Shown piece by piece: positions 1 through 64,000 of a stretch of 64,000 bases of DNA. The DNA comes from Actinomycetota bacterium (GTDB taxonomy: Bacteria > Actinomycetota > Acidimicrobiia > Acidimicrobiales > Ilumatobacteraceae): positions 2,938,514 to 3,002,513 of the forward strand of contig CP064997.1 in NCBI GenBank assembly GCA_016700055.1, written 5' to 3'. Every line of letters starts with the position of its first letter. Positions within the stretch are counted from its first letter, which is position 1. The notes under the pieces are model-generated. The model made no database searches. It saw only the letters and a program-made list of their open reading frames with translations, and was not told the DNA's origin. A program made the translations under genes and the position numbers.

Positions 1-860
1 TCGACGCAGTGCACGCGCAGGTGGTGGGTGAGTTGCGCGATCGCCCGCTGTCGGTGATCCGGGTGACTGGCGGGCAGAGCCCATTCATGCAGAAGAACCT
101 GCCCAAGTACACGCCGGAGTGGGTGGAGCGGGCCGAGCTGTGGGCCGAGGCGTCCAAACGAGCTGTCTCCTACGCGCTCTGCAACGACCGGCGAACGTTG
201 CTCTGGTTCGCCAACCAGCGGGCCGTCGAGTACCACCCGATGCTCGCTCGCGCGGAGGACCTCGACCATCCGACACACCTCGTGATCGATCTCGACCCAC
301 CGCCCGAAGAGCCGTTCGGCTCCGTGGTCGCCGCCGCCCTCGCGGTGCGGGCGGTGCTGACCGATGTCGGGTTGGAGCCGGTGGTCAAGACGAGCGGCGC
401 GAAGGGTTTGCACGTGGTGGTTCCGATCGGATCGCTCGTGTCCGCGGAGGATGCGGGGGCGGCGACGCGTGCCGTGGCGCGGCGCACCGAGTTGCTCGCT
501 CCGTCGTCGACGACAACGGCCTTCGTGAAGGCCGATCGGGGAGGAAAGGTGTTCGTCGACGCCACGCGCACGGGTGGTGCGACCGTCGTCGCCGCCTACA
601 GCCCGCGGGCTCGTCCCGGGCTGCCGGTGTCGTTTCCCGTCGGCTGGGACGACCTCGCGGCGGTCAGCCCACGTGACTTCACCGTTCGCACGGTGCCCGG
701 CCTGCTCGGCGGACACGACCCGTGGGCCGAAGCGCTCGCGCGTCCCCAGCAGTTGCCGACCGTGCTGGTGGAGGAGGGCCACGCGATCCCTGTAGCCCGG
801 GTCGCCGCCATGCACGAGGGCCGCCGTCGTGCCAGGGCACGCCGGGCCGCCGAAGACTGA
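1..860 (+). CDS. NHEJ polymerase/primase-domain protein (LigD Pol-domain family); 5' end lies outside the window
   Basis: ORF 9..860 stays open to nt 1 in frame; motifs LRDRPLSVIRV, FMQKN, NQRAVEYHP, HLVIDLDP, KTSGAKGLHVVVPI fit the LigD polymerase (AEP) domain as I remember it. Confidence 0.75.
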   Translation, partial: DAVHAQVVGELRDRPLSVIRVTGGQSPFMQKNLPKYTPEWVERAELWAEASKRAVSYALCNDRRTLLWFANQRAVEYHPMLARAEDLDHPTHLVIDLDPPPEEPFGSVVAAALAVRAVLTDVGLEPVVKTSGAKGLHVVVPIGSLVSAEDAGAATRAVARRTELLAPSSTTTAFVKADRGGKVFVDATRTGGATVVAAYSPRARPGLPVSFPVGWDDLAAVSPRDFTVRTVPGLLGGHDPWAEALARPQQLPTVLVEEGHAIPVARVAAMHEGRRRARARRAAED

Positions 861-884
861 CGGGAGCGGTTCACAGCTAACACA

Positions 885-912
885 TTGACATTCGTCGATG
901 AATAGGTATGAT
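885..912 (+). promoter_or_regulatory. sigma70-like hexamers TTGACA-N16-TATGAT in a locally AT-rich patch
   Basis: TTGACA at 885-890, TATGAT at 907-912, 16-nt spacer; overlaps the first ATG (898) of the downstream ORF. Confidence 0.3.
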
Positions 913-1776
913 CAAGACATCGACACATCTCGATCTACCTCATCCGACCCCGAAGCCGTCAGGGCCGACGTGCGTGACCGCTACGCGCAGGCGGCGCGCG
1001 GCGTTGCCGACAATCGGGGCTGTTGCGGCTCCGGCGACGATTCGCTGACGACCGGAGTCTCCTTCGGACGGGTGCTCTACGACGAGGGCGAGCTCGCCGG
1101 CCTGCCGGACGCCGCCGCGCAGTTGTCGCTCGGCTGCGGCAACCCGACGATGCTCGCCGAACTCGCCCCCGGCCAGGTCGTGCTCGACCTCGGCGCCGGT
1201 GGCGGCATCGACGTGCTCTTGTCGGCGCGCCGCGTCGGCCCCGAGGGCAAGGCCTACGGGCTGGACATGACGCCCGAGATGGTCGAGCTCGCCCGCCGCA
1301 ACATCGCCGAAGCCGGCGTCGCCAACGCGGAGATCCTCGAAGGCACCTTGGAGGCGATCCCGCTTCCGGACGAGTCGGTCGACGTGGTCATCTCCAACTG
1401 CGTCATCAACCTCTCCCCCGACAAGCCCCAGGCGCTGCGGGAGGCCCATCGCGTGTTGCGTCCCGGAGGCCGGTTCGCCGTCTCGGACGTGGTGCTCACC
1501 CGATCGTTGCCGGGCGCCGTGCAGCGGCTGGTCGAGCTGTGGGCCGGGTGCGTGGTCGGAGCGCTGACCGCCGACGAGTACCGCACGCACCTCGAAGGCG
1601 CGGGGTTCGTCGACGTGGAGATCGTGCCCACCCTCGTCCACGACAGGGCCGCGCTGGAGGGCTTCGTCGCCGGCATCGACGTGGAGGCCGTCGCCGGTCG
1701 GGATCGAGACGAGCTGCTCGCCGAGCTGGACGGCACGATCATGAACGCATTCGTGCGCGCCCGGCGCCCGCACTGA
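898..1776 (+). CDS. arsM: SAM-dependent methyltransferase, arsenite methyltransferase (ArsM)-like
   Basis: VRDRYAQAA, CCGS, LGCGNPT, VLDLGAGGGIDVLLSARRVGPEGKAYGLDMTPEM, VVISNCVINLSPDK, LRPGGRFAVSDVV are collinear with the ArsM family; start uncertain (ATG 898 versus in-frame GTG 970). Confidence 0.8.
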   Translation: MNRYDQDIDTSRSTSSDPEAVRADVRDRYAQAARGVADNRGCCGSGDDSLTTGVSFGRVLYDEGELAGLPDAAAQLSLGCGNPTMLAELAPGQVVLDLGAGGGIDVLLSARRVGPEGKAYGLDMTPEMVELARRNIAEAGVANAEILEGTLEAIPLPDESVDVVISNCVINLSPDKPQALREAHRVLRPGGRFAVSDVVLTRSLPGAVQRLVELWAGCVVGALTADEYRTHLEGAGFVDVEIVPTLVHDRAALEGFVAGIDVEAVAGRDRDELLAELDGTIMNAFVRARRPH

Positions 1777-1846
1777 CCTCGGTCGTCCGCGTTCGGCCGC
1801 ACGCGCGCGTGGTTGGAGGCGCCGCTCGCGGGGTACGTCGGGGGAC

Positions 1847-2803
1847 ATGACCACTTGGGGCTACACACTGTCCAGCGAGGAGTTCGGACCGCGCGCGCTG
1901 GTCGAGCAGGCGCGCATCGCCGAGGACTCCGGGTTCTCGTTCCTCACCGTCTCCGATCACTTCCACCCCTGGACGCGGAGCCAGGGCGAGAGCCCGCTCG
2001 TATGGACCACCATCGGCGGAGTGGCGATGGCGACGAACGGGATCCCGATCGGCACCGGCGTCTCGTGCCCGATCCTGCGCAACCACCCGACGATGGTCGC
2101 CCAGGCCGCCGCGACGTGCTCGTCGATCACCGACGGGCGCTTCTTCCTCGGCGTGGGGACTGGGGAGTGGCTGAACGAGCATGTGATCGGCGGGGCATGG
2201 CCGCCGGTGGACGTGCGCCGGGAGATGCTCGCCGAGGCCGTCGGCATCATGCGCCGACTGTGGACCGGCGAGACCGTCGACCACCGTGGGCGGTACTTCA
2301 CGGTCGACAGCGCGAGGGTGTTCACCGAACCCGCCGCGCCGATCGAGGTGATCTGGGCGGCCGCCGGACCGGAGTCCGCGGCGGCCGCTGCCGAGCACGC
2401 TGACGGCCTGTGGTCCACCTCCCCCGATCCCGACGTGGTCGGCGCCTACCGGGCCGGCGGTGGCACCGGCCCCGTCTACGGGCAGGTCACCGTCTGCTGG
2501 GCGAGCGAGCGCGAAGACGCGGTGAAGACGGCGTTGCAGGTGTGGCCGAACGCCGGCGTGCCCGGGCAGCTGTCCCAGGACCTGGCCACCTGGGTCGAGT
2601 TCGAGCAGGTCGGCGAACTGGTGACCGCTGAGATGATCACCGAGCGCATCCCGTGCGGTCCGGACCCCGCTCCCGTGGTCGAGCAGGTCCGCGCGTACGA
2701 GGACGCAGGCTTCGACCACATCCACTTCCACCAGGTGGGCCCCGATCAGCGCGGGTTCGTCGACTTCTGGACGTCGGAGCTGGCTCCCGCGCTCGAGGGA
2801 TGA
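1847..2803 (+). CDS. LLM-class (luciferase-like) oxidoreductase, F420-dependent G6PDH-related family
   Basis: MTTWGYTLSSEEFGP..., SGFSFLTVSDHFHPW, GTGVSCPILRNHP, FFLGVGTGEWLNEH typical of this LLM subfamily; GGGGGAC RBS-like run before ATG. Confidence 0.75.
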   Translation: MTTWGYTLSSEEFGPRALVEQARIAEDSGFSFLTVSDHFHPWTRSQGESPLVWTTIGGVAMATNGIPIGTGVSCPILRNHPTMVAQAAATCSSITDGRFFLGVGTGEWLNEHVIGGAWPPVDVRREMLAEAVGIMRRLWTGETVDHRGRYFTVDSARVFTEPAAPIEVIWAAAGPESAAAAAEHADGLWSTSPDPDVVGAYRAGGGTGPVYGQVTVCWASEREDAVKTALQVWPNAGVPGQLSQDLATWVEFEQVGELVTAEMITERIPCGPDPAPVVEQVRAYEDAGFDHIHFHQVGPDQRGFVDFWTSELAPALEG

Positions 2804-4890
2804 CCCGCCCGGCGTTGCACCGCTACGCCGTCGTCCACTTCCAGGTCGAGCCTGCCCGCGCGTGAGCAGAGCCCGCTGATGCGCAGCCAGGGCAGCCCGT
2901 CGAGGTCGTCGCGGCGTAGCTCGATGCCGTCGCGCGTCGGCTCGATGCCGAGCAACGCTCGCACGAGCAGCAGGATCGACGCCGAGGACCAGGCCTGGGG
3001 CGAGCAGGACGACGGATAGGGCACCGGAACCGGTACTTCGTCGCGGGAGATGCCGGCGAACAGCTCGGGCGGACGACCTCCGAAGTGCTCGACCGCGGCG
3101 AGCATGCCCTCGACGATCGTGTCGACGACGTCGAACCGACCGTACCGGGCGGCACCTGCGGCACAGATCGCGGTGTCGTGGGGCCAGACCGAACCGTTGT
3201 GATAGCTGAGCGGGTCGTAGGCCGCCATCGTGTCGGCGAGGGTGCGCACTCCCCATCCCGACCACAGGCCGGCGTCGCAGACACGGTCCAGGTAGCGGTC
3301 GGCGAGCTCGGGTTCGGCGATCCCCTTCCACAGCGCATGGCCGGGGTTGCTGGTGAGCGAGTCGATCGGGCGTCCGAATCCGTCGACGCCGAGGGCGTAC
3401 CAGCCGCGCTCGTCCCAGAGGACCTCGTTGCATCGTCCGCGCAGCTGCTGCGCGCGGGCGCGGAGGTCGGCGGCGTCGAAGCCGAGGGTGTCGACCCCGG
3501 CCGACTCGATCAGCTCGGCCGCGCCGAGCAACGCGTCGTAGACGTAGCCCTGTACCTCGATCAGGCCGATCGGAGGCACCGACAGCATCCCGTTCGCGAA
3601 CGTGACCCCGTCCCAGCTGTCCTTCCAACCCTGGTTCGTGAGCCCGCTCGGGCCACGGCGGCGGTAGTCGACGAAGCCGTCACCGTCGGAATCCCCGTAG
3701 CGGATGATCCAGCTCAGCGCGTCGCGCACCGACGGCGCGAGCTCGTGCAAGTCGTCGGCGTCGAGCGCTCCCCACCGCCAGGCCTCTGCGGTCAGACCGA
3801 CGAAGAGGGGCGTAGCGTCGACCGAGCCGAAGTAGCGCTGCCGCTCGGTGAACGCCCCACCGCCGCCCGGCCGGCGCAGCTCGTGCAGGATCTTGCCGGG
3901 CTGCTCGTCGGCCGCAGGGTCGTCGGCCCTGCCGCGCAGCTCGCCCAGCTCGCGCAAGGTCCCGGCGGCGAGGGACGAGTCGAAGGGCAGCGTCATCCAC
4001 GAGGTGAGCAGCGAGTCCCGTCCGAACAGCGTCATGAACCAGGGCGCCCCGGCCGCGACGACGACGCGCTCTGGGTGGCTGCGGTCGACGATCCGCAGGG
4101 CGGACAGGTCGGCGAAGGTCTGGTTGACCGCGGTGACGAGGCGCGGTTCGGTCGACTCGAGCGTCGGAGCCGCCGCTCTCCATTCGCGGTGGCGCACCAG
4201 CGGCAGGGCGTCGGCAGGAGCGGTCCCGATGGGGAAGGCGAGCCCGGCGGGCGAGCCGTCGACCACGGGCTCGACGGTCACCGTGAGGCGCACCGGCGCG
4301 CCGGCGGTGACCTCGACCGACCAGGCGAAGGTACCGCTGGCCACGTCCACCTCGTGCGGCGGGATCGAGAACGCGAGACGCGTCGCTGCCCGCGGCCCGC
4401 TGCGCTCCGTGCGCTCCAGGGCCCAGTGCCCGTCCACTTGTCGCAGAGCACACGCACCGCCGCCGCGCGCGGCCTTCACGTCGAACAGGTGGGCGAAGTC
4501 CGCGGCCACGGACAGGGTCACGTGCAGCGACCGCGGCGCGTGGCCGGTCTCCACGAGCTCGATCTCGTCGCGCAGGCCCCGGGCGATCCACCTCCGCCGG
4601 ACCATCAGGCAGCGGGTGGCGACGTCGTCTGCGTCGTGCAAGCGCTGCACCGACACCGAAGACAGCGGTGTGGGTGCCGTCGCGGCCAGCGTGTGCAGCC
4701 TGGCCCCGCCGACGGCGACGCGAAGGTAGGAGAGGTGGCGCAGGTCGTCGTAGATCAGCCCATGCGTGCCGCCGGTGCAGTTGCCGGAGAGCTCGGAGAT
4801 GACGAACGTGCGGCCGTCGACGAGGGTCAGCTCACCGGGGGAGCCGACAACCGGCACCGATTCCGCAGCGGCGTCGAGCGGCGACCTCAT
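2746..4890 (-). CDS. amylo-alpha-1,6-glucosidase / glycogen-debranching-enzyme-like protein (GDE N-terminal plus GDE_C-type catalytic domain)
   Basis: 714 aa; GAPWFMTLFGRDSLLTSWM, GKILHELR, GWKDSWDG, YHNGSVWPHDTA, PQAWSSAS motifs of the (alpha/alpha)6 GDE_C family; 3' end overlaps convergent LLM gene by 58 nt. Confidence 0.8.
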   Translation of the reverse strand: MRSPLDAAAESVPVVGSPGELTLVDGRTFVISELSGNCTGGTHGLIYDDLRHLSYLRVAVGGARLHTLAATAPTPLSSVSVQRLHDADDVATRCLMVRRRWIARGLRDEIELVETGHAPRSLHVTLSVAADFAHLFDVKAARGGGACALRQVDGHWALERTERSGPRAATRLAFSIPPHEVDVASGTFAWSVEVTAGAPVRLTVTVEPVVDGSPAGLAFPIGTAPADALPLVRHREWRAAAPTLESTEPRLVTAVNQTFADLSALRIVDRSHPERVVVAAGAPWFMTLFGRDSLLTSWMTLPFDSSLAAGTLRELGELRGRADDPAADEQPGKILHELRRPGGGGAFTERQRYFGSVDATPLFVGLTAEAWRWGALDADDLHELAPSVRDALSWIIRYGDSDGDGFVDYRRRGPSGLTNQGWKDSWDGVTFANGMLSVPPIGLIEVQGYVYDALLGAAELIESAGVDTLGFDAADLRARAQQLRGRCNEVLWDERGWYALGVDGFGRPIDSLTSNPGHALWKGIAEPELADRYLDRVCDAGLWSGWGVRTLADTMAAYDPLSYHNGSVWPHDTAICAAGAARYGRFDVVDTIVEGMLAAVEHFGGRPPELFAGISRDEVPVPVPYPSSCSPQAWSSASILLLVRALLGIEPTRDGIELRRDDLDGLPWLRISGLCSRAGRLDLEVDDGVAVQRRAGHPSSAGASSDVQKSTNPR

Positions 4891-4905
4891 CGGAACATTC
4901 TCGTT

Positions 4906-4931
4906 CCCGGCCGGGGACGGGTCCGGCCGGG
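4906..4931 (-). terminator. GC hairpin (CCCGGCCGG-N8-CCGGCCGGG) between CBS gene and GDE-like gene; possible attenuator or processing site, no U-tract
   Basis: 9-bp perfect inverted repeat read directly in the 54-nt intercistronic gap. Confidence 0.2.
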
Positions 4932-4944
4932 AGCAAGAAGTGGG

Positions 4945-5367
4945 TCAGTTGTTCGGCGGGGCAGAGCTGATCTCGCCCAAAGTCGAGCTGCGATCGCGGT
5001 CGCGCGCGAGGTCGCCGAGGCTGACGATGCCGATCGGGCGACCGTCCTGCACGACCGGCAGGCGTCTCAGCGCGCGGTCGCCCATCAGCTTGACGGCGTG
5101 GTTGACGGTGTCGGTCGGGGCGACGGTCACCAGGTCTCTGCTGCAGATCTCGCTCAGCCGCACCTCACGGGGGTTCTTGCCTTCGGCGACCGCTCGAACG
5201 ACGATGTCGCGGTCGGTGACGATGCCGCACACCACGCCTCCGTCGCAGACGATCACGTCGCCAATGTCGCGCTGCTTCATCTTCAGCGCGGCCTCGGCGG
5301 CGGTGGTGGTCGACTCGAGGACGACGAGCTCTCTGGTCATCAGGTCCGAGATGGTCATGTGCTGCAT
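4945..5367 (-). CDS. CBS-domain pair protein
   Basis: Start trimmed to ATG 5367 (MQHMTISDLMTRELVV...); two CBS repeats (IGDVIVCDGG..GIVTDRDIV and RRLPVVQDGRPIGIVSLGDL); upstream part of ORF 4945..5568 is Arg/Ser-rich junk. Confidence 0.85.
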   Translation of the reverse strand: MQHMTISDLMTRELVVLESTTTAAEAALKMKQRDIGDVIVCDGGVVCGIVTDRDIVVRAVAEGKNPREVRLSEICSRDLVTVAPTDTVNHAVKLMGDRALRRLPVVQDGRPIGIVSLGDLARDRDRSSTLGEISSAPPNN

Positions 5368-5389
5368 TCCTTCCGGGTCAGCTGGATCT

Positions 5390-5734
5390 TCAAGAGGTTC
5401 CCGGAACCGGCTTCTGCGAAACAGTCGAGACAGCTTCGACGGTGGTCGTCTCCACCAACCTCTCGACGACGCGCTCCTCGATCGGGTTGTCCAGCTGGTG
5501 CTGGACCTCACGCTGCTGCTCCACCTCGACCCGGGCGGCCTGCCACGCCGACCAGTGGCCCGACACAAGGGCCCAGAGAGACAGCACCGACACGTAGACC
5601 ACCTGCGACGTCCACCCGGTGACGACCGAGATCGGAATCATCACGAGCCAGAAGATGGTCATCCACCCGTTGACCCGGCGCATGAACACCGGATTGCCTT
5701 GCACCGAAGCCCACAACGACTTGACCAGGGACAT
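5390..5734 (-). CDS. small membrane protein, unknown function
   Basis: Two hydrophobic spans (WMTIFWLVMIPISVVTGW, VVYVSVLSLWALVSGHW); sits 6 nt after the upstream stop inside a tight operon. Confidence 0.5.
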   Translation of the reverse strand: MSLVKSLWASVQGNPVFMRRVNGWMTIFWLVMIPISVVTGWTSQVVYVSVLSLWALVSGHWSAWQAARVEVEQQREVQHQLDNPIEERVVERLVETTTVEAVSTVSQKPVPGTS

Positions 5735-5740
5735 CGTCGT

Positions 5741-6469
5741 TCACCGCCTCTCCGTCGGGAGCAGCTCGTACACCCTGAACGGCGCGCCGATCACGGGCAT
5801 CGCGACGTTGCGCACCCGGACGCCGCCCGGCGTGAGCCCGCGCTCGGTGCCGCGGTGCGCGTGCCCGTGCACCACCAGGTCGGCGCCCGCCTTGTCGATC
5901 GCCTCGGCGAGCAGGTAGCTGCCAAGGAACGGGTAGATCTCCGGGGGCTCGCCGACGAGCGTCTCGGGCACCGGCGAGTAGTGGAGCAGCGCGATGCGAA
6001 CGTCGGAGGTGAGCCCACGGAGGCTCTCGGCGAGACCGTCGGCGAGCATCGCGCTGTGCCGCACGAACGCCTTCATCAACGGTTCGCCGAACTCACTCGC
6101 GCATCGGCCGGCGAAGCCGCCCCCGAAGCCCGTCGTGCCGGCGATGCCGACGGAGGTGCCGTTCACCTGCACGACGGTCGTCGTGCGCTCCAGCACCTGC
6201 ACGGAGGCGCGCTCGAGCCTTTCCACCACGGCGGCGGACTCCTCCGCGTGGTGGTCGTGGTTGCCGAGCACGGCCACCACCGGCACGGTCACGTCGGCCA
6301 GCTCGTTCGCCAGGCAATCCGCCTCCTCGACCGTGCCGATCTGCGTGAGGTCCCCGGCGAGCAGCAGCACGTCTGCACAGGTGGCGATCGAGCGGAGTCC
6401 GCTCGCCAGGCGTCCCCTGGTGTCGCAGCCCACGTGCACGTCGCCGACGGCGGCGATCCGGACGGTCAC
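5741..6469 (-). CDS. metallophosphoesterase (calcineurin-like)
   Basis: Start set to GTG 6469 (VTVRIAAVGDVHVG); GDxH, LLLAGDLT, VLGNHDHH, VVHGHAHRG motifs; GTGA overlap with upstream stop; GGAGG 4 nt upstream. Confidence 0.8.
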   Translation of the reverse strand: MTVRIAAVGDVHVGCDTRGRLASGLRSIATCADVLLLAGDLTQIGTVEEADCLANELADVTVPVVAVLGNHDHHAEESAAVVERLERASVQVLERTTTVVQVNGTSVGIAGTTGFGGGFAGRCASEFGEPLMKAFVRHSAMLADGLAESLRGLTSDVRIALLHYSPVPETLVGEPPEIYPFLGSYLLAEAIDKAGADLVVHGHAHRGTERGLTPGGVRVRNVAMPVIGAPFRVYELLPTERR

Positions 6470-6729
6470 AGCACCTCCGGGTCGCCGTGGGGCTCCTCGA
6501 CCGCGCTGACGCACAGATCGTCGACGATCTCGTACTCAGGGGCGTGCTCGGCGAGGACCGCGATCAGCGCGACGCGCCTTTGCGGTGTCGCGACCACACC
6601 ACGGGCGACGATCCGTGACTCGACCGCGATCAGCTCGACTCCCTGTTCACGCAGGCGCGGGTCGTCGAGCAGCGCCTGGCGCAGGTGCGCCACGCGGTAT
6701 GCCGAGGGCTCGGGCTGCGCGGCGTCCAT
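6466..6729 (-). CDS. BON-domain-like small protein
   Basis: 87 aa; LRQALLDDPRL...VELIAVESRIVARGVVATPQRRVALIAVL...IVDDLCV resembles a single BON domain; translationally coupled on both sides. Confidence 0.5.
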   Translation of the reverse strand: MDAAQPEPSAYRVAHLRQALLDDPRLREQGVELIAVESRIVARGVVATPQRRVALIAVLAEHAPEYEIVDDLCVSAVEEPHGDPEVL

Positions 6730-6732
6730 GCG

Positions 6733-7362
6733 TCATCTCCACATGTCGGCGATGCGCTGGTCGAGGCTGCGCACGACACCTGCCGGCACGGGAATGTCCG
6801 ACGAGAGCGCGAAGTGCAACAGGCTGGCGACGCGGTTGGGGCAGTTGCGGGCGCGCCGGAGCAGGTAGTCCCAGTCGAGCTCGGTGCCGGTCAGGATCGC
6901 CAGGGCGTCGTACCAGTGGCGCGGCGAGGTCTCGTCGGTGGTCGCCGCCTTGGTGACGATCAGGTCCTCCGGCGGAGCCACCGGCAGATCCACGCCGCGG
7001 AAGGTGATCCACCGGATCCGCTCGGCCATCTCGGCATCGAAGTAGATGTCGGACTTGATCTTGAAGATCACGTCGACCACGACGTCGTCGCGGAACGCCT
7101 TGTAGATCCACGCCGGATTCGTCTGCTCGACGAGGAAGCCCCCGCCGGCGAGGACGCTCAGCACGGCGTCGGCGGTCTCTGCCCGGCACAAGAAGTCGAT
7201 GTCGTTGGTGTGCCGCGGTCGACCGTAGGCGGCCGAGGCGACCCCGCCGATCACCGCGAAGGGGATGGCGGCCTCGTGGACGAGGCGCACCGATTCGGTG
7301 AGCACGGCGAGGAAGCTCCGATCCGAGGTCCGCACCTCTTCGATCTCACGCGCTGCGCGCAT
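6733..7362 (-). CDS. nucleotidyltransferase-fold protein (AbiEii/MNT-like GGxA...RxTxDIDF motif)
   Basis: FAVIGGVASAAYGRPRHTNDIDFLC matches the minimal NTase G-[GS]...D-x-D signature; overlaps GT4 stop by 17 nt. Confidence 0.6.
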   Translation of the reverse strand: MRAAREIEEVRTSDRSFLAVLTESVRLVHEAAIPFAVIGGVASAAYGRPRHTNDIDFLCRAETADAVLSVLAGGGFLVEQTNPAWIYKAFRDDVVVDVIFKIKSDIYFDAEMAERIRWITFRGVDLPVAPPEDLIVTKAATTDETSPRHWYDALAILTGTELDWDYLLRRARNCPNRVASLLHFALSSDIPVPAGVVRSLDQRIADMWR

Positions 7363-8428
7363 CCGTTGCTCCCGCGGACGCTCTGGCCATCAGCTCGGCG
7401 TACACCCGCTCGTAGCCGTCGGCCATCTGCTCGACCCCGAAGTCGCGGGCACGGCGCCGGCAGTCGGCGGGGTCGATCTCGCCGATCCGGTCGACCGCTC
7501 TCACCATGTCTTCGGGGTCGTCGCAGATGAATCCGCTGACCCCGTGCTCCAAGATCTCTGGAACAGAGCCGCGGCGCAGCGCGATCACCGGTGTGCCGGC
7601 GGCCAGCGACTCGATCATCACGAGCCCGAACGGCTCGGGCCAGTCGCTCGGGAACAGCGTCGCCGCAGCATTCGCGAAGAAGCCAGGCTTCTCGGCCTCG
7701 CCGAGCTCGCCGAGGAACTCGACGTGGTCACCGGCGAGCAGCGGCTCGATCTCGTGACGGAAGTACTCGGTGTCGAACGGGTCGACCTTGGCGGCGATCT
7801 TCAGCTGCCATCCCGTGCGGCGAGCGACCTCGATCGCGACGTCGGGCCGCTTCTCGTGCGACATGCGTCCGAGGAAGGCGAGGTAGCCGCCGTCGTCACG
7901 CGGGTGGCGGTGGTAGTCGCCGAGCGCCAGCCCGTTCGGCACCGTGGCCATCCACTGCAGGGGCAGCGACGCCACCGCCCGCCGCTGGTCGTCGCTGATC
8001 GAAACGAGCGCCGCGCCACGGGCACGGGACAGCGCGATGCGGGCGTGGGCGACGTCGAGTCGACCGTGCATCGTCAACAGCCAGGGCGTGTACGGCGAGC
8101 CGACGGCGCTCATGTAGGGCAGCGAGAGGTCGACGTGGCTGTGGATCACGTCGAACTCGTCCGCGCGCAGCAACACCTCGTCGAGCATCTGCTCGTGCAG
8201 GCGAGGCCCGTGCTCCGCGAGCTCGGCCGCCCCCATGCGTGACCGCAGCGGGCTGTGCACGGCAGGCTCGAGGCGCGCAGTCGTGGTGGAGGTAGCGGTC
8301 GCGAAGAGCGTCACGTCATGGCCGGCGGCAACGAGGCCGTCGCACAGGCCGGCCACGACACGCTCGGTCCCGCCGTACGTCGCGGGCGGCACGTCTTCGT
8401 ACAAGGGGGCGATCTGGGCGATGCGCAT
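7346..8428 (-). CDS. glycosyltransferase family 4 (GT-B, group 1)
   Basis: Start trimmed to ATG 8428 (MRIAQIAPLYEDVPPATYGGTERVV); C-terminal E-x7-E region (PSDWPEPFGLVMIESLAAGTPVIA). Confidence 0.85.
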   Translation of the reverse strand: MRIAQIAPLYEDVPPATYGGTERVVAGLCDGLVAAGHDVTLFATATSTTTARLEPAVHSPLRSRMGAAELAEHGPRLHEQMLDEVLLRADEFDVIHSHVDLSLPYMSAVGSPYTPWLLTMHGRLDVAHARIALSRARGAALVSISDDQRRAVASLPLQWMATVPNGLALGDYHRHPRDDGGYLAFLGRMSHEKRPDVAIEVARRTGWQLKIAAKVDPFDTEYFRHEIEPLLAGDHVEFLGELGEAEKPGFFANAAATLFPSDWPEPFGLVMIESLAAGTPVIALRRGSVPEILEHGVSGFICDDPEDMVRAVDRIGEIDPADCRRRARDFGVEQMADGYERVYAELMARASAGATDARSA

Positions 8429-8622
8429 CAGATGCTCTCCGACGCCGCGAGGGGAACCAGGTGGCCGAGACTGTGCCGGAACACTCCTCCACAGTTCGGG
8501 CAGCCGCGCGTCGTGCCATCGACGACCATCAGGTCGGCGCCACAGCGTGGGCAGGGGGCAGCGAAGATCGAGCTGATTCCGGAGATCGACGGATCTGGCG
8601 CGCCGGCGGTGATCTGTTGCAT
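8428..8622 (-). CDS. small zinc-ribbon protein (CPRC...CPNC)
   Basis: 64 aa with two CxxC pairs 16 residues apart; its TGA shares one nt with the GT4 ATG (TGATG); GC-rich third positions. Confidence 0.5.
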   Translation of the reverse strand: MQQITAGAPDPSISGISSIFAAPCPRCGADLMVVDGTTRGCPNCGGVFRHSLGHLVPLAASESI

Positions 8623-8707
8623 CCGTCGCCGTTACCCCGGCGGCGTGGGCGTCAAACGGTGCAGACCGGCGTTTCGGCACTCGCGGAACAGGGAAACACA
8701 GGCGTTC

Positions 8708-9325
8708 ATGACGACGCTTCTGGAATACGCCCAGCAGCACTTCCCGGAGCACGAGGTGGAGTGCCCCGACGGGGCGGTGCCGCTCAACGACATCACCGTG
8801 GTCGCGCACGTGGTCGGACGCACCCGGGCGGCCAGCTTGGTCGAGGGTTTGCGCAAGGCCCTCCACGCCGGGATCGCCAGGGAGGAGCCGAGGATCAAGA
8901 CGGTGATCGTCGAACCGACGTCGCCGACGGTGGTCAACTCCGGCGGCGAAGACCCCGAAGGCGTCGTCGACCTACCCGTCCGGCGCCTTGCCGTCGGGGC
9001 ACTGATCGGTGGCGTGATACTCGGTTTGATCGTCGGTGTCTTCGGCGGGCTCGTCGCGAGCTCTCTCGTCGCAGGCGTTCTCGTCGGGCTGTTCGGTGCC
9101 TTGCTCGGTGCCGCGGCGGGTGCGATGTGGGCCGGTGGCGGCCGCTACGCAGGAAACCGGTCGTGGGAGCAGCCCCACGCCCCCGAGTCGGCGATCGTGC
9201 TCGTCGCCGCGACGTTCGACCACGAGGGCGATGCCCTGGAGGCGGCCGAGGTGATGGCCACCTACGACCCGAACGCGGTGAGGATCGTCGCCGAGGACGG
9301 GGCCTGGCGGAGTCCCAACATCTGA
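8708..9325 (+). CDS. membrane protein with glycine-zipper transmembrane segment, unknown function
   Basis: Start trimmed to ATG 8708 (MTTLLEYAQQHF); AVGALIGGVILGLIVGVFGGLVASSLVAGVLVGLFGALLGAAAGAMWAGG; divergent from the zinc-ribbon/GT4 operon. Confidence 0.55.
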   Translation: MTTLLEYAQQHFPEHEVECPDGAVPLNDITVVAHVVGRTRAASLVEGLRKALHAGIAREEPRIKTVIVEPTSPTVVNSGGEDPEGVVDLPVRRLAVGALIGGVILGLIVGVFGGLVASSLVAGVLVGLFGALLGAAAGAMWAGGGRYAGNRSWEQPHAPESAIVLVAATFDHEGDALEAAEVMATYDPNAVRIVAEDGAWRSPNI

Positions 9326-9509
9326 GCGTCCCGAGCATCTGAGCGATTGGTGGTTTGGCCTCGCTGGTGTCCGGGTACCGACTGCGACATGTCGGGACCC
9401 ACCCTCCGCACCGCACGGGCCTGACACGCGCCGATCTAGCGCCTCAGGAGCCTCGGCGGATCTGACCCGACCGTCGAGACCCGAGTCAGCGAGAGCTCGG
9501 CCGACGCAC

Positions 9510-9539
9510 GGGGGTGCCGGACAGGCAGCCGGCACCCCC
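9510..9539 (+). terminator. GC hairpin GGGGGTGCCGG-N8-CCGGCACCCCC (no U-tract)
   Basis: 11-bp perfect stem read directly; 185 nt downstream of the 8708..9325 stop. Confidence 0.3.
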
Positions 9540-9568
9540 GCATGCGTCGGTCTGCCGAACCCCCACGT

Positions 9569-9616
9569 CACGACCGACGGCCACGACCGATCGATCACGA
9601 CCGACGATCACGACGG
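9569..9616 (+). repeat. four tandem 13-14-bp repeats with core CACGACCGA immediately upstream of hypF
   Basis: CACGACCGA at 9569, 9582, 9596 and CACGACGG at 9609 (spacing 13/14/13 nt); ends 25 nt before the hypF ATG. Confidence 0.6.
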
Positions 9617-9640
9617 CCTCACCGGAAGGCCCGCGGTAGG

Positions 9641-12037
9641 ATGAGCTGCGTGGCTCGCCGATCATCGGCGGATGCATCGCCGGGGAGCGTCGCCAGCACC
9701 GTCGACGTCGTTCGCAGACGCCTGAGGCTGACCGGAGTCGTACAGGGGGTCGGGTTCAGACCGTTCGTGCAGCGTCTGGCGACCGAGCTCGGCCTCGCGG
9801 GGTTCGTCGGCAACGACCCCGACGGCGTGTTCGTAGAGGTGGAGGGCGCCGCACCATCGGTCGAGGCCTTCGCGGCGCGGGTGCGCTCCGACGCCCCGTC
9901 GCTCGCCGTGGTCGAGACGGTGACGGCGTCCGCGCAGGCGGTCCACGGCGACACGGGCTTTCGGATAGCCGAATCCGTCGCCTCCTGCGGTGCGCCTACC
10001 ACGCTCGTGCCCGCCGACGTGGCGACATGCGCCGAGTGTGTGTGCGAGATCGGCGACCCCGGTGATCGTCGCTACCGCTATCCGTTCACGAACTGCACCA
10101 ACTGCGGGCCGCGGTTCACGATCATCCGCGAGCTGCCCTACGACCGGGCGCGCACGACGATGGACGGCTTCGTGCTCTGTGCGGCCTGTCTCGCCGAATA
10201 CCGGGATCCTGCGGATCGTCGCTTCCATGCCGAGCCGGTGGCGTGCCCCGACTGCGGTCCGCAGCTCGCGTTCGAGCGGCACGGTCAAGACGTGATCCGA
10301 GGAACCGATGCGGTGGTCGCCGCCGTGCAGGAGAGCATCGCCGCAGGTGAGGTGGTGGCGGTCAAAGGCATCGGTGGCTACCACCTCGCCTGCGATGCCT
10401 CCGACCGGCGCGCCGTGGCACTGTTGCGCGAGCGCAAGGGGCGCGTCGACAAGCCGTTCGCGCTGATGGTCGCGAACCTGGTCGTCGCGCGTGAGCTCGT
10501 CGAGCTCTCGGCGCAGGACGAAGACGTGCTCGCCTCGCCGGCTGGCCCGATCGTGCTCTGCCCGCGGCGCAGCGACGCGCCGTTGGCGGACAACGTCGCC
10601 CCCGGCAGCCCCTATCTCGGATTGATGCTGCCGTACAGCCCGTTGCACCACCTGCTCTTCCGGGCCGTGCCCGACCGCACCACCCGCGTGCCGCGCGTGC
10701 TCGTGCTCACGTCGGGGAACCTGTCCGACGAACCGATCTGCACCGAGAACGGCGAGGCCCGTGTGCGGCTGGCCGCGCTCGCCGATGCGTACGTGACCCA
10801 CGATCGCCCGATCCACGTCTCGTGCGACGACTCGGTGGTGCGTACCGGGTCGCGGGGGCGGCACCGGGCACTGGAGCCGCTCCGGCGGTCCCGCGGTTAC
10901 GCACCGCTACCGGTGACCCTTCCGTTCGAACTGGCCGTCCCCACGCTCGCCGTCGGCGGTCACCTGAAGAACACGTTCTGCGTGGCGGCGGGGAGGCGGG
11001 CGTGGATGAGCCAGCACGTCGGCGACATGGACAGCCTGGAGGCACTGCACGCGTTCGAGGGCGGCGTGGAAAGGCTCTGCGCGCTGTACGGCATCGACGC
11101 GGTACGCCTCGCCGTCGACATGCATCCCGGATACGTCACGTCTCGCTGGGCCCGCGAGAACGCCGGGGGCCGCGAGGTGGTTCCGGTGCAGCACCACCAC
11201 GCACACGTCGCGGCGCTGATGGCCGAGCACGGCCTCGGCGAGGCCGCGCAGGTGATCGGGATGGCCTTCGACGGGACGGGCTACGGCGTCGACGTCGAAG
11301 GGCACGTCTCGATCTGGGGTGGCGAGGTGCTCGTCGCGGGGTACGCCGGCTTCGAGCGCGTCGGGCACCTACGAGAACTTCCTCTGCCGGGCGCCGACGC
11401 TGCGGTGCGCAATCCCTGCCGGGTCGCTCTCGCGTACCTGGCCGCTTGCGGCATCGACGGCGGTGAAGGCGACCTCGCCCCTCATCGCGCCTGCAGCGAC
11501 GAGGAGCGCCGGGTCGTGGCCCGCATGGTCGAGCGCGGTTCGGGGTGCGCGACGACGTCGAGCATGGGTCGGTTGTTCGACGCCGTCGCCTCGCTGCTCG
11601 GGGTCCGCCAGCGCGTCACCTACGAGGCCCAGGCGGCGATCGAGCTCGAAGCACTGGCCGCGGCGCACGACAGCGGGGGTGTCGTGTGGCCGGTGGAGTT
11701 CGCGGTGGATGCCGACGGGGTGATCGATCCCGCCCCGCTGCTCGGCGGGCTCGTGGCCGGGGTGCGCGCCGGAGTGCCCGCGGCGGCGCTTGCCCACGGC
11801 TTCCACGGCGCGGTGGCGGCGCTGGTCGTCGACCGGGCGGCGGCGGCACGGGCCGAATCCGGCCTGGATGTCGTGGCGCTGACCGGCGGCACGTTCCAGA
11901 ACGTCTTGTTGACGACGCTGGCACGGGAGGGCCTGGAGGCCGCCGGGTTCGAGGTGCTGACCCACGAAGTGGTGCCCCCGAACGACGGCGGGCTGGCCCT
12001 TGGCCAGGCGGTCGTCGCCGGAACGAGGACGGCCTGA
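9641..12037 (+). CDS. hypF: [NiFe]-hydrogenase maturation carbamoyltransferase HypF
   Basis: Acylphosphatase-like VQGVGFRPFV, two zinc-finger pairs (CAECVCE...CTNCGPRF; CAACLAEY...CPDCGP), YrdC-like and Kae1-like domains; start ATG 9641 chosen, upstream ORF part is HDRR-repeat junk. Confidence 0.95.
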   Translation: MSCVARRSSADASPGSVASTVDVVRRRLRLTGVVQGVGFRPFVQRLATELGLAGFVGNDPDGVFVEVEGAAPSVEAFAARVRSDAPSLAVVETVTASAQAVHGDTGFRIAESVASCGAPTTLVPADVATCAECVCEIGDPGDRRYRYPFTNCTNCGPRFTIIRELPYDRARTTMDGFVLCAACLAEYRDPADRRFHAEPVACPDCGPQLAFERHGQDVIRGTDAVVAAVQESIAAGEVVAVKGIGGYHLACDASDRRAVALLRERKGRVDKPFALMVANLVVARELVELSAQDEDVLASPAGPIVLCPRRSDAPLADNVAPGSPYLGLMLPYSPLHHLLFRAVPDRTTRVPRVLVLTSGNLSDEPICTENGEARVRLAALADAYVTHDRPIHVSCDDSVVRTGSRGRHRALEPLRRSRGYAPLPVTLPFELAVPTLAVGGHLKNTFCVAAGRRAWMSQHVGDMDSLEALHAFEGGVERLCALYGIDAVRLAVDMHPGYVTSRWARENAGGREVVPVQHHHAHVAALMAEHGLGEAAQVIGMAFDGTGYGVDVEGHVSIWGGEVLVAGYAGFERVGHLRELPLPGADAAVRNPCRVALAYLAACGIDGGEGDLAPHRACSDEERRVVARMVERGSGCATTSSMGRLFDAVASLLGVRQRVTYEAQAAIELEALAAAHDSGGVVWPVEFAVDADGVIDPAPLLGGLVAGVRAGVPAAALAHGFHGAVAALVVDRAAAARAESGLDVVALTGGTFQNVLLTTLAREGLEAAGFEVLTHEVVPPNDGGLALGQAVVAGTRTA

Positions 12038-12038
12038 G

Positions 12039-12284
12039 ATGTGCCTCGGCGTGCCCGGGTTGATCGTCGAGCTCTACGACGACCGTGGAGTGCAGATGGC
12101 CGACGTCGACTTCGGCGGGGTGAGGCGGCCCGTGTGCATGGCTTACACACCGGACGCCGCCGTCGGCGACTACGCGATCGTGCACGCGGGGTTCGCCATC
12201 GCCCGCCTCGACGAAGCAGCTGCGCAGGAGTCGCTCGCGCTGTACCGCGAAATGGATGCGGGCGAAGAGGAGCCCTCGCCGTGA
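12039..12284 (+). CDS. hypC: hydrogenase maturation chaperone HypC
   Basis: N-terminal MCLGVPG signature; 81 aa; starts 1 nt after hypF stop. Confidence 0.9.
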
Positions 12285-13384
12285 AGTACCTCTCCGAGTT
12301 CCGCGACCCGGAGATCGCGCAGTCGCTCCTCGCCCGGATCGAGGCCGCGGTGACGCGTCCGTGGGCGGTGATGGAGGTGTGCGGGGGGCAGACGCACTCG
12401 ATCATCCGGTACGGGATCGACCAGCTGCTGCCGGAGGGCCTCTCGCTGATCCATGGGCCCGGTTGCCCGGTGTGCGTGACCCCGTTGGAGATGATCGATC
12501 GCTCGCTCGCGATCGCGGCCCGTGACGGTGTGGTCTTCTGTTCGTTCGGCGACATGTTGCGCGTGCCGGGCAGCAGCCGTGATCTCACCATGGTGCGGGC
12601 CGAGGGTGGCGACGTGAGGGTCGTGTACTCGCCGCTCGACGCGCTGGCGATCGCCCGTGACAACCTGGATCGCGAGGTGGTCTTCTTCGCCGTCGGTTTC
12701 GAGACCACCGCGCCGGCGACCGCGATGGCCGTGCACGTCGCCCGCCGCGAGGGACTCGGCAACTTCTCGATGCTCGTCAGCCACGTGCTGGTCCCTCCCG
12801 CGATCGGCGCGATCGCGGCCTCGGCGGCGTCGCGGGTGGACGGCTTCCTCGCCGCGGGCCACGTCTGCACCGTGATGGGGTCGGCGCCGTACGAACCGCT
12901 CTCCGAGCTGCACCAAGTGCCGATCGTGGTCACCGGCTTCGAGCCCGTCGACGTGCTCGACGGCATCCGGCGCTGCGTGCGCCAGCTCGAGTCCGGCCGC
13001 CACGAGGTGGAGAACGCCTACCCGCGCGCCGTGCGACGCGACGGCAACCCGGCGGCGAAAGCGATGCTCGACGACGTGTTCGACGTGTGCGACCGCCGGT
13101 GGCGCGGGATCGGCGTGATCCCGGCGAGCGGGTGGCGGCTGAGCGAGCGGTACGCGTCGTTCGACGCCGAACGGCGCTTCGACGTCGCCGACGTGCAGGT
13201 GGAGGAGCCGGCGCGCTGCCGAGCCGGTGACGTGCTCCAGGGTCTGATCACCCCCGACGAGTGCGAGTGCTTCGGCGGGGAGTGCACGCCGCGCAACCCG
13301 CTCGGCGCGCCGATGGTGTCCTCCGAGGGTGCCTGCGCCGCCTACTACCAGTACCGCTACCAGTACCGCGGCGCCGATGGCTGA
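12281..13384 (+). CDS. hypD: hydrogenase maturation protein HypD
   Basis: GTG 12281 in GTGA overlap with hypC; [26 protein letters not shown] motifs. Confidence 0.95.
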
Positions 13385-14459
13385 GCAGCGACCCGGCGAG
13401 GGCGAGCTCGACGTTTCCGGGTGGACGTGCCCGGTGCCGCTGCGCCGCCATCAGCGCGTCGTGCTCGGGCACGGCGGCGGGGGAGTGCTGTCGGCGGAGT
13501 TGATCGAGCACCTCTTCCTGCCCGCATTCGGCGAGGCCGCGCGGACGGCGACCCTCGCCGACGCGGCGGTGCTCGAGCTGGGTGAAGGTGTGCGGCTGGC
13601 GTTCAGCACCGACTCGTACGTGGTGCGTCCCCTCGTGTTCCCCGGCGGCGACATCGGTGAGCTCGCGGTGTACGGAACGGTCAACGACCTGGCGATGCGC
13701 GGCGCCGTTCCACTGGCGCTCTCGACTGCCTTCGTCCTGGAGGAGGGACTGGAGCTGGCGCTGCTCGGGCGTGTGGCCGAGTCGATGGGCCGGGCCGCGC
13801 GTCGGGTCGGCGTCGGCCTCGTCACGGGCGACACCAAGGTGGTCGAAGCCGGGCACGGCGATGGGCTGTACGTGAACACGACCGGCATCGGCCTGGTACC
13901 CCGTGGTGTCGACGTGCGCCCGGACGGGGCCCGCCCCGGCGACGTGGTGATCGTCAGCGGTCCGATCGGCCTGCACGGCATCGCCGTGCTGAGCGTGCGT
14001 GACGGCATCGAGTTCGCCACGGAGGTCCGTTCGGACACCGCGCCGCTGCACGACCTCGTCGCCGCGATGCTTGCCGCGGCTGCCGGCGTCCACGTACTCC
14101 GTGACCCGACGCGGGGCGGCCTGGCCGCGTCACTGTGCGAGATCGCAGCCACGTCGGGCGCCGGAATCGAGATCGTCGAGTCCGCGGTGCCCGTGCCGGC
14201 CGAGGTCGAAGCCGCGTGCAACCTGCTCGGGCTCGACCCGTTGCACGTGGCGAACGAGGGCAAGCTGGTTGCCTTCGTCGCCGCCGACGATGCCGACGCC
14301 GTGCTCGCGGCGATGCAGGGCACCGAGGTGGGTGCGGGCTCGGTCGTCGTCGGCCGTGTCACCGCGGATCATCCGGGTCTCGTCGTGGCCCGCACCGCGC
14401 TCGGCGCGACGAGGATCGTCGACCGCCCGCTCGGCGAGCAGCTCCCGCGGATCTGCTGA
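13377..14459 (+). CDS. hypE: hydrogenase maturation protein HypE (carbamoyl dehydratase)
   Basis: ATG 13377 overlaps hypD by 8 nt; PurM-like fold motifs and diagnostic C-terminal PRIC. Confidence 0.95.
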
Positions 14460-14480
14460 GTGCGTGGTGCGTGGTGCGTG
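14460..14480 (+). repeat. three tandem GTGCGTG heptamers directly after the hypE stop
   Basis: Read directly: GTGCGTG GTGCGTG GTGCGTG then GCGCGG. Confidence 0.7.
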
Positions 14481-14513
14481 GCGCGGCCGTTGCGGCGATC
14501 TGCCGTGCCGTGA

Positions 14514-15788
14514 TCAGCGCTCGGCGATCTCCACCGTCAGCTCGTAGGCACCGGCCACCTCCGGCCCGAGGCCGAGCGGGGCGGGGTCGAGGCCGAGCTC
14601 GTAGCGGATGGCCGCGGTCACCGCGTGGCGGATGATCGGGAACGAGACCTCGACCGGTACCGACGGAGGCACGCAGCCGTCCTCGCCGAGCGTGCGCAGC
14701 TGCGGCTGGGCGTCGAGCAGGGCGCGCAGCCCGTTGGCCTCGGCGACGCCGATGATCCCGCGGCCGTTGCCGAACGTGCAGAAGTCGTCGAAGCCGTTGT
14801 GCCCGACCCCTTCGATGATCCAGAGCCGGGTGGGCGAGGGTGCCGCCTCGAACGCGGGCCGGGTGCGTTCCTCGGCGGGCACGACCTCGTCGGTGGAGCC
14901 GGCGAGGAAGAACGACGGCTTGTCGGGCAGCGGCTCACCGGCGTCGACGGAGATGCCTGACGCCATCGAGACGTAGGCGTCGATGCGCTCGTCGGTGGCG
15001 GCGCGCATCACCGTGCCCCCGCCGGCGGAGTGGCCGAGCGCGACGACGTGGTTGGCGTCGACGTGGCCGTCGAAGCGGCCACCCGGCGTGGCGCCCTCGG
15101 CCACGATCAGCTCCAGTGCGCCGAGCAGCTCGTTGACGCTCTCCGACGGGTCACGGCTGCCGCTGCCGGAGAGCACGCTCGCGAGCGTCCTCGACGGGTG
15201 GTCCGGGGCGACGACGATCATCCCGTGGCTGGCGAGGTGCGAGGTGAGAAACGAGCTGTTCAGACGCATCCCGCTGAAGCCGTGGCTGAACAGCACCAGC
15301 GGGAACGCGCCGGGCTCCACCCACGCGTCGCGCCCGGCCGCGTAGACGAACGTCGCCGGCACGTCCGCAGTGAGGACCGCCCGGATCGCGTCGGGGACGA
15401 AGTCGCGGACGTCGTAGCCGTCGATGCCGGTCGTGCCCTGGATCGCCGGGTACCAGACCTCCACCTCTGGGCCCATGGGCAAGCTGAGTGTGGTGACGCC
15501 GACGGGGTGCGGACCGGGCTCCGCGTACGCGTAGGCGGCCATGAACACCTCGACGGGATCGAGGGTGGTCGACGGCGCCTCGGTGGCCGCGGGTGCGGTC
15601 GTGCCTGGCACGGTGGAGGGCGAGTTCGTCGTCGGCTGGGGCGCCGTGGTCGACACCTGGGGCGCAGTGTCGGCCGGGCCTGTGGTCGGCCCGCTCGGGT
15701 CGGTGTTGCCGGCGGCGGCGGAGCACGCGCTGAGCACCAACGTCGCCACGATCACCGCTGACGCCGACCGTCGCGTTGTCGCCCGCAC
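14514..15788 (-). CDS. secreted lipoprotein, alpha/beta hydrolase (PAF-acetylhydrolase/dienelactone-hydrolase-like)
   Basis: GTG start; signal plus lipobox VATLVLSAC; Thr/Pro-rich linker; nucleophile elbow LGHSAGGG; HNGF near C-terminus. Confidence 0.7.
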   Translation of the reverse strand: MRATTRRSASAVIVATLVLSACSAAAGNTDPSGPTTGPADTAPQVSTTAPQPTTNSPSTVPGTTAPAATEAPSTTLDPVEVFMAAYAYAEPGPHPVGVTTLSLPMGPEVEVWYPAIQGTTGIDGYDVRDFVPDAIRAVLTADVPATFVYAAGRDAWVEPGAFPLVLFSHGFSGMRLNSSFLTSHLASHGMIVVAPDHPSRTLASVLSGSGSRDPSESVNELLGALELIVAEGATPGGRFDGHVDANHVVALGHSAGGGTVMRAATDERIDAYVSMASGISVDAGEPLPDKPSFFLAGSTDEVVPAEERTRPAFEAAPSPTRLWIIEGVGHNGFDDFCTFGNGRGIIGVAEANGLRALLDAQPQLRTLGEDGCVPPSVPVEVSFPIIRHAVTAAIRYELGLDPAPLGLGPEVAGAYELTVEIAER

Positions 15789-15897
15789 TGCGCCAGACTC
15801 GCAGACTCCGCGACGTGTGCGGAAGCCCGGCGGGGATCGGCGCTCAGCCGTTTCGGGCCGCTATGGTGGCGGTCCCGCCAGGCAGTGCCGGGCGGAT

Positions 15898-15969
15898 GGC
15901 GACGTGGCCGAGTGGCTTAGGCAAGGGCCTGCAAAGCCCTGTACAGGGGTTCGATTCCCCTCGTCGCCT
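15898..15969 (+). tRNA. tRNA-Cys (anticodon GCA)
   Basis: Hand-folded cloverleaf: acceptor GGCGACG/CGTCGCC, anticodon stem AGGGC/GCCCT with loop CTGCAAA, T-arm AGGGG-TTCGATT-CCCCT, discriminator T; CCA not encoded. Confidence 0.85.
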
Positions 15970-16004
15970 CTCTCCGCTCTCGAACACTCCGTCGCGAACG
16001 CGTT

Positions 16005-16053
16005 GTTCTCGGTCGGATTTGTGACACATAGCGCGACTCATCCGACCGAGAAC
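16005..16053 (+). repeat. 49-bp hairpin element, copy 1 (variant C at position 35)
   Basis: GTTCTCGGTCGGAT-TTGTGACACATAGCGCGACTC-ATCCGACCGAGAAC; 36 nt after tRNA-Cys, 7 nt from the stop of the minus-strand beta-helix gene. Confidence 0.95.
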
Positions 16054-16060
16054 GACGCCG

Positions 16061-17989
16061 TCACGGACGGCCCGGAGGGCGGCCGCCGCCGCCGAACATG
16101 CCGGTGCCGGCCTCACCAGGGGTCGTGGTGGCCACGAGCGTGCCTCCCGAATATTCGCCGCCCTCGATCAGGCCGTCGGTCGCCGTGCCGGTGCTGCTGC
16201 CGCCGACGTACACCTCGTACGTCGCGGCGGCATCGATCAGCTCGGACGAGACGACGATGGACGAGAACGGCTTGCTCGGCGAGAAGGTCACGATCGCCGT
16301 GCCGTCGGTCGACTGCACGTGCACGAGAGTGCCGGCCGCCTGGGTGGCGAACGTCGCCAGCACCGATTGCTGGGCGGACGACGTGCTCGGTGCCATCGCC
16401 ATGCCCGAGCTGCCGGTGGCGACCAGCAGGCCGCCGCTGATGTCGAACGTGCCGTCGTAGTCCAACGCCCCGTTCATGTCCTCGGTGGGGCCGTCGACGA
16501 TGACGGTCCCGCCGGACATCGTCACCGGGCCGTTGATGTCGAGGCCGTCGCCTCCGGCGATCACGACGACGGTGCCGCCTTCGACGGTCAAGCTGTAGTT
16601 GCCGCCGGCGAAGCCGTCGCCGCCACCGCCAGGCCCGGCCATGCCCGAGGCGTCGTTGCCTCCGGCCGCGTTGATGCCGTCGTCGCTGGCGACGATGTCG
16701 ATCCGCCCGCCGGTGATCGTGAGCGCGGCGCTCTCGAGCCCCTCGTACGAATCGGTCACGTTCACGCTGCCGCCGCTAACGAGGAGCGTGGCGTCGGCGT
16801 GCACACCGTCGTCTCCGGTCGACGCCACCACCTGGCCGGCGGCGATCACGACCGAGTCGTTGGAGTGGACGGCGTCGTCGGCTGCGTCGACGACCAGCGC
16901 GGAGCCGTCGACCACGACGCTCGCCGCACCCTTCACGCCCTTGGCCGAAGCGTCGGCTGCAATGGCGGCGTCGCTGCCATCGCCGGCCACGATCTCGACG
17001 TTGCCGCCGACGAGCACCACGTCGGTGCTCGCGTCCAGCCCGTCGCCTCCGGCGGTCACGTTCAGCGTGCCGCCTGCCACCGAGATCCAGCCGCGGGTGG
17101 CATCCTCGTCGTTGTCGGCCTTCACCCCGTCGCCCCCGGCGACGACGGTCACCGTGCCGGCGTCCACCGCGACGAAGTCCTTGCCGCGAATGCCGTCGTC
17201 GACGGCGTCGACCGTGATCGTGCCGCCGAGCACGACGAGTCCGTCCTTGCTGGCGATGCCGTCGTTGTAGGCGCCCTCGACCGCGAGCGAGCCGTTGCCG
17301 CCGATGGTGAGGTCGGCCGCGCTGAAGAGCGTCGCGTTGGGCTCGTCGGTGGAGGTGTCGGCGAACGTGTACGACGCCTCGTCGCTCAGGCGGTTCTCGG
17401 TGCCGTCGGCGAGCACGACGACCACCTCGTCGGCCGCGAGCACGGCGATGGGCGCGGTGGTGGAGCTGTGGATGTCGACGCCGTCGAGCACCAGTCGCAC
17501 GGTCCCTTCGCCGGCGGACTCGACGACCACCTGTCCGTCGGTCAGTGTGCCGCTCAGCACGTACGTGCCTGCAGCAGAGATCGTCACCGTCGAGCCGTCC
17601 ACGCTCACGCCTTCGCCGGAGGCGGTGGCGCTGTCGCCGCCGAGCACGATCTCCGCCGCGTCGTCGGCGTTCCAGTCGAGGTCGTCGGCCTGGTCGTGGC
17701 GCTCGCTGTTGGCGGCCAGGGTCTCGGCGCCGACACCGGTGGAGTCGGTTGCCTGCGCGGCCACCTCGGTGACGGTGCCGTCGGCGTCGCCGGAGGCCTC
17801 GTCCGTGGTGCCGCCGGTGTCGTTGGCCGTGTCGTCCGAGGTGTCGCCGGTGGTAGCTGCGTTCGTGTCGTCGGTGCCGGTTGTGGTCTCGACGGCGATG
17901 CTGTCGGTCGTGTCGGTGCTCGTCGAGCACGCGGCCAGTGCCGACAGGGCGAGGGTGCCGGCGAGGGCGAGGTTGCGGATGCTTCGCAT
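16061..17989 (-). CDS. secreted lipoprotein with repetitive parallel beta-helix-like region (Cthe_2159-type carbohydrate-binding family)
   Basis: Lipobox LALSALAAC; Asp/Thr-rich linker; recurring DDG[IV]x and GGDG[LV]xA motifs (DDGIASKDG, DDGIRGKD, GGDGVKAD, GGDGLDAS, DDAVHSND, DDGVHADA, DDGINAAGG, GGDGLDING); GAAGGAAAG RBS. Confidence 0.7.
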   Translation of the reverse strand: MRSIRNLALAGTLALSALAACSTSTDTTDSIAVETTTGTDDTNAATTGDTSDDTANDTGGTTDEASGDADGTVTEVAAQATDSTGVGAETLAANSERHDQADDLDWNADDAAEIVLGGDSATASGEGVSVDGSTVTISAAGTYVLSGTLTDGQVVVESAGEGTVRLVLDGVDIHSSTTAPIAVLAADEVVVVLADGTENRLSDEASYTFADTSTDEPNATLFSAADLTIGGNGSLAVEGAYNDGIASKDGLVVLGGTITVDAVDDGIRGKDFVAVDAGTVTVVAGGDGVKADNDEDATRGWISVAGGTLNVTAGGDGLDASTDVVLVGGNVEIVAGDGSDAAIAADASAKGVKGAASVVVDGSALVVDAADDAVHSNDSVVIAAGQVVASTGDDGVHADATLLVSGGSVNVTDSYEGLESAALTITGGRIDIVASDDGINAAGGNDASGMAGPGGGGDGFAGGNYSLTVEGGTVVVIAGGDGLDINGPVTMSGGTVIVDGPTEDMNGALDYDGTFDISGGLLVATGSSGMAMAPSTSSAQQSVLATFATQAAGTLVHVQSTDGTAIVTFSPSKPFSSIVVSSELIDAAATYEVYVGGSSTGTATDGLIEGGEYSGGTLVATTTPGEAGTGMFGGGGRPPGRP

Positions 17990-18053
17990 GGGTGTCTTTC
18001 CTTCAGAGGTGGGGGAGGGGGTGAACGGGGAACTTGCGCGGACGGCGCGGCCG

Positions 18054-18812
18054 TCAGGCGAGGGCGGTCCAGGGGTGGAGCGACAGGGCGCGGTGCCACT
18101 TGTTGCGGGGTAGGTCGGGGTGCAGCGTCGCCATGCCCATCGCGAACTTGCTGACCTTCAGGGGTCGGATGTGCATCGCCCAGAGGGCACGATCCACGTC
18201 GCTCGGGCCGTGCGGGGTCTTCGTCTCCACGATGACGGTGTGCGCCGGCCCGGCTGTTCGCGCTCCGGTGCTGCACCTGAGGCCGATGTCGATCGTGGCC
18301 CGCGAGCCGCCGGTGACGATCGTGCTGCGGTCGTAGCGGGTGGTGAGCACCGGCTCCAGCCCGGGCAGGCATGGCTGCACCAGCTCGAAGCCCGAGAGGA
18401 ACGCCCGGGACCCGTCCGTGAGCGTGCCCGCTAGCGATGCAGGGTGCGGGTGGCGGTGCTTCACGGTGCGGCCGCGGGCGTCACGCAACTTCACCTCGAC
18501 GAAGCAGGCACCGGAATCGAGGTACCTGCGGGTACGCACCTTGAAGCGCCGCGGACGCCGGTGGGCCGCACCGAGGTACGAGTCGAGGGCCGGCGTGTCG
18601 AAGTACCGGGACTCGTAGCCGAACGACCGCCGCCCGTCGACGTCGAGGGCCCTGGAGGAGTCTCCCACCAGCGACAACAAGCCGGTGAACTGCTCGGGAG
18701 TGAGCAGGTACTTGCGGTCCGTGCGGGTCTGGAGCCGGGCGAACTCGTCGAGCTCGTCGAGCGTCACTGGGGCGAGCGCAGCAAGGGTTCGGTCCAACGT
18801 CGTCGCCCTCAT
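18054..18812 (-). CDS. VTC-domain protein (polyphosphate-polymerase/triphosphate-tunnel-like)
   Basis: RTDRKYLLTP, YESRYFDTP, RRFKVRTRRY, CFVEVKLRD, beta-strand Arg/Lys/Glu pattern of the CYTH/VTC tunnel fold. Confidence 0.8.
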   Translation of the reverse strand: MRATTLDRTLAALAPVTLDELDEFARLQTRTDRKYLLTPEQFTGLLSLVGDSSRALDVDGRRSFGYESRYFDTPALDSYLGAAHRRPRRFKVRTRRYLDSGACFVEVKLRDARGRTVKHRHPHPASLAGTLTDGSRAFLSGFELVQPCLPGLEPVLTTRYDRSTIVTGGSRATIDIGLRCSTGARTAGPAHTVIVETKTPHGPSDVDRALWAMHIRPLKVSKFAMGMATLHPDLPRNKWHRALSLHPWTALA

Positions 18813-19417
18813 CGCAGCATCTCGAGCTCGCTCGGCCCGGTGGTACCGCCGCCGGCCGGCCCGCTGGTCGCCCTCACCGGTACCTCGTAGCGAACGTCGA
18901 CGACGGTCGTGTCGTTCACCAGGTCGACCTTGCGGACGGTGAAGCGGTGCACGGTGGCGCCGAGCAGGTCTTCGAGGCGGGCCTGGAGCACAGGCTCGCT
19001 CACGTACGCGTGGTCGAGGGTCACGATCTGGTGGCGGTACCGGCCGAACAGCGCGGGGTGATCACCGACGAACATGACGACGACGATGGCCGCCATCAGC
19101 GCCGGGCTGAGCCAGCCGGGCGACACCGCGAAGCCGCCGAGCAGGCCAAGGGCCAGCGCGCCGAAGAAGTAGGCGATCTCGTGCTGGTCCATCTCGGCCG
19201 AGCGGAGTCGGATGATCGACAGCACGCCGAACAGGCCGAGCCCCAGCCCGGCGCTGAGCTCGGCCGACGACAACGCCTGCGTCACGCCGAGGACCCCGAC
19301 GTTGATTCCGAGGTACGCGACGACCATGTCGCGGCGCCGGTGGCGGGGGAAGTAGACGCCAAGTACCAGGAGGGAGACGGCGACGAGGTCTAGGGCGAAG
19401 AGCAGGGCCAGTGACAT
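18809..19417 (-). CDS. DUF4956-family membrane protein
   Basis: Multi-span N-terminus with ...GVLSIIRLRSAEMDQHEIAYFF... signature region; ATGA overlap with the VTC gene. Confidence 0.75.
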   Translation of the reverse strand: MSLALLFALDLVAVSLLVLGVYFPRHRRRDMVVAYLGINVGVLGVTQALSSAELSAGLGLGLFGVLSIIRLRSAEMDQHEIAYFFGALALGLLGGFAVSPGWLSPALMAAIVVVMFVGDHPALFGRYRHQIVTLDHAYVSEPVLQARLEDLLGATVHRFTVRKVDLVNDTTVVDVRYEVPVRATSGPAGGGTTGPSELEMLR

Positions 19418-19548
19418 TGGGTGGCTCCGATGGTCGGGGGCGAACGTTGGCGTCCGCTGTCTGGTGAGTCACCCGCAGGTCTACGCAGCGAAGCTGAGCG
19501 TCGGCTGTGAGCCACCGCACAGGATCCCTGGACCGCGTGCTCACCTTC

Positions 19549-19597
19549 GTTCTCGGTCGGATTTGTGACACATAGCGCGACTGATCCGACCGAGAAC
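19549..19597 (+). repeat. 49-bp hairpin element, copy 2 (variant G at position 35)
   Basis: Identical to copy 3; lies in the divergent gap between DUF4956 (start 19417) and the VOC gene (start 19630). Confidence 0.95.
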
Positions 19598-19629
19598 GCG
19601 CTGGCGGACGGCGGGTTTAACGTGCTGGG

Positions 19630-19971
19630 GTGGCTGAGGTGATGGTGCCGATCTTCAGAGTCGCCGACGCCCGGGCGGCTGCGCAGTGGTACGCCCGGAT
19701 GGGGTTCCGTGTCGCCGGCGAGCACCGATTCGCGCCAGGCCTGCCGCTCTACCTCTTCTTGGAGCGAGGGGGCGTGTGGCTGCACCTCTCCGAGCACCTC
19801 GGAGACGCGACGCCCAACACGCTCGTGTACTTCTGGGTCGACGACGTCGACGCCATCGCCGCCGAGTTCGCCGCCGAGGTGCACGAGGAGCCTTGGGCTC
19901 GAGAGATCGAGCTGACCGATCCAGACGGCAACCGGCTGCGCGTCGGCACGCGTTCTCGGTCGGATTTGTGA
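19630..19971 (+). CDS. VOC-superfamily protein, bleomycin-binding (Ble/BLMA)-like
   Basis: VPIFRVADARAAAQWYARMGF and NTLVYFWVDDVD...EEPWAREIELTDPDGNRLRV parallel the Sh ble family as I recall it; start GTG 19630 or ATG 19642; last 6 codons and TGA lie inside repeat copy 3. Confidence 0.7.
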   Translation: MAEVMVPIFRVADARAAAQWYARMGFRVAGEHRFAPGLPLYLFLERGGVWLHLSEHLGDATPNTLVYFWVDDVDAIAAEFAAEVHEEPWAREIELTDPDGNRLRVGTRSRSDL

Positions 19972-20000
19972 CACATAGCGCGACTGATCCGACCGAGAAC
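19952..20000 (+). repeat. 49-bp hairpin element, copy 3 (variant G at position 35)
   Basis: Overlaps the last 20 nt of the VOC ORF; followed by GAAGGGGGG and the amidohydrolase ATG 26 nt later. Confidence 0.95.
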
Positions 20001-20026
20001 GAAGGGGGGTCGTAAGGTCGGCGGGC

Positions 20027-20917
20027 ATGCCAGGCATGTCGCAAATCACGAGCATCGGCGCGATCGACACCATGATCGGGTTTCCGCACCGGGACATGAA
20101 GGCGCTCTACAAGTTCATCACCGACCAGGTGAAGGACCGTGAGTCCAAGGACGAGTTCGAGTTCCCCGCCGAGTACATGTTCAAAGACGTCCCCGACAAG
20201 CAGCTGCGCACCGAGGAGGACCCCGTCGGCGTCACCCTGCGGGAGATGGACCGCTGGGGGATCGCGCGGGGGATGATCGGCGTCGGCGACGAGGCCGGGC
20301 TCGGCGAAGAAGCGCTGCGCCGGCATCCCGACCGCTTCATCCCGTCGGCAAGCGTCGACCCGAACCGGGGGATGGAGGGGATCCGCGAGATCGTGCGCCT
20401 CCACGAGACCTACGGCATCCGCGCTGTCGGGGTGTTCCCGTCGGGCACGTTCCCGCAGGTCGCGATCAACGACAAGCTGATGTACCCGATCTACGCGAAG
20501 TGCTGTGAGCTCGACATCGCCTTGTTCTGCTGCGCGGGCGTGCCTGGCCCGCGCCTGCGGATGGCACCCCAGCGGGTGGAGCTGATCGACGAGGTGATGT
20601 ACGACTTCCCCGACCTGCGCTTCGTCACCCGCCACGGCTGCGAACCGTGGACGGAGCTCGCCGTGAAGCTGATGCTGAAGTGGCCGAACCTCTACTACTC
20701 GACGTCGGCATTCGCCCCCAAGCACTACCCGAAGGCGATCATCGACTACGCCAACACGCGCGGTGCCGGCAAGATCATCTACGCCGGCTACTTCCCGATG
20801 GGGCTCTCGCTGGAGCGGATCATGACCGAGATGGAGCAGGTGCCGTTCAAGGCCGAGGTGTGGCCGCAGTTCCTGCGCGACAACGCCGCCAAGGTGCTGA
20901 AGCTCGACGGCGCCTGA
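20027..20917 (+). CDS. amidohydrolase-2 family protein (ACMSD-like metal-dependent hydrolase/decarboxylase)
   Basis: 296 aa; AIDTMIGFPH, RAVGVFPSG, TRHGCEPW, IYAGYFPMG, FLRDNAAKVL pattern. Confidence 0.7.
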   Translation: MPGMSQITSIGAIDTMIGFPHRDMKALYKFITDQVKDRESKDEFEFPAEYMFKDVPDKQLRTEEDPVGVTLREMDRWGIARGMIGVGDEAGLGEEALRRHPDRFIPSASVDPNRGMEGIREIVRLHETYGIRAVGVFPSGTFPQVAINDKLMYPIYAKCCELDIALFCCAGVPGPRLRMAPQRVELIDEVMYDFPDLRFVTRHGCEPWTELAVKLMLKWPNLYYSTSAFAPKHYPKAIIDYANTRGAGKIIYAGYFPMGLSLERIMTEMEQVPFKAEVWPQFLRDNAAKVLKLDGA

Positions 20918-20965
20918 CCGCACCCGGCCTGAACCCGCTGGACCATGTCGCCCTAGGGTGAGCAC

Positions 20966-21304
20966 ATGAGCGATTCGACCCAGCCCGTGACGCGCCTCGA
21001 CGACGTCGAGTCACTCGTGGCGGTACAGCCCGACAGCACCCTTTCGCGGGTCGTGCTGCAGGCCCCCGGTGCCCGCGTGGTGCTGTTCGCGTTCGACGCC
21101 GGCCAGGAGCTCACCGAGCACACCGCGAGTGTGCCCGTGCTGTTGCAGGTGCTCTCCGGCGAGCTCGAGGTGAGCGCCGGTGGGGAGACGTTCGACCTTC
21201 GCCCGGGCGGCCTCGCGCATCTCGAGGGCAAGCTGGCCCACTCCGTAGTCGCCCGCGAGCCGACGGTGCTCCAGCTCACGATGCTGCAGCCGCAGGCCGG
21301 CTGA
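20966..21304 (+). CDS. cupin-domain protein
   Basis: 112 aa; FDAGQELTEHTASVPVLLQVLSGELEV...GGLAHLEGKLAHSV fits the two cupin motifs. Confidence 0.65.
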   Translation: MSDSTQPVTRLDDVESLVAVQPDSTLSRVVLQAPGARVVLFAFDAGQELTEHTASVPVLLQVLSGELEVSAGGETFDLRPGGLAHLEGKLAHSVVAREPTVLQLTMLQPQAG

Positions 21305-21394
21305 GCTCCGCTCGCCGTCACCCGAGGGCGTCGCGTTACGGTGCGAGCCGGCGCGGGCGGATCAGCCCGGCCAGGTCCGCCAAGGGGGCACGAA

Positions 21395-21682
21395 GTGATC
21401 AAGGTCAGCGTTCTGTATCCGGCCGGCGACGGCATCACGTTCGACATGGACTACTACAAGACCAAGCACATGGAGATCGTCCAGCGGGTGATGCCCGGGC
21501 TGCGCAAGGTCGAGATCGACAGCCGTGTCGACGGCCCCTACATCGCCGTCGGGAACCTCTACTTCGACTCGCTCGAAGCTCTCGGCGCGGCGATGGGCGG
21601 TGCCGGCGAGGCGATGGCCGACGTCGTCAACGTCACGAACGCGCAGGCGGTGCTGCAGACGTCCGAGGTCGTCACCGGCTAG
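21395..21682 (+). CDS. EthD-family protein
   Basis: Start set to GTG 21395 (VIKVSVLYP...) 6 nt after AAGGGGG; FDMDYYKTKHMEIV and NLYFDSLEAL typical of EthD/TIGR02118-like proteins. Confidence 0.65.
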   Translation: MIKVSVLYPAGDGITFDMDYYKTKHMEIVQRVMPGLRKVEIDSRVDGPYIAVGNLYFDSLEALGAAMGGAGEAMADVVNVTNAQAVLQTSEVVTG

Positions 21683-21728
21683 GTCGTCACGGGCTGGGTC
21701 GTTTTCGGGCTGGGTCGCCGCGGGCTGG
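21668..21728 (+). repeat. four tandem about-15-nt units GTCG-N-CGGGCTGG spanning the EthD stop codon
   Basis: GTCGTCACCGGCTAG / GTCGTCACGGGCTGG / GTCGTTTTCGGGCTGG / GTCGCCGCGGGCTGG read directly. Confidence 0.7.
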
Positions 21729-21739
21729 CCCGCTCTTGC

Positions 21740-22972
21740 TCAGCCCTGCGTGCCCACCAGCAGGTCGCGGAAGGGCACGTCGCGATCGACCGCTGGTTCG
21801 CGGGGCAGGCCGAGCACGCGGTCACCGATGATGTTCTTCTGGATCTCGTCGGTGCCGCCGGCGATGCTCGACTGGAAGCTGTTCAGCATGATCCTTGCCC
21901 AGTTCTCGGCGCGGTCCCCGGGCATCCACGCGTCGGAGTCGTGGCCGAGGACATGGCTGATCAGGGGACGGCAGATGCGGGCGATCTTCGCGCCGTGCAG
22001 CTTGCCGAGCGATCCGCCCGGGCCCGGCGCCTTGCCGGCCTTCAGCTCGGCGCGGGTGCGCATCGACACGAGCGACTTCGTGAGCTCCTCGCTGTAGAGC
22101 GCCATCAAGCGCTGGCGCAGCACGGGGTCGGTGATCGTGCCCCGCCGAGTGGCCTCCGCGATCAGCATGTCCGCGTTCGGGTGGCTCACCCCGCTCGTCG
22201 CGCCGGTGCCGATCGCGACGCGCTCGTACATCAGCATCGCCGTGGCCTGGTTCCAGCCGTTGTTCAGCTCGCCGAGCAGCCAGTCGGCGGGGATGCGGGC
22301 ATCGGTGAGGAAGACCTCGTTGAAGTGGCTGCCACCGTCGATCTGGTGGATGGGCCGGATCTCGACGCCCGGGCCGCGCATGTCGAGGATGAACATCGAG
22401 ATGCCGGCGTGCTTCGGCGCGTCGGGATTGGTGCGGGCGATGATCACGCCGAACTCGCAGTGATGGGCCAACGTGGTCCACACCTTCTGACCGTTCAGCA
22501 CCCACTCGTCGCCGTCGCGCACGGCCTTCGTCTGGAGGCTCGCCACGTCGCTGCCCGCACCCGGCTCGGAGAACATCTGGCACCACAGCTCCTCACCGGA
22601 GATGTTCTTCGGGAGGAACCGTGCCTTTTGCTCGTGGGTGCCGAAGTCGTTGAGCACGGGTAGGCACATGCCGTGGCTGATCGTCAGCTCGAACGTCATG
22701 TTCGGGTAGTGGGCGTACTCCTCGCGCCAGATGCGCTCGTGGGCTCGGGTCAGCCCGGCGCCGCCGAACTCGGCCGGGTACGCCAACCCGGCGAGGCCGG
22801 CCTCGGCCAGCGCCTTCTGGAACCGGCGGCCAGCGGTCAGTGATCTGTCGCCACGCGACTCGGGCCCGCCAGAGCTGATGCCTGTGGCGTGGGCGTCGAG
22901 GAACTCCCGACACCGGGTCCGGAAGGCCTCTGCCTCGACGGCGCTCAGCTCGTCCTCGGTGCTCGTGCTCAT
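21740..22972 (-). CDS. acyl-CoA dehydrogenase
   Basis: Start trimmed to ATG 22972 (MSTSTEDELSAVE); WCQMFSEPGAGSD, GQKVWTT, GGTDEIQKNIIG motifs. Confidence 0.9.
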   Translation of the reverse strand: MSTSTEDELSAVEAEAFRTRCREFLDAHATGISSGGPESRGDRSLTAGRRFQKALAEAGLAGLAYPAEFGGAGLTRAHERIWREEYAHYPNMTFELTISHGMCLPVLNDFGTHEQKARFLPKNISGEELWCQMFSEPGAGSDVASLQTKAVRDGDEWVLNGQKVWTTLAHHCEFGVIIARTNPDAPKHAGISMFILDMRGPGVEIRPIHQIDGGSHFNEVFLTDARIPADWLLGELNNGWNQATAMLMYERVAIGTGATSGVSHPNADMLIAEATRRGTITDPVLRQRLMALYSEELTKSLVSMRTRAELKAGKAPGPGGSLGKLHGAKIARICRPLISHVLGHDSDAWMPGDRAENWARIMLNSFQSSIAGGTDEIQKNIIGDRVLGLPREPAVDRDVPFRDLLVGTQG

Positions 22973-23033
22973 GCGGTGGATGCTTGCACGCGCCGCCGCG
23001 TTATGGGGAACCCGGGAAGTGGTCGCGTAGCGA

Positions 23034-24575
23034 TCAGCCGGGGCGAGCGCCGAGGGCGGGCCAGGATCCCAGCTGATCCAGGGCACGCACGGTGGAGGGC
23101 ACCGCCGCTCGCGGCACCGGGTGGCTGATCAGGAAACCCTGCGCCTTGTGGCAGCCGAGCTCGCCGAGGATCTGGAGCTGGCGGACGTCCTCCACCCCCT
23201 CGGCCACCGTGTCGAGCCCCAGCGAGCGCCCCATGGCGACGATCGCGCGCACCAGCGAGCGCGCGCTCGGGTCGGTGGCGAGCCCGCACACGAAGGCCTG
23301 GTCGATCTTCAACCGGTTGATCGGGAACCGCTGGAGCAGCGACAGCGACGAATAGCCGGTGCCGAAGTCGTCGATCGCGATCCGTACGCCGAGCGCCCTG
23401 ATCCGGCGCAAGGTGGCGAGGGCCTGCTCGGGCTCGGTCACCATCACCCCCTCGGTCACCTCCAGCCAGAGCTGGCGCGCCGGCACGCCGGAGCGGATGA
23501 GCGCTTCGTTGACGATGCCGAGGAAGTTCGGGTCGCGGAGCTGTCTCGGCGACACGTTGACCGACATCGACGCCATCGGCCCGCACTCGCCTTCGTCGAT
23601 CCACGAACGCAGGTGGGTGAGCGCTTCGACGAGCGCCCAGGACCCGATCGGCACGATCGTGCCGGTCTCCTCGGCGATGGGGATGAACTCCCCTGGCGGC
23701 ACGAACGTGCCCTCCGCGCGCTCCCAGCGCATCAGCGCCTCGAACCCGTCGACGTCACCGTGCTCGATGTCGATGACCAACTGGTGATACAGCCTCAGCT
23801 CGTCGTGCTCGAGTGCCCTGTAGAGCGCGGTCTCCGTGGCAAGGCGGTGCGACGCGCTGTGCAGCATCGACTCGTCGTACAAGGCGATGCTGTTGCGGCC
23901 ACGGTTCTTGGCCCGGTACATCGCCGCGTCGGCGGCGCGCAGCAGGTCGTCTGCATACTCGTTCGCGTTCGGGTTGGCGCTCGCGACCCCGATGCTCGGC
24001 GTGACGAAGAGATCGCCCGTGCGCAGCGTGATCGGCTCGCGAAAGGCATCCAGCACCTTGTCGGCCAACGCCATCGCGGCGTCGGGACCGCTCGATCCGG
24101 GGTCGAGCACGACGAACTCGTCACCGGCGATCCGCCCGACCGTCGCGCCCGCGGGGACGACGTCGAGCAGCCGGGCGGCGACCGTGGTGAGCACGATGTC
24201 ACCGACGGCGTGCCCGAGGCTGTCGTTGATCGTCTTGAACCGGTCGAGGTCGATGAACAGCACCGCCGGCCGGCGCCCGGACTCCCAGGAAGCAGCCAAC
24301 GCGCCGGAGATCATCTCGATCAGCAGCGCCCGGTTCGCCAGCTCGGTCAGGGGATCGGTGTGGGCGGACTGGCGCAGTGCGGCGTGCTCACGGTTGCTGG
24401 CCCTCGACCGATGCGCGGCCCGCGCGGCAACCGCGAGCACGGCGGCGATGGCGAGCGCGCGAGCGGCCACGCCCCGTGCACTCCAGAAGACGATCCACAC
24501 CCCGACCAGCGCCACCGCGCCGTCGACAAGGGCGCCCGAGGACCAGAACCTCCCGTGCCCACGTTCGGTAGCCAT
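23034..24575 (-). CDS. membrane-anchored GGDEF-EAL protein (c-di-GMP turnover)
   Basis: Start trimmed to ATG 24575 (MATERGHGRFW); two TM spans; RIAGDEFVV (AGDEF variant of GGDEF); EALMRW, DDFGTGYSSL, KIDQAFV EAL motifs. Confidence 0.9.
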   Translation of the reverse strand: MATERGHGRFWSSGALVDGAVALVGVWIVFWSARGVAARALAIAAVLAVAARAAHRSRASNREHAALRQSAHTDPLTELANRALLIEMISGALAASWESGRRPAVLFIDLDRFKTINDSLGHAVGDIVLTTVAARLLDVVPAGATVGRIAGDEFVVLDPGSSGPDAAMALADKVLDAFREPITLRTGDLFVTPSIGVASANPNANEYADDLLRAADAAMYRAKNRGRNSIALYDESMLHSASHRLATETALYRALEHDELRLYHQLVIDIEHGDVDGFEALMRWERAEGTFVPPGEFIPIAEETGTIVPIGSWALVEALTHLRSWIDEGECGPMASMSVNVSPRQLRDPNFLGIVNEALIRSGVPARQLWLEVTEGVMVTEPEQALATLRRIRALGVRIAIDDFGTGYSSLSLLQRFPINRLKIDQAFVCGLATDPSARSLVRAIVAMGRSLGLDTVAEGVEDVRQLQILGELGCHKAQGFLISHPVPRAAVPSTVRALDQLGSWPALGARPG

Positions 24576-24672
24576 GTGACCACGCAATGTAGTTTCAGTC
24601 GGTGATCGAACGTGGGAATGGTCGCTGCGGGGTACGGTGTGCCACCACGCCGCGGCGCTGGCCAAACACCAC

Positions 24673-25629
24673 ATGACAACACGAGCCTCCACCGCCTCCG
24701 TCGTCGTCCCCGGTTCGCACCTCATGCCCGCGCTGCTCGGCACGCGTGACGCACATCTGCGCCGCATCGAGGCTGCGTTCCCCGACACCGAGATCCACGT
24801 GCGCGGCAACGAGGTGTCCCTCAGTGGCGCCGGCGCCGCCGCCGTCGGGCACCTGCTCGAAGAGCTCGTGCTCCTGCTGCAGCGCGGCGAGCCACTCGAC
24901 GACGCCACCATCGGGCGCAGCATCGACATGATCCGCGCCGACGAGCGGCCGAGCACGGTCCTCACCGACGACATCATGCGCAGTGCGCGCGGGCGGTCGA
25001 TCCGCCCCAAGACCGCCGGGCAGAAGCGGTACATCGATGCCGTCCGGGCGAACGTGATCACGTTCGGCATCGGCCCGGCCGGCACGGGCAAGAGCTGGCT
25101 CGCGGTGGCGATGGCGGTCCAGGCCTTGCAGGCCAAGGCGGTGCAGCGGATCATCCTCACCCGGCCCGCGGTCGAAGCCGGCGAGCGTCTCGGATTCCTG
25201 CCCGGCGACCTGATGGCCAAGGTCGACCCGTACCTACGCCCGCTGTACGACGCGCTCTACGACATGCTCGAACCCGACGGTGCCCAGCGGATGCTCGAGC
25301 GCCAGGCGATCGAGGTGGCACCGCTCGCGTTCATGCGGGGGCGCACCTTGAACAACAGCTTCATCATCTTGGACGAGGCCCAGAACACGACGCCGGAGCA
25401 GATGAAGATGTTCCTCACGCGCATCGGCTTCGGGTCCAAGGTCGTGGTCACCGGCGACGTCACCCAGATCGACGTCCCCGACGGGCGCAGCGGTCTCGCC
25501 GGGTTGGAGCGCATCCTCACCGACATCGACGGGCTCGCGTTCGTGCACCTGACTGCGGCAGACGTAGTGCGGCACCGCATCGTCGCCGACATCGTCGCCG
25601 CGTACGAGAGAGGCCCGACCGGTGGGTGA
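24673..25629 (+). CDS. phoH: PhoH-family ATPase
   Basis: GPAGTGKSWLAVAMAV Walker A, ILTRPAVEAGERLGFLPGDL, IILDEAQN; start ATG 24673. Confidence 0.9.
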   Translation: MTTRASTASVVVPGSHLMPALLGTRDAHLRRIEAAFPDTEIHVRGNEVSLSGAGAAAVGHLLEELVLLLQRGEPLDDATIGRSIDMIRADERPSTVLTDDIMRSARGRSIRPKTAGQKRYIDAVRANVITFGIGPAGTGKSWLAVAMAVQALQAKAVQRIILTRPAVEAGERLGFLPGDLMAKVDPYLRPLYDALYDMLEPDGAQRMLERQAIEVAPLAFMRGRTLNNSFIILDEAQNTTPEQMKMFLTRIGFGSKVVVTGDVTQIDVPDGRSGLAGLERILTDIDGLAFVHLTAADVVRHRIVADIVAAYERGPTGG

Positions 25630-26221
25630 GGCGTCCCGGCCACGCCTCGGCAGGCAGCGCCGCGTCGGTGGCGACGAGGCGGCCGAGGTGTTCTGCGCCG
25701 ACGAGCAGACCGAGGTGCCCGTCGACGTGGCGCGCTGGCAGCGTCTTGCCGAAGCGGTGCTCGTGGCCGAAGGCGTGCGCGGGGGCACCGAGCTCTCGCT
25801 GCTGTTCATCGACCGAGCGTCGATCACCGAGCTCAACGAGACCCACCTCGGCGCCGCGGGGCCGACCGACGTGCTCTCGTTCCCGATCGACGCCGGTGAG
25901 CTGGTGGAGATCGTCGCCGGCCCCGGAGGGGCGACCCGCGGGCCCGACCGCCCGCCCGGCGACCTGAGCGACCTGCCGCTGCTGCTCGGCGACGTGGTCA
26001 TCTGCCCCGCCGTCGCCGCGGAGCAGGCCGGCGGGCACGCAGGCACCATCGAGGACGAGCTGGCCCTGCTCGTGGTGCACGGCATCTTGCACGTGCTCGG
26101 TCACGATCACGCCGAGCCGGACGAGGCCGCCCGCATGCGCCGGCGTGAGCTCGAGCTGTTGGAGGCCCACCACTGGGGTGCTCCGCCGCCGGCCGGTTTC
26201 CGCCAGGAGCACTCGGCATGA
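25622..26221 (+). CDS. ybeY: rRNA maturation endoribonuclease YbeY
   Basis: HGILHVLGHDH zinc motif; GTG 25622 overlaps phoH end by 8 nt (start not certain). Confidence 0.9.
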   Translation: MGEASRPRLGRQRRVGGDEAAEVFCADEQTEVPVDVARWQRLAEAVLVAEGVRGGTELSLLFIDRASITELNETHLGAAGPTDVLSFPIDAGELVEIVAGPGGATRGPDRPPGDLSDLPLLLGDVVICPAVAAEQAGGHAGTIEDELALLVVHGILHVLGHDHAEPDEAARMRRRELELLEAHHWGAPPPAGFRQEHSA

Positions 26222-27591
26222 TCGCGGCCTCGTTCACCTCCGTCGATCTCGTCATGGCGATCGTGATCGTGCTGCTGCTGTTCATCCTCGTGCTGCTCGC
26301 CGTCGCCGAAACCTCGCTGAACCGGATCTCGCGGGTGAAGGCGAAGGCGATCGCCGAATCGAGGGGCACCAAGGCGGCGCAGTCGCTAGAGCGCCTCGTC
26401 ACGCATCCGGAGCGGTTCATCAACCCGGTGCTGGTGACGATCACGTTGTGCCAGACCGGTCAGGCGTTCCTCACCTCGCTGCTCGCCTCCCGGCTGTTCG
26501 GGGCGGTCGGGGTGGCGGTCGCCTTCTTGCTCAACGTGGTCGTGTTCTTCGTGGTGTCCGAGGCGATGCCGAAGACATGGGCGGTGCTGTCGGCCGAGCG
26601 CGCGGCGCTCGCCACGGCCCGGTTCACCGAGGCGCTGGTCAACTTCCCGCCGCTGCAACTGCTCTCCCGGGGCTTGATCGGGTTGACGAACGTCCTGTTG
26701 CCCGGCAAGGGGCTGAAGCAAGGCCCGTTCGTCTCGGAGCAAGAGCTGCTCGGGATCGTCGGTGCCGCCGCCGACGACGAGGTGATCGAGCACGAGGAGC
26801 GCGAGCTGATCGAGTCGATCATCGAGTTCGGCGACACCGTGGCTCGCGAAGTGATGGTGCCGCGACCCGACATGGTCGTCGTGAGCAGCTCGGAGAGCGT
26901 CACCGCCACGCTCGACCTCGCGCTCGAGCACGGCTTCTCCCGCCTGCCGGTGGTGCAAGAGGACGGCGACGACGTGATCGGCCTCGCGTACACGAAGGAC
27001 TTGATGCAGGCGGAGCGCACCGGCGGCGGGTACCGCCCGGTCACCGAGTTCTTGCGTCCGGTGCGGTTCATCCCCGAGAACAAGGCCGTCGCTCGGCTGA
27101 TGCGCGAGATGCAGGCCGAGAAGGCGCACCTCGCGATCGTCGTCGACGAGTACGGCGACATCGCCGGGCTGGTCTCGCTGGAGGACTGCCTCGAGGAACT
27201 GGTCGGCGAGATCCACGACGAGTACGACAACGAGACCGCCGAGGTCGAGGCGCTGGACGACGGCGGCTACCTCGTCGACGGCGGCACCAGTGTGTCTGAC
27301 CTGAACGAGCTGCTCGGCCTCGGCCTGCCCGACGAGGAGTGGGACACGGTCGGCGGGTTCGTGTTCGGCACGCTGGAACACGTACCGGTACCCGGCGAGA
27401 CGGTGGACCACGAAGACTGGCGCTTCCTGGTCGAAGAGGTGGAAGGGCGCCGTGTCCGCCGGGTGCGGGTCAGTGCGATCGGTGCCCGCCACCGCCACTT
27501 GGGCCATCACCACGCCGAGCCCGACCCCGGCGAGCGTCACGCCGACCCGCTGGTCGCCGACGAACCCTCCAGTTCTCGGTCGGATTTGTGA
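26218..27591 (+). CDS. hemolysin-family CNNM/CorC protein (DUF21 TM domain, CBS pair, CorC_HlyC)
   Basis: ATGA overlap with ybeY; domain order read from sequence; the last 20 nt incl. TGA lie inside repeat copy 4. Confidence 0.9.
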   Translation: MIAASFTSVDLVMAIVIVLLLFILVLLAVAETSLNRISRVKAKAIAESRGTKAAQSLERLVTHPERFINPVLVTITLCQTGQAFLTSLLASRLFGAVGVAVAFLLNVVVFFVVSEAMPKTWAVLSAERAALATARFTEALVNFPPLQLLSRGLIGLTNVLLPGKGLKQGPFVSEQELLGIVGAAADDEVIEHEERELIESIIEFGDTVAREVMVPRPDMVVVSSSESVTATLDLALEHGFSRLPVVQEDGDDVIGLAYTKDLMQAERTGGGYRPVTEFLRPVRFIPENKAVARLMREMQAEKAHLAIVVDEYGDIAGLVSLEDCLEELVGEIHDEYDNETAEVEALDDGGYLVDGGTSVSDLNELLGLGLPDEEWDTVGGFVFGTLEHVPVPGETVDHEDWRFLVEEVEGRRVRRVRVSAIGARHRHLGHHHAEPDPGERHADPLVADEPSSSRSDL

Positions 27592-27620
27592 CACATAGCG
27601 CGACTCATCCGACCGAGAAC
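27572..27620 (+). repeat. 49-bp hairpin element, copy 4 (variant C at position 35)
   Basis: Identical to copy 1; between convergent CorC-like and MFS genes. Confidence 0.95.
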
Positions 27621-27631
27621 GGAGGGGCGCG

Positions 27632-28879
27632 CTAGGCCGCCGCTAGCGCTTCGGCGCGGGCTAGTGCTGCCGGCCGCACCGGCCAGGCGCCCACGACCAG
27701 CGCGACGAGGGTGACCACGCCTCCGGCGATGAACGGGGCCCTGATGTCGACGTGGTAGGCCAGCTGGCCGCCGATCAACGCACCGATCGCCACCGATCCG
27801 GTGCCGAGCCAGCGGAAGATGCCGTTCACGCGGCCGAACAAGTGCTTGGGGATGAGCCGTTGGCGAAGCGACACCGAGATCACGTTCCAGACCGTCGTCG
27901 CCATGCCTTCGGCGGCCGCGATCAGCGCCACCATCCACACGCTCGTGGCCAGCCCCATCGCGATCTGGCACATCCCGAACGCGAAGTAGGCGCCGAGCAG
28001 AGCTGACGACGAGCCGAGGCGCTCGGCGAAACGATCGCCGAGCAGACCACCGGCAACTGCGCCGAGAGCCATCACCGCGAGCAGCAGGCCGTACCCGCGC
28101 TCGCTGACCCCCAGCTCCTCGGCCGCGAACTTGACGAACACCGCGTATCCGAAGTGCAGGCCGAGGTTCACCGCGGCGAGCAGCATCGCGAGGCTGAGCA
28201 GCAGGGGGCTGGCGAACAGCCAGCGGAATCCGTCGGAGAGCTCGGTGCGGAATGGGCTCGGCAGTTTGGACGAGGTGGGAGCCGAACCCGGCGCGAACCG
28301 GATGCTGGCGATCAGCGCCGCCGCCAGCAGGAAGGAAGCGGCGTTGATGCCGAAGGGCAGCCCGATCATCGCCACGAACAGCCACGCCCCGATCGGCAGC
28401 CCGACGAACCCGTTGCCGACGACCTCGGTGGCGTACAGGATCCCGTTCGCTCTCGGGAGCTGCTCCGGTTGGACGATCGACGGCAGGAAGGCTTGCGCCG
28501 TGCTGTCGAACAGCACCTCGCCGATGCCGACCCCGACCAGGATGACGAGCAGCCCCTCGATCCCGAGGCGACCGGTGGCTGCGCCGACGGCGATCACGGC
28601 GAACAGCGCCGCGCGCACGACGTTCGCGATGACCATCGTGTGCTGGCGGTCCCAGCGGTCGATCCAGACTCCGATCGGCAACGAGAAGATGAGCCAGGGC
28701 AACGAGGCGGCGAACGTCACCGCGGCGATCATCCGGGCGTCGTCGGTGAGGCTGTACGCGAGCAGCGGCATCGCGGCCAGGTTCATGCCGTCACCGGTGT
28801 TCGACACTGCGGTGGCGCCCCACTGGCGCCAATAGGCGGACGGTAGACGCGCCGGGTCTGCCGCGCGGCCAGCCCTCAT
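27632..28879 (-). CDS. MFS transporter
   Basis: Start trimmed to ATG 28879 (MRAGRAADPARL); about 12 hydrophobic spans; upstream ORF portion is poly-Arg junk. Confidence 0.8.
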   Translation of the reverse strand: MRAGRAADPARLPSAYWRQWGATAVSNTGDGMNLAAMPLLAYSLTDDARMIAAVTFAASLPWLIFSLPIGVWIDRWDRQHTMVIANVVRAALFAVIAVGAATGRLGIEGLLVILVGVGIGEVLFDSTAQAFLPSIVQPEQLPRANGILYATEVVGNGFVGLPIGAWLFVAMIGLPFGINAASFLLAAALIASIRFAPGSAPTSSKLPSPFRTELSDGFRWLFASPLLLSLAMLLAAVNLGLHFGYAVFVKFAAEELGVSERGYGLLLAVMALGAVAGGLLGDRFAERLGSSSALLGAYFAFGMCQIAMGLATSVWMVALIAAAEGMATTVWNVISVSLRQRLIPKHLFGRVNGIFRWLGTGSVAIGALIGGQLAYHVDIRAPFIAGGVVTLVALVVGAWPVRPAALARAEALAAA

Positions 28880-28911
28880 CGCCTCGCCAGCCCCGTCATC
28901 AGGCCGCGAAA

Positions 28912-30036
28912 CTACCCCGTCCGTGACAGCAGTTCCGTGCGACGCACCTTGCCGAGTGCAGTTCGCGGCACGACGGTCACGAGTTGCAGCTCGCGCGGCG
29001 CGCAGAACGTGGCGAGATCTGCCTTCACGTGCGCGCGCAGCTCGTCGAGGGTGGGGGGCTCGACCTCGTCGGCGGGGACCACGAACGCCACCACCCGCTG
29101 GCCCCACACCGGGTCGGCGCGCCCGGCGACGGCGACGTCGGCGACGGCGCGATGGCTGCGCAACGACCGCTCGACCGCGTCCGGCCACACGTTCTCGCCG
29201 CCGGTGATGATCAGCTCGCCGCGGCGACCGGCGACCGTGAGCCGGCCGTCGGGCAGCAGGCCACCGAGGTCGCCCGTCGCGAACCAGCCGTCCGCGTCCA
29301 ACGGATCGTGGCCGTCGCGGTAGCAGCGCAGAAGCATCGGACCGCGCACGTGGATCTCGCCTGCGTCGTCGACGCGGATCTCGACGCCGGGGAGGGCATG
29401 CCCCTCGTAGACCACCCCGCTACCGGTCTCGGTCATACCGTAGGTGGCGACGGTGTTGTCTGGGCGGGCCGCGGGCGGGGGACCACCGCCGAGCAGGATG
29501 ACCCGGAAGAGGCGGGGGTCGATCCGGGGGAGTGCCGTCGCGACGAGCGAGACGAGGGTGCACCCTGCGCGAGCGGCGGCGCCAACCTGCTCGGCGTCGA
29601 AGCCGGGCAGCACCGTGAGTCCGGTGCCGGTGACGAGCGCCCTCGTCACCACCGAGAGGCCCCCGACATGGGCGAGCGGCAGGCACGCGAGCCATCGGTC
29701 GCCGCTCGATACGTCGAGCCAGGTGCTCGACGCCCGCGCCGAGGCCGCGACGGCGTCATGGGTGAGCACGACCCCCTTCGGCTCACCGGTCGATCCGCTG
29801 GTGGCCACCACGAGGGCGTCGCCGGGCTCGGTCGGTCGCCCTCCGGGGAGACTGCGTTCCTCGAGGCCTTCGTCGATGACACTCCCCGGCGCCATCGACG
29901 CGGTCACCGCCCTCTTCGCCTTCGGCGGCAGGCGCTGGTCCACCGGGAAGGCGGTGTCGCCGCGGTCCCACACCCGGCGCAGGGCGTCGACGAAGTCGGG
30001 CCCCCCGGGCAGGTCGAGAGCGACGAGCGACGCCAC
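28912..30036 (-). CDS. menE: o-succinylbenzoate-CoA ligase-like AMP-binding enzyme
   Basis: Short (374 aa) adenylate-forming enzyme, TSGSTGEPKGV, GMTETGSG, TGDLG; divergent from menA inside a men cluster; GTG start. Confidence 0.7.
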   Translation of the reverse strand: MASLVALDLPGGPDFVDALRRVWDRGDTAFPVDQRLPPKAKRAVTASMAPGSVIDEGLEERSLPGGRPTEPGDALVVATSGSTGEPKGVVLTHDAVAASARASSTWLDVSSGDRWLACLPLAHVGGLSVVTRALVTGTGLTVLPGFDAEQVGAAARAGCTLVSLVATALPRIDPRLFRVILLGGGPPPAARPDNTVATYGMTETGSGVVYEGHALPGVEIRVDDAGEIHVRGPMLLRCYRDGHDPLDADGWFATGDLGGLLPDGRLTVAGRRGELIITGGENVWPDAVERSLRSHRAVADVAVAGRADPVWGQRVVAFVVPADEVEPPTLDELRAHVKADLATFCAPRELQLVTVVPRTALGKVRRTELLSRTG

Positions 30037-30070
30037 GCGGACAGGTTAAGGGCGCTGGCAGACTGGCGAC

Positions 30071-30937
30071 ATGAACCGCTGGGTGATCGGTGCACGACCG
30101 CGCACGCTTCCTGCCGCCGTCGTGCCCGTGGCCGTCGGGGCGGCGTGCGCGGTGGGCGAGGGCGGTGCGGTCTGGTGGCGCGTCCCTGTGGCGCTGGTCG
30201 TCAGCCTCGCCCTGCAGGTGGGGGTCAACTACGCCAACGACTACAGCGACGGCGTACGGGGCACCGACGACGCCCGGGTCGGCCCGACGCGTCTCGTGGC
30301 CTCCGGTCTGGCGACACCGCGGTCCGCGAAGCGCGCCGCGCTCGTGGCCTTCGGCGTCGCCGCCGTGGCCGGGTTGGCCCTCGCCGCGACGACCACGTGG
30401 TGGCTGCTCGCGGTAGGGGCGGCGTGCCTGCTGGCCGGCTGGTTCTACACGGGTGGGCCGCGGCCCTACGGGTATCTCGGGCTGGGCGAGTTGTTCGTGT
30501 TCGTGTTCTTCGGGCTCGTCGCCACCGCGGGCACGACCTTCGTCGTCGTCGAGCGGGTAACGGCGCTGTCGCTCGTCGCTGCCGCCGGAGTCGGGTTCCT
30601 CGCTTGCGCGTTGCTGGTGGTCAACAACCTGCGTGACATCCCCTCCGACACCTCCGTCGGCAAGCGGACGCTCGCGGTGCGCCTCGGCGACGCGCGCACG
30701 CGCCAGATGTACGTGCTGCTCGTCGCCGGCGCTCTCCTCGCGGCCGCAGCGACGGCGCCGTGGCGGCCGCTCGCGCTCGCGGCCGTACCCTTCGCCGCGG
30801 CGGCTGCCGTCAGACCCGTCGTCGCCGTACGCCGCGGTGCCAAGGGGGCAGAGCTCGTCACGGTGCTCGCCGGCACGGGCGGGTTGCAGCTCGTCTACGG
30901 CGCGTCGCTCGCGCTCTTCCTCTCGCTCGGTGCCTGA
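30071..30937 (+). CDS. menA: 1,4-dihydroxy-2-naphthoate polyprenyltransferase
   Basis: UbiA-fold, ARPRTLPAAVVPV, NYANDYSDGVRGTDD motif, about 8 TM spans. Confidence 0.9.
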   Translation: MNRWVIGARPRTLPAAVVPVAVGAACAVGEGGAVWWRVPVALVVSLALQVGVNYANDYSDGVRGTDDARVGPTRLVASGLATPRSAKRAALVAFGVAAVAGLALAATTTWWLLAVGAACLLAGWFYTGGPRPYGYLGLGELFVFVFFGLVATAGTTFVVVERVTALSLVAAAGVGFLACALLVVNNLRDIPSDTSVGKRTLAVRLGDARTRQMYVLLVAGALLAAAATAPWRPLALAAVPFAAAAAVRPVVAVRRGAKGAELVTVLAGTGGLQLVYGASLALFLSLGA

Positions 30938-31710
30938 AGCTGTTCCACAGGGTGGGCCTGCAGGAACTCGCGCACGAGGCGGATCACCTCGGCAGGTCGT
31001 TCGAGGTGCGCGGCGTGTCCGGCGTCGGGCACCACCGCAAGTTCGGCTCGGGGCATCGCTGACTTCATCCGCCGCGCGATCTCGGTGAACTTGTGATCGC
31101 GCTCCCCGGTGATCAGGAGTGTCGGGCACGTGATCCGGCCGATCTCGGGCCACAGATCGGCCTGCGTGCCGGTGCCGCAGCGGCGCAGGCTCGACGCGAG
31201 ACCGGCGGCCGTGTTGCCGCCCCGCTCGGCGCGGTCGGCGGGGTCGTCGGGCAGCCCGGCGAACATCGGGTTCGACAGCCACCGGTCGAGGAACGCCTCG
31301 ACCCCGTCACGCTCGAGGTCTTCGGCCAACTGCTCGTCGCTGCGCCGGCGCGCCGCCCGCTCGGCCGGGTCGGAGATGCCAGGGGTGGCGCCGACGAGCA
31401 CGAGCCGTTCGACGAGCGCGGCGTGGGCGAGTGCCAGGTGAAGGCACAGCCGGCCACCCATCGAGTAGCCGACGTACGTTGCCCGCCCTCCCGCCGCGCC
31501 GAGGAGTGCGGCGCCATCCGGGAGGTCGGTGTCGACGTCGGCTGATCCGCCGTGGCCGGGGGCGTCCACCGCGCTCACGTGGTAGCGCTCGGCCAGCTGG
31601 CGGGCGATCGGCAGCCACGAGCGCCCGGTCTGGGTGAAGCCGTGCACCAGCACCAGGCGTTCCCCGCCGCCGAGCGACCAGGTGGCGAGCGCGCGCGCCT
31701 TGTCGGCCAT
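30895..31710 (-). CDS. menH: alpha/beta hydrolase, SHCHC synthase (MenH)-like
   Basis: Start trimmed to ATG 31710 (MADKARALATW); LVLVHGFTQTG, GYSMGG nucleophile elbow; divergent from menD. Confidence 0.7.
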   Translation of the reverse strand: MADKARALATWSLGGGERLVLVHGFTQTGRSWLPIARQLAERYHVSAVDAPGHGGSADVDTDLPDGAALLGAAGGRATYVGYSMGGRLCLHLALAHAALVERLVLVGATPGISDPAERAARRRSDEQLAEDLERDGVEAFLDRWLSNPMFAGLPDDPADRAERGGNTAAGLASSLRRCGTGTQADLWPEIGRITCPTLLITGERDHKFTEIARRMKSAMPRAELAVVPDAGHAAHLERPAEVIRLVREFLQAHPVEQLQAPSERKSASDAP

Positions 31711-31745
31711 CGACGGTGACGATAGGCCCCTATCGTGTCGAGCCG

Positions 31746-33461
31746 ATGGACGCGCGGCAGGCTTTCGGGGTCGTCCAGGCGACGTGGTGCGCGACGCTCG
31801 TCGACGAATGGGTGGCGCAAGGACTGGCCCACGCAGTGGTGTCACCGGGATCGCGCTCCACCCCGATGGCACTCGCGCTGGCCGCCCGCGACGAGATCCG
31901 CGTACACGTCGTGCTCGACGAGCGCTCCGCCGGGTTCGTCGCGCTCGGCATCGGGGAGGCCACCGGCCGGGCGGCGGCCGTGCTGTGCACCAGTGGTACC
32001 GCCGCGGTGCACCTCCACGCGGCGGTGGTCGAAGCCGACCTGGCGGGGTTGCCACTGCTCGTGCTCACCGCCGATCGGCCACCGGAGCTGCATCACGTCG
32101 GTGCTCCCCAGACGATCGACCAGACGCGCCTGTACGGGCCGGCGGCGCGCTGGTACCACGACCCCGGAGTCGCCGACGCATCGGTGGCGGGCACCTGGCG
32201 AGCGGTGGCGGCGCGGTCGCTGGCGGCCACCGGCGCCCCGCATCCCGGCCCGGTGCACCTGAATCTGGCGTTTCGCGACCCGCTCGTCGCACCCGCGGGG
32301 GAGCTGCCGGCGCGGCGCGGCGCCAGCGACCGTGCTCCAGTCACGTGGCCGGCAGCGCTCGCCGCCGACCCGGCGGACGTGGCTCGGCTCGCCCGGGTTG
32401 TCGACGCCCAGCGCGGTGTGATCGTCGCCGGCCGCGGGGCCGGCTCGCCCGAGGCGGTCGGCCGGCTGTCGGACGCCGCCGGGTGGCCGGTGCTGGCCGA
32501 CCCGCGCAGCGGTTGCGGCCAACTCCCCGGCGCGGTGCGTGCTTTCGACAGCATCCTGCGCCACCACGAGTTCGCCGCCGCACACGCCCCCCAGGTGGTC
32601 GTGCGGCTCGGGGATCCCCCGGCGTCGAAGGTGCTGGCCGAGTGGGCGGCTGCCAGCGGGGCGGTGCAGGTGCATGTCGGGGCGCGCCCTCGGGTGGTCG
32701 ACCCCGAACATGCCGTCACGCACCGCGTCGTCGGCGATCCGGCAGCGGTGTGCGCGGTTCTGGCCGCGGAGCTGCGCGGCGCGAGCGGCACGCCCTGGCT
32801 CGCCCGCTGGCGCCGCGCGGAACAGCTCGCCGAGGCTGCGCTGGCGGCCGCGCTCGCCGACGAGGCCGAGCTCACCGAGCCGGGGGCGGCGCGCACCGTC
32901 CTGCAGTCGCTGCCGGAAGGCGCGCACCTGGTGGTGTCGTCCTCGATGCCGGTGCGCGACGTCGAGTGGTTCGCCGGATCCCGTGCCGGCGTGAGCACGC
33001 ACGCGAACAGGGGAGCGAACGGCATCGACGGCGTGGTGGCCACCGCGATCGGGATCGCTCTCGGCACGCGGCGCCCCGTCGGCCTGCTGATCGGCGACGT
33101 CGCGTTCGTGCACGACTCCTCGTCGCTCGCCGCCTTGGCGCGAAGGGACGCCGACGTGCGGATCGTCGTCGTCGACAACGACGGTGGCGGGATCTTCTCG
33201 TTCCTGCCGCAGGCGACCGAGCTGGCGAGCGACCGGTTCGAGCAGTTGTTCGGCACCCCGCACGGCACCGACGTGCCCGGCCTGGCCGCGGCCCACGGCC
33301 TGCCGACGTGCACCGCCGTCTCCACCGCCGACCTCGCCGCCGCCGTCGCGGTCCCGGGCCCGCACGTCGTGCGCGTGCGCACCGACCGGCAGTCGAACAA
33401 GGCGGTGCACGATGCGCTGCACCGCGCCGTGCACGACGCGCTCGGAGGAGCGCTCGGCTGA
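31746..33461 (+). CDS. menD: SEPHCHC synthase (ThDP-dependent)
   Basis: VVSPGSRSTPMALA, CTSGTAAVHL, LLVLTADRPPEL, VVDNDGGGIFSFLP; start ATG 31746 (GTG 31716 possible). Confidence 0.9.
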   Translation: MDARQAFGVVQATWCATLVDEWVAQGLAHAVVSPGSRSTPMALALAARDEIRVHVVLDERSAGFVALGIGEATGRAAAVLCTSGTAAVHLHAAVVEADLAGLPLLVLTADRPPELHHVGAPQTIDQTRLYGPAARWYHDPGVADASVAGTWRAVAARSLAATGAPHPGPVHLNLAFRDPLVAPAGELPARRGASDRAPVTWPAALAADPADVARLARVVDAQRGVIVAGRGAGSPEAVGRLSDAAGWPVLADPRSGCGQLPGAVRAFDSILRHHEFAAAHAPQVVVRLGDPPASKVLAEWAAASGAVQVHVGARPRVVDPEHAVTHRVVGDPAAVCAVLAAELRGASGTPWLARWRRAEQLAEAALAAALADEAELTEPGAARTVLQSLPEGAHLVVSSSMPVRDVEWFAGSRAGVSTHANRGANGIDGVVATAIGIALGTRRPVGLLIGDVAFVHDSSSLAALARRDADVRIVVVDNDGGGIFSFLPQATELASDRFEQLFGTPHGTDVPGLAAAHGLPTCTAVSTADLAAAVAVPGPHVVRVRTDRQSNKAVHDALHRAVHDALGGALG

Positions 33462-33464
33462 ACG

Positions 33465-34649
33465 CTAGGGGCGCACGAGCGCGGAGAGCATCGCCTGCAA
33501 CTTGGCCTGCGTCTCGCCCAACTCCGCCGCCGGATCGCTGTCGGCGACGATGCCGCCGCCGGCGAAGAGCCGCGCCCGGCGACGGTCGGGAGACAGCTCG
33601 GCGCAGCGGATCGCCACCGCCCACGTGCCGTTGCCGTGCGCGTCGACCCAGCCGACGGCGCCGCCGTAGCGGCCCCGCTCGAATCCCTCGACGTCTGCGA
33701 TGAGGCGTAGCGCGGCGTCTCGCGGATGGCCGCCGAGCGCCGGGGTGGGCGACAGCGCGCGCACCAGCTCGACTACCGTCGGCGTCGGGTCGCTGAGTCG
33801 TCCCTCCACCGCGCTGCCGAGGTGCTGCACGTTGGCCACCGGCACGATCGAGGGCTCCGCTTCCCAATCGAGGTAGCTGCACCACGGCAGCAAGGTGTCG
33901 TGGACGACCTCGATCACCACCCGGTGCTCGACCTGGTCCTTCATGCTGGCGACCAGCGCCGCAGCCAAGCGCTCGTCGGTGGCCGGATCACCCGTTCGCG
34001 GTGTGGTGCCGGCCAGCGGGTGGGAGCGCACCACGTCGCCGGCCACGGCGACGAGCAGCTCCGGCGAAGCGCCGATCAGCCCGTCGACGGAGTAGCGGTA
34101 GCTGGAGCCGAAGCTCGCCCGCAGGCGCAGCAGCACGGAATGGACGTCGATCGGGCGGTCGCTCTCCACCAGCACGTCCCTCGCGATCACCACCTTCGTC
34201 AGCAGACCGGAGCGGACGGCGTCGCGGGCGGTGGCGACGGCATTCAGATACGTGTCGACCGGTGTCAGCGCTGAGACGGTGAACGCTGCCGCGCTGGGAG
34301 CGGGCGGTGGCGCAGAGTCGAGCGCCTCGGACCGCGCATCGTCGACGACCGTCGACCAACACCGGCCGTCGTCGTCTCTGCAGATGGTCACCGCCGGGAC
34401 GACGAGCTCGGCCGGCGCCCCTGGTTCGAACGGCACGCAGCCGATGGCCACCGGCCCGCACCCGGGATGGCCGGGCGCCTGTTCGTGCTCGATCGAGCGC
34501 AGCAACTCGACCGCTTCGTCGACATCGACCCGAGCGGCGACGCCCCGCCCGGCCACTCCGATGCCGTCGCGCACGAACAGGTAGCCGTCACCGCGGGCGA
34601 ACGCGTCGAGGTCGAGGTCGCCCGCGACCCTGCTGGTTACCGCTCGCAT
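33465..34649 (-). CDS. menF: isochorismate synthase
   Basis: Chorismate-binding C-terminus: PTPALGGHP, ERGRYGGAVGW, AIRCA, LFAGGGIVADSDP, E..ETQAK; start ATG 34649, 4 nt after upstream stop. Confidence 0.85.
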   Translation of the reverse strand: MRAVTSRVAGDLDLDAFARGDGYLFVRDGIGVAGRGVAARVDVDEAVELLRSIEHEQAPGHPGCGPVAIGCVPFEPGAPAELVVPAVTICRDDDGRCWSTVVDDARSEALDSAPPPAPSAAAFTVSALTPVDTYLNAVATARDAVRSGLLTKVVIARDVLVESDRPIDVHSVLLRLRASFGSSYRYSVDGLIGASPELLVAVAGDVVRSHPLAGTTPRTGDPATDERLAAALVASMKDQVEHRVVIEVVHDTLLPWCSYLDWEAEPSIVPVANVQHLGSAVEGRLSDPTPTVVELVRALSPTPALGGHPRDAALRLIADVEGFERGRYGGAVGWVDAHGNGTWAVAIRCAELSPDRRRARLFAGGGIVADSDPAAELGETQAKLQAMLSALVRP

Positions 34650-34653
34650 CCGG

Positions 34654-35442
34654 TCAGCTCGCCGTGCCGGTGAAGAGCTGGGTGATGCCACCGGTCAGGG
34701 GTCGATGAACGGCGTCGGCGAACCCGGCGCGCTGCAGCTCGGCGACCAGCACGGGGGGTTCGGGCAGGTAGGCGACGCTGCGTGGCAGGTACCGGTAGGC
34801 CCCGGGGTCGGACAGCAGGGCACCGATCTTCGGCACCACCCGGCCGAAGTACACGCCGTTGCCCCAGCGGACGAGGGCGTTGCGGGGCACGCCGACGTCG
34901 AGCAGGGCGATGCGCCCGCCGGGGCGCACGACGCGGCCGAGCTCGGCGAAGAACGCCGGCAGGTCGACGAGGTTGCGCAACGCGAAGCCGCAGACGGCAC
35001 CGTCCACCGCCGAGTCGCGCAGCGGCAGACGGACGATGTCGGCCTGCACCCGCGGCGCCCCGCTGCGGTCTTCGGCGAGCATCCCGAAGCTGAAGTCGAT
35101 CGAGAGCGGTCGGTGGCCGGCGCGAGCGAGATCGATGCACAGGTCCCCGGTCCCACTCGCGAGGTCGGCCACCACGCTGCCCGGCGCCAGCGCGAGGTCG
35201 CGGACCGCGCGCCGGCGCCAACGCACGTCGAGGCGGAAGGTCATGATCCGGTTCAAGAGGTCGTAGCGCGGCGCGATCGTGTCGAACATCTCGCGCACCG
35301 CGTGCGCCTTGGCCTGGCCCTCGGGCAGTTCGTCGCTGTCCCACGCTGCTCTGGCCGCGGTCGAAGGCTCGCGCTCGGTCACGGCTGACGAGGCTACGAG
35401 TAGGGGTGGCGGCGCGCACGCGGGAGCGGCGAGACTCACCAC
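34654..35442 (-). CDS. menG: demethylmenaquinone methyltransferase (UbiE/MenG family)
   Basis: VREMFDTIAPRYDLLNRIMTF, DLASGTGD, FALRNL, RPGGRIALLD; start uncertain (35442 or GTG 35382). Confidence 0.85.
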   Translation of the reverse strand: MVSLAAPACAPPPLLVASSAVTEREPSTAARAAWDSDELPEGQAKAHAVREMFDTIAPRYDLLNRIMTFRLDVRWRRRAVRDLALAPGSVVADLASGTGDLCIDLARAGHRPLSIDFSFGMLAEDRSGAPRVQADIVRLPLRDSAVDGAVCGFALRNLVDLPAFFAELGRVVRPGGRIALLDVGVPRNALVRWGNGVYFGRVVPKIGALLSDPGAYRYLPRSVAYLPEPPVLVAELQRAGFADAVHRPLTGGITQLFTGTAS

Positions 35443-35468
35443 ACGCGAGGAAAGGGGGTACCGCGGCG

Positions 35469-36689
35469 ATGATCGACTTCACGTTTGCGCCCGAGGTCGA
35501 AGAGGTGCGCGTCAAGGTGCGCCGCTTCATGGACGAAGTGGTTCGTCCGGAGTGGGAGTCGATCGATCCCACCGATCGCCGCCAGCTCGTCGGGGCGATC
35601 GTCAAGCTCCGTCACGCGGCGCGCCATGAGTGGGGGCTGTGGCTGCCGCACATGCCGCCGGAGTGGGGCGGGATGGGCCTCGGCCCGACGGCGATGGCGG
35701 CGGTGTCGGCAGAAGCGGCGAAGGTCTCGATCGGGCCGTTCGTGCTCAACGCGCAGGCACCCGACGAAGGCAACCAGCACACGCTGTTGCACTGGGCGAC
35801 GCCGGAGCAGAAGGAGAAGTACCTGCGACCGCTGTGCGAGGGCACCGCGCGGAGCTGCTTCGCGATGACCGAGCCGGAGGTGGCGGGCAGCGACCCGACG
35901 CTCATCAAGACATCCGCTTACCGAGACGGCGACGAGTGGGTGATCAACGGTCACAAGTGGTTCATCTCCGGTGCGCGTGGCGCGGGTTTCGCGCTGCTGC
36001 TCGCGAGGACAGAGGACGACCCCGACATCCCCCAGGCGGCGAACACGTGCTTTCTCGTCGACCTGCCGAGCGAGGGCTGGGAGATCGTGCGCGACGTGCA
36101 CACCATGTCGGGCGGGCACAACCACTGCGAGATCCTCATCCACGATCTGCGGGTGCCGCACGAGAACATGCTCGGTGGGCAGGGCCAGGGACATCTGCTT
36201 GGTCAGTACAGGCTGGGGCCGGCCCGCCTCGCGCACTGCATGCGGTGGATCGGCCAGGCCGAGACCGCCCTCGACATGATGGTCAAGCGCTCGCTCGAGA
36301 GGTACAGCCACGGCTCGTACCTGGCCGAGAAGCAGGGCATCCAGTGGATGATCGCCGACTCCGCGATGGAGATGTACCAGTGCAAGCTGATGGTGCTTCA
36401 CGCCGCGTACAAGATCGAGCGCTGCGAGGACTTCGTCGCCGAGGTGTCGATGGCCAAGCACTTCGTCGCCAACAGCTTGTGGCGCATCATCGACCGCGCG
36501 ATCCAGGTGCACGGCGCGCTCGGCTACTCCACCGACACCCCGCTCGCCGGCATGTTGACGCAGGCGCGCTGGAGCCGCTTCGCCGACGGTGCCGACGAGA
36601 TCCACCAGATGCGCATCGCCCAGCGCACGATCGCCGCCTGGAAAGACCACGGCAGCACCCGTTCGGCCACCGGCAACCTGCCGCTCTAG
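35469..36689 (+). CDS. acyl-CoA dehydrogenase
   Basis: Start ATG 35469 (MIDFTFAPEVEEV) after AAGGGGG; CFAMTEPEVAGSDP, GHKWFISG, GGADEIHQ-type C-terminus. Confidence 0.9.
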   Translation: MIDFTFAPEVEEVRVKVRRFMDEVVRPEWESIDPTDRRQLVGAIVKLRHAARHEWGLWLPHMPPEWGGMGLGPTAMAAVSAEAAKVSIGPFVLNAQAPDEGNQHTLLHWATPEQKEKYLRPLCEGTARSCFAMTEPEVAGSDPTLIKTSAYRDGDEWVINGHKWFISGARGAGFALLLARTEDDPDIPQAANTCFLVDLPSEGWEIVRDVHTMSGGHNHCEILIHDLRVPHENMLGGQGQGHLLGQYRLGPARLAHCMRWIGQAETALDMMVKRSLERYSHGSYLAEKQGIQWMIADSAMEMYQCKLMVLHAAYKIERCEDFVAEVSMAKHFVANSLWRIIDRAIQVHGALGYSTDTPLAGMLTQARWSRFADGADEIHQMRIAQRTIAAWKDHGSTRSATGNLPL

Positions 36690-36707
36690 TGCGCCTCAGG
36701 CCGGCGC

Positions 36708-38339
36708 TCAGGCCTCGGCGCTGACCGCTCTCGCCCAGCGGTAGTCAGCCTTGCCCGAAGGAGAGCGGACCACGCGGTCGACGAACACGACCAGCTTGGG
36801 CACCTTGAACCGGGCGATGTGGCGCGCTGCTTCGTTGAGCACGTCGGCGCTCGTGGCCGGGGAGCCCTCGCGCAGTTGGACGACGGCGACTACCTCTTGC
36901 CCCCATCGCTCGCTCGGCCTGCCGGTGACGATGCAGTCGTACACGTCGGGGTGTTGGCGCAGCGCCGACTCGACCTCTTCGGCGAACACCTTCTCGCCGC
37001 CGGTGTTGATGGTGGCCGCCTCGCGGCCGAGAACCTGGACCATGCCGTCGGCGGTCAGCCGAGCACGGTCGCCGGGCACCACGTACCGCCTCCCGTTCAC
37101 CACGGGATAGGTGCGTTGCGTCTTCGCGCGGTCACCGAGGTAGCCGAGGGCGAGGCGCCCGCTCTTCGCTAGCCAGCCGATCTCGGGATCGCCGGGGGAC
37201 AACTCCCGCGACAGGTCGTCGGAGAGCACGTGGTTGCCCTCGGTGAGGGCGAACGTCCCCGTCGACGCGCAGCCACCCGTCGAGACATGGGCGAGCTGTC
37301 CCCCGGCCTCGGAGGAGCCGAGGCCGTCGATGACGATCGCGGTCGGCAGGTGCTGGAGGAGCGCGTCCTTGTAGTGCGCCGACAGCGTCGCGCCGCCCGA
37401 CAGCACCACTGCCAGGCTGGAGAGGTCGTACGCCTTGCGGTCGAGCTCGTCGAGCAGGGGCCGGGCGAACGAGTCGCCGACGATGAGCAGGAACTCGATC
37501 CGCTCCCGCTCCACGAGCCCCAAGATGTCGGCGGGGTCGAGGTGGCCGGGGTCGTCCTGGACGAACACGGTGCCGCCGGTGTTCCACGTGCCAAAGCTCA
37601 TCCAGTGCCCGGCCCCGTGCATGAACGGTGGCGCGAGCAGCGCGCGCCGCCCCGTGGCCGCGGCGACGAAGTCGTCTACGCGCACGGCGTCACGTGCGCC
37701 GCCCATGCACTCCGTCAGCGCGTCGGCCTGCCGCCAGAGCACACCCTTCGGCATGCCCGTGGTGCCGCCGGTGTAGAGGATGTAGAGATCGTCGGGCGAC
37801 GCTGGTGGGGGCGGCTCCGGCGAAGCCGACGCGAGCGCGTCCTCGTACCACACCGCTCCCGGTAGCAGCGGGTGATCGGTCTCGTCGGCCACCTGCAGCA
37901 AGACCTCGATCCCCGGAAGGTCGCCCACGATCGCGGCGAGCATCGGGGCGAACCGGGAGTGGTACACGAGCCCTGACGGGCGGGCATCCGCGAGCAGGTA
38001 CGTGAGCTCCTCGGCGACGTAGCGGTAGTTGACGTTGAACGGGGCGACCCTGCCCTTGAACGCGCCGAGCATCGCCTCCAGGTACTCGTTGCCGTTGTAC
38101 AGGTAGATGCCGAGGTGGTCCTGACCGCTCTCGTGGCCCTCGAGGCCCGCGGATCGCTCCACGTGGCAGCCGAGGCCACGCCCGTTCAGGTAGTTCGCCA
38201 GGCGGCGGGTGCGATCGGTCACCTCGGCCCAAGTCAGACGGCGGTCGCGAAAGACGATGCACTCGCGCTCGGGTCGGGTGGCGGCGATGGCCTCGTGGAC
38301 CTCGCCGACCGTGAACTCGGCAGTGGGCGCGCCCGCCAT
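36708..38339 (-). CDS. acyl-CoA synthetase (AMP-binding, FadD-like)
   Basis: YTGGTTGMPKGV, GLGSSEAGG, VPGDRARL, PSGKADY motifs. Confidence 0.85.
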   Translation of the reverse strand: MAGAPTAEFTVGEVHEAIAATRPERECIVFRDRRLTWAEVTDRTRRLANYLNGRGLGCHVERSAGLEGHESGQDHLGIYLYNGNEYLEAMLGAFKGRVAPFNVNYRYVAEELTYLLADARPSGLVYHSRFAPMLAAIVGDLPGIEVLLQVADETDHPLLPGAVWYEDALASASPEPPPPASPDDLYILYTGGTTGMPKGVLWRQADALTECMGGARDAVRVDDFVAAATGRRALLAPPFMHGAGHWMSFGTWNTGGTVFVQDDPGHLDPADILGLVERERIEFLLIVGDSFARPLLDELDRKAYDLSSLAVVLSGGATLSAHYKDALLQHLPTAIVIDGLGSSEAGGQLAHVSTGGCASTGTFALTEGNHVLSDDLSRELSPGDPEIGWLAKSGRLALGYLGDRAKTQRTYPVVNGRRYVVPGDRARLTADGMVQVLGREAATINTGGEKVFAEEVESALRQHPDVYDCIVTGRPSERWGQEVVAVVQLREGSPATSADVLNEAARHIARFKVPKLVVFVDRVVRSPSGKADYRWARAVSAEA

Positions 38340-38420
38340 GGGACGAAGGTACGACCGCCGTGACAGCGGTCACGAATCGGCGGGAGTGCACCTCGGTGCA
38401 ACGCGCCTAGGTTGCGACGT

Positions 38421-39392
38421 ATGAGCGACGTGATCTTCGGGGTCTTCATGCCCCAGGGGTGGAAGATGGAGCTGTCGGCGATCGAGGGGGCGCGGGCCAA
38501 GTGGGACAAGGCCGTCGAGGTCGCGCTCTTGGCGGAGGAGCTCGGGTACGACTCGATCTGGCTCTACGACCACTTCCACAACGTCCCCCGGCCGGCGCAC
38601 GAGGCGGTGTTCGAGTGCTGGACCGTCGTCACCGCGATCAGCCAGCTGACGAGCCGCATCCGCCTCGGGCAGATGGTCGGGTGCAACAGCTATCGCAACC
38701 CGGCGCTGCTCGCGAAGATCACGTCGACGGTCGACGTCGTCTCCGGGGGCCGTCTCGATTGGGGCATCGGCGCGGGCTGGTACGAGAACGAGTACCGCGC
38801 GTACGGCTACGACTTCCCGCGGCCGAAGGACCGCATCGGCATGCTCCAGGAGTCGGTGGAGATCGTGCGCTCGATGTGGACCGAGGACGAGACCACCTAC
38901 CGGGGCAAGTACTACGAGCTGCTGCGGGCGAACTGCGACCCGAAGCCGTTGCAGTCGCCGCACCCGCCCATCTGGATCGGTGGCGGCGGGGAGCAGCTCA
39001 CCTTGCGCGTCGTGGCCAAGCACGCGGACCGCTCGAACTTCGGCGGCAATCCCGCGGAGTGGGCCCGCAAGCGCGACGTCCTGCGGGCGCACTGCGTCGC
39101 GGTCAAGCGCGACGAGGCCGAGATCGTGAAGACCTGGTCACCGGAGCTGTTCATTCGGGAGACCGAGGCCGAGATCACGGCAGCGGGCACGAAGAGCCTC
39201 TGGAACGAGCCGTTCGAGAGCTGGCGGGAAGGGAACCTCGTCGGCACGCCCGAGCAGGTGGCGGAGAAGATCGAGTCCTACATCGCGCTCGGCTGTGGCG
39301 GCTTCGTGCCCTGGTGCTCGGACTACCCGAGCACGGAGAGCCTGGAGTTGCTGGCGACGAAGGTGATCCCCGAGTTCCGGTCTCAGACGTAG
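38421..39392 (+). CDS. LLM-class F420-dependent oxidoreductase
   Basis: Start ATG 38421 (MSDVIFGVFMPQGW); DSIWLYDHF, LGQMVGCNSYRNPALLAK, WGIGAGWYENEY. Confidence 0.8.
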   Translation: MSDVIFGVFMPQGWKMELSAIEGARAKWDKAVEVALLAEELGYDSIWLYDHFHNVPRPAHEAVFECWTVVTAISQLTSRIRLGQMVGCNSYRNPALLAKITSTVDVVSGGRLDWGIGAGWYENEYRAYGYDFPRPKDRIGMLQESVEIVRSMWTEDETTYRGKYYELLRANCDPKPLQSPHPPIWIGGGGEQLTLRVVAKHADRSNFGGNPAEWARKRDVLRAHCVAVKRDEAEIVKTWSPELFIRETEAEITAAGTKSLWNEPFESWREGNLVGTPEQVAEKIESYIALGCGGFVPWCSDYPSTESLELLATKVIPEFRSQT

Positions 39393-39841
39393 CTGCGGAA
39401 GATTATCTCGGCCACGCACGAGGGCTTCGGCGCGCCCTCCACCTCGAAGGTGAACTCCATCGTGAGCTGCACCCCGCCGGCGATGTCCTCGACGCCGGCC
39501 AGCTTGACGCCGAGGCGCACCTTCGATCCGACGGGGACGGGCGAGGGGAAGCGCACCTTGTTGGCGCCGTAGTTGACCCCCATCGAGAAGCCGCGGACCT
39601 GCACGACCTGCGGGTACAGCACGGGGCCGAGCGACAGCGTGAGGTAGCCGTGCGCGATCGGTCCGCCGAAGGGTCCGGCCTTGGCCCGCTCGACGTCGAC
39701 GTGGATCCACTGGTGGTCGCCGGTGGCGTCGGCGAACAGATTGACCCGGTCCTGGGTGATCTCCAGCCAGTCGCTGTAGCCGAGGTGCTCGCCGACCAGC
39801 GCCTTCAGCTCGTCGGGACCGTCGATGATGCGGGGTGCCAT
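39383..39841 (-). CDS. MaoC-like (R)-hydratase hotdog protein
   Basis: ATGDHQWIHVD, GPIAHGYLTLSL; start ATG 39841 (GTG 39859 possible). Confidence 0.85.
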   Translation of the reverse strand: MAPRIIDGPDELKALVGEHLGYSDWLEITQDRVNLFADATGDHQWIHVDVERAKAGPFGGPIAHGYLTLSLGPVLYPQVVQVRGFSMGVNYGANKVRFPSPVPVGSKVRLGVKLAGVEDIAGGVQLTMEFTFEVEGAPKPSCVAEIIFRSYV

Positions 39842-39871
39842 GGGCGACGAGTGTGCCACGGCCTGGCCCGT

Positions 39872-40309
39872 TCAGCGATACCAGACCCGCTGGTGCTCGC
39901 GGCTCGTCGGGTGGAGCAACAGCACGCAGAGCGCCACGTCGAAGATGAAACCGATCGCTTGGCGACCTGTGAGCATGTCGAAGAAGCTGATCCCGGGCAC
40001 ATCCCAGAGCACCCAGAAGCGCAAGACGAAGGGGGAGAACGCCCCGATCAGGGCCAGCCTGTAGCCGAGCTTGCGGTCGTTGGCCATCAAGAAGCCGCCG
40101 GCCACGTAAGCGACGACGATGCCGAGTCCGACGAGCGTGCCGACGATGCCCTTGTCGACCCGGGCGTAGCCGATCCAGCCGCGCTCGCCGGCGAAGTCGA
40201 CCAGCGCGAAGAGGCCGTTCAGGTAGAGCAGCCAGGTCGCGATCTGCAGGGTCTGTGGCTGGAAACGGTCGAACCACTTGCGCAGGTCGAGGGGGGCGGA
40301 CGTCGGCAT
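39872..40309 (-). CDS. integral membrane protein, unknown function
   Basis: 145 aa, four hydrophobic spans; no recognisable motif. Confidence 0.5.
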   Translation of the reverse strand: MPTSAPLDLRKWFDRFQPQTLQIATWLLYLNGLFALVDFAGERGWIGYARVDKGIVGTLVGLGIVVAYVAGGFLMANDRKLGYRLALIGAFSPFVLRFWVLWDVPGISFFDMLTGRQAIGFIFDVALCVLLLHPTSREHQRVWYR

Positions 40310-40438
40310 AGTGCGAACAGTCTTACAGGCGTACCGTGAGCATCGATGTTCGACCGACTCAGCCGCTTGCTCACCGCGCCCGTCCGGATGCCCCTCCGGG
40401 CCGTGACCGGGGCGCGGCGTATGCTACGAAGCCTCGCC

Positions 40439-42004
40439 ATGGCCGACTTCCTCGCGGTGTACGCCCAGATGCATCCGGACAAGCTCGCCGTGGTCGACGA
40501 CCGGCCGGGCGCCACGGCGCGCACCCTCACGTTCCGCGAGCTGGACGAGCAGTCGAACCGGCTGGCGAACGTGCTCGCCGGGTTCGGCGCCGGTCCGGGG
40601 ACGAAGGTGGTGTGGTGCGGCCAGAACTCGCCGGGCGTGGTCACGATGGTCAACGCCGCCCGCAAGCTGAAGGTGACGGCGGTTCCGCTCAACTACCGCC
40701 TGTCCGACGAAGAGGCCGCTTACGTCACCGACCACTGCGACGCGACGATCGTGTACGTCGACGCCGAGTTCGCGCCGACGTTCGAGCGCATTCTCGCCGA
40801 CCTCCCGAAGGTGCGCCACGTGCTGGTCTTCGACGGCGCTGTACCGGACGGGTTCGTCGACGTAGACGCGCTCGTGGCGGCGGCGTCGGCGGATGAGCCC
40901 CAGCCGGTGGAATCCGCCGACGCGGCCGAGTCCGGGTCGACGATGATCTACACCTCCGGCACGACCGGCAAGCCGAAAGGTGCGCTGCGGCGCAACACGG
41001 TGGATCCGGCGCAGGGAATGGCGTTGGTCGCCCACATCGGCTACTCGCCCGACGACGTGTACCTGCCGACCGGCCCCTTGTACCACTCCGGCCCGGGCGG
41101 CTTCATGGGCGTCGCGCAATCGCTCGGACAGACGGTCGTGCTGCAGCGCCGGTTCGACCCGGAGGACTGGCTGCGGTTGGTCGAGAAGTACCGCGTCACC
41201 TCCACGTTCAGTGCGCCGACGCCGATCCGCATGATCTGCACGCTGCCCGACGAGGTGAAGGCGAAGTACGACCGGTCCTCGATGAGGATCATGATCGCCA
41301 ACGCGGCGCCTTGGCCGTTCGCCTTGAAGAAGATGTACCTCGCCGACTTCCCCGAGGACTCGCTGTTCGAGGTGTACGGCTCCACCGAGCTCGGCGTGAA
41401 CTGCGTGCTGCGCCCGGAGGACCAGCTGCGCAAGCCCGGCTCGTGTGGCCTTCCCGCCCCGGGGGTCGAGGTGGCGCTGTTCGACGACGACGGCAACGAG
41501 GTGACCGGGCGTGGCCCGGAGCACACCGGCGAGCTGTTCGTGAAGAGCCCGTCGATCTTCGCCGACTACTACAAGCAGCACGACAAGTTCGTCGCCGATT
41601 CCAAGCACGGGTACCAGACCGTGGGCGACATCGCTTACCGCGACGACGAGGGCTACATCTACATCTGCGACCGCAAGAAGGACATGATCATCACGGGGGG
41701 GATGAACGTGTACCCGGCCGAGATCGAAGGCGTCCTCGAGCACCACCCCGAGATCTACGAGGCGGCGGTGTTCGGCGTGCCCTCCGACGAGTGGGGCGAG
41801 AGCGTGCACGCCGTCGTGGTGCTCGCGCCGGGTTCGTCGCTAGACGAGGCCGCCGTCGTCGCGTACGCCCGCGAGCACCTCGCCAGCTACAAGATCCCGC
41901 GCTCGATCAGCTGGTCGGCCGAGCTGCCGAAGACGGGCAGCGGCAAGATGCTGAAGCGCGAGCTGCGCGCGCCGTTCTGGCAGGGCCACGGTACGAACGT
42001 GTGA
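40439..42004 (+). CDS. acyl-CoA synthetase (AMP-binding)
   Basis: Start ATG 40439 (MADFLAVYAQMHPDK); YTSGTTGKPKGA, YGSTELG, VGDIAYRDDEGY, GSGKMLKREL. Confidence 0.85.
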   Translation: MADFLAVYAQMHPDKLAVVDDRPGATARTLTFRELDEQSNRLANVLAGFGAGPGTKVVWCGQNSPGVVTMVNAARKLKVTAVPLNYRLSDEEAAYVTDHCDATIVYVDAEFAPTFERILADLPKVRHVLVFDGAVPDGFVDVDALVAAASADEPQPVESADAAESGSTMIYTSGTTGKPKGALRRNTVDPAQGMALVAHIGYSPDDVYLPTGPLYHSGPGGFMGVAQSLGQTVVLQRRFDPEDWLRLVEKYRVTSTFSAPTPIRMICTLPDEVKAKYDRSSMRIMIANAAPWPFALKKMYLADFPEDSLFEVYGSTELGVNCVLRPEDQLRKPGSCGLPAPGVEVALFDDDGNEVTGRGPEHTGELFVKSPSIFADYYKQHDKFVADSKHGYQTVGDIAYRDDEGYIYICDRKKDMIITGGMNVYPAEIEGVLEHHPEIYEAAVFGVPSDEWGESVHAVVVLAPGSSLDEAAVVAYAREHLASYKIPRSISWSAELPKTGSGKMLKRELRAPFWQGHGTNV

Positions 42005-42852
42005 CCGCGCAACTGCGCTCGGGATTCGTCACGCTGGTCGGCCGGCCGAACGTCGGCAAGTCGACGCTGCTAAACGCGATCTGTGGGCGCAAGGTGTCGA
42101 TCGTCTCCCCTCAGCCCCAGACCACGCGCCGGCAGGTGCGCGGGGTGCTCACCCGTCCCGACGCGCAGATCGTGTTCGTCGACACCCCGGGTCTGCACAA
42201 GCCCGTCACCGCCCTCGGCCAACGGGTGAACTCGGCGGCGCTCGCCAGCCTCGACGACGTCGACGTGGCATGTCTCCTGCTCGACGCCACCAAGCCGTTC
42301 GGCGGCGGCGATCGTTGGGTGGCAGAGCGCCTCGACATCGAGCGCGCGGTGATCGTGGTGACGAAGACCGACATCGCGTCGAAGAGCCAGGTGCTCGCCC
42401 AGCTCGCCGCTGCCGCGGAGCTCGGCGCCGAGGCGTACTTCCCGCTCTCCGCACGCACCGGCGACGGCGTCGGTGAACTCGTCGAGCACCTGGTGGCGCG
42501 GCTACCCGAGGGTCCCCAGTTCTATCCAGCCGACATGGTCAGCGACGTCCCGGAGGAGCAGTGGGTGGCCGAGCTGGTGCGCGAGCAGCTACTCGCGGTC
42601 ACCCGTGAGGAGCTACCTCACTCCATCGCCACCAGGGTGACGGAATGGGAGTGGCCGCGGGTGCGCGTCGAGATCGTCGTCGAGCGGGAGAGCCAGAAGG
42701 GCATGGTCATCGGCAAGGGTGGCGCCGTCCTGAAGCGAGCCGGTGAGGCCGCGCGCCGCCAGCTGCCACCGGGCATGTTCTTGGAGCTGCACGTCACCGT
42801 CGACAAGGACTGGCAGCGCCGCCCCGACCGCGTCGAGCGGCTCGGGTACTAG
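42001..42852 (+). CDS. era: GTPase Era
   Basis: GTG 42001 in GTGA overlap with upstream stop; GRPNVGKSTL, DTPG, TKTD, KH domain ERESQKGMVIGKGG. Confidence 0.95.
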   Translation: MTAQLRSGFVTLVGRPNVGKSTLLNAICGRKVSIVSPQPQTTRRQVRGVLTRPDAQIVFVDTPGLHKPVTALGQRVNSAALASLDDVDVACLLLDATKPFGGGDRWVAERLDIERAVIVVTKTDIASKSQVLAQLAAAAELGAEAYFPLSARTGDGVGELVEHLVARLPEGPQFYPADMVSDVPEEQWVAELVREQLLAVTREELPHSIATRVTEWEWPRVRVEIVVERESQKGMVIGKGGAVLKRAGEAARRQLPPGMFLELHVTVDKDWQRRPDRVERLGY

Positions 42853-42859
42853 CGCGCGC

Positions 42860-43552
42860 TCAGCATCCGAGGCCGGGGCCGAGCAGGTTCTCGTAGTCGT
42901 CACAGCTCACGAGGTCGCCGGGCTCGGTCAGGTCACCGCGCCCGCGGGGCACCGCCTGGGGAACGCCGCCGATGGTGAACGTCACCTGGCCGAGCCCTCC
43001 GCGCCGGGTCAGCGTGAGCACGATCTGGGCCACCGCGAGGCGCTGCTCGCCGCCGGGGACGTCGGTGATGAACGCCGGGGGCAGCTCCACCGTCGCCACG
43101 CCGCGCTCCACCCCGACGGTCATCTCGGTGTCCTCGGGGATCGCCGAGCGCAGCCCGGCGGCGATGTCGCCTTCGGGCGGTCCTTCCAGGAGTGCGGTCA
43201 GCACCTGCGGGGGTGCGGCGGGGCTGAGCAGCAGTCGGCTGGTCGGGAACAGCTCCGCGCCGGTGACCCAGAAAAGGGTCACCACTTCGACGGGGACCGT
43301 CGTGCTCGTGCTCGTGCTCGTGGTCGCGGGCTCGGTGGTGGTCTGCCGCGCGATGGTCGTCGAGGACGCGGACGAGGTGGTGGACGCGATGGTCGTCGAG
43401 GTGGTGGTCGCGTCGAGCCCATACGGGATGTCTGCCGAGTCGATCTGCTGGAAGTCGCTCTCGCCCGGCACCCCACAAGCCGTGACGAGCGCGAGCACGA
43501 CGGCCGCGGCGGCGCCGACGGCGAGCCGACTCCGCGATCCAGGGGCGCTCAT
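42860..43552 (-). CDS. GerMN-domain lipoprotein (short LpqB-like)
   Basis: Start ATG 43552 in ATGA overlap with kinase stop; lipobox LALVTAC; Thr/Ser-rich linker; follows an MtrB-like kinase. Confidence 0.65.
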   Translation of the reverse strand: MSAPGSRSRLAVGAAAAVVLALVTACGVPGESDFQQIDSADIPYGLDATTTSTTIASTTSSASSTTIARQTTTEPATTSTSTSTTVPVEVVTLFWVTGAELFPTSRLLLSPAAPPQVLTALLEGPPEGDIAAGLRSAIPEDTEMTVGVERGVATVELPPAFITDVPGGEQRLAVAQIVLTLTRRGGLGQVTFTIGGVPQAVPRGRGDLTEPGDLVSCDDYENLLGPGLGC

Positions 43553-44934
43553 CGACGGCTCCCCGGGAAGCGCACCACGAACCGGGCACCGCCGCCGGAG
43601 CGGTCTTCCACCCACGCGTCGCCGCCGTGGGAGCGGGCGTGCTCGCGCACGAGGGCCAGGCCGAGACCCGTGCCGCCGGCCCGGCTCCGTCCTGCGGTGC
43701 CGCGCGCGAAGCGCTCGAAGATGTGCGCCTTCTCGCTCGCGGAGACCCCTGGTCCGGCGTCTTCCACGGCGAGCAGGATGCTGCCGTCGGGCGCGCCGTC
43801 GATCGTCACCGCTACCGGGCCGCCGGCGTGCAGCCGGGCATTGTCGAGCAGGTTGGCCACGATCCGCTCCAGACGCCGCTTGTCGACCATCACCGAGCGG
43901 TCACCCTCGTGGCCGACGAGCACCGGCACCCCGGCGAAGCCGTGGCGGCGCGCGATGCGCTCGACCACGTCGGCGATGGCCAGCTCCTCGCGGTGGAGGT
44001 CGCCGGCACCGACGTCGAGACGGGACAGCTCGAGCAGGTCCATCACCATGGCGTCGAAGCGTCGCACCTGACTGACGACTACGTCGAGGGCCTGCTGGCT
44101 GCGCTCGGGGAGGTCGGCGCGGCGCGCGTCGAGCACCTCGACCGCCGCTGTCAGCGCGGTGATCGGCGAGCGCAGCTCGTGGCTGACGTCGGACGCGAAC
44201 CGGGTCTCCCGCTCGATGCGGGCCTGCACCGTGTCGGCCATGTCGTTGAACGAGTGGGCGAGGCGCTCGAGGTCGGGATCGGCCTCTGGCTCCATCCGGG
44301 TGTCGAGCCCGCCCGAGGCGATGTCGCTCGCCGCATCGGCGACGCGGGTCAGCGGGCGCAGCAGGCGCCGGCTCACCCACCACCCGAGCCCTGCGGCGAG
44401 CAGGGTGGTGATGGCGGTCCCGAGCGCCAGCGTAGAACCGATGAGCCGCAGCGTTCGCTGCTCGCTGCTCATCGGGAACGCCTCGAAGTAGTTGGCGTCG
44501 ATCTCGGCGATGCTCACCCCGATGCCGACGAACGGCTCTCCGTCGAGCGTGAAGCGCTGCGAGCCGGTGCGCCCGGAGATGGTCGCGTTGACGAGCTGGT
44601 CCGGGAACGCCGTCTGGGTGAACCTCAGATCCTGGGAGTAGAAGAGGTCCTCCGGCTCGAGGTGAAGCACGGCGAATCCTCCCGGCTCCGTGCGCACCCC
44701 GCTGACCAGCTCGAACGCCTCGCCGCGGCGGTTCTTCAGCTGCGTGCGGATGAGCTGCGCGTTGTTGAAGGCCTGCCGCTCGGCAACTTCGTCGCGGCGA
44801 TCCAGCAAGTACGCGCGAGCGACCAGGTAGCTGACCACGCTCAGCCCGACCGCGGCGACGAGCCCGGAGAGCAAGAACAGCAGCGTGACGCGCGTGCGCA
44901 AGCGGAGGGAGCGACGCTGGCGACGGGCGGGCAC
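43549..44934 (-). CDS. sensor histidine kinase (HAMP, HisKA, HATPase; MtrB-like)
   Basis: Two TM spans, FASDVSHELRSP H-box, DNARLHA N-box, GTGLGLALV G-box; GTG start. Confidence 0.9.
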   Translation of the reverse strand: MPARRQRRSLRLRTRVTLLFLLSGLVAAVGLSVVSYLVARAYLLDRRDEVAERQAFNNAQLIRTQLKNRRGEAFELVSGVRTEPGGFAVLHLEPEDLFYSQDLRFTQTAFPDQLVNATISGRTGSQRFTLDGEPFVGIGVSIAEIDANYFEAFPMSSEQRTLRLIGSTLALGTAITTLLAAGLGWWVSRRLLRPLTRVADAASDIASGGLDTRMEPEADPDLERLAHSFNDMADTVQARIERETRFASDVSHELRSPITALTAAVEVLDARRADLPERSQQALDVVVSQVRRFDAMVMDLLELSRLDVGAGDLHREELAIADVVERIARRHGFAGVPVLVGHEGDRSVMVDKRRLERIVANLLDNARLHAGGPVAVTIDGAPDGSILLAVEDAGPGVSASEKAHIFERFARGTAGRSRAGGTGLGLALVREHARSHGGDAWVEDRSGGGARFVVRFPGSRR

Positions 44935-44983
44935 TGCGCCATCCTGTCATCGCCGAAGGCGGGCGGGAGGCGCAAGAGGGAGG

Positions 44984-45045
44984 GTTCACACGCTGGCCGG
45001 TGGGGCACCAGGGGGAGGAAGGTACCCCACCGGGGCAGCGTGAAC
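44984..45045. promoter_or_regulatory. long imperfect hairpin (6+4+9 bp) with 19-nt purine-rich loop (pyrimidine-rich on minus strand) in the divergent kinase/regulator gap
   Basis: GTTCAC-AC-GCTG-G-CCGGTGGGG [CACCAGGGGGAGGAAGGTA] CCCCACCGG-GG-CAGC-GTGAAC read directly. Confidence 0.4.
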
Positions 45046-45144
45046 ACCGCCATCCTGGTCACCGTCTGTGACAGCCCCTTGCGCGCTGTGCGCGATTTCT
45101 GTAACAACTGCGTGGCGGTGACGGCGAGGCAGAATGGCCTGACC

Positions 45145-45831
45145 GTGCACGACCTGCTGTTCATCGAAGACGACGACCCGATCAGGCTCGCCCTGCGCCT
45201 GGCGTTGGAGGACGAGGGCTACTCCGTGCGGGAGGCGCCCGACGGCCTGAGCGGCCTGGCCGCCTTCGCCACCGCCGAGCCCGACCTGGTGCTGCTCGAC
45301 CTGCGCCTTCCGGACCTGAGCGGGTTCGAGGTGTGCCGGTCGATCCGGGCATCGAGCATCGTGCCGATCATCATCGTCACGGCGCAGACCGACACCCACG
45401 ACCTCGTCGCCGGGCTCGAAGCGGGTGCCGACGACTACGTGACCAAACCGGTCGTCCCGAAAGAGCTCGCCGCCCGGATCAGGGCGCACTTGCGCCGGGT
45501 GCAGCTGCACTCGGAGATCCCGACGACGGGCCGCGCCGAACGCTTCGGCGACGTGGAGCTGCGCCGCGACCAGGCCATCGTCGTGAAGGCGGGGCGTGAG
45601 CTGGCGTTGACGAAGACGGAGTACCGGCTGATGTGCGAGTTCGCCGACCATCCGAACATGGTGCTGTCCAGGGATCAGCTCCTGGAGCGGGTGTGGGGCT
45701 ACGACTACCTCGGCGACAGCAGGCTCGTCGACGCCCACGTTCGCCGCCTGCGGGTGAAGGTGGAGGATCAGCCCGACGACCCCCGCCTGATCGTGACCGT
45801 GCGCGGCATCGGCTACCGCCTGATCAGCTGA
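45145..45831 (+). CDS. OmpR-family response regulator (MtrA-like)
   Basis: GTG 45145 (VHDLLFIEDDD); DLVLLDLRLPD, GADDYVTKP, winged-helix TVRGIGYRL. Confidence 0.9.
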   Translation: MHDLLFIEDDDPIRLALRLALEDEGYSVREAPDGLSGLAAFATAEPDLVLLDLRLPDLSGFEVCRSIRASSIVPIIIVTAQTDTHDLVAGLEAGADDYVTKPVVPKELAARIRAHLRRVQLHSEIPTTGRAERFGDVELRRDQAIVVKAGRELALTKTEYRLMCEFADHPNMVLSRDQLLERVWGYDYLGDSRLVDAHVRRLRVKVEDQPDDPRLIVTVRGIGYRLIS

Positions 45832-46618
45832 GCTCGGTGGCCCGACCCGCTCGCGGCGGCCAGCGCGGGGACCGCTTCTCGACGAAGGCGGTGATCCCCT
45901 CGGCGGCCTCGGCCCCGCCGAACAGGGCCTCCGAGAGGGCCTGCATCCGGCTGAAGGCCTCGTCCAGCGGAAGCCCGGGGACCTCGTGCAGCAGCCGCTT
46001 GGTCGCCGCCGTGGCCGCCGGGGCGCTGGAGACGATCGCCGCGCAGAGACCGGCCACCGTCGCGTCGACATCTGCGCTCACGTGGGTGACGAGACCGATC
46101 TGGCGGGCGTGGTCGGCGTCGAAGACCTGGCCGGTGAGGAACGGCGCCGTGAGCTGGGCGGCACCGACGCGGCGCAGGATCGGCACGGAGATGATCGCCG
46201 GAGCGACGCCGATGCGTACTTCGGTGAACGCGAAGTCGACTGCGGGGTCGACGACCACGAGGTCGCAGGCGGCCATCACGCCGATGCCCCCAGCCCGCAC
46301 CGGGCCCTTGACGGCGGCGATCGTCGGTACGTCGGATTCCATCAGCACTCGCATCGCCCTCACCATCGGCGACGAGGAGCTGCCCGCCGGCGTGGAACCG
46401 CCGGCCGCCGCGCGCTCCTTCAGGTCGGCGCCAGCGCAAAACGCGGGTGGGCAGTGGGTGAGCACGATCACACGGGCTTCGCCGGCCAGAGCGTCGTCGA
46501 GCGCGGCGTTCAGCCCGGCGACGAGCGCGCGGGACAAGGCGTTGCGGTTGCCGGGGGAGTCGAGCGTGATCGTGGCCACCTCGTCGTGCACGTCGAGCCT
46601 GACCGGGTGTTCTGCCAC
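45824..46618 (-). CDS. enoyl-CoA hydratase/isomerase (crotonase fold)
   Basis: ITLDSPGNRNAL, FCAGADLKE, GGIGVMAACD; GTG start. Confidence 0.85.
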   Translation of the reverse strand: MAEHPVRLDVHDEVATITLDSPGNRNALSRALVAGLNAALDDALAGEARVIVLTHCPPAFCAGADLKERAAAGGSTPAGSSSSPMVRAMRVLMESDVPTIAAVKGPVRAGGIGVMAACDLVVVDPAVDFAFTEVRIGVAPAIISVPILRRVGAAQLTAPFLTGQVFDADHARQIGLVTHVSADVDATVAGLCAAIVSSAPAATAATKRLLHEVPGLPLDEAFSRMQALSEALFGGAEAAEGITAFVEKRSPRWPPRAGRATELS

Positions 46619-46636
46619 GCGTCGGACAGTACCGGC

Positions 46637-48541
46637 TCAGGTGGTGCCGGTGATCGAGCGCAAGAACTCCTCGGCCTCGGCGCGATGACGGGTGCGGCGC
46701 ATCGGCGGCAGGGCGCGGATGATGTCCCAGCGGTAGCCGGCCGTGCCGAGCCGGCGGTCGAGCACGGCCACCACCCCGCGGTCGGTCGTCGAGCGCACCA
46801 GCCGGCCGGCGGCCTGCGCGAGCAAGGTGGCCGCGCGCGGCACGTCGATCTCGGCGAACGCGGCGGGTCCGAGCAGCTCTCGGCGAGCGGAGAGCAACGG
46901 GTCGTCGGGTCGAGGGAACGGGATGCGGTCGACGACGACGAGCGACAACGAACGACCGGGCACGTCGACCCCTTGGAAGAACCCGGAGGTGGCGAAGAGG
47001 CAGACGGACTCGTCGTCGGTGAACTGCTTGAGGAGCGCCGGCTTGGGCAGGTCACGCTGGGTGAGGACGGGATACGCCAGCCGCGGGCGCAGCGCCTCGG
47101 CGGCGGCATCCATTGCCCGGTAGCTGGTGAACAGCGCCAAGGTGCGACCTTCCGCGGCCTCGATCAACGCGGCGAGCTCGTCGTGCGCGGCGTCGCGAAA
47201 GCCGCCATGGCGCGGGTCGGGCAGGTGCATCGCGCAGTACAGCAGGGCCTGCGTCGCGTAGTCGAACGGGCTTCCGACGTCGATCGACTCGTGACCGTGC
47301 GCGTCGAGGCCGACTCGTCGAGCGAGCGAAGCGGGGATGGTCGCGCTCGTCAGCACCGCGGTGGTCTTCGACCAGACACCTCGCTGGAGCAGCGGCCCGA
47401 CGTCGAGCGGGGCGATCTCGAGCCGCGGGTGCTCGGGCCCTCCGGCGACGTAGGCGACGTGGCCCTCCCGGGCGCCGAGCGCGACGTCGAGTGCCTCTGC
47501 CAGCCGGGTGGCTGCGGTCACGCCGCGCAGCTTGCGTTGCTTCGCGTCTTCCACCTCGGTGGTGATCGCGCGCAGCACGTCGAGTGATGCCTGCACGGCC
47601 TGCCGGCAGGACAGCACGGCGTCGGACACCTCGGGCGGCAGCGGGTGGGGCAGGCGGGTGCCGAGCAGGGGGGCGAGTGCGTCACGGAGCTGTAGCCCGC
47701 TGTCGGTGACCCGAGCGAGGAGCTGGGGGTCCGCCACGATGCGCCCGAGGGCGGCGACGAGGAACCGCAGCCGGCCCGCCCCGAGCGACACGCCGACGGT
47801 GTCGCTCATGATGTCTTCCAACTGGTGGGCCTCGTCCACGACGAGCACCTCGTGCTCGGGCAGCAGCACCCCGCCGCTGCCGACGTGCAGCCCGTACAGG
47901 TGGGTGTTGACGACGACGACGTCGGCGCCGGTGGCCCGCCGCCGCGCTTGCTCGGCGAAGCACGGCTCACCCAGCGGGCAGCGGCTCGCGCCGGGGCACT
48001 CGTCGCTGCCGACGCTCACGGACCGCCACGCGCGCTCGCTAGGCGACCACGCGAGCTCTGCCGCGTCGCCCGTCGGCGAGGTCTTCGCCCATTGGTCGAG
48101 GCGCACCACCTCTGCCCGGATGCTGGAGCCGAGGTCGTCCAGTTCGAGCTGGCCCTGCTCGCCGGCGGTGAGCTCGTGCAGCCGCTGTAGGCACACGTAG
48201 TTGCTGCGCCCCTTCAAGACCGCCCAGGTGAACGGGTCGCGGCCCGTGTGGAGGGCGAGCTGTCCGGCGACGAACGGCAGGTCCTTCGTCGCGAGCTGGT
48301 CCTGGAGCGCCTTCGTGGCCGTGGCGACGACGACGCGCCGACCGGACAGTGCGGCCGGCACCAGGTAGGCGAGCGTCTTACCGGTTCCCGTGCCGGCCTG
48401 GACGACGAGGTGACGGTGCGTGTCGATGCTGCGGGCGATCTCGCCTGCCATGCGCTCCTGGCCCGGGCGGTGCTCGCAAGCCGCGAGCCCACCGGCAACG
48501 GCGCGCAACGCGCCGACGACGTCGTCGGTCGTCGGGCTCAC
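46637..48541 (-). CDS. dinG: ATP-dependent DNA helicase, DinG/XPD (Rad3-like) family
   Basis: GTG 48541 in GTGA overlap with uppS stop; QAGTGTGKT Walker A, VVDEAHQLED, four-Cys Fe-S region (VCLQ...ECPGASRCPLGEPC). Confidence 0.85.
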   Translation of the reverse strand: MSPTTDDVVGALRAVAGGLAACEHRPGQERMAGEIARSIDTHRHLVVQAGTGTGKTLAYLVPAALSGRRVVVATATKALQDQLATKDLPFVAGQLALHTGRDPFTWAVLKGRSNYVCLQRLHELTAGEQGQLELDDLGSSIRAEVVRLDQWAKTSPTGDAAELAWSPSERAWRSVSVGSDECPGASRCPLGEPCFAEQARRRATGADVVVVNTHLYGLHVGSGGVLLPEHEVLVVDEAHQLEDIMSDTVGVSLGAGRLRFLVAALGRIVADPQLLARVTDSGLQLRDALAPLLGTRLPHPLPPEVSDAVLSCRQAVQASLDVLRAITTEVEDAKQRKLRGVTAATRLAEALDVALGAREGHVAYVAGGPEHPRLEIAPLDVGPLLQRGVWSKTTAVLTSATIPASLARRVGLDAHGHESIDVGSPFDYATQALLYCAMHLPDPRHGGFRDAAHDELAALIEAAEGRTLALFTSYRAMDAAAEALRPRLAYPVLTQRDLPKPALLKQFTDDESVCLFATSGFFQGVDVPGRSLSLVVVDRIPFPRPDDPLLSARRELLGPAAFAEIDVPRAATLLAQAAGRLVRSTTDRGVVAVLDRRLGTAGYRWDIIRALPPMRRTRHRAEAEEFLRSITGTT

Positions 48542-49236
48542 GAACGCGCGAGCGCGATCGCGCGGTCGAGCTCGGCGGCGTCGAACTCGGGCCAGGTGCA
48601 CTCGGTGAAGTACACGTGGCAGCCGGCGATCTGCCACAGCAAGAAGTTGGAGATGCGCTGCTCGCCGGACGTGCGCACCAGCACGTCGACGGGTGGGAGC
48701 GAGGGTAGGTAGAGGTGCGCGGCCAGGTGCTCGGCGGTGGGCGACTCACCGGCTGCGCGCAGCTCGTGGGCGGCGTGCACCAGCTCGGCATGGCTGCCGT
48801 AGTCGAACGCCACCGTCAGCACCATCCCGGTGTTCTGCGCGGTGTCGGCGATCGCCTTGCGGATCGCCCGCTGGACGTGTTTCGGCGTGAGGGCGCCGGG
48901 CGAGTCGAACGGGCGGCCGATCCACTGCACCCGCACGTTCAGCTCGTTCAGCTCGGCGACCCGGCCGAAGAGCTTGCGGTGCAGCCCGATGATGTGGCGT
49001 ACCTCGCCGCGGGGGCGGACCCAGTTCTCGGTGGAGAACCCGAACACCGTCAGCCAGCCGACGTCGCGGGCGACGGCCGAGCGCACCACGGCGGCCAGGT
49101 TCTCCTCGCCCTCGGTGTGCCCGGCGGTGCGCGGCAGCCCGCGGCGCTTCGCCCACCGTCCGTTGCCGTCCATGATGCACGCGATGTGCAGCCCTGGCCC
49201 GAGCGGGCTCGGGGGCGACGGAGCGGGGGGCGGCAC
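48538..49236 (-). CDS. uppS: cis-prenyltransferase (undecaprenyl/decaprenyl-diphosphate synthase family), catalytic motifs intact, C-terminal RxG tail absent
   Basis: IMDGNGRWAKRRG, GHTEG, FGFSTENWVRP, VRTSGEQRISNFLLWQ; ends ...WPEFDAAELDRAIALARS-stop. Confidence 0.9.
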   Translation of the reverse strand: MPPPAPSPPSPLGPGLHIACIMDGNGRWAKRRGLPRTAGHTEGEENLAAVVRSAVARDVGWLTVFGFSTENWVRPRGEVRHIIGLHRKLFGRVAELNELNVRVQWIGRPFDSPGALTPKHVQRAIRKAIADTAQNTGMVLTVAFDYGSHAELVHAAHELRAAGESPTAEHLAAHLYLPSLPPVDVLVRTSGEQRISNFLLWQIAGCHVYFTECTWPEFDAAELDRAIALARS

Positions 49237-49286
49237 GGGTGCCGACGATACTTGCGCCGGGTCCCCATGGCGGGCCGTTCCCGGTG

Positions 49287-49306
49287 CGGACGTGAGCGGA
49301 CGTGAG
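49287..49306 (+). repeat. perfect tandem duplication GCGGACGTGA x2 in the divergent uppS / uppS-like gap
   Basis: Read directly; 12 nt upstream of the GTG 49318 start. Confidence 0.7.
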
Positions 49307-49317
49307 AGGATGCGCCG

Positions 49318-49869
49318 GTGCCCTCCCCGCGCTCAGACCGCTCAGCGGAGCCGTTGCCGCTGACGCACGTGATGCTCGTCGGGGGCACCGTCGGCGAATG
49401 GGCCCAGCTCGACGAGGAGCGTTGGTTGCAGCGGGCGAGTGCCCTCGGCGACGCCGCCCGAGCTGCGGGTTGCCGCTGGCTGACCCTGCACCCGTACGGC
49501 CCCGACACCTCGGCAACCGTCGCCGCGGCGCCGTGGACGCTGGAACGCGACGGGTGCACGGTGATCGTCGATCCCGAGCCCGACGGGCGCGCCAGACTGC
49601 TGCGCGGCATGCAGCGGCTCGCGCCAGAAGCGGCGCTCGACGAAGCCGCACTTGCCGCGGCCGTGCTCGCGCCCGCCGCCTGCGATCCGGATCTCGTCGT
49701 CGTGCTCGGGCCCCCCGATCGCCTGCCGCCCTCGCTCGTCTGGGAGCTCGCCTACAGCGAGCTCGTCTACCTCGACGTGGCGTGGCCCGACCTCGACGTC
49801 GAGCACCTCCGCGCCGCGCTCGACGAGTACGCCGGGCGCGATCGCCGCTTCGGCGGGGTGTCCTCGTGA
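49318..49869 (+). CDS. degenerate UppS-like (cis-prenyltransferase fold) protein lacking catalytic N-terminal motifs but retaining C-terminal RRFGG
   Basis: HVMLVGGTVGEWA in place of HVAIIMDGNGRWA; PDLVVVLGPPDRLPPSLVWELAYSELVYLDVAWPDLD...YAGRDRRFGG parallels UppS C-terminal half; GTG start; GTGA overlap with recO. Confidence 0.65.
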   Translation: MPSPRSDRSAEPLPLTHVMLVGGTVGEWAQLDEERWLQRASALGDAARAAGCRWLTLHPYGPDTSATVAAAPWTLERDGCTVIVDPEPDGRARLLRGMQRLAPEAALDEAALAAAVLAPAACDPDLVVVLGPPDRLPPSLVWELAYSELVYLDVAWPDLDVEHLRAALDEYAGRDRRFGGVSS

Positions 49870-50585
49870 ACCCGCTGTACCGCGACACCGGTGTCGTGCT
49901 GCGCACCTACAAGCTGGGTGAGGCGGACCGCATCGTCGTCATCCTCACCGAGGCCCACGGCAAGGTGCGGGCGGTGGCCAAGGGGGTGCGCAAGACCGGT
50001 TCGCGCTTCGGCGCCCGCATGGAGCCGATGAGCCACGTCCGGCTGCTGCTGTACCGCGGCCGCGAGCTCGACATCGTGAGCCAGGCCGACTCCGTCGACT
50101 CGCTGCGGCCGCTGCTCGACCACCTCGACATCGCCACCCAAGGCCTCGCGCTGCTCGAAGCCGTCGACCAGCTCGCCCCCGACCGTGAGCCGGTGCCCCA
50201 GCTGTACCGGATGCTCGTCGGTGCCCGGCGGACGCTTGCCGAGCGACCCTCGCCACTCGTCGTCGCGGCGTTCTACTGGAAGCTCCTCGCCGCCGAGGGT
50301 GTGCGGCCCGAGCTCGACGTGTGCGTGTCGTGCGGCGAGGCGGGCGACCTGGTGGCGTTCGACCTGGCCGAAGGCGGGGTGTCGTGCCGGCAGTGCCGCG
50401 GCGGGGTCGCGATCTCGGGGGAGGCGTTGACGCTGTTGCGCAGCGTCCTCGGAGGTCGGCTCAACGAGGCCCTGGCGGAGCCGTCGTCGTCGACCACGGC
50501 CGAGGTGACGCACCTCGCGACGAAGGCGGTGGAGCACCACCTGGAGCGCCGGCTGCGCACCGTGGCGATGTTCGAGCAGCACTGA
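49866..50585 (+). CDS. recO: DNA repair protein RecO
   Basis: GTG 49866 (VNPLYRDTGVVLRTYKLGEADRIV); zinc motif CVSCG...CRQC. Confidence 0.9.
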   Translation: MNPLYRDTGVVLRTYKLGEADRIVVILTEAHGKVRAVAKGVRKTGSRFGARMEPMSHVRLLLYRGRELDIVSQADSVDSLRPLLDHLDIATQGLALLEAVDQLAPDREPVPQLYRMLVGARRTLAERPSPLVVAAFYWKLLAAEGVRPELDVCVSCGEAGDLVAFDLAEGGVSCRQCRGGVAISGEALTLLRSVLGGRLNEALAEPSSSTTAEVTHLATKAVEHHLERRLRTVAMFEQH

Positions 50586-50617
50586 TCGCGCCCATCTACG
50601 CGTAGCCTCTGCCCACT

Positions 50618-51928
50618 ATGCCGGCGTCGGATCTCGACCAGATCGTCAACCTCTGCAAGCGCCGTGGGTTCGTCTTCCCATCGGCTGAGATCTACGGCGG
50701 TTTCCGCTCCAGCTACGACTACGGGCCACTCGGTTCGCTGATGCTGCGCAACGTGCGTGAGGCGTGGATATCCACCATGGTGCAACAACGCGACGACGTG
50801 GTGCTGATCGATGCCGCCGTGCTCGGCCCGCCCCAGGTGTTCGAGGCCAGCGGCCACCTGTCCAGCTTCAGCGACCCGCTGGTCGACTGCAAGGAGTGCA
50901 AGCAGCGCTTCCGCGACGACCACCTGGAAGACCACGAGGTGTGCCCGAACTGCGGCGCGAAGGGCTCGTTCACCGAGGCGCGCGAGTTCAACCTGATGTT
51001 CAAGACCACCGCCGGTCCGGTCGAGGCCCAGGGCGCCGAGGTCTACCTGCGCCCGGAGACCGCGCAGGGGATGTTCGTCAACTTCGCGAACGTCCTGCAG
51101 ACGAGCCGCAAGAAGCCACCCTTTGGCATCGCCCAGGTCGGCAAGAGCTTCCGCAACGAGATCACGCCGGGCAACTTCATCTTCCGCACCCGCGAGTTCG
51201 AGCAGATGGAGCTGGAGTACTTCGTACCCCCCGAAGAGGGGCCGCGTTGGTACGAGTACTGGTGCCAGGCGCGTCTCGACTGGTACGTCGGGCTCGGCAT
51301 CCCCCCCGAAATGCTGCGCCTGCGTGCCCACGACGCCGACGAGCTGAGCCACTACTCCGCCGGTACGTCAGACGTCGAGTTCCTCTACCCGTGGGGGTGG
51401 GGCGAGCTCGAAGGGATCGCCCAGCGCACCGACTTCGACCTCACCCAGCACGCCAAGCATTCCGGCGAGCGCCTCGACTACTTCGACCAGGCGTCGGGCG
51501 AGCGTTACGTGCCGTACGTGATCGAGCCCGCCGCCGGGGTGAACAGGGCGATGGCCGCGTTCTTGCTCGCCGCGTACGACGAAGACGTCGTCAACGACGA
51601 GACCCGCACCGTGTTGCGCCTCGATCCGCGGCTCGCGCCGTACAAGGTGGCGGTGCTGCCGCTGTCCAAGAAGGACACGCTCACCCCCCTCGCGAAGCAG
51701 GTCTACGCGACGCTCGCCGAGCGCTACATGTGCGACTACGACGAGACCCAGGCGATCGGGCGCCGGTACCGCCGCCAGGACGAGATCGGCACCCCCTACT
51801 GCGTCACGGTCGACTTCGACTCCCTCGACGACGGCGCAGTCACCATCCGCGAGCGCGACACCACCGCCCAGGTACGCGTGCCCGTAGATGCTCTGGCGGG
51901 CGAGCTCGCCGCGCGGCTCGGCTGCTAG
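50618..51928 (+). CDS. glyQS: glycine--tRNA ligase (class II, alpha2 type)
   Basis: [47 protein letters not shown], anticodon-binding C-terminus. Confidence 0.95.
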
Positions 51929-51945
51929 CGCGACCCGACACGAGC

Positions 51946-52734
51946 GTGGCCACCTACCTAGACCGCATCCTCGCCCGCCATCGCGCGGTCGCCGCCCGCG
52001 ACGAGCGGCCGCTCGACGCCTTGACCGCTCTCGCCGCGCAGGCTCCGGCCACCCGCGGCTTCACCGCGTTCCTGCGCGAGTCGTCGACGGGCGCACTGGC
52101 GGTGATCAGCGAGATCAAGCGCCGATCGCCGTCGAAGGGGGAGCTGCATCCCGATCTCGACCCGGCAGCGATGGCGCGTGCCTACGAGGCGGGTGGGGCA
52201 GCGTGCCTGTCTGTGCTCACCGATGCCGAGTTCTTCGGCGGTTCGCCGGCCGATCTGCAAGCGGCGCGGGCTTCATGCACGCTGCCGGTGCTGCGCAAGG
52301 ACTTCACCGTCTGTCGCCACGACGTGTGCGACGCCCGGCTGATGGGTGCCGACGCGGTGCTGCTCATCGCCGCCGCTCTCGATCCCGACGAACTGGTCGA
52401 CCTGCATCGCTTCGCGGTGGGGCTCGGCCTCGACGTGCTGGTCGAGGTGCACGACGAGCGTGAGCTGGACCAGGCGCTCGCCGCCGGGGCCGACCGACTG
52501 ATCGGTGTCAACCAGCGTGACCTGGTGACGTTCCAGGTGGACCACGAGCGGGCGGCGCGGATGGCAGGCCTGATCCCGGCGGGTGCGGTGAAGGTCGCCG
52601 AGAGCGGGGTGCGCGGTCCCGACGACGCGCGGGCGCTGCGGGCTGCGGGCTACGACGCGGTGCTCGTTGGTGAGACGCTGGTCACCGCGGCCGACCCCGA
52701 GGCCGCCGTGCGAAACCTCCGCGTTCGCGGGTAG
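51946..52734 (+). CDS. trpC: indole-3-glycerol-phosphate synthase
   Basis: GTG 51946 (VATYLDRIL); ISEIKRRSPSKG, LRKDF, LVEVH, GVNQRDL. Confidence 0.9.
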   Translation: MATYLDRILARHRAVAARDERPLDALTALAAQAPATRGFTAFLRESSTGALAVISEIKRRSPSKGELHPDLDPAAMARAYEAGGAACLSVLTDAEFFGGSPADLQAARASCTLPVLRKDFTVCRHDVCDARLMGADAVLLIAAALDPDELVDLHRFAVGLGLDVLVEVHDERELDQALAAGADRLIGVNQRDLVTFQVDHERAARMAGLIPAGAVKVAESGVRGPDDARALRAAGYDAVLVGETLVTAADPEAAVRNLRVRG

Positions 52735-52758
52735 GCCAACGGGTACGGTCGGTCCGCG

Positions 52759-53415
52759 ATGTTCGTGAAGATCTGCGGGATCACCACCGAGGACGACGCG
52801 TTGTTGGCCGTGGCGCTCGGAGCCGACGCCCTCGGGTTCGTGTTCGCGCCGTCGCCGCGCCAGGTCGCCGCACAGGCGGTCTACGACATCACCCGGCGGC
52901 TGCCCCGCGAGATCCTCACGGTCGGCGTGTTCCGCGACGACCTGCCCGACCGGGTGATCGACGTCGCCGGACGCGCTGGCGTGAAGGCGGTGCAGCTCCA
53001 CGGGCACGAGACGCCCGAGCAGGTGGCCGAAGTGGCCGAGCGCGTGCGCTGGGTGATCAAGGCAGTCGCCGCCGGGTCCCCCGACGCGAGGCGCGCCGAC
53101 CGTTTCGGCACCGACTTCGTACTGGTCGACGCGCGGTCGCCAGGATCGGGCGAGGTGTTCGACTGGTCGCTGATCGACGAGATCCCCGAGGGCCCGAAGC
53201 TGATCCTCGCCGGAGGGCTCGACGCCGACAACGTCGGCCCGGCCGTGCGGCGGGTGAGGCCGTGGGGCGTCGACGTGTCGACGGGAGTCGAGCGGGAGCC
53301 CGGGCGCAAGGACCCGTTGAAGCTGAAGTCCTTCATCGCCTGTGCGCGGGCCGCGGCGCCCCAGCCCTACCTCGGACCCGATGAGCTTCCCTACGACTGG
53401 GCCGACGACGAATAG
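52759..53415 (+). CDS. trpF: phosphoribosylanthranilate isomerase
   Basis: MFVKICGIT, GADALGFVF, VQLHG, LAGGL. Confidence 0.9.
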   Translation: MFVKICGITTEDDALLAVALGADALGFVFAPSPRQVAAQAVYDITRRLPREILTVGVFRDDLPDRVIDVAGRAGVKAVQLHGHETPEQVAEVAERVRWVIKAVAAGSPDARRADRFGTDFVLVDARSPGSGEVFDWSLIDEIPEGPKLILAGGLDADNVGPAVRRVRPWGVDVSTGVEREPGRKDPLKLKSFIACARAAAPQPYLGPDELPYDWADDE

Positions 53416-53477
53416 ACCGCCGCGACGCGGGCTGAAGCGAGTGGGCCGGCCCGGTGACGTCGTGAGAGGATCAGTCG

Positions 53478-54638
53478 ATGTCGCTGATGGCCGATCCCTC
53501 CTCCAGCGGCCGTTTCGGCGAGTTTGGCGGCCGTTTCGTACCCGAAACGCTCGTCCCCGCGTGCATCGAGCTCGAGCGCGCGTTCACCGAGGCCTGGGCC
53601 GACGACGGCTTCCGCCGCGAGCTCGCCGACACGCTGCGTGACTACACCGGCAGGCCCTCGATCCTGACCGAGTGCAAGAACCTGGGCGCCAAGCTCGGCC
53701 TGCGCCTGGTGCTGAAGCGGGAAGACCTGAACCACACCGGCTCGCACAAGATCAACAACGTGATCGGCCAGGCGCTGCTCGCGAAGCGGATGGGCAAGCG
53801 TCGCCTGGTGGCCGAGACCGGTGCCGGCCAGCACGGCGTGGCCAGCGCGACGGCCGCGGCGCTGATGGGCCTGGAGTGCAAGGTGTACATGGGCGCGGTC
53901 GATGTCGCCCGCCAGCAGCTGAACGTGTTCCGGATGCGCCTGCTCGGGTCCGAGGTGGAGGCCGTCGAGAGCGGCAGCAGGACCCTGAAAGACGCGGTCA
54001 ACGAGGCGATGCGTGACTGGGTGGCCACTGTGGAGGACACCCACTATTGCCTCGGCTCGGTGATGGGCCCCCACCCGTACCCGTGGATGGTGCGGGAGCT
54101 GCATCGCGTGATCGGCGACGAGGCGCGCGAGCAGTGCCGTGCACTGCTCGGGGCCGATCCCGACGTCGTCGTCGCCTGTGTCGGCGGCGGGTCGAACGCG
54201 ATCGGCATCTTCTCCGGCTTCGTCGACACCGCCGCCCGCCTCGTCGGGGTGGAGCCCGCGGGGGGAGCAGCGATCGGGCGCGGTCAGCCAGGTGTGGTGC
54301 ACGGCATGCGCAGCTTCCTGCTACAGGACGAGCACGGCCAGGTGATGGAGGCCCACTCGGTGTCCGCCGGCCTCGACTACCCCGGGGTCGGCCCCGAGCA
54401 CTCGCACCTGGCGTCGATCGGGCGTGCCGAATACCCCGCCGTCGACGACGCCGAGGTGATCGACGCCTTCGCGCTGCTCGCTCGCACCGAGGGCATCATC
54501 CCCGCGCTGGAACCCGCCCACGCCCTGGCCTGGATCGTGCGTGAAGCCCACCAGCTTCAGGGCCGCACGGTGCTGATGAACCTGTCCGGGCGCGGCGACA
54601 AGGACGTCGCCCAGATGATGGAGCTGCTCGACCGATGA
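53478..54638 (+). CDS. trpB: tryptophan synthase beta chain
   Basis: [44 protein letters not shown]. Confidence 0.95.
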
Positions 54639-55408
54639 GCGGCCGACTCGAGGCCGAGCTGCGCGCGAAGCGTGCGGCGGGGCGCAAGCTGCTCGTGCCG
54701 TACGTCACGGGGGGGCTGCGTGGCTGGGAGGAAGCGATCCGCGCGGCGGCCGCCTCCGGAGCCGACGCGGTCGAGATCGGCATCCCCTTCTCCGACCCGG
54801 TGATGGACGGTCCCGTGATCCAGGCTGCGTCGCAGCAGGCGCTCGACGACGGGGCGACACCGCCCGCGATCCTCGACGCGGCGAGGCACCTCGACGTCGG
54901 GATCCCACTCGTCGTGATGACCTACTACAACACCGTCCACCATGCCGGCCACGAGCGCTTCGCCGCCCAGCTCGAAGCCAGCGGCATCAGCGGGGCGATC
55001 GTGCCCGACCTGCCCCTCGAGGAAGCGGGCCCGTGGTGCCTCGCCGCCGACGACGCAGGGGTGGAGACGGTGCTGCTCGCCGCGCCGACGGCACCGGACG
55101 AGCGCCTGCCGCGGATCTGTGCGAGGGCGAGGGGCTTCGTGTACTCCGTCGGCCTGCTCGGCGTGACCGGCGAGCGCAAGCAGCTCGCGGCGACGGCTTC
55201 GGCGCTCGCCGCGCGACTGAAGGCGATCACCGACCTGCCCGTGCTGGTCGGTGTCGGTGTGTCCGACGCCGCGCAGGCGGCCGAGGCGGTGCTCGTCGCC
55301 GACGGGGTCGTGCAGGGGGCGTCGGTGGTGCGCCGCTTGATGGAGCACGGGCCTGACGCAGTCGGTGACTACGTGGCCGAGGTCCGCTCGGCGCTCGACC
55401 GCCGGTGA
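54635..55408 (+). CDS. trpA: tryptophan synthase alpha chain
   Basis: ATGA overlap with trpB; [22 protein letters not shown]. Confidence 0.95.
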
Positions 55409-55698
55409 CACCTCCGGCGCAGCGGGCGTGTGATCTGTGCGAGGCCGCCCGGATCACGCCGTGGTACTACGAAGACGACGTCTGCTGGGTGGCCGAGTGC
55501 GAGTTCTGCGCCGTGCCGATGGTGGTCTGGAAACAACACGACCACCTGCCGCCCGACGAGGTGAAGGGTTACCTTCACGCCCGCCTGGCAGAGGTGGTCG
55601 TGTCGCAGTTCGGGTTCGAGCACTACGTCGACGACAACATGCGCAACATCCCGGACCACTACCACGCCCACGCGCGACCGCGGGGGCTTTGGCGGTGA
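55405..55698 (+). CDS. small Cys/His-rich protein, HIT-like (CxxC, CxxC, HYHAHA) of unknown function
   Basis: GTG 55405 in GTGA overlap with trpA; CDLC and CEFC pairs and PDHYHAHARP resembling the HxHxHx histidine-triad. Confidence 0.45.
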   Translation: MTPPAQRACDLCEAARITPWYYEDDVCWVAECEFCAVPMVVWKQHDHLPPDEVKGYLHARLAEVVVSQFGFEHYVDDNMRNIPDHYHAHARPRGLWR

Positions 55699-55952
55699 TG
55701 ATCTCGATACGAGGCGTCGTCTCGGTAGAGCTGTCAGCAGGGCTTCGAAACAGGGCGACCCGTCATGGGCTCTCCTAATGTGTTGATCGACACGGGCAGT
55801 GGTGATCACCCCCCGAATCGCTTGACAGTGACAACATGATTCAACCACGTTCCGTGGTGGAATGAAAGACACAGAGTCAAGATTCTTGAGGAAACCACTC
55901 ACCGTAGTGAGATCGCCGCAATGAGAGAGTTCGGCAGACCCTGGAGATCGGG

Positions 55953-56237
55953 TCAGGCTGGGCTGGGCAATGTCTCGAGCAGGTAAGCGGTCGGGGTGCC
56001 GTCACGCAGGTGCGGGGTGTTCGGCCAGATCTCCGTCTGCAGCCGCCCGAGGAACGCACGGGCTTGCGCGGCCGTGTCGAACTCGAGCTCGACCGAGACG
56101 AGGTTCCGATAGTCGGTGCCCCGCCGCACCGAGTAGGCGGTCACACCGCCCTCCGCGCGGAACGCATCGAAGGTGTCGAAGGTCGTCAGCCACTCGTCGA
56201 AGTCCCTGACGCCATGGGTGATGTTGAGGGTGGTCAT
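55953..56237 (-). CDS. small hypothetical protein (possibly dimeric alpha/beta-barrel-like)
   Basis: 94-aa ORF, balanced composition, divergent from LuxR gene; no motif I can name. Confidence 0.4.
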   Translation of the reverse strand: MTTLNITHGVRDFDEWLTTFDTFDAFRAEGGVTAYSVRRGTDYRNLVSVELEFDTAAQARAFLGRLQTEIWPNTPHLRDGTPTAYLLETLPSPA

Positions 56238-56304
56238 GTCTCGAACTATCCCGCTGATCGCCGTCTCGTCCCATCCCAGATAGGTGGGGTTCTACGGTTG
56301 TCCC

Positions 56305-57345
56305 ATGACGGAGCTGGTGGCACGTCGTTGCCGGGGTCACGACGGCGATGAGCGGTCGTTGCGCACCGCCCTCCTCGACGACCTGCGCGCCCGGGTGCCG
56401 TTCGAGTGGCACGTCTGGGCGCTCACCGATCCCGAGACCGAGGTGGCGGTCGCGCCGCTGGCCACCGTGCCCGACCACGTGATGCCGCAGCTGCCTGGCC
56501 TCATCCGCCGCCGCTACCTCACCCCCGTGAACCGGTGGGACAGCATCGACGGCCCGGTCGGCTCGCTGCACCGGGCTACTGGCGGGAGTCTGGCGGAAAG
56601 CCCGCTCCACGCCGAGGTCCTCGGGCCCGCCGGGATCGGTGACATCGCCATCATGGTGTTCCGCGATCGGTTCGGGTGCTGGGGGTTCGTCGACCTGTGG
56701 CGTTCGGCGGACGATGCCCCGTTCAGCGACGCGGAGCTCGACACCTTGGCCGCAGACGTCCCCGCCATCACCGAAGCGCTGCGCCGCTGCCTGGCGCGGA
56801 CCTTCGACGAGCGAGCCTCCATCCCGCCAGGCGCCGGCCCCGCGGTGCTGTTCCTTTCTCCCGACCTGGAGGTGCGCGGCCAGACGCCGGGCACCGAGGC
56901 CTACCTCAGGGCGCTGTTGCCGACCGAGGCCGATCGTCAACCGGTGCCCGCAGGGGCGTACAACGTGGCGGCAGCCCTCGTCGCGTCGGAGGGCGGGCAC
57001 TTCGACCACGCGGCGGTGGCTCGGGTGCGACCGGCCGTCGGGACCTGGCTCACGTTCCGGGCGGCGCGAGTCGACGCCGATCGGCCCGTCGTCGAGCAGG
57101 ACATCGCCGTCACCATCGAGTTGACATCACCGCGCGACCGCCGCTCGCTCTACGCGCACGCCCACGGGCTCACACCGCGAGAACGCGAGCTCATCGATCT
57201 GCTCTGCGAAGGTGCCGACACGCGATCGGTCGCCGAGTCTCTGTTCCTCTCGGAGCACACCGTGCAGGACCACCTGAAGTCGATCTTCGCGAAGACCGGC
57301 ACCCGAAACCGTCGCACCCTTCTCGCCCGCCTCGCGGGGTCCTGA
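56305..57345 (+). CDS. LuxR-family transcriptional regulator with N-terminal sensory (GAF-like) region
   Basis: C-terminal HTH LTPRERELIDLLCEGADTRSVAESLFLSEHTVQDHLKSIFAKTG; start ATG 56305. Confidence 0.8.
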   Translation: MTELVARRCRGHDGDERSLRTALLDDLRARVPFEWHVWALTDPETEVAVAPLATVPDHVMPQLPGLIRRRYLTPVNRWDSIDGPVGSLHRATGGSLAESPLHAEVLGPAGIGDIAIMVFRDRFGCWGFVDLWRSADDAPFSDAELDTLAADVPAITEALRRCLARTFDERASIPPGAGPAVLFLSPDLEVRGQTPGTEAYLRALLPTEADRQPVPAGAYNVAAALVASEGGHFDHAAVARVRPAVGTWLTFRAARVDADRPVVEQDIAVTIELTSPRDRRSLYAHAHGLTPRERELIDLLCEGADTRSVAESLFLSEHTVQDHLKSIFAKTGTRNRRTLLARLAGS

Positions 57346-57390
57346 TCCCCTGCGATCAGCTCATGCAGCTGAGGCTCGCAAGCAGGTGGT

Positions 57391-57804
57391 CTAGGGCTGC
57401 GGCGTGATCAGCTCGAGGGTGGGGAAGTAGGTGCGGTACCGGCCGCCGTCGCGCGTGAGGAGCGCGAGCCCGTCAACGGCGGCATGGGCCCCGATGTAGA
57501 AGTCCGGCAGGGGAACGGGGGCGCCGCCCTGGCTGCGCCGGTAGGCCGTGAACGCCTTGCCGGCGAGAAACGCGGCTGCCCACGGAAGCGGTGCACGGCG
57601 GAACTCACTCGCGGGAAGGGCGTCCTCGAGGTCCTCGACACGCGAGAACCTCACGGACACCTCGGCGTACACGATCGGGTTCACGAAGAGCGGTCCCGAC
57701 TCGGCGGCAGCGCTCAGCGAGCGGCTCGACCAGTCGACCCAGGCCGGGTCCTCGGTGAAGATGTCCAACAGCACGTTCGAGTCGACGAGAGTGCCGGCGG
57801 CCAT
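57391..57804 (-). CDS. vapC: PIN-domain toxin VapC
   Basis: LVDSNVLLD, YAEV, DFYIGAHA, LLTRD acidic PIN quartet positions; 3 nt after antitoxin stop. Confidence 0.85.
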   Translation of the reverse strand: MAAGTLVDSNVLLDIFTEDPAWVDWSSRSLSAAAESGPLFVNPIVYAEVSVRFSRVEDLEDALPASEFRRAPLPWAAAFLAGKAFTAYRRSQGGAPVPLPDFYIGAHAAVDGLALLTRDGGRYRTYFPTLELITPQP

Positions 57805-57807
57805 GGG

Positions 57808-58035
57808 TCAGTCGACCCGCGTCAGGGCCATGATCTCGTCGGTCGTCATCCCGATGTCGCCTCGGCCGCGCATCCGGTCTACGAGCAGTGCTCCCCGGGA
57901 GGCAGCGGTGGCCTTCTTGCGAACGACGATGGTGTCCTTGCGTCTCTCGAACTCGACCTCGGTCCCGGCTCCGATGCCGAGGGCATCGCGTAGCTCCTTG
58001 GGGATGGTGACCTGGCCCTTCTCGGTGACCCGCAT
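57808..58035 (-). CDS. vapB: AbrB/SpoVT-type antitoxin VapB
   Basis: MRVTEKGQVTIPKELRDALGI swapped-hairpin motif; 75 aa upstream of PIN gene. Confidence 0.8.
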   Translation of the reverse strand: MRVTEKGQVTIPKELRDALGIGAGTEVEFERRKDTIVVRKKATAASRGALLVDRMRGRGDIGMTTDEIMALTRVD

Positions 58036-58139
58036 GTTGGAATCGTACCAGTAAGACTCCTACCGAGAGTCCGGCGAACGCGAAGGTTCGTGTTGCACAA
58101 GAGGCACCTCGATCGCCTCGCCGGGCGTATCGTCGGTAC

Positions 58140-58604
58140 ATGCCTCTCGAACCCGGTGACAAGGCGCCCGACTTCACGCTGCTCGATCAACACGGCGACG
58201 AGTTCACGGCGAGTGGGCAGCGCGGGCGCCGGATGCTCGTGTACTTCTACCCGAAGGCCGACACGCCGGGCTGCACGCAGCAGTCGTGCCTGCTGCGAGA
58301 CGTCGCCGGCGAGGTCGGCGACACGGTGATCGTCGGGATCAGCCCCGACACCGTCGCCCGCCAGGCCAAGTTCGACGCGAAGTACGGCCTCGGCTTCCCA
58401 CTGCTCGCCGACACCGAGCACGAGGTGGCCGAGGCCTACGGGGTGTGGCAGGAGAAGAAGAACTACGGCAAGACGTACATGGGCGTCGTGCGCTCCTCCT
58501 TCCTCGTCGGCCCGAACGGCGAGCTGGAGCGGGTGTGGTACAAGATCAGCCCGAAGGACACCCCGGCCAAGCTGCTCGCCGCGCTCGCGGAGCTCGGTTC
58601 GTGA
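58140..58604 (+). CDS. bcp: thiol peroxidase Bcp (peroxiredoxin)
   Basis: APDFTLLDQHG, VYFYPKADTPGCTQQ peroxidatic Cys motif. Confidence 0.9.
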   Translation: MPLEPGDKAPDFTLLDQHGDEFTASGQRGRRMLVYFYPKADTPGCTQQSCLLRDVAGEVGDTVIVGISPDTVARQAKFDAKYGLGFPLLADTEHEVAEAYGVWQEKKNYGKTYMGVVRSSFLVGPNGELERVWYKISPKDTPAKLLAALAELGS

Positions 58605-59029
58605 GCGACCTGCCGAACCCGATCGACGTCATCCCCCATCGCCCCCCCTTCCTCTTCGTCGACGAGCTGACTGCCCTCGACCCCGGTCGCGGCGCGACCG
58701 GGCGATGGCATGTCTCGGGCGAGGAGTGGTTCTTCGCCGGTCACTTCCCGGGACGCCCGACGCTGCCGGGCGTCCTGATGTGCGAGGCGATCGCTCAGGT
58801 AGGCGCGCTCGCCCTTCTCGCCGGCGGGCAGCTCCCCGGCAAGCTCGCGCTGTTCGGCGGCCTCGACTCGGCCCGCTTCCGGCGCCAGGTGCTGCCTGGC
58901 GACACGCTGGAGATGACCGTCGAGCTCGGTCAGCGCAGCACTCGCGCCGGTAAGGGAGCCGGCCGGGCGACGGTCGACGGCGCGCTCGCCTGCTCGTGCG
59001 AGCTGATGTTCGTACTCGTCGACGCCTGA
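58601..59029 (+). CDS. fabZ: 3-hydroxyacyl-ACP dehydratase (FabZ-type hotdog)
   Basis: GTG 58601 in GTGA overlap with bcp; IPHRPPFLFVD, FFAGHFPGRPTLPGVLMCEAIAQ. Confidence 0.85.
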   Translation: MSDLPNPIDVIPHRPPFLFVDELTALDPGRGATGRWHVSGEEWFFAGHFPGRPTLPGVLMCEAIAQVGALALLAGGQLPGKLALFGGLDSARFRRQVLPGDTLEMTVELGQRSTRAGKGAGRATVDGALACSCELMFVLVDA

Positions 59030-59043
59030 GTGGTTCGCGACGG

Positions 59044-60945
59044 TCAGGGCTCGACGATGCCGAAACCGGTCATGAACACGTCGATGTGATCGAAGAGACG
59101 TCCGGGCGCAGCCGGATCGCCGTCGACGGTCGCGTCCCCGTTCGCGACCACTTCGGCGAAGGTCGACTCGCCGGAGGCCACGGCTGACAGCGCTCGACGA
59201 GTGGTGGTGATCGTTGCATCTGCAACGTCTGCATGCCGTCCGGCGACGTGGGAGAGCGCCCTGTTGGAGAGCTGCAACACCCACTTGGGCACGTCGCCGT
59301 CGCGGTCGAGGTCGGTGAACGTCACGTTGAGCGTGACGTCGAGCCCGCCCACGTCGTCGGCGAGCAGACGCACGGCCAACGCGTCGAACAGCAGGTCGGG
59401 TCCCATCGCCGACAGGTAGCCGCTCGCGGTCGCGACCCGCGGCGGGAACGAAGCCTGGCGCAGCTCCTGCGCCCCCATCAGGTATGCGTTGCGGAACGTG
59501 GCCGACTCGCACTGGTAGCCGAGCTGCTCAAACGTGTCGGCCTGCAACTCACGTGCCGCGACGTTGGACGGATCGGCGAAGACGAGGTGGTTCAACACCT
59601 CTGCCGCCCAGCGGTAGTCGCCGGCGTCGAACTTGCGACGCGCGTGGTCGAGCATCTGCTCGGCTCCGCCGGCCAGCTCCACGTACCGCCGCCCGGCCTC
59701 GGCGGGAGGCAGCTCCGCCAGATGCGCGGGATTGCCGTCGTACCAGCTGAGGTAGCGCTGGTACACCGCCTTCACGTTGTGGCCGAGGTGGCCGTAGTAG
59801 CCGACGGTGTGGCTCTCGGCCTTGAACTCGGGCGGGAGCGTGAGCACCTCGGCGATCTCGGTCGGGACCAGCCCGTGGTTCGCGTGCCTCAGCGTCTGGT
59901 CGTGGATGAACCGGTACAGGTCACGCTGCAGGGTGAGGTAGTGCAGCACGTCGTCGTTGCCCCAGCGCGGCCAGTGGTGCGACGCGAACGTCAGCTCCGT
60001 GCTGGAGCCGAACATCTCGATCGCCTCGCCGATGTACTTCGACCAGCGGAGCGCGTCGCGGGCCTGGGCGCCACGGATCGGCACCAGGTTGTGCATGTTG
60101 TGCGTGCAGTTCTCGGCCATGCACAGCCAACCGAAGTCCGGGAAGTAGAAGTTCATCTCCGCCGGCGCCTCGGCTTCCGGGGTGAGCTGGAAGACGATGC
60201 GCACTCCGTCGACGTCGAGCTCCTCGCCGGTGTGCGTGACGTCCTCGGTGGGAGCGATCAACCCCGGGGTGGCGAAGGGCAACGCCTTGCCCAGCCCGCA
60301 GTCGACGTGGCCCCGCTCACTCGGCGGGAGCAAGAGGCCGAACTGGTACGCCGCGCGGCGGATCATCGCGTACCCGGCGAGCACGTTCTCGGCGAGCGTC
60401 TCGCGCATGAAGTGCTGCGGGGCGATCACCCGGCAACGACCGGAGGTGACGTCGTCCTCGGTGGTCACCCCGTGGACTCCGCCGAAGTGGTCGACATGGC
60501 TGTGGGTGTAGATGACCGCGACCACCGGGCGCTCGCCGAGCGTGGCGTTTGCCAGGTCGAGGCACGCTCGTGCCGTCGGCTCGACGGAGAGGGGGTCGAT
60601 CACGATCCATCCGCTGCGACTGGCGACGAAGGTGATGTTGGAGATGTCGTAGCCGCGCGCCTGCCAGCACCCGGGCGCCACCTCGAACAGGCCGTGCACA
60701 CCGTTCAGCTGGGCCTGACGCCACAGGCTGGGGTTGACGGTCTCGGAGTTGACGGACCCGCGCTGGATGAACGCGTGCCTCCCCGTGTCCCACGCCGCGC
60801 CGTGCTCGGTCGAGATCACACCCGTCGGGTGCTCGGCGAGGAGACCACGCTCCACACGCTCCCAGTCGGCGTCGTCGAAGCCGAGCTCGACCGGCGCGTT
60901 CGCAGCCCGCGTGTGCTGGCTCGCGCCCTTTGGTGAAGTGCTCAT
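59044..60945 (-). CDS. alkyl/aryl-sulfatase (MBL fold with dimerisation and SCP2-like C-terminal domains, SdsA1-like)
   Basis: YTHSHVDHFGG metallo-beta-lactamase motif, 633 aa, C-terminal SCP2-like region. Confidence 0.8.
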   Translation of the reverse strand: MSTSPKGASQHTRAANAPVELGFDDADWERVERGLLAEHPTGVISTEHGAAWDTGRHAFIQRGSVNSETVNPSLWRQAQLNGVHGLFEVAPGCWQARGYDISNITFVASRSGWIVIDPLSVEPTARACLDLANATLGERPVVAVIYTHSHVDHFGGVHGVTTEDDVTSGRCRVIAPQHFMRETLAENVLAGYAMIRRAAYQFGLLLPPSERGHVDCGLGKALPFATPGLIAPTEDVTHTGEELDVDGVRIVFQLTPEAEAPAEMNFYFPDFGWLCMAENCTHNMHNLVPIRGAQARDALRWSKYIGEAIEMFGSSTELTFASHHWPRWGNDDVLHYLTLQRDLYRFIHDQTLRHANHGLVPTEIAEVLTLPPEFKAESHTVGYYGHLGHNVKAVYQRYLSWYDGNPAHLAELPPAEAGRRYVELAGGAEQMLDHARRKFDAGDYRWAAEVLNHLVFADPSNVAARELQADTFEQLGYQCESATFRNAYLMGAQELRQASFPPRVATASGYLSAMGPDLLFDALAVRLLADDVGGLDVTLNVTFTDLDRDGDVPKWVLQLSNRALSHVAGRHADVADATITTTRRALSAVASGESTFAEVVANGDATVDGDPAAPGRLFDHIDVFMTGFGIVEP

Positions 60946-60970
60946 CTGGGCCGTCCTTCCGAGGCGGTCG

Positions 60971-62149
60971 TCAGGTTGCCGGCGCGAGGACCAGCGAACC
61001 GTTGTGGCCGCCGAAGCCGAAGTTGTTGGAGATCGTCGGCCCCGGAGTCCAGTGCCGGGCGGTGCCGGTGACGACGTCGATCGCCATCTCCGGGTCGACG
61101 TCGGTCGTCCCTGCGGTGGGCGGGATCAGCCGGTGCTCGATGGCGAGCAGCACGGCGGCGGCCTCCAAGGCCCCTGCCGCGCCGAGCGCGTGCCCGGTGA
61201 CACCCTTGATCGAGGTGACCGGAACGCGGTTGGCGCCGAACAACGCGGCCACCGCTTCCGCCTCGGCGGCGTCGTTCAGCGGCGTCGACGTGCCGTGGGC
61301 GTTCACCTGCACGATGTCTGCGGGTTGCAGGCCGGCGTCGTCCAGGGCGAGGCGCATGCAGGCGATGGCACCGGTGCCCCCCGGGGCCGGAGCCGTCACG
61401 TGGTGGGCGTCGGCGTTGCTGGCCGAGCCGAGCACCTCGGCGAGAACGGTGGCTCCGCGGGCCTGCGCGTGCTCCCACTCTTCGAGTACCAGCATCGCCG
61501 CACCCTCGCCCATCACGAAACCGTCACGGCCCACGTCGAAGGGGCGGCTGGACCCCGACGTGGAGAGCGCGGTCATGTTGGCAAAGCCGGCCAGCGCGGT
61601 GACGGTGGACGCGGACTCGCTGCCCCCGGTGACCATCGCGTCGCAGCGGCCCATGGCCACGAGCCGCGCCGCGTACCCGATGGCATGGGTCGAAGCCGCG
61701 CAGGCAGTGCAGATGGTCTCGTTCGGGCCCTGCAAGCCGAAGCGCATCGAGATCGCCGCGCCCGACGCATTCGCCATCATCATCGGGACGAGGAACGGCG
61801 ACACCCGCCGATCCCCCTTCGCGAGGCGCAGCTCGACCTGTTCCTCCAGGGTGTGCAGCCCCCCGATGCCGGTGCCGACGACGACCCCGAAGCGGGCCGG
61901 CTCGACGCCGACCGAGCCCGCCTGATCGAGCGCTTCGGTCGCGGCGGCGACGGCGAACTGCTCTACGCGGTCGGCGCGGCGCGCCTCCTTGGGGTTCGGG
62001 TACCACGAGGCGGGATCCCAGCCGGCGAGGTGCACCGACCTCGCGCCGGTGATGCCCGGGCCAAGCAGGCCCTGCCAGTAGGCCTCGCGCCCGAGACCGC
62101 AAGGAGCGACGACGCCGAGGCCGGTGACCGCGACCCGCCGCCCGAGCAT
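60971..62149 (-). CDS. fabF: beta-ketoacyl-ACP synthase II
   Basis: TACAAS active-site Cys, NAHGTSTP, GHALGAAG, FGFGGHN. Confidence 0.95.
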   Translation of the reverse strand: MLGRRVAVTGLGVVAPCGLGREAYWQGLLGPGITGARSVHLAGWDPASWYPNPKEARRADRVEQFAVAAATEALDQAGSVGVEPARFGVVVGTGIGGLHTLEEQVELRLAKGDRRVSPFLVPMMMANASGAAISMRFGLQGPNETICTACAASTHAIGYAARLVAMGRCDAMVTGGSESASTVTALAGFANMTALSTSGSSRPFDVGRDGFVMGEGAAMLVLEEWEHAQARGATVLAEVLGSASNADAHHVTAPAPGGTGAIACMRLALDDAGLQPADIVQVNAHGTSTPLNDAAEAEAVAALFGANRVPVTSIKGVTGHALGAAGALEAAAVLLAIEHRLIPPTAGTTDVDPEMAIDVVTGTARHWTPGPTISNNFGFGGHNGSLVLAPAT

Positions 62150-62385
62150 CAGAGCTTCCCGGCGACCAGCTCGTACGCCTGGCCGACGGTCTCGATGCCT
62201 TCAAGCTCCTCTTCGGGAACCTCTACTCCGAACTCCTCCTCGAGCGCCATCACGAGCTCGACCAGGTCGAGGCTGTCGGCGTCGAGGTCGTCACCGAAGC
62301 GGGCGTCGGGGGTGACCTGTGCCGGGTCGACGCTCAGCACCTCGACGGCGCAATCGCGGAAGCGGGCGAACAGCTCTTCGTTCAC
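62149..62385 (-). CDS. acpP: acyl carrier protein
   Basis: DLDADSLDLVELVMALEEEF phosphopantetheine site; GTG start 5 nt after AAGGAG; 1-nt overlap with fabF. Confidence 0.9.
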   Translation of the reverse strand: MNEELFARFRDCAVEVLSVDPAQVTPDARFGDDLDADSLDLVELVMALEEEFGVEVPEEELEGIETVGQAYELVAGKL

Positions 62386-62463
62386 ATGGACTCCTTGGTA
62401 GGTGTGGGGTGTTGCCCGGATCGACGCGCGACCCGGGAGTGGATGGAGAAGGATAAGGCGTGG

Positions 62464-63168
62464 TCAGTGGCCCATGCCCAGCCCGCCGTCGACCGGGATC
62501 ACCGCCCCGGTGATGTAGGCGGCGTCGGCAGAGGCGAGGAAGGCGACCGCGGCGGCGATCTCGTCGGGTGTGGCGACCCTGCCGAGCGGCACGGCTGCGG
62601 TGAGCTCGGCCAGGCGCTGCTCGCTCAGCGCGGCGGTCATGTCGGTGGCGACCGGTCCCGGGGCCACCACGTTGACCGTGATCGAACGTGAGCCGAGCTC
62701 GCGCGCGAGCGAGCGGGCGAGTCCGACCAGGCCGGCCTTCGACGCCGCGTAGTTGGCCTGGCCGGCCGAGCCGAGCAGCCCGACCACGCTCGACACGAGG
62801 ACGATGCGTCCCCGCCTGGCGCGCAGCATCCCCTGGGTGGCGCGCTTGCACACGCGGAACGCGGCGGTGAGGTTGGCGTCGACGACGGAGGTGAAGTCCT
62901 GCTCGGACATCCGCAGCAGCAGCGTGTCCTTGGTGATGCCGGCGTTCGACACGAGCACCTCGACCGGGCCGAGCTCGGCTTCGACGGTGGCGAAAGCGGC
63001 GTCGACCTGCTCGGTGGAGGTGACGTCGCAGGGCACGCCGAGCACTCCCGCGGGCGCCTCGCCCGAGCGGAGCGTCACGGCCACCTTGTCACCGAGGCCG
63101 ACGAAGCGCTGCGCGCACGCGAGGCCGATGCCGCGCGCGCCTCCCGTGACCAGGACCACCCTGCTCAT
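62464..63168 (-). CDS. fabG: 3-oxoacyl-ACP reductase (SDR)
   Basis: TGGARGIG, NAG, YAASKAG; ATGA overlap with fabH. Confidence 0.9.
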   Translation of the reverse strand: MSRVVLVTGGARGIGLACAQRFVGLGDKVAVTLRSGEAPAGVLGVPCDVTSTEQVDAAFATVEAELGPVEVLVSNAGITKDTLLLRMSEQDFTSVVDANLTAAFRVCKRATQGMLRARRGRIVLVSSVVGLLGSAGQANYAASKAGLVGLARSLARELGSRSITVNVVAPGPVATDMTAALSEQRLAELTAAVPLGRVATPDEIAAAVAFLASADAAYITGAVIPVDGGLGMGH

Positions 63169-64000
63169 CTCGCCTGCCTCGGCAGCGCGGGCCGGGCGCT
63201 GATCCCCGGCCCACCTCCCCAGCGCAAGATGGCGCTCGCCGCAGTCATCCCGGCGCCGAAGCCAACGAGCAGCACGAGGTCGCCGTCACTGACCCGCCCG
63301 GTGTCGAGGGCGTCGGCGAGCGCGAGGGGGATCGACGCCGACGACGTGTTGCCGGTGCGGTGGAGCACGATCGAGGTGCGCTCCATCGGGATGCCCAACC
63401 GCTCACAGGCTGCCTTGATGATCCTGACGTTCGCCTGGTGGGGCACGACGAGCGCGATGTCGTCGGCCGCCACCCCGGCGTCCGCCATCGCCCGCTCGGC
63501 GCTGTCGACCATGATCCGCACCGCGCGGCGAAAGACCTCCTTGCCGTCCATCTGCAAGAAGTCGCCGAGCTCGCAGTACAAGAAGCGCTCCGCGGAGCCG
63601 TCCGCGTCGAGGTGCCACGAGACGAGCGCCCCGGGGCCGTCGACGGCTTCGAGCACGACTGCGCCGGAGCCGTCGCCGAACAGCACGGCGGTGTTGCGGT
63701 CGTCCCAGTCGGTGATGCGGGCGAGCGTGTCGGTGCCGATGACGAGGACCTTCTCGGCACCCATCGCGATGAGGCCCTCCGCCGTGACGAAGGCGTACAC
63801 GAAGCCCGAGCAGGCGGCGTTCAGGTCGAACGCGCCGCAGCGCATTCCGAGCTCGTGCTGGACGGTGGCCGACGTGGCCGGCACGGCGCGATCGGGGGTG
63901 GTCGTGGCCAGGACGAGCGCGTCGAAGTCGAGCGGGTCGAGCCCGGCCATCTCGATCGCCTGACGCCCCGACTCGACGGAGAGGCCCGCGGTCGTGCCGC
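63165..64000 (-). CDS. fabH: beta-ketoacyl-ACP synthase III, N-terminus outside the window
   Basis: NAACSGF active-site Cys, VPHQANVRI, GNTSSASIP; frame stays open past M at 63950 to the window edge (..GLSVESGRQAIEMAGL..). Confidence 0.9.
   Translation of the reverse strand, partial: GTTAGLSVESGRQAIEMAGLDPLDFDALVLATTTPDRAVPATSATVQHELGMRCGAFDLNAACSGFVYAFVTAEGLIAMGAEKVLVIGTDTLARITDWDDRNTAVLFGDGSGAVVLEAVDGPGALVSWHLDADGSAERFLYCELGDFLQMDGKEVFRRAVRIMVDSAERAMADAGVAADDIALVVPHQANVRIIKAACERLGIPMERTSIVLHRTGNTSSASIPLALADALDTGRVSDGDLVLLVGFGAGMTAASAILRWGGGPGISARPALPRQAR

Follow-up and report, generated by a model that had tools for sequence, protein, structure and literature searches.

A REP/REPIN-like family of dispersed hairpins in an uncultured wastewater Acidimicrobiia bacterium and a glyoxalase-family gene bracketed by two of its copies

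Most of what is known about dispersed hairpin repeats of the REP/REPIN type comes from Proteobacteria. RecA-dependent joins at such short dispersed palindromes give rise to REP-mediated duplications and deletions, and the insertion sequences IS1397 and ISKpn1 insert into REP loops. Other small palindromes include the Correia elements of Neisseria and the Rickettsia palindromic elements, which are ~100 to 150 bp long and have terminal inverted repeats, the Correia elements also having a TA target duplication. REP and REPIN elements are found together with RAYT transposases in Enterobacteria and Pseudomonas (PMC3116915, PMC3337134), and REPINs combine conserved ends with a less conserved centre in which compensatory changes preserve the hairpin (PMC3116915). 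In a literature search, no such repeat was found described for Actinobacteria or Acidimicrobiia. The hairpins reported here, which were noticed in a 64,000-nucleotide stretch of DNA (the window, analysed over its whole length), are a REP/REPIN-like dispersed repeat family of an uncultured Ilumatobacteraceae-like Acidimicrobiia bacterium, and an ordinary repeat family.

Like REP and REPIN elements, the hairpin is a short dispersed palindrome present in ~10^2 copies, mostly at gene ends, with species-specific sequence variants and with no target duplication seen; none of the four window copies has a direct target duplication beside it. As in REPINs, conserved ends surround a variable centre kept paired by compensatory changes, a property seen here in a sister family. 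Unlike REPINs, however, the halves of the present element are not themselves REP palindromes, and the centre in this species is a conserved non-palindromic loop of 21 nt. A further difference from REP and REPIN elements is that the present copies often extend over the final codons of genes, and the host is a member of the Acidimicrobiia. No RAYT (a Y1 HUH transposase) was found among the ~50 window genes or between the oppositely oriented pairs of copies on contigs L093 and L103. With the Correia and Rickettsia palindromic elements the hairpins share the habit of small non-coding palindromes that enter genes, supply stops and C-terminal residues, and are candidate substrates for recombination, but the present element is only 47 to 51 nt long, shows no duplication, and forms SRSDL* fusions in a single frame. 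The result is a well-populated family in uncultured wastewater Acidimicrobiia, accompanied by a covarying sister family.

A family of dispersed hairpins

The window is a housekeeping stretch with a GC content of 70% and with hyp, trp, fab, and tRNA-synthetase genes. It contains four copies of the element, all on the plus strand (Table 1), compared with 0 copies expected in 64 kb from dinucleotide shuffles. Each copy forms a hairpin with a stem of 14 to 16 bp and a conserved loop of ~21 nt, in which the arms are GTTCTCGGTCGGAT and ATCCGACCGAGAAC and the loop is TTGTGACACATAGCGCGACT(G/C); the DNA folding z-scores of the four hairpins range from -3.5 to -6. A search of Rfam with the hairpin gave no match at the gathering threshold nor at an E value of 1 or below. 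Copies 2 and 3 are 51-nt direct repeats that are 100% identical (19548-19598 and 19951-20001) and whose starts are 403 bp apart, whereas copies 1 and 4 carry one C-for-G substitution in the loop. The stems of copies 1 and 4 are lengthened by their own flanks, which are GCGTTG and CGACGC in the case of copy 1, whereas in copies 2 and 3 the gain from their own flanks consists of the shared C-G/G-C pairs only. Copy 1 is located 35 nt past the tRNA-Cys gene and 8 nt before the stop of a minus-strand Cthe_2159-like gene. This part of the original prediction was accurate: two identical direct copies, with starts 403 bp apart, enclose only the Ble/VOC-like open reading frame of 113 codons, they share a G variant that copies 1 and 4 do not have, and folding bears out that the stems of copies 1 and 4 run into their own flanks and those of copies 2 and 3 barely do.

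Table 1. Positions of the element copies, flanks, genes, and promoter-like motif (window coordinates unless a contig is named)
Feature	Position	Strand	Remarks
tRNA-Cys	15898..15970	+	just upstream of copy 1
Element copy 1	16006..16052	+	47-nt core TTCTCGG..CCGAGAA, C variant
DUF4956 gene	18809..19417	-	first gene of the DUF4956-VTC-Cthe_2159 operon, divergent from VOC
Left flank of copy 2, CCTTCG	19544..19549	+	complement of 20000-20005
Element copy 2	19550..19596	+	G variant; matches copy 3 across 19548-19598
TAACGT, -10-like box (TANNNT)	19618..19623	+	6 nt before the GTG start of VOC; read from sequence
VOC / Glyoxalase_7 gene	19630..19971	+	113 codons; codons 109-113 (SRSDL) and TGA encoded by copy 3
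Element copy 3	19953..19999	+	G variant
Right flank of copy 3	20000..20015	+	CGAAGG pairs with 19544-19549
Amidohydro_2 gene	20027..20917	+	directly after copy 3
CNNM-CBS-CorC_HlyC gene	26218..27591	+	complete; ends ..SSRSDL* on the loop TGA of copy 4
Element copy 4	27573..27619	+	C variant; between the convergent CorC/CNNM gene and MFS gene
Fused genes	window 26218-27635; L082:2186, L084:2852, L094:6665, L100:1772, L110:2826		tail ..SRSDL*

The 20-mer of the loop was present on 33 metagenome contigs, and with variant loops included 51 occurrences were collected, 36 of which were distinct. Unitig depth across the element is ~30 to 100 times that of its flanks, and a genome is therefore expected to hold roughly a hundred or more copies. 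The host organism was detected in activated-sludge, digester, and wastewater runs. Exact-pattern scans of the GTDB representative genomes, using a 33-mer and the 20-mer loop, found no copies; the species is without a representative in that set. A related metagenome-assembled genome (MAG), CAZMGD01, contained 50 copies in which the 11-bp terminal stem is unchanged and the interior is different and itself palindromic, and a third interior variant was present in WHTX01. These sister families (L115 to L168 in CAZMGD01; L129, L132, L134, and L139 in WHTX01) all keep the stem TTCTCGGTCGG..CCGACCGAGAA around their differing interiors. Covariation was measured in the sister family, the window's own family being too uniform for such a test: among the 50 copies in CAZMGD01, the pair 22-47 occurs as UA (13 copies), CG (10), GC (9), and AU (5), and the covariation score was above that of all 500 of 500 shuffles. 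Two orthologous copies (L095:1356-1402 and L093:2991-3037), whose flanks are 97.6% identical, differ at three positions at the loop edge (T..TC versus C..GG, with one added C-G pair), a difference that is consistent with gene conversion between copies.

Copies are placed between genes, except for 6 of 31 that reach into the final codons of a gene and provide its stop. Of 13 distinct pairs of neighbouring copies, 11 have both members in the same orientation (window 16006-27619 and contigs L082, L083, L084, L093, and L109). A relation between element orientation and the replicated strand was considered and dropped, as the comparison with GC skew gave 9 of 19 on short contigs. The segments between copies hold 1 to ~7 genes on both strands, and single genes are bracketed by copies 850 to 1,540 bp apart on six contigs (L082, L083, L084, L093, L103, and L109).

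The location of many copies at the 3' ends of co-oriented genes, the stable stem, the conserved loop, and the covarying stem of the sister family are also what would be expected of functional RNA or DNA structures maintained by site-by-site selection, for example as terminators, mRNA-stabilising structures, or protein-binding sites, in which case the pair around the VOC gene would mark transcript boundaries. This explanation is considered unlikely, since dozens of near-identical copies, together with the different interior in the related MAG, point to recent spread, and since the hairpins have no T-run and no Rfam match and copy 2 lies between divergent starts. Selection of this type is compatible with either origin of the bracket discussed below and is thus not a rival to either.

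The bracketed VOC gene and gene-end fusions

The sole open reading frame between copies 2 and 3 that is supported by codon usage encodes a protein of 113 amino acids that, judged by its sequence, belongs to Pfam Glyoxalase_7, with a VOC fold and a distant likeness to Ble. Its initial designation as bleomycin-binding-like is correct as far as that distant likeness goes and does not extend to membership of the NCBIfam family BLMA, for which the protein scores 26.8 bits against a cut-off of 140; Ble chains in the PDB match it at an E value of ~1e-4 only. The -10-like box ends so close to the GTG start codon (6 nt) that the transcript is predicted to be leaderless, and the same arrangement was found upstream of VOC homologues at four other loci. 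The protein had 1100 homologue matches, typically 70 to 82% identical. The homologues finish with ..NRLRVGTR and another 1 to 5 residues, and 60 of them have tails of GTR plus 1 to 5 residues and lengths of 109 to 112 amino acids; here, GTR is followed by SRSDL and TGA, both from copy 3.

Gene-end fusions of this kind recur in the family. At 6 of 31 distinct copies, a gene supported by codon usage extends into the element and terminates on the loop TGA, always in one frame, and among these six genes neither the TAG-stop frame nor the read-through frame of the element is used. The count of six is the one obtained after a GC3/GC2 filter, as open-frame length alone overcounted. The family thereby rewrites the C-terminal ends of real genes in one frame, and it also marks gene-order differences between strains.

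Removal of the 47-nt core (TTCTCGG..CCGAGAA) from copy 3 results in a VOC protein that ends ..RVGTREGGS*, in frame, with a length of 112 amino acids, in agreement with the tails and lengths of its homologues. After the same removal from copy 4, the CorC-type gene ends ..ADEPSSGGAR*, with its stop on a CTAG that is shared with the convergent MFS gene, and a small palindrome, CCCTCC-AGC-GGAGGG, is left behind. These reconstructions suggest that the 47-nt core is the mobile unit and that it would land at G|CG without target duplication, the flanks being native. The removal rule is imperfect: at five fused loci, a stop follows within 8 codons in three when 47 nt are removed versus two when 51 nt are removed, and fused loci other than those above fit 51 nt equally. 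The in-frame TAA restored to VOC could also be a coincidence (a 1-in-3 frame), because TAAGGT (20013-20018) resembles a -10 box of the next gene as well, being located 8 nt before the ATG (20027) of the amidohydrolase gene. No single-element insertion polymorphism was seen among the sequences compared, so we infer the inserted unit, and likewise how insertion occurred and in which order the events took place.

There is about an even chance that the bracket arose when a resident VOC gene received two ordinary element insertions. Under this proposal the 47-nt core would spread as a unit, landing at G|CG without duplication of the target, often in the last codons of a gene, the end of which would then become ..SRSDL-TGA, and in some cases in the middle of a small palindrome already there. 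Targeting of palindrome centres would resemble the behaviour of IS1397 and ISKpn1, and copies 1 and 4 appear to have inserted in this way. VOC would have been a leaderless glyoxalase-family gene residing at the locus before the insertions, one of which would have entered its last codons, displacing a native ..GTR-EGGS-TAA, and the other of which would have landed ~33 nt 5' of the start codon. The bracket would then be a by-product of high element density, and the 6-bp complementarity of the outer flanks would be a coincidence. Once in place, the identical direct copies 2 and 3 could act as a substrate for homologous recombination or slippage able to delete VOC. Two insertions account for the fusion at the end of the gene, for the stop recovered by core removal, for the presence of VOC in every spanning assembly, and for the many other genes that are bracketed, but they leave a split 12-nt palindrome (see below) as a coincidence of 1 to 3%. 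Against residence of the gene stands the finding that VOC, its left neighbours, and its right neighbour are without synteny in any relative examined.

Flank complementarity and the origin of the bracket

The family has a flank consensus, CCCCCGCG to the left of the core and CGCGGGGG to its right, so that some pairing is to be expected between whichever left and right flanks are compared. Across 23 distinct copies, the mean perfect-pair run was 1.70 bp for the copies' own flanks versus 1.58 bp for the flanks of other copies, and in 18 distinct copies the energy of flank extension was -7.4 kcal/mol (own) versus -7.8 kcal/mol (other). The flank columns of the sister family are mostly unpaired, with the exception of C/G runs. 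Pairing of at least 6 bp between a copy's own flanks was found in only 2 of 23 copies; stem extension of the type seen in copies 1 and 4 is an exception among intact copies.

The outer flanks of the VOC pair, CCTTCG to the left of copy 2 and CGAAGG to the right of copy 3, are perfectly complementary and, when joined without the insert, form the perfect 12-nt palindrome CCTTCG|CGAAGG. This pairing is in the top 2.6% of cross pairs, with p values of 0.013 to 0.035 versus random partners that retain the consensus CG, and it is carried by T(-3)/T(-4) and A(+3), bases that occur at no other locus of the family. When the left flank of copy 2, the core, and the right flank of copy 3 are combined, the chimeric hairpin is more stable than either actual copy by 6 kcal/mol. 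The inner pairing, between the left flank of copy 3 and the right flank of copy 2, consists of the consensus CGCG and bulged pairs (p ~0.14 given the consensus). An 11-mer, GCGCTGGCGGA, that the right flank of copy 2 has in common with the flank of an element on L083 was rejected as a common coding word with 4 unrelated matches. Crosswise pairing was absent in the other neighbouring co-oriented pairs (L082, L083, L084, L093, L109, and copies 1-2 and 3-4 of the window).

The original prediction relied on both sets of flank matches and suggested looking for crosswise complementarity at other element pairs. The match of the outer flanks was confirmed and is unusual (p ~0.01 to 0.03), whereas that of the inner flanks reduces to the family consensus CGCG and is not significant; in the wider comparison, own and cross pairing were no different across 23 copies, and neighbouring pairs showed nothing similar. 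Intact copies seldom have flanks like those of the VOC pair, and therefore the pattern favours a split element over coincidence, but only by ~3- to 13-fold. Should the segments between elements prove immobile, the lesson would be that consensus flanks make crosswise complementarity of a few bases weak evidence.

A split element would be the outcome of a capture event without a dedicated recombinase, which is possible though doubtful. A unit composed of an element, 31 nt, and VOC would have recombined into a single element at CCTTCG|CGAAGG via ~50 nt of homology. That single element might, with the same reserve, have sat between the DUF4956 operon and the amidohydrolase gene, with two hybrid copies as the result, and the donor might, again tentatively, have been looped out between two direct copies elsewhere or have arrived as incoming DNA of a relative. 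Apart from the outer palindrome and the better fold of the chimeric hairpin, capture is favoured by the copy-specific palindromes in which both of the single window copies (1 and 4) sit and by the minimal nature of the VOC unit, with a 31-nt leader that carries its own -10 box and an open reading frame fused to the element. The closest VOC homologues (78 to 82% identity) are found in four unrelated contexts without flanking repeats, and their dispersal is likewise in keeping with capture, as are the strain breakpoints and read depths described in the next section. However, with so few copies showing own-flank pairing of 6 bp or more, a split element predicts the observed pattern weakly, the inner flanks are uninformative, and the other adjacent pairs offer no parallel. 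Capture also requires more events than two insertions, plus an unusual resident copy, and under it the in-frame, native-like stop obtained by core removal would be a coincidence. The likelihood ratios of the two-insertion and capture readings roughly cancel, and parsimony slightly favours independent insertions.

The element-VOC-element arrangement was present with the same flanks in every assembly of the species that spans the locus (at least 11, at 96 to 99.4% identity; L001, L110/L201, L187/L194, L191-L197, and L202). Neither an empty single-element site nor a second location of VOC, both of which had been proposed as signs of capture, was found in these at least 11 independent assemblies, and this counts against capture. 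One contig that begins at the element opens with the VOC-side CGCG. Between strains, VOC differs at 13 of 406 positions and its flanks at 28 of 978 and 25 of 1029; VOC diverges as the flanks do, and the arrangement therefore predates the divergence of the strains. Exact-protein look-ups of the flanking genes led to Logan unitigs that stop in the element or to spanning contigs, all of which contained VOC. There was no synteny at 80 orthologous loci of the amidohydrolase gene, hence no empty or ancestral site among them, and none at six loci of the VTC protein, all from Micrococcales and less than 50% identical. The capture model as first formulated is supported by the dispersed element, the outer palindrome, and the exchange of flanks between strains, whereas the inner pairing, the lack of an empty site, and the native-like end of VOC go against it.

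In formal terms the VOC pair resembles an integron cassette, namely, a gene bounded by two co-oriented imperfect hairpins from which an excised circle would carry one hairpin. To our knowledge, integrons have not been reported in the host phylum. That a dedicated recombinase of the tyrosine, serine, or HUH type uses the hairpins as attC-like sites to excise and integrate the genes between them is very improbable. The local co-orientation of neighbouring copies, the several single genes bounded by copies, and the conservation of the hairpin by covariation would fit such a system, but the ~50 window genes contained no match to Phage_integrase or to any other recombinase or transposase, and no IntI, attI, or Pc accompanies the pair, with VOC having a -10 box of its own. 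The element ends read GTTCTCG..CGAGAAC and not RYYYAAC..GTTRRRY; unlike attC, the element has GTT at its 5' end and AAC at its 3' end, with the adjoining pyrimidines and purines in the wrong order, and the attC analogy of the original prediction finds no R''/R' core sites here. Unlike integron arrays, the copies are scattered over the chromosome, including throughout a core region with hyp, trp, and fab genes, they overlap the ends of core genes, and the segments between them comprise housekeeping genes and multi-gene operons on either strand.

A more general possibility, also improbable, is that the hairpins serve as portable recombination sites, such that genes and operons between co-oriented copies loop out and re-enter at other copies. 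VOC would be one cassette among others, and its excised state would be what lowers the depth in runs X25 and X38, which is improbable to a similar degree. If this were true, the family would provide integron-independent shuffling of gene cassettes.

Strain differences and read depth at the elements

Contigs from three metagenomes (L094:6560-6800, L100:1680-1930, and L104:690-940) show the combinations a-E-b, c-E-d, and a-E-d around one element. In L100 the element is flanked on the left as in L104 and on the right as in L094, and both joins fall inside the element; the pattern represents either recombination between strains at the element or a contig that is chimeric at the repeat. A second difference of ~290 nt, between L083 (3934-4243) and L099 (5108-5129), has its boundary exactly at the left arm of an element, CTCGCG. 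These breakpoints at elements support capture of VOC, although the exchanged flanks might be due to chimeric assembly at a repeat. Unlike those of REP-mediated rearrangements, the join-points here come from the comparison of metagenome contigs. The additional DNA in L083 corresponds to the 3' part of an alpha/beta-hydrolase gene and includes a terminator-like hairpin of its own (3958-3999), which was considered as a second repeat family and rejected, as its sequence is unique and it is probably a terminator. Three other indels, of 2.7 kb (L084/L111), 828 nt (L087/L101), and 960 nt (a deletion in L083), were not bounded by elements.

Linkage of VOC to its surroundings is invisible in unitigs because 31-mer unitigs break inside the element, and apparent unitig joints across 19597-19950 come from other element copies and are meaningless. 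For one strain, the depths of the operon, VOC, and the right flank were 53:58:60, 25:29:27, and 16:19:18 in three runs, versus 61:13:32 in X38 and 21:0:7 in X25. Run X25 is labelled RNA, yet its depth is an even 12 to 21x over 20 kb; the library type of X38 is not known. The deficit in these two runs (window 19571-23370) also spans the next unitig of 3.4 kb, which has no element on its right edge, and it may reflect a VOC-less allele or a structural polymorphism with its left edge at copy 2. Low depth of VOC relative to both flanks (13 versus 61 and 32; 0 versus 21 and 7) is a further point for capture, tempered by its origin in one RNA-labelled run and one run of unknown type. Along with the flank exchanges between strains, if these are not assembly chimeras, the low VOC depth in two runs suggests that the repeats recombine. 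If segments between elements are indeed mobile, the family would offer a simple source of variation in gene content within an abundant and poorly studied group.

Several features of the window and of the contigs compared with it are separate from the question of the bracket. The Cthe_2159-VTC-DUF4956 operon, which follows tRNA-Cys directly and occupies the interval from copy 1 to copy 2 (15898-19417 region), has relatives among GTDB representatives in Micrococcales only, at less than 50% identity, which suggests that it is an acquired island. Strains differ in length by 36 nt (17808-17845) in the repetitive Cthe_2159-like gene and by 40 nt (21687-21728) in the spacer before an acyl-CoA dehydrogenase gene. 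A strain-specific insertion of 2.7 kb (L084:3375-6069) carries a restriction-modification-like methyltransferase, and a strain-specific island of 828 nt (L087:8763-9591) lies beside a tRNA gene; both are unrelated to the element. An AbiEii/DUF2204-type nucleotidyltransferase (6733-7362) and a PIN-domain gene (57391-57804), which are located amid the housekeeping genes of the window, may be toxin components.

Follow-up and report, generated by a model that had tools for sequence, protein, structure and literature searches.

Heteromeric cis-prenyltransferases (cis-PTs) are usually attributed to eukaryotes and to some archaea, and they figure in arguments that the eukaryotic enzyme is of archaeal descent. 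In DHDDS–NgBR (NUS1) and Rer2/Srt1–Nus1, a catalytic subunit with all catalytic residues lacks the RxG motif, which is instead found at the C-terminus of a partner with a reduced pseudo cis-PT fold and neither active site nor tunnel. The RxG tail of NgBR completes the active site of its partner DHDDS in trans, and the tail also acts in trans in homodimeric enzymes (PMC7573591); when RxG is mutated, the cis-PT of Giardia and UppS of E. coli are both crippled (bioRxiv 10.1101/139675). Archaeal pairs, from Methanosarcina (MA3723/MA4402 and MM_1083/MM_0618) and Archaeoglobus (Af1219/Af0707), consist of a soluble, RxG-less catalytic UppS homolog and an inactive, RxG-bearing paralog; both proteins are needed for activity, and the accessory subunits have been classed with NgBR/Nus1 (bioRxiv 10.1101/139675). 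Canonical homodimeric UppS, as in E. coli, M. luteus, M. tuberculosis (Rv2361c) and T. fusca, carries the active site together with Y211, E213 and RxG (E. coli numbering throughout) in one polypeptide, and a 2026 review describes all characterized bacterial cis-PTs as homomeric (PMC13586052). We found no description of a split, two-gene UppS in bacteria in the literature searched.

The locus considered here, within a 64-kb stretch of DNA from a member of the Ilumatobacteraceae (the window), divides these elements over two adjacent and divergent genes, P1 and P2. Both belong to the cis-PT superfamily by their PF01255 scores (gathering cut-off, 27 bits), and current annotation names P1 a complete UppS and P2 a “UppS family protein.” P1 (48538–49236, minus strand) encodes a putative catalytic subunit of 232 aa. 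Its GTG start at 49236 is the sole in-frame start codon 5′ of the conserved strand LHIACIMDG, as read from the sequence, and its TGA stop lies at 48538–48540; the PGAP version of 211 aa, starting at M22, truncates this strand. P1 covers positions 1–209 of the 219 in PF01255 (E 1.2e-63, 215 bits) and passes the TIGR00055 uppS equivalog cut-off (191 vs. 109.55 bits). It is 40–50% identical to the canonical homodimeric enzymes, with which it shares the catalytic residues, and its closest PDB sequence is that of T. fusca (7CPN, E 4.5e-48). The codons for IMDGNGRW of catalytic region I, which includes the equivalents of D26 and R30, lie at 49153–49176 (minus strand). The protein terminates in WPEFDAAELDRAIALARS, 13 residues past WPEF, without an RxG tail; aligned to E. 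coli UppS, it ends 4–5 residues short of R241-R242-F243-G244, and Y211 and E213 are replaced by G and H.

P2 (49318–49869, plus strand) encodes a putative noncatalytic accessory subunit of 183 aa. Its PF01255 match is confined to profile positions 124–219 (E 1.7e-13, 51.1 bits), and its C-terminal half shares 33% identity with UppS of E. coli across 111 residues. Alignment to the E. coli enzyme shows IMDGNGRW replaced by LVGGTVGEW, RTSGEQRISNFLLWQ replaced by LGPPDRLPPSLVWE, and the FSxENW region deleted, with none of D26, R30, R39, H43, S71, N74, W75, R77, R194, E198, R200 and S202 kept. The α2/α3 tunnel helices are also missing, while Y211, E213 and the R-x-R-R-F-G-G tail are kept; the protein terminates in RDRRFGGVSS, and the codons for R176-R177-F178-G179-G180 lie at 49843–49857 (plus strand). 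An AF2 model (mean pLDDT 85.6) has a reduced cis-PT fold with a free, low-confidence C-terminal tail, and its best Foldseek matches are bacterial UppS (TM 0.55–0.63). Sequence and model both place only 16 residues, polar or proline-rich, ahead of the first β strand, and no N-terminal membrane anchor was found by reading the sequence directly.

With P1 lacking the tail, Y211 and E213, and P2 lacking the catalytic residues, neither gene alone encodes a canonical UppS. The preliminary description of this DNA had already assigned to P1 all catalytic motifs and a stop just before RxG, and to P2 a loss of the catalytic residues, without FSxENW, and a UppS-like C-terminal half ending in RRFGG. The PF01255 and TIGR00055 matches and the residues mapped onto E. 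coli UppS bear this out, and the gap of 81 nt and the GTGA overlaps with the flanking genes that it had pointed out are all present in the sequence.

The partition of residues between the two proteins extends well beyond the window. We compared 100 representatives of tail-bearing UppS with 70 orthologs each of P1 and P2. Among the tail-bearing enzymes, E213, R241 and G244 are present in 100%, Y211 in 99%, R239 in 96% and R242 in 95%. All 70 P1 orthologs retain D26, R30, R39, H43, F70, S71, E73, N74, W75, R77, E81, R194, E198, R200, S202, N203 and F204, along with the D, G, N, G, R and W of IMDGNGRW, so that the catalytic residues of regions I–V that mark a homodimer-type UppS are complete. The RxG, Y211 and E213 that such an enzyme carries on its active-site chain are absent from P1: the tail is missing, Y211 has become G in 96% of the orthologs, and E213 has become K, R, A or H. 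The P2 orthologs carry substitutions or deletions at the catalytic positions, and Y211, E213, R239, R241, R242 and G244 are present in 100%, G245 in 99% (69/70) and F243 in 97%. Thus, Y211 and E213, which the preliminary description had not noted, partition between P1 and P2 in the same way as the tail does, and the pair combines an RxG-less catalytic chain with a dead, RxG-bearing paralog, as heteromeric cis-PTs do. This pattern of conservation suggests that Y211 and E213 may themselves act in trans or support the tail; we found no statement of such a role in the literature searched. E213 mutants of E. coli UppS may be impaired in IPP binding, but we do not use this as evidence.

Relatives of P2 number more than 1,400 in the database and are found in at least 376 GTDB species, including the isolate Ilumatobacter nonamiensis YM16-303. 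The best 80 P2 loci all come from Acidimicrobiia or unclassified Actinomycetota. The order dinG←P1← →P2→recO is conserved among the loci examined, and the divergent pair is found at every locus with enough contig; the co-occurrence of a tail-less P1 with a degenerate P2, for which a survey of relatives had been suggested, is thereby confirmed wherever the contig has room. A dinG-like gene adjoins P1 in 66 of 71 loci. In the roughly 70 species studied in detail, complete P1 orthologs are all tail-less and end 12–22 residues past WPDF, with one ortholog (L020) running through into dinG. It had been allowed that the C-terminus of P1 might still supply the RxG function. A tail hidden by frameshift or read-through was rejected: in 72 loci, none of the frames in the 300 nt downstream of P1 encodes an RRFG-like peptide. 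In close pairs, dN/dS is 0.02–0.09 for P1 and 0.02–0.18 for P2, which indicates strong purifying selection on each. Conservation within P2 is highest in residues 130–150, a block corresponding to the βE–βF linker and α6, which make the dimer interface in cis-PTs of known structure (PMC7573591).

The best reading of this locus, and a probable one, is in our view that P1 and P2 form an obligate heteromer and that P2 gives its tail in trans. The earlier proposal of a candidate heteromeric UppS with a DHDDS/NgBR-like division of labor is likewise supported, at the level of sequence, by complementary conservation, adjacency and purifying selection. P1 and P2 would be the two subunits of one heteromeric cis-PT, and we infer heterodimerization, trans-complementation, the product and essentiality from the patterns described above. 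For a physical heteromer the support is indirect, in the strict adjacency of the genes and the conserved interface block of P2. P1 would bear the sole active site, with the residues that bind Mg/FPP and IPP and the hydrophobic tunnel, and it lacks three near-invariant elements of homodimeric enzymes, namely the R-x-G tail, Y211 and E213. P2 would be a duplicate that retained these three elements together with the dimer-interface block (βE–βF linker and α6), but neither an active site nor a tunnel. Its flexible tail is predicted to cross the P1:P2 interface and complete the diphosphate-binding site of P1. The product is most likely a polyprenyl diphosphate of the C50–C55 class, the carrier for cell-wall glycans.

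An alternative is that the heteromer is genuine but serves as a specialized second enzyme, with another chain length or a Z,E-FPP primer, while housekeeping falls to another enzyme elsewhere in the genome, either an ordinary, complete UppS or a Z-prenyl synthase of the short-chain type. Many Actinomycetota have two cis-PTs, for example Rv1086 and Rv2361c in M. tuberculosis; the best PDB match of P1, 7CPN, is a (2Z,6E)-FPP-specific enzyme; and our inspection covered the 64-kb window in this genome and about 20 kb per relative. However, the pair occupies the recO locus, which is the site of the housekeeping uppS in Actinomycetota: the canonical gene adjoins recO in related members of the phylum, and P0290, which is the nearest relative with a tail, immediately follows recO. 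A P2 homolog is immediately followed by recO in all 77 loci with room, and a canonical uppS 3′ of recO was found in none of these 77. There is no third PF01255-like gene in the 64-kb window or in the 80 loci (about 20 kb per genome). P1 is also conserved on a par with GlyRS (median identity to the window of 75% and 79%, respectively). Taken together, we regard this alternative as unlikely.

Slightly less likely is that P1 works by itself as a self-sufficient, tail-less homodimeric UppS, with P2 acting as a regulator, a scaffold or the partner of another enzyme. P1 passes the TIGR00055 equivalog cut-off, and tail-less cis-PT homologs are known in other contexts (P0141, P0158, P0226 and P0245). 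One of them, P0141, is 51% identical to P1 and adjoins a trans-prenyl synthase gene, which makes an RxG-less enzyme working alone conceivable. Against this, P2, which has no active site, keeps R239, R241, R242 and G244 invariant and F243 nearly so over 70 species, and the tail is known for one use only, the completion in trans of the active site of a cis-PT (PMC7573591). The losses in P1 also match the retentions in P2, including those of Y211 and E213, which are all but universal in the 100 canonical enzymes, and the two genes adjoin each other at every locus with room.

The last possibility takes P2 for a pseudogene, as the preliminary description had also considered, in decay since a tandem duplication, or else for a spurious ORF arising from the high GC content. 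In its favor, Pfam detects nothing in the N-terminal half of P2, and long spurious ORFs are common in the window (70.5% GC). It is nevertheless effectively refuted. P2 has many relatives (mostly 165–215 aa among 120 listed) and a low dN/dS, and is not a chance ORF; 42 columns are invariant in the alignment of its family, including several from the N-terminal half; its AF2 fold is confident; and its translational overlap with recO is conserved.

Returning to the heteromer, the likeness of P1 and P2 to DHDDS and NgBR reaches individual positions. At position 213, DHDDS has C and P1 a variable residue, against E in both NUS1 and P2; sequences checked against PDB chains show that DHDDS has H211/C213 and that NUS1 keeps E213. 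In both accessory chains, the catalytic S-G-E-x-R loop is replaced by G-P-x-D (FGPVD in NUS1, LGPPD in P2). P2 was nevertheless rejected as an ortholog of NgBR/Nus1, its family profile being far closer to bacterial UppS (E 2–4e-17 for the M. luteus and E. coli enzymes) than to NUS1 (E 9e-4). Unlike NgBR, P2 has a tail of the bacterial RRFGG type and, by reading of the sequence, no N-terminal membrane anchor, and it may be said to resemble NgBR in function, by analogy, while standing outside the NgBR family. P1 differs from DHDDS in lacking the C-terminal helix–turn–helix, and a dimer of heterodimers is therefore not expected; the adjacent, divergent and bacterial arrangement of the two genes is a further difference. 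The archaeal pairs share with P1/P2 a prokaryotic, soluble architecture but belong to another domain of life and, judging by their description in the literature, have apparently a separate origin. The pair described here would have arisen from a bacterial UppS within the Acidimicrobiales, independently of NgBR/Nus1.

On a wider scale, we tentatively propose, as a possibility that falls somewhat short of an even chance, that a large part of the order Acidimicrobiales (at least 376 species) relies on an obligate heterodimer as its sole essential synthase of the lipid carrier. This heterodimer would descend from a bacterial homodimeric UppS through duplication followed by complementary losses, with an origin separate from that of the DHDDS/NgBR systems of eukaryotes and archaea. 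The proposal includes convergence at the level of positions, the catalytic chain being without the tail and E213 and the accessory chain having G-P-x-D, and a role for Y211 and E213 as part of the trans-acting tail apparatus in all cis-PTs. If true, the transition from homodimer to heterodimer would be a recurrent outcome for the cis-PT fold, and the locus would offer a clean natural example of complementary degeneration following duplication. It would also provide a small, soluble and anchor-free system for the question of how an RxG tail, with the residues that support it, activates the active site of a partner, which is relevant to disease mutations in NgBR and DHDDS. Since cultured Ilumatobacter strains carry the pair, experiments are feasible. 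Each gene is probably inactive alone, which the current names do not convey.

The neighboring genes overlap the pair on both sides. The stop codon of P2 overlaps the GTG start of recO (49866–50585, plus strand; RecO_N and RecO_C domains, TIGR00613 E 2.2e-40) as GTGA at 49866–49869, an overlap conserved across orthologous loci, and recO is probably cotranscribed with P2. On the other side, the stop codon of P1 overlaps the likely GTG start (48541) of a DinG/YoaA-like DEAH helicase (46637–48541, minus strand; Helicase_C_2 and DEAD domains) as GTGA at 48538–48541. This helicase matches NF053712 (YoaA) with E 1.7e-149 and 499.5 bits, under the 680-bit cut-off, and public gene calls give it 634 aa, overlapping P1. 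P2 may thus be translationally coupled with recO, and P1 with the helicase.

The divergent intergenic region between P1 and P2 spans 81 nt (49237–49317), from which the two genes would be divergently transcribed and which presumably holds the promoters of both. A σ70 consensus scan, which is poorly suited to a 70% GC actinobacterium, found neither promoters nor terminators in this spacer. In orthologous loci the spacing of aligned P1/P2 starts is 25–236 nt, with two exceptional loci having insertions of about 2 kb. The preliminary description had drawn attention to a 10-bp tandem repeat here. It is indeed perfect in the window, as two copies of GCGGACGTGA at 49286–49305 (2.5 copies at 93% by TRF), but is not conserved, being perfect in one of six conspecific contigs and having copies that differ at two positions in the other five. 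For this lack of conservation even among conspecific contigs, it was rejected as a regulatory element. The window holds five perfect tandem duplications with a unit of 9–12 bp, and the repeat is probably an old slippage duplication outside the mechanism. A Shine–Dalgarno-like GAGAGGA lies 8 nt 5′ of the P2 GTG.

P1, the catalytic UppS-like cis-prenyltransferase of the pair, is encoded on the minus strand at 48538-49236 (232 aa; GenBank QQS26477.1), and P2, its degenerate paralog, on the plus strand at 49318-49869 (183 aa; GenBank QQS24578.1), the two divergent genes being separated by a spacer of 81 nt in a window of 70.5% GC. NCBI names P1 "polyprenyl diphosphate synthase"; P2 is entered there as "undecaprenyl diphosphate synthase family protein". 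P1 covers positions 1-209 of the 219 in the Pfam Prenyltransf profile (E 1.2e-63) and scores above the TIGR00055 uppS cut-off; P2 matches positions 124-219 only (E 1.7e-13, above the gathering score), and an NCBIfam search with P2 gave no model at its cut-off. We found no further cis-prenyltransferase-like sequence across the 64-kb window. Both proteins were aligned to E. coli UppS, whose numbering is used here; the C-terminal half of that E. coli sequence was confirmed by PDB alignment, and the N-terminal numbering agrees with the known positions of D26, R30, H43, S71, N74 and W75. P1 has the complete set of catalytic residues and a C-terminus, WPEFDAAELDRAIALARS, that stops 4-5 residues short of the R241-R242-F243-G244 position. 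P2 carries the substitutions D26 to G, R30 to E, R194 to V, S202 to P and F204 to S, lacks through deletion the segments with R39/H43 and S71-E81 (FSxENWxRP) as well as the alpha2/alpha3 tunnel helices, and ends in R-D-R-R-F-G-G-VSS. Profile and alignment thus bear out, in each detail, the preliminary description of P1 as catalytic but tail-less and of P2 as catalytically degraded but ending in RRFGG.

We compared 70 P1 orthologs and 70 P2 orthologs with 100 tail-bearing (canonical) UppS representatives taken out of a search across 1.84 billion cluster representatives. R194, R200 and S202 are found in 100% of both canonical and P1 proteins and are replaced in P2, where position 200 is still R in 56%. 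The C-terminal positions show the reverse: R241 and G244 (both 100% in canonical UppS) and R242 (95%) are absent from P1, as is R239 (96% in canonical UppS) in 77% of P1 orthologs, and all four are present in 100% of P2 orthologs. The split is wider than the preliminary description had it, for Y211 and E213, near-invariant in canonical UppS (99% and 100%), travel with the tail: both are kept by every P2 ortholog, whereas P1 has G at position 211 in 96% and a variable K, R, A or H at 213. D26, R30, R39, H43, S71, N74, W75, R77 and E81, for which scoring covered just the P1 and P2 families, are 100% conserved in the former and replaced or deleted in the latter. Complete P1 orthologs all end 12-22 residues after WPDF without an RxG motif, with one exception (L020). 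This Ilumatobacteraceae MAG locus (CAVZOP010000002.1, about 7300-9906 in locus coordinates, minus strand) has a P1 ortholog without a stop that reads in frame into the DinG-like helicase as an 863-aa ORF, possibly a genuine fusion of UppS with the helicase, possibly a product of misassembly. In two further loci (L045 and L055) the alignment of the P1 ortholog breaks into two parts that lie in different reading frames; such apparent frameshifts are probably due to errors in MAG assembly and do not suggest pseudogenes.

P2 is a family and not a local accident. More than 1,400 relatives are present in a collection of 5.8 billion proteins, mostly 165-215 aa long among the 120 matches listed, and, with each GTDB species represented by a single genome, relatives turn up in 376 species. 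The best 80 loci, which include the isolate Ilumatobacter nonamiensis YM16-303, are all labelled Ilumatobacteraceae, Acidimicrobiaceae, Acidimicrobiales, Acidimicrobiia or unclassified Actinomycetota/Actinomycetes. An alignment of 25 relatives has 42 invariant columns spread over both halves, with the motifs H-V-x-V-G-G, W-L-T, D-G-R-x-R, P-A..P-D, L-G....L-P-x-S-x-V-W-E-L-x-Y-x-E-x-V and R-x-R-R-F-G-G. A divergent subgroup (L032, L042 and L063) marks how far the accessory subunit can vary: about 20 residues are inserted behind the second strand, the tails read RRYGG or RRFGS, and an HVLxCGGT motif is present. Among the best 80 loci, every contig that extends far enough carries a P1 ortholog (67-86% identical) upstream of the P2 ortholog and in divergent orientation. 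The 3' neighbor of P2 is recO in 77/77 loci with room, that of P1 is a DinG-like helicase in 66 of 71, and no canonical uppS follows recO in the loci examined. Insertions of about 2.1-2.3 kb between the divergent orthologs in two loci (L051 and L073) indicate that strict adjacency is not absolutely required.

Judged by their sequences, P1 and P2 are both functional genes; between closely related species (dS below about 1), pairwise dN/dS by the Nei-Gojobori method ranges over 0.02-0.09 in P1 and 0.02-0.18 in P2. With a median of 75% identity to the protein in the window, compared with 79% for GlyRS and 70% for RecO, P1 evolves in the manner of a housekeeping enzyme. P2 (median 49%) evolves faster, yet its anchor residues are fixed, a pattern known from accessory subunits. 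An AlphaFold2 model of P2, built on the family alignment (mean pLDDT 85.6, pTM 0.82), has six strands and six helices, with a beta hairpin in place of the alpha2/alpha3 tunnel helices and low-confidence final residues. The most conserved block outside the tail, residues 130-150, comprises the betaE-betaF linker and alpha6, which together with alpha5 form the dimer interface in solved cis-prenyltransferases (PMC7573591).

The sole cis-prenyltransferase active site in the neighborhood is that of P1, which has lost exactly the tail that P2 keeps. To our knowledge, the only reason for a protein lacking a site of its own to hold R-x-R-R-F-G-G nearly invariant is to serve the site of a partner. The most economical reading of this pattern would be an obligate heteromer of P1 and P2 that has a single active site, and in which P1 would associate with P2 and depend on it for activity; P2 would supply the RxG tail to the P1 site and, going by their co-partition, Y211 and E213 also. 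The C-terminus of NgBR in the human heteromer "transverses across the interface" and forms the part of the DHDDS active site that binds diphosphate, and the same transverse interaction occurs in homodimeric cis-prenyltransferases (PMC7573591); when RxG is mutated, E. coli UppS and the enzyme of Giardia are crippled (bioRxiv 10.1101/139675). Position 213 of the human enzyme is C in DHDDS and E in NUS1 (NgBR), the same partition as in P1/P2, and NUS1 has F-G-P-V-D at the place of L-G-P-P-D in P2 (segments verified against PDB chains 6z1n_A and 6w2l_B).

It is conceivable that an RxG-less cis-prenyltransferase works alone, and a few other tail-less UppS-like clusters do exist in the representative library; the retention of the tail by site-less P2 speaks for the heteromer. 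P1 orthologs form a tight, isolated group, covered at 50% clustering by one full-length representative (P0136) and fragments. The next best match among the 1.84 billion representatives is one of these tail-less clusters (P0141, 51% identical), followed by canonical enzymes at 49% or less. At L081 3392-4994 (Logan ERR12725708 contig), P0141 lies downstream of a trans-polyprenyl synthase (PF00348) at a distance of 10 nt, and the two look like a cis/trans prenyltransferase pair of another pathway, possibly one of secondary metabolism. Four others (P0158, P0226, P0245 and P0279), about 41-45% identical to P1 and apparently missing RxG, could represent additional split enzymes, cis-prenyltransferases that do without a tail, or gene calls cut short.

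That P2 might be an NgBR/Nus1 ortholog is ruled out, since its profile matches bacterial UppS far better (E 2-4e-17) than NUS1 (9e-4 only), which makes P2 a derived bacterial UppS and its NUS1 likenesses convergent. A Foldseek search of the P2 model against the PDB places bacterial UppS first (E about 1e-7, TM 0.55-0.63), with human NgBR similar (TM 0.53). The C-terminal half of P2 is less like its neighbor P1 (25% over 97 aa, E 1.8e-5) than E. coli UppS (33% over 111 aa, E 6.5e-20). Loss of the P1 tail through a frameshift artefact is ruled out: across the 300 nt downstream of P1, no reading frame encodes a peptide resembling RRFG (0/72 loci).

A uppS gene directly after recO is the usual actinobacterial arrangement. 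The gene of the nearest tail-bearing P1 relative (P0152/P0290, 49%) immediately follows recO, the stop of one overlapping the start of the other, and the RecO there is 50% identical to that of the window, and the P1/P2 pair accordingly looks like a descendant of a recO-linked housekeeping uppS.

A 2026 review counts among homomeric cis-prenyltransferases "all characterized bacterial CPTs" and gives heteromers for eukaryotes and archaea only (PMC13586052), and a 2025 paper draws the same picture (PMC12998183). Our full-text searches of the literature available without subscription returned no bacterial or actinobacterial heteromeric or NgBR-like enzyme.

Both stop/start overlaps claimed in the preliminary description are present in the sequence: on the plus strand, the GTG start of recO overlaps the P2 stop (GTGA, 49866-49869), and on the minus strand that of a DinG/YoaA-like helicase (46637-48541) overlaps the P1 stop (GTGA, 48538-48541). 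The helicase matches NF053712 (YoaA) with E 1.7e-149, but its 499.5 bits do not reach the 680 bits set as cut-off for that family. In most relatives it shares the orientation of P1 and overlaps the P1 stop, which leaves a lipid-carrier synthase gene flanked on both sides by DNA-repair genes (recO and dinG/yoaA). GenBank (QQS26477.1) and Logan gene calls start P1 at M22 (211 aa), thereby removing the conserved first beta strand LHIACI. The sole in-frame start codon upstream of this strand is GTG 49236 (window 49171-49236, minus strand), and the public start annotation is probably wrong. No Shine-Dalgarno-like element precedes this GTG, and the P1 transcript may be leaderless or nearly so. The perfect 10-bp tandem repeat noted earlier in the shared gap is present, GCGGACGTGA occurring twice at 49286-49305, just upstream of the GAGAGGA Shine-Dalgarno-like element of P2 and ending 12 nt before its start codon. 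However, the two copies differ at two positions in 5/6 conspecific metagenome contigs, and perfect tandem duplications of 9-12 bp units occur five times in the window; the repeat is treated as incidental.
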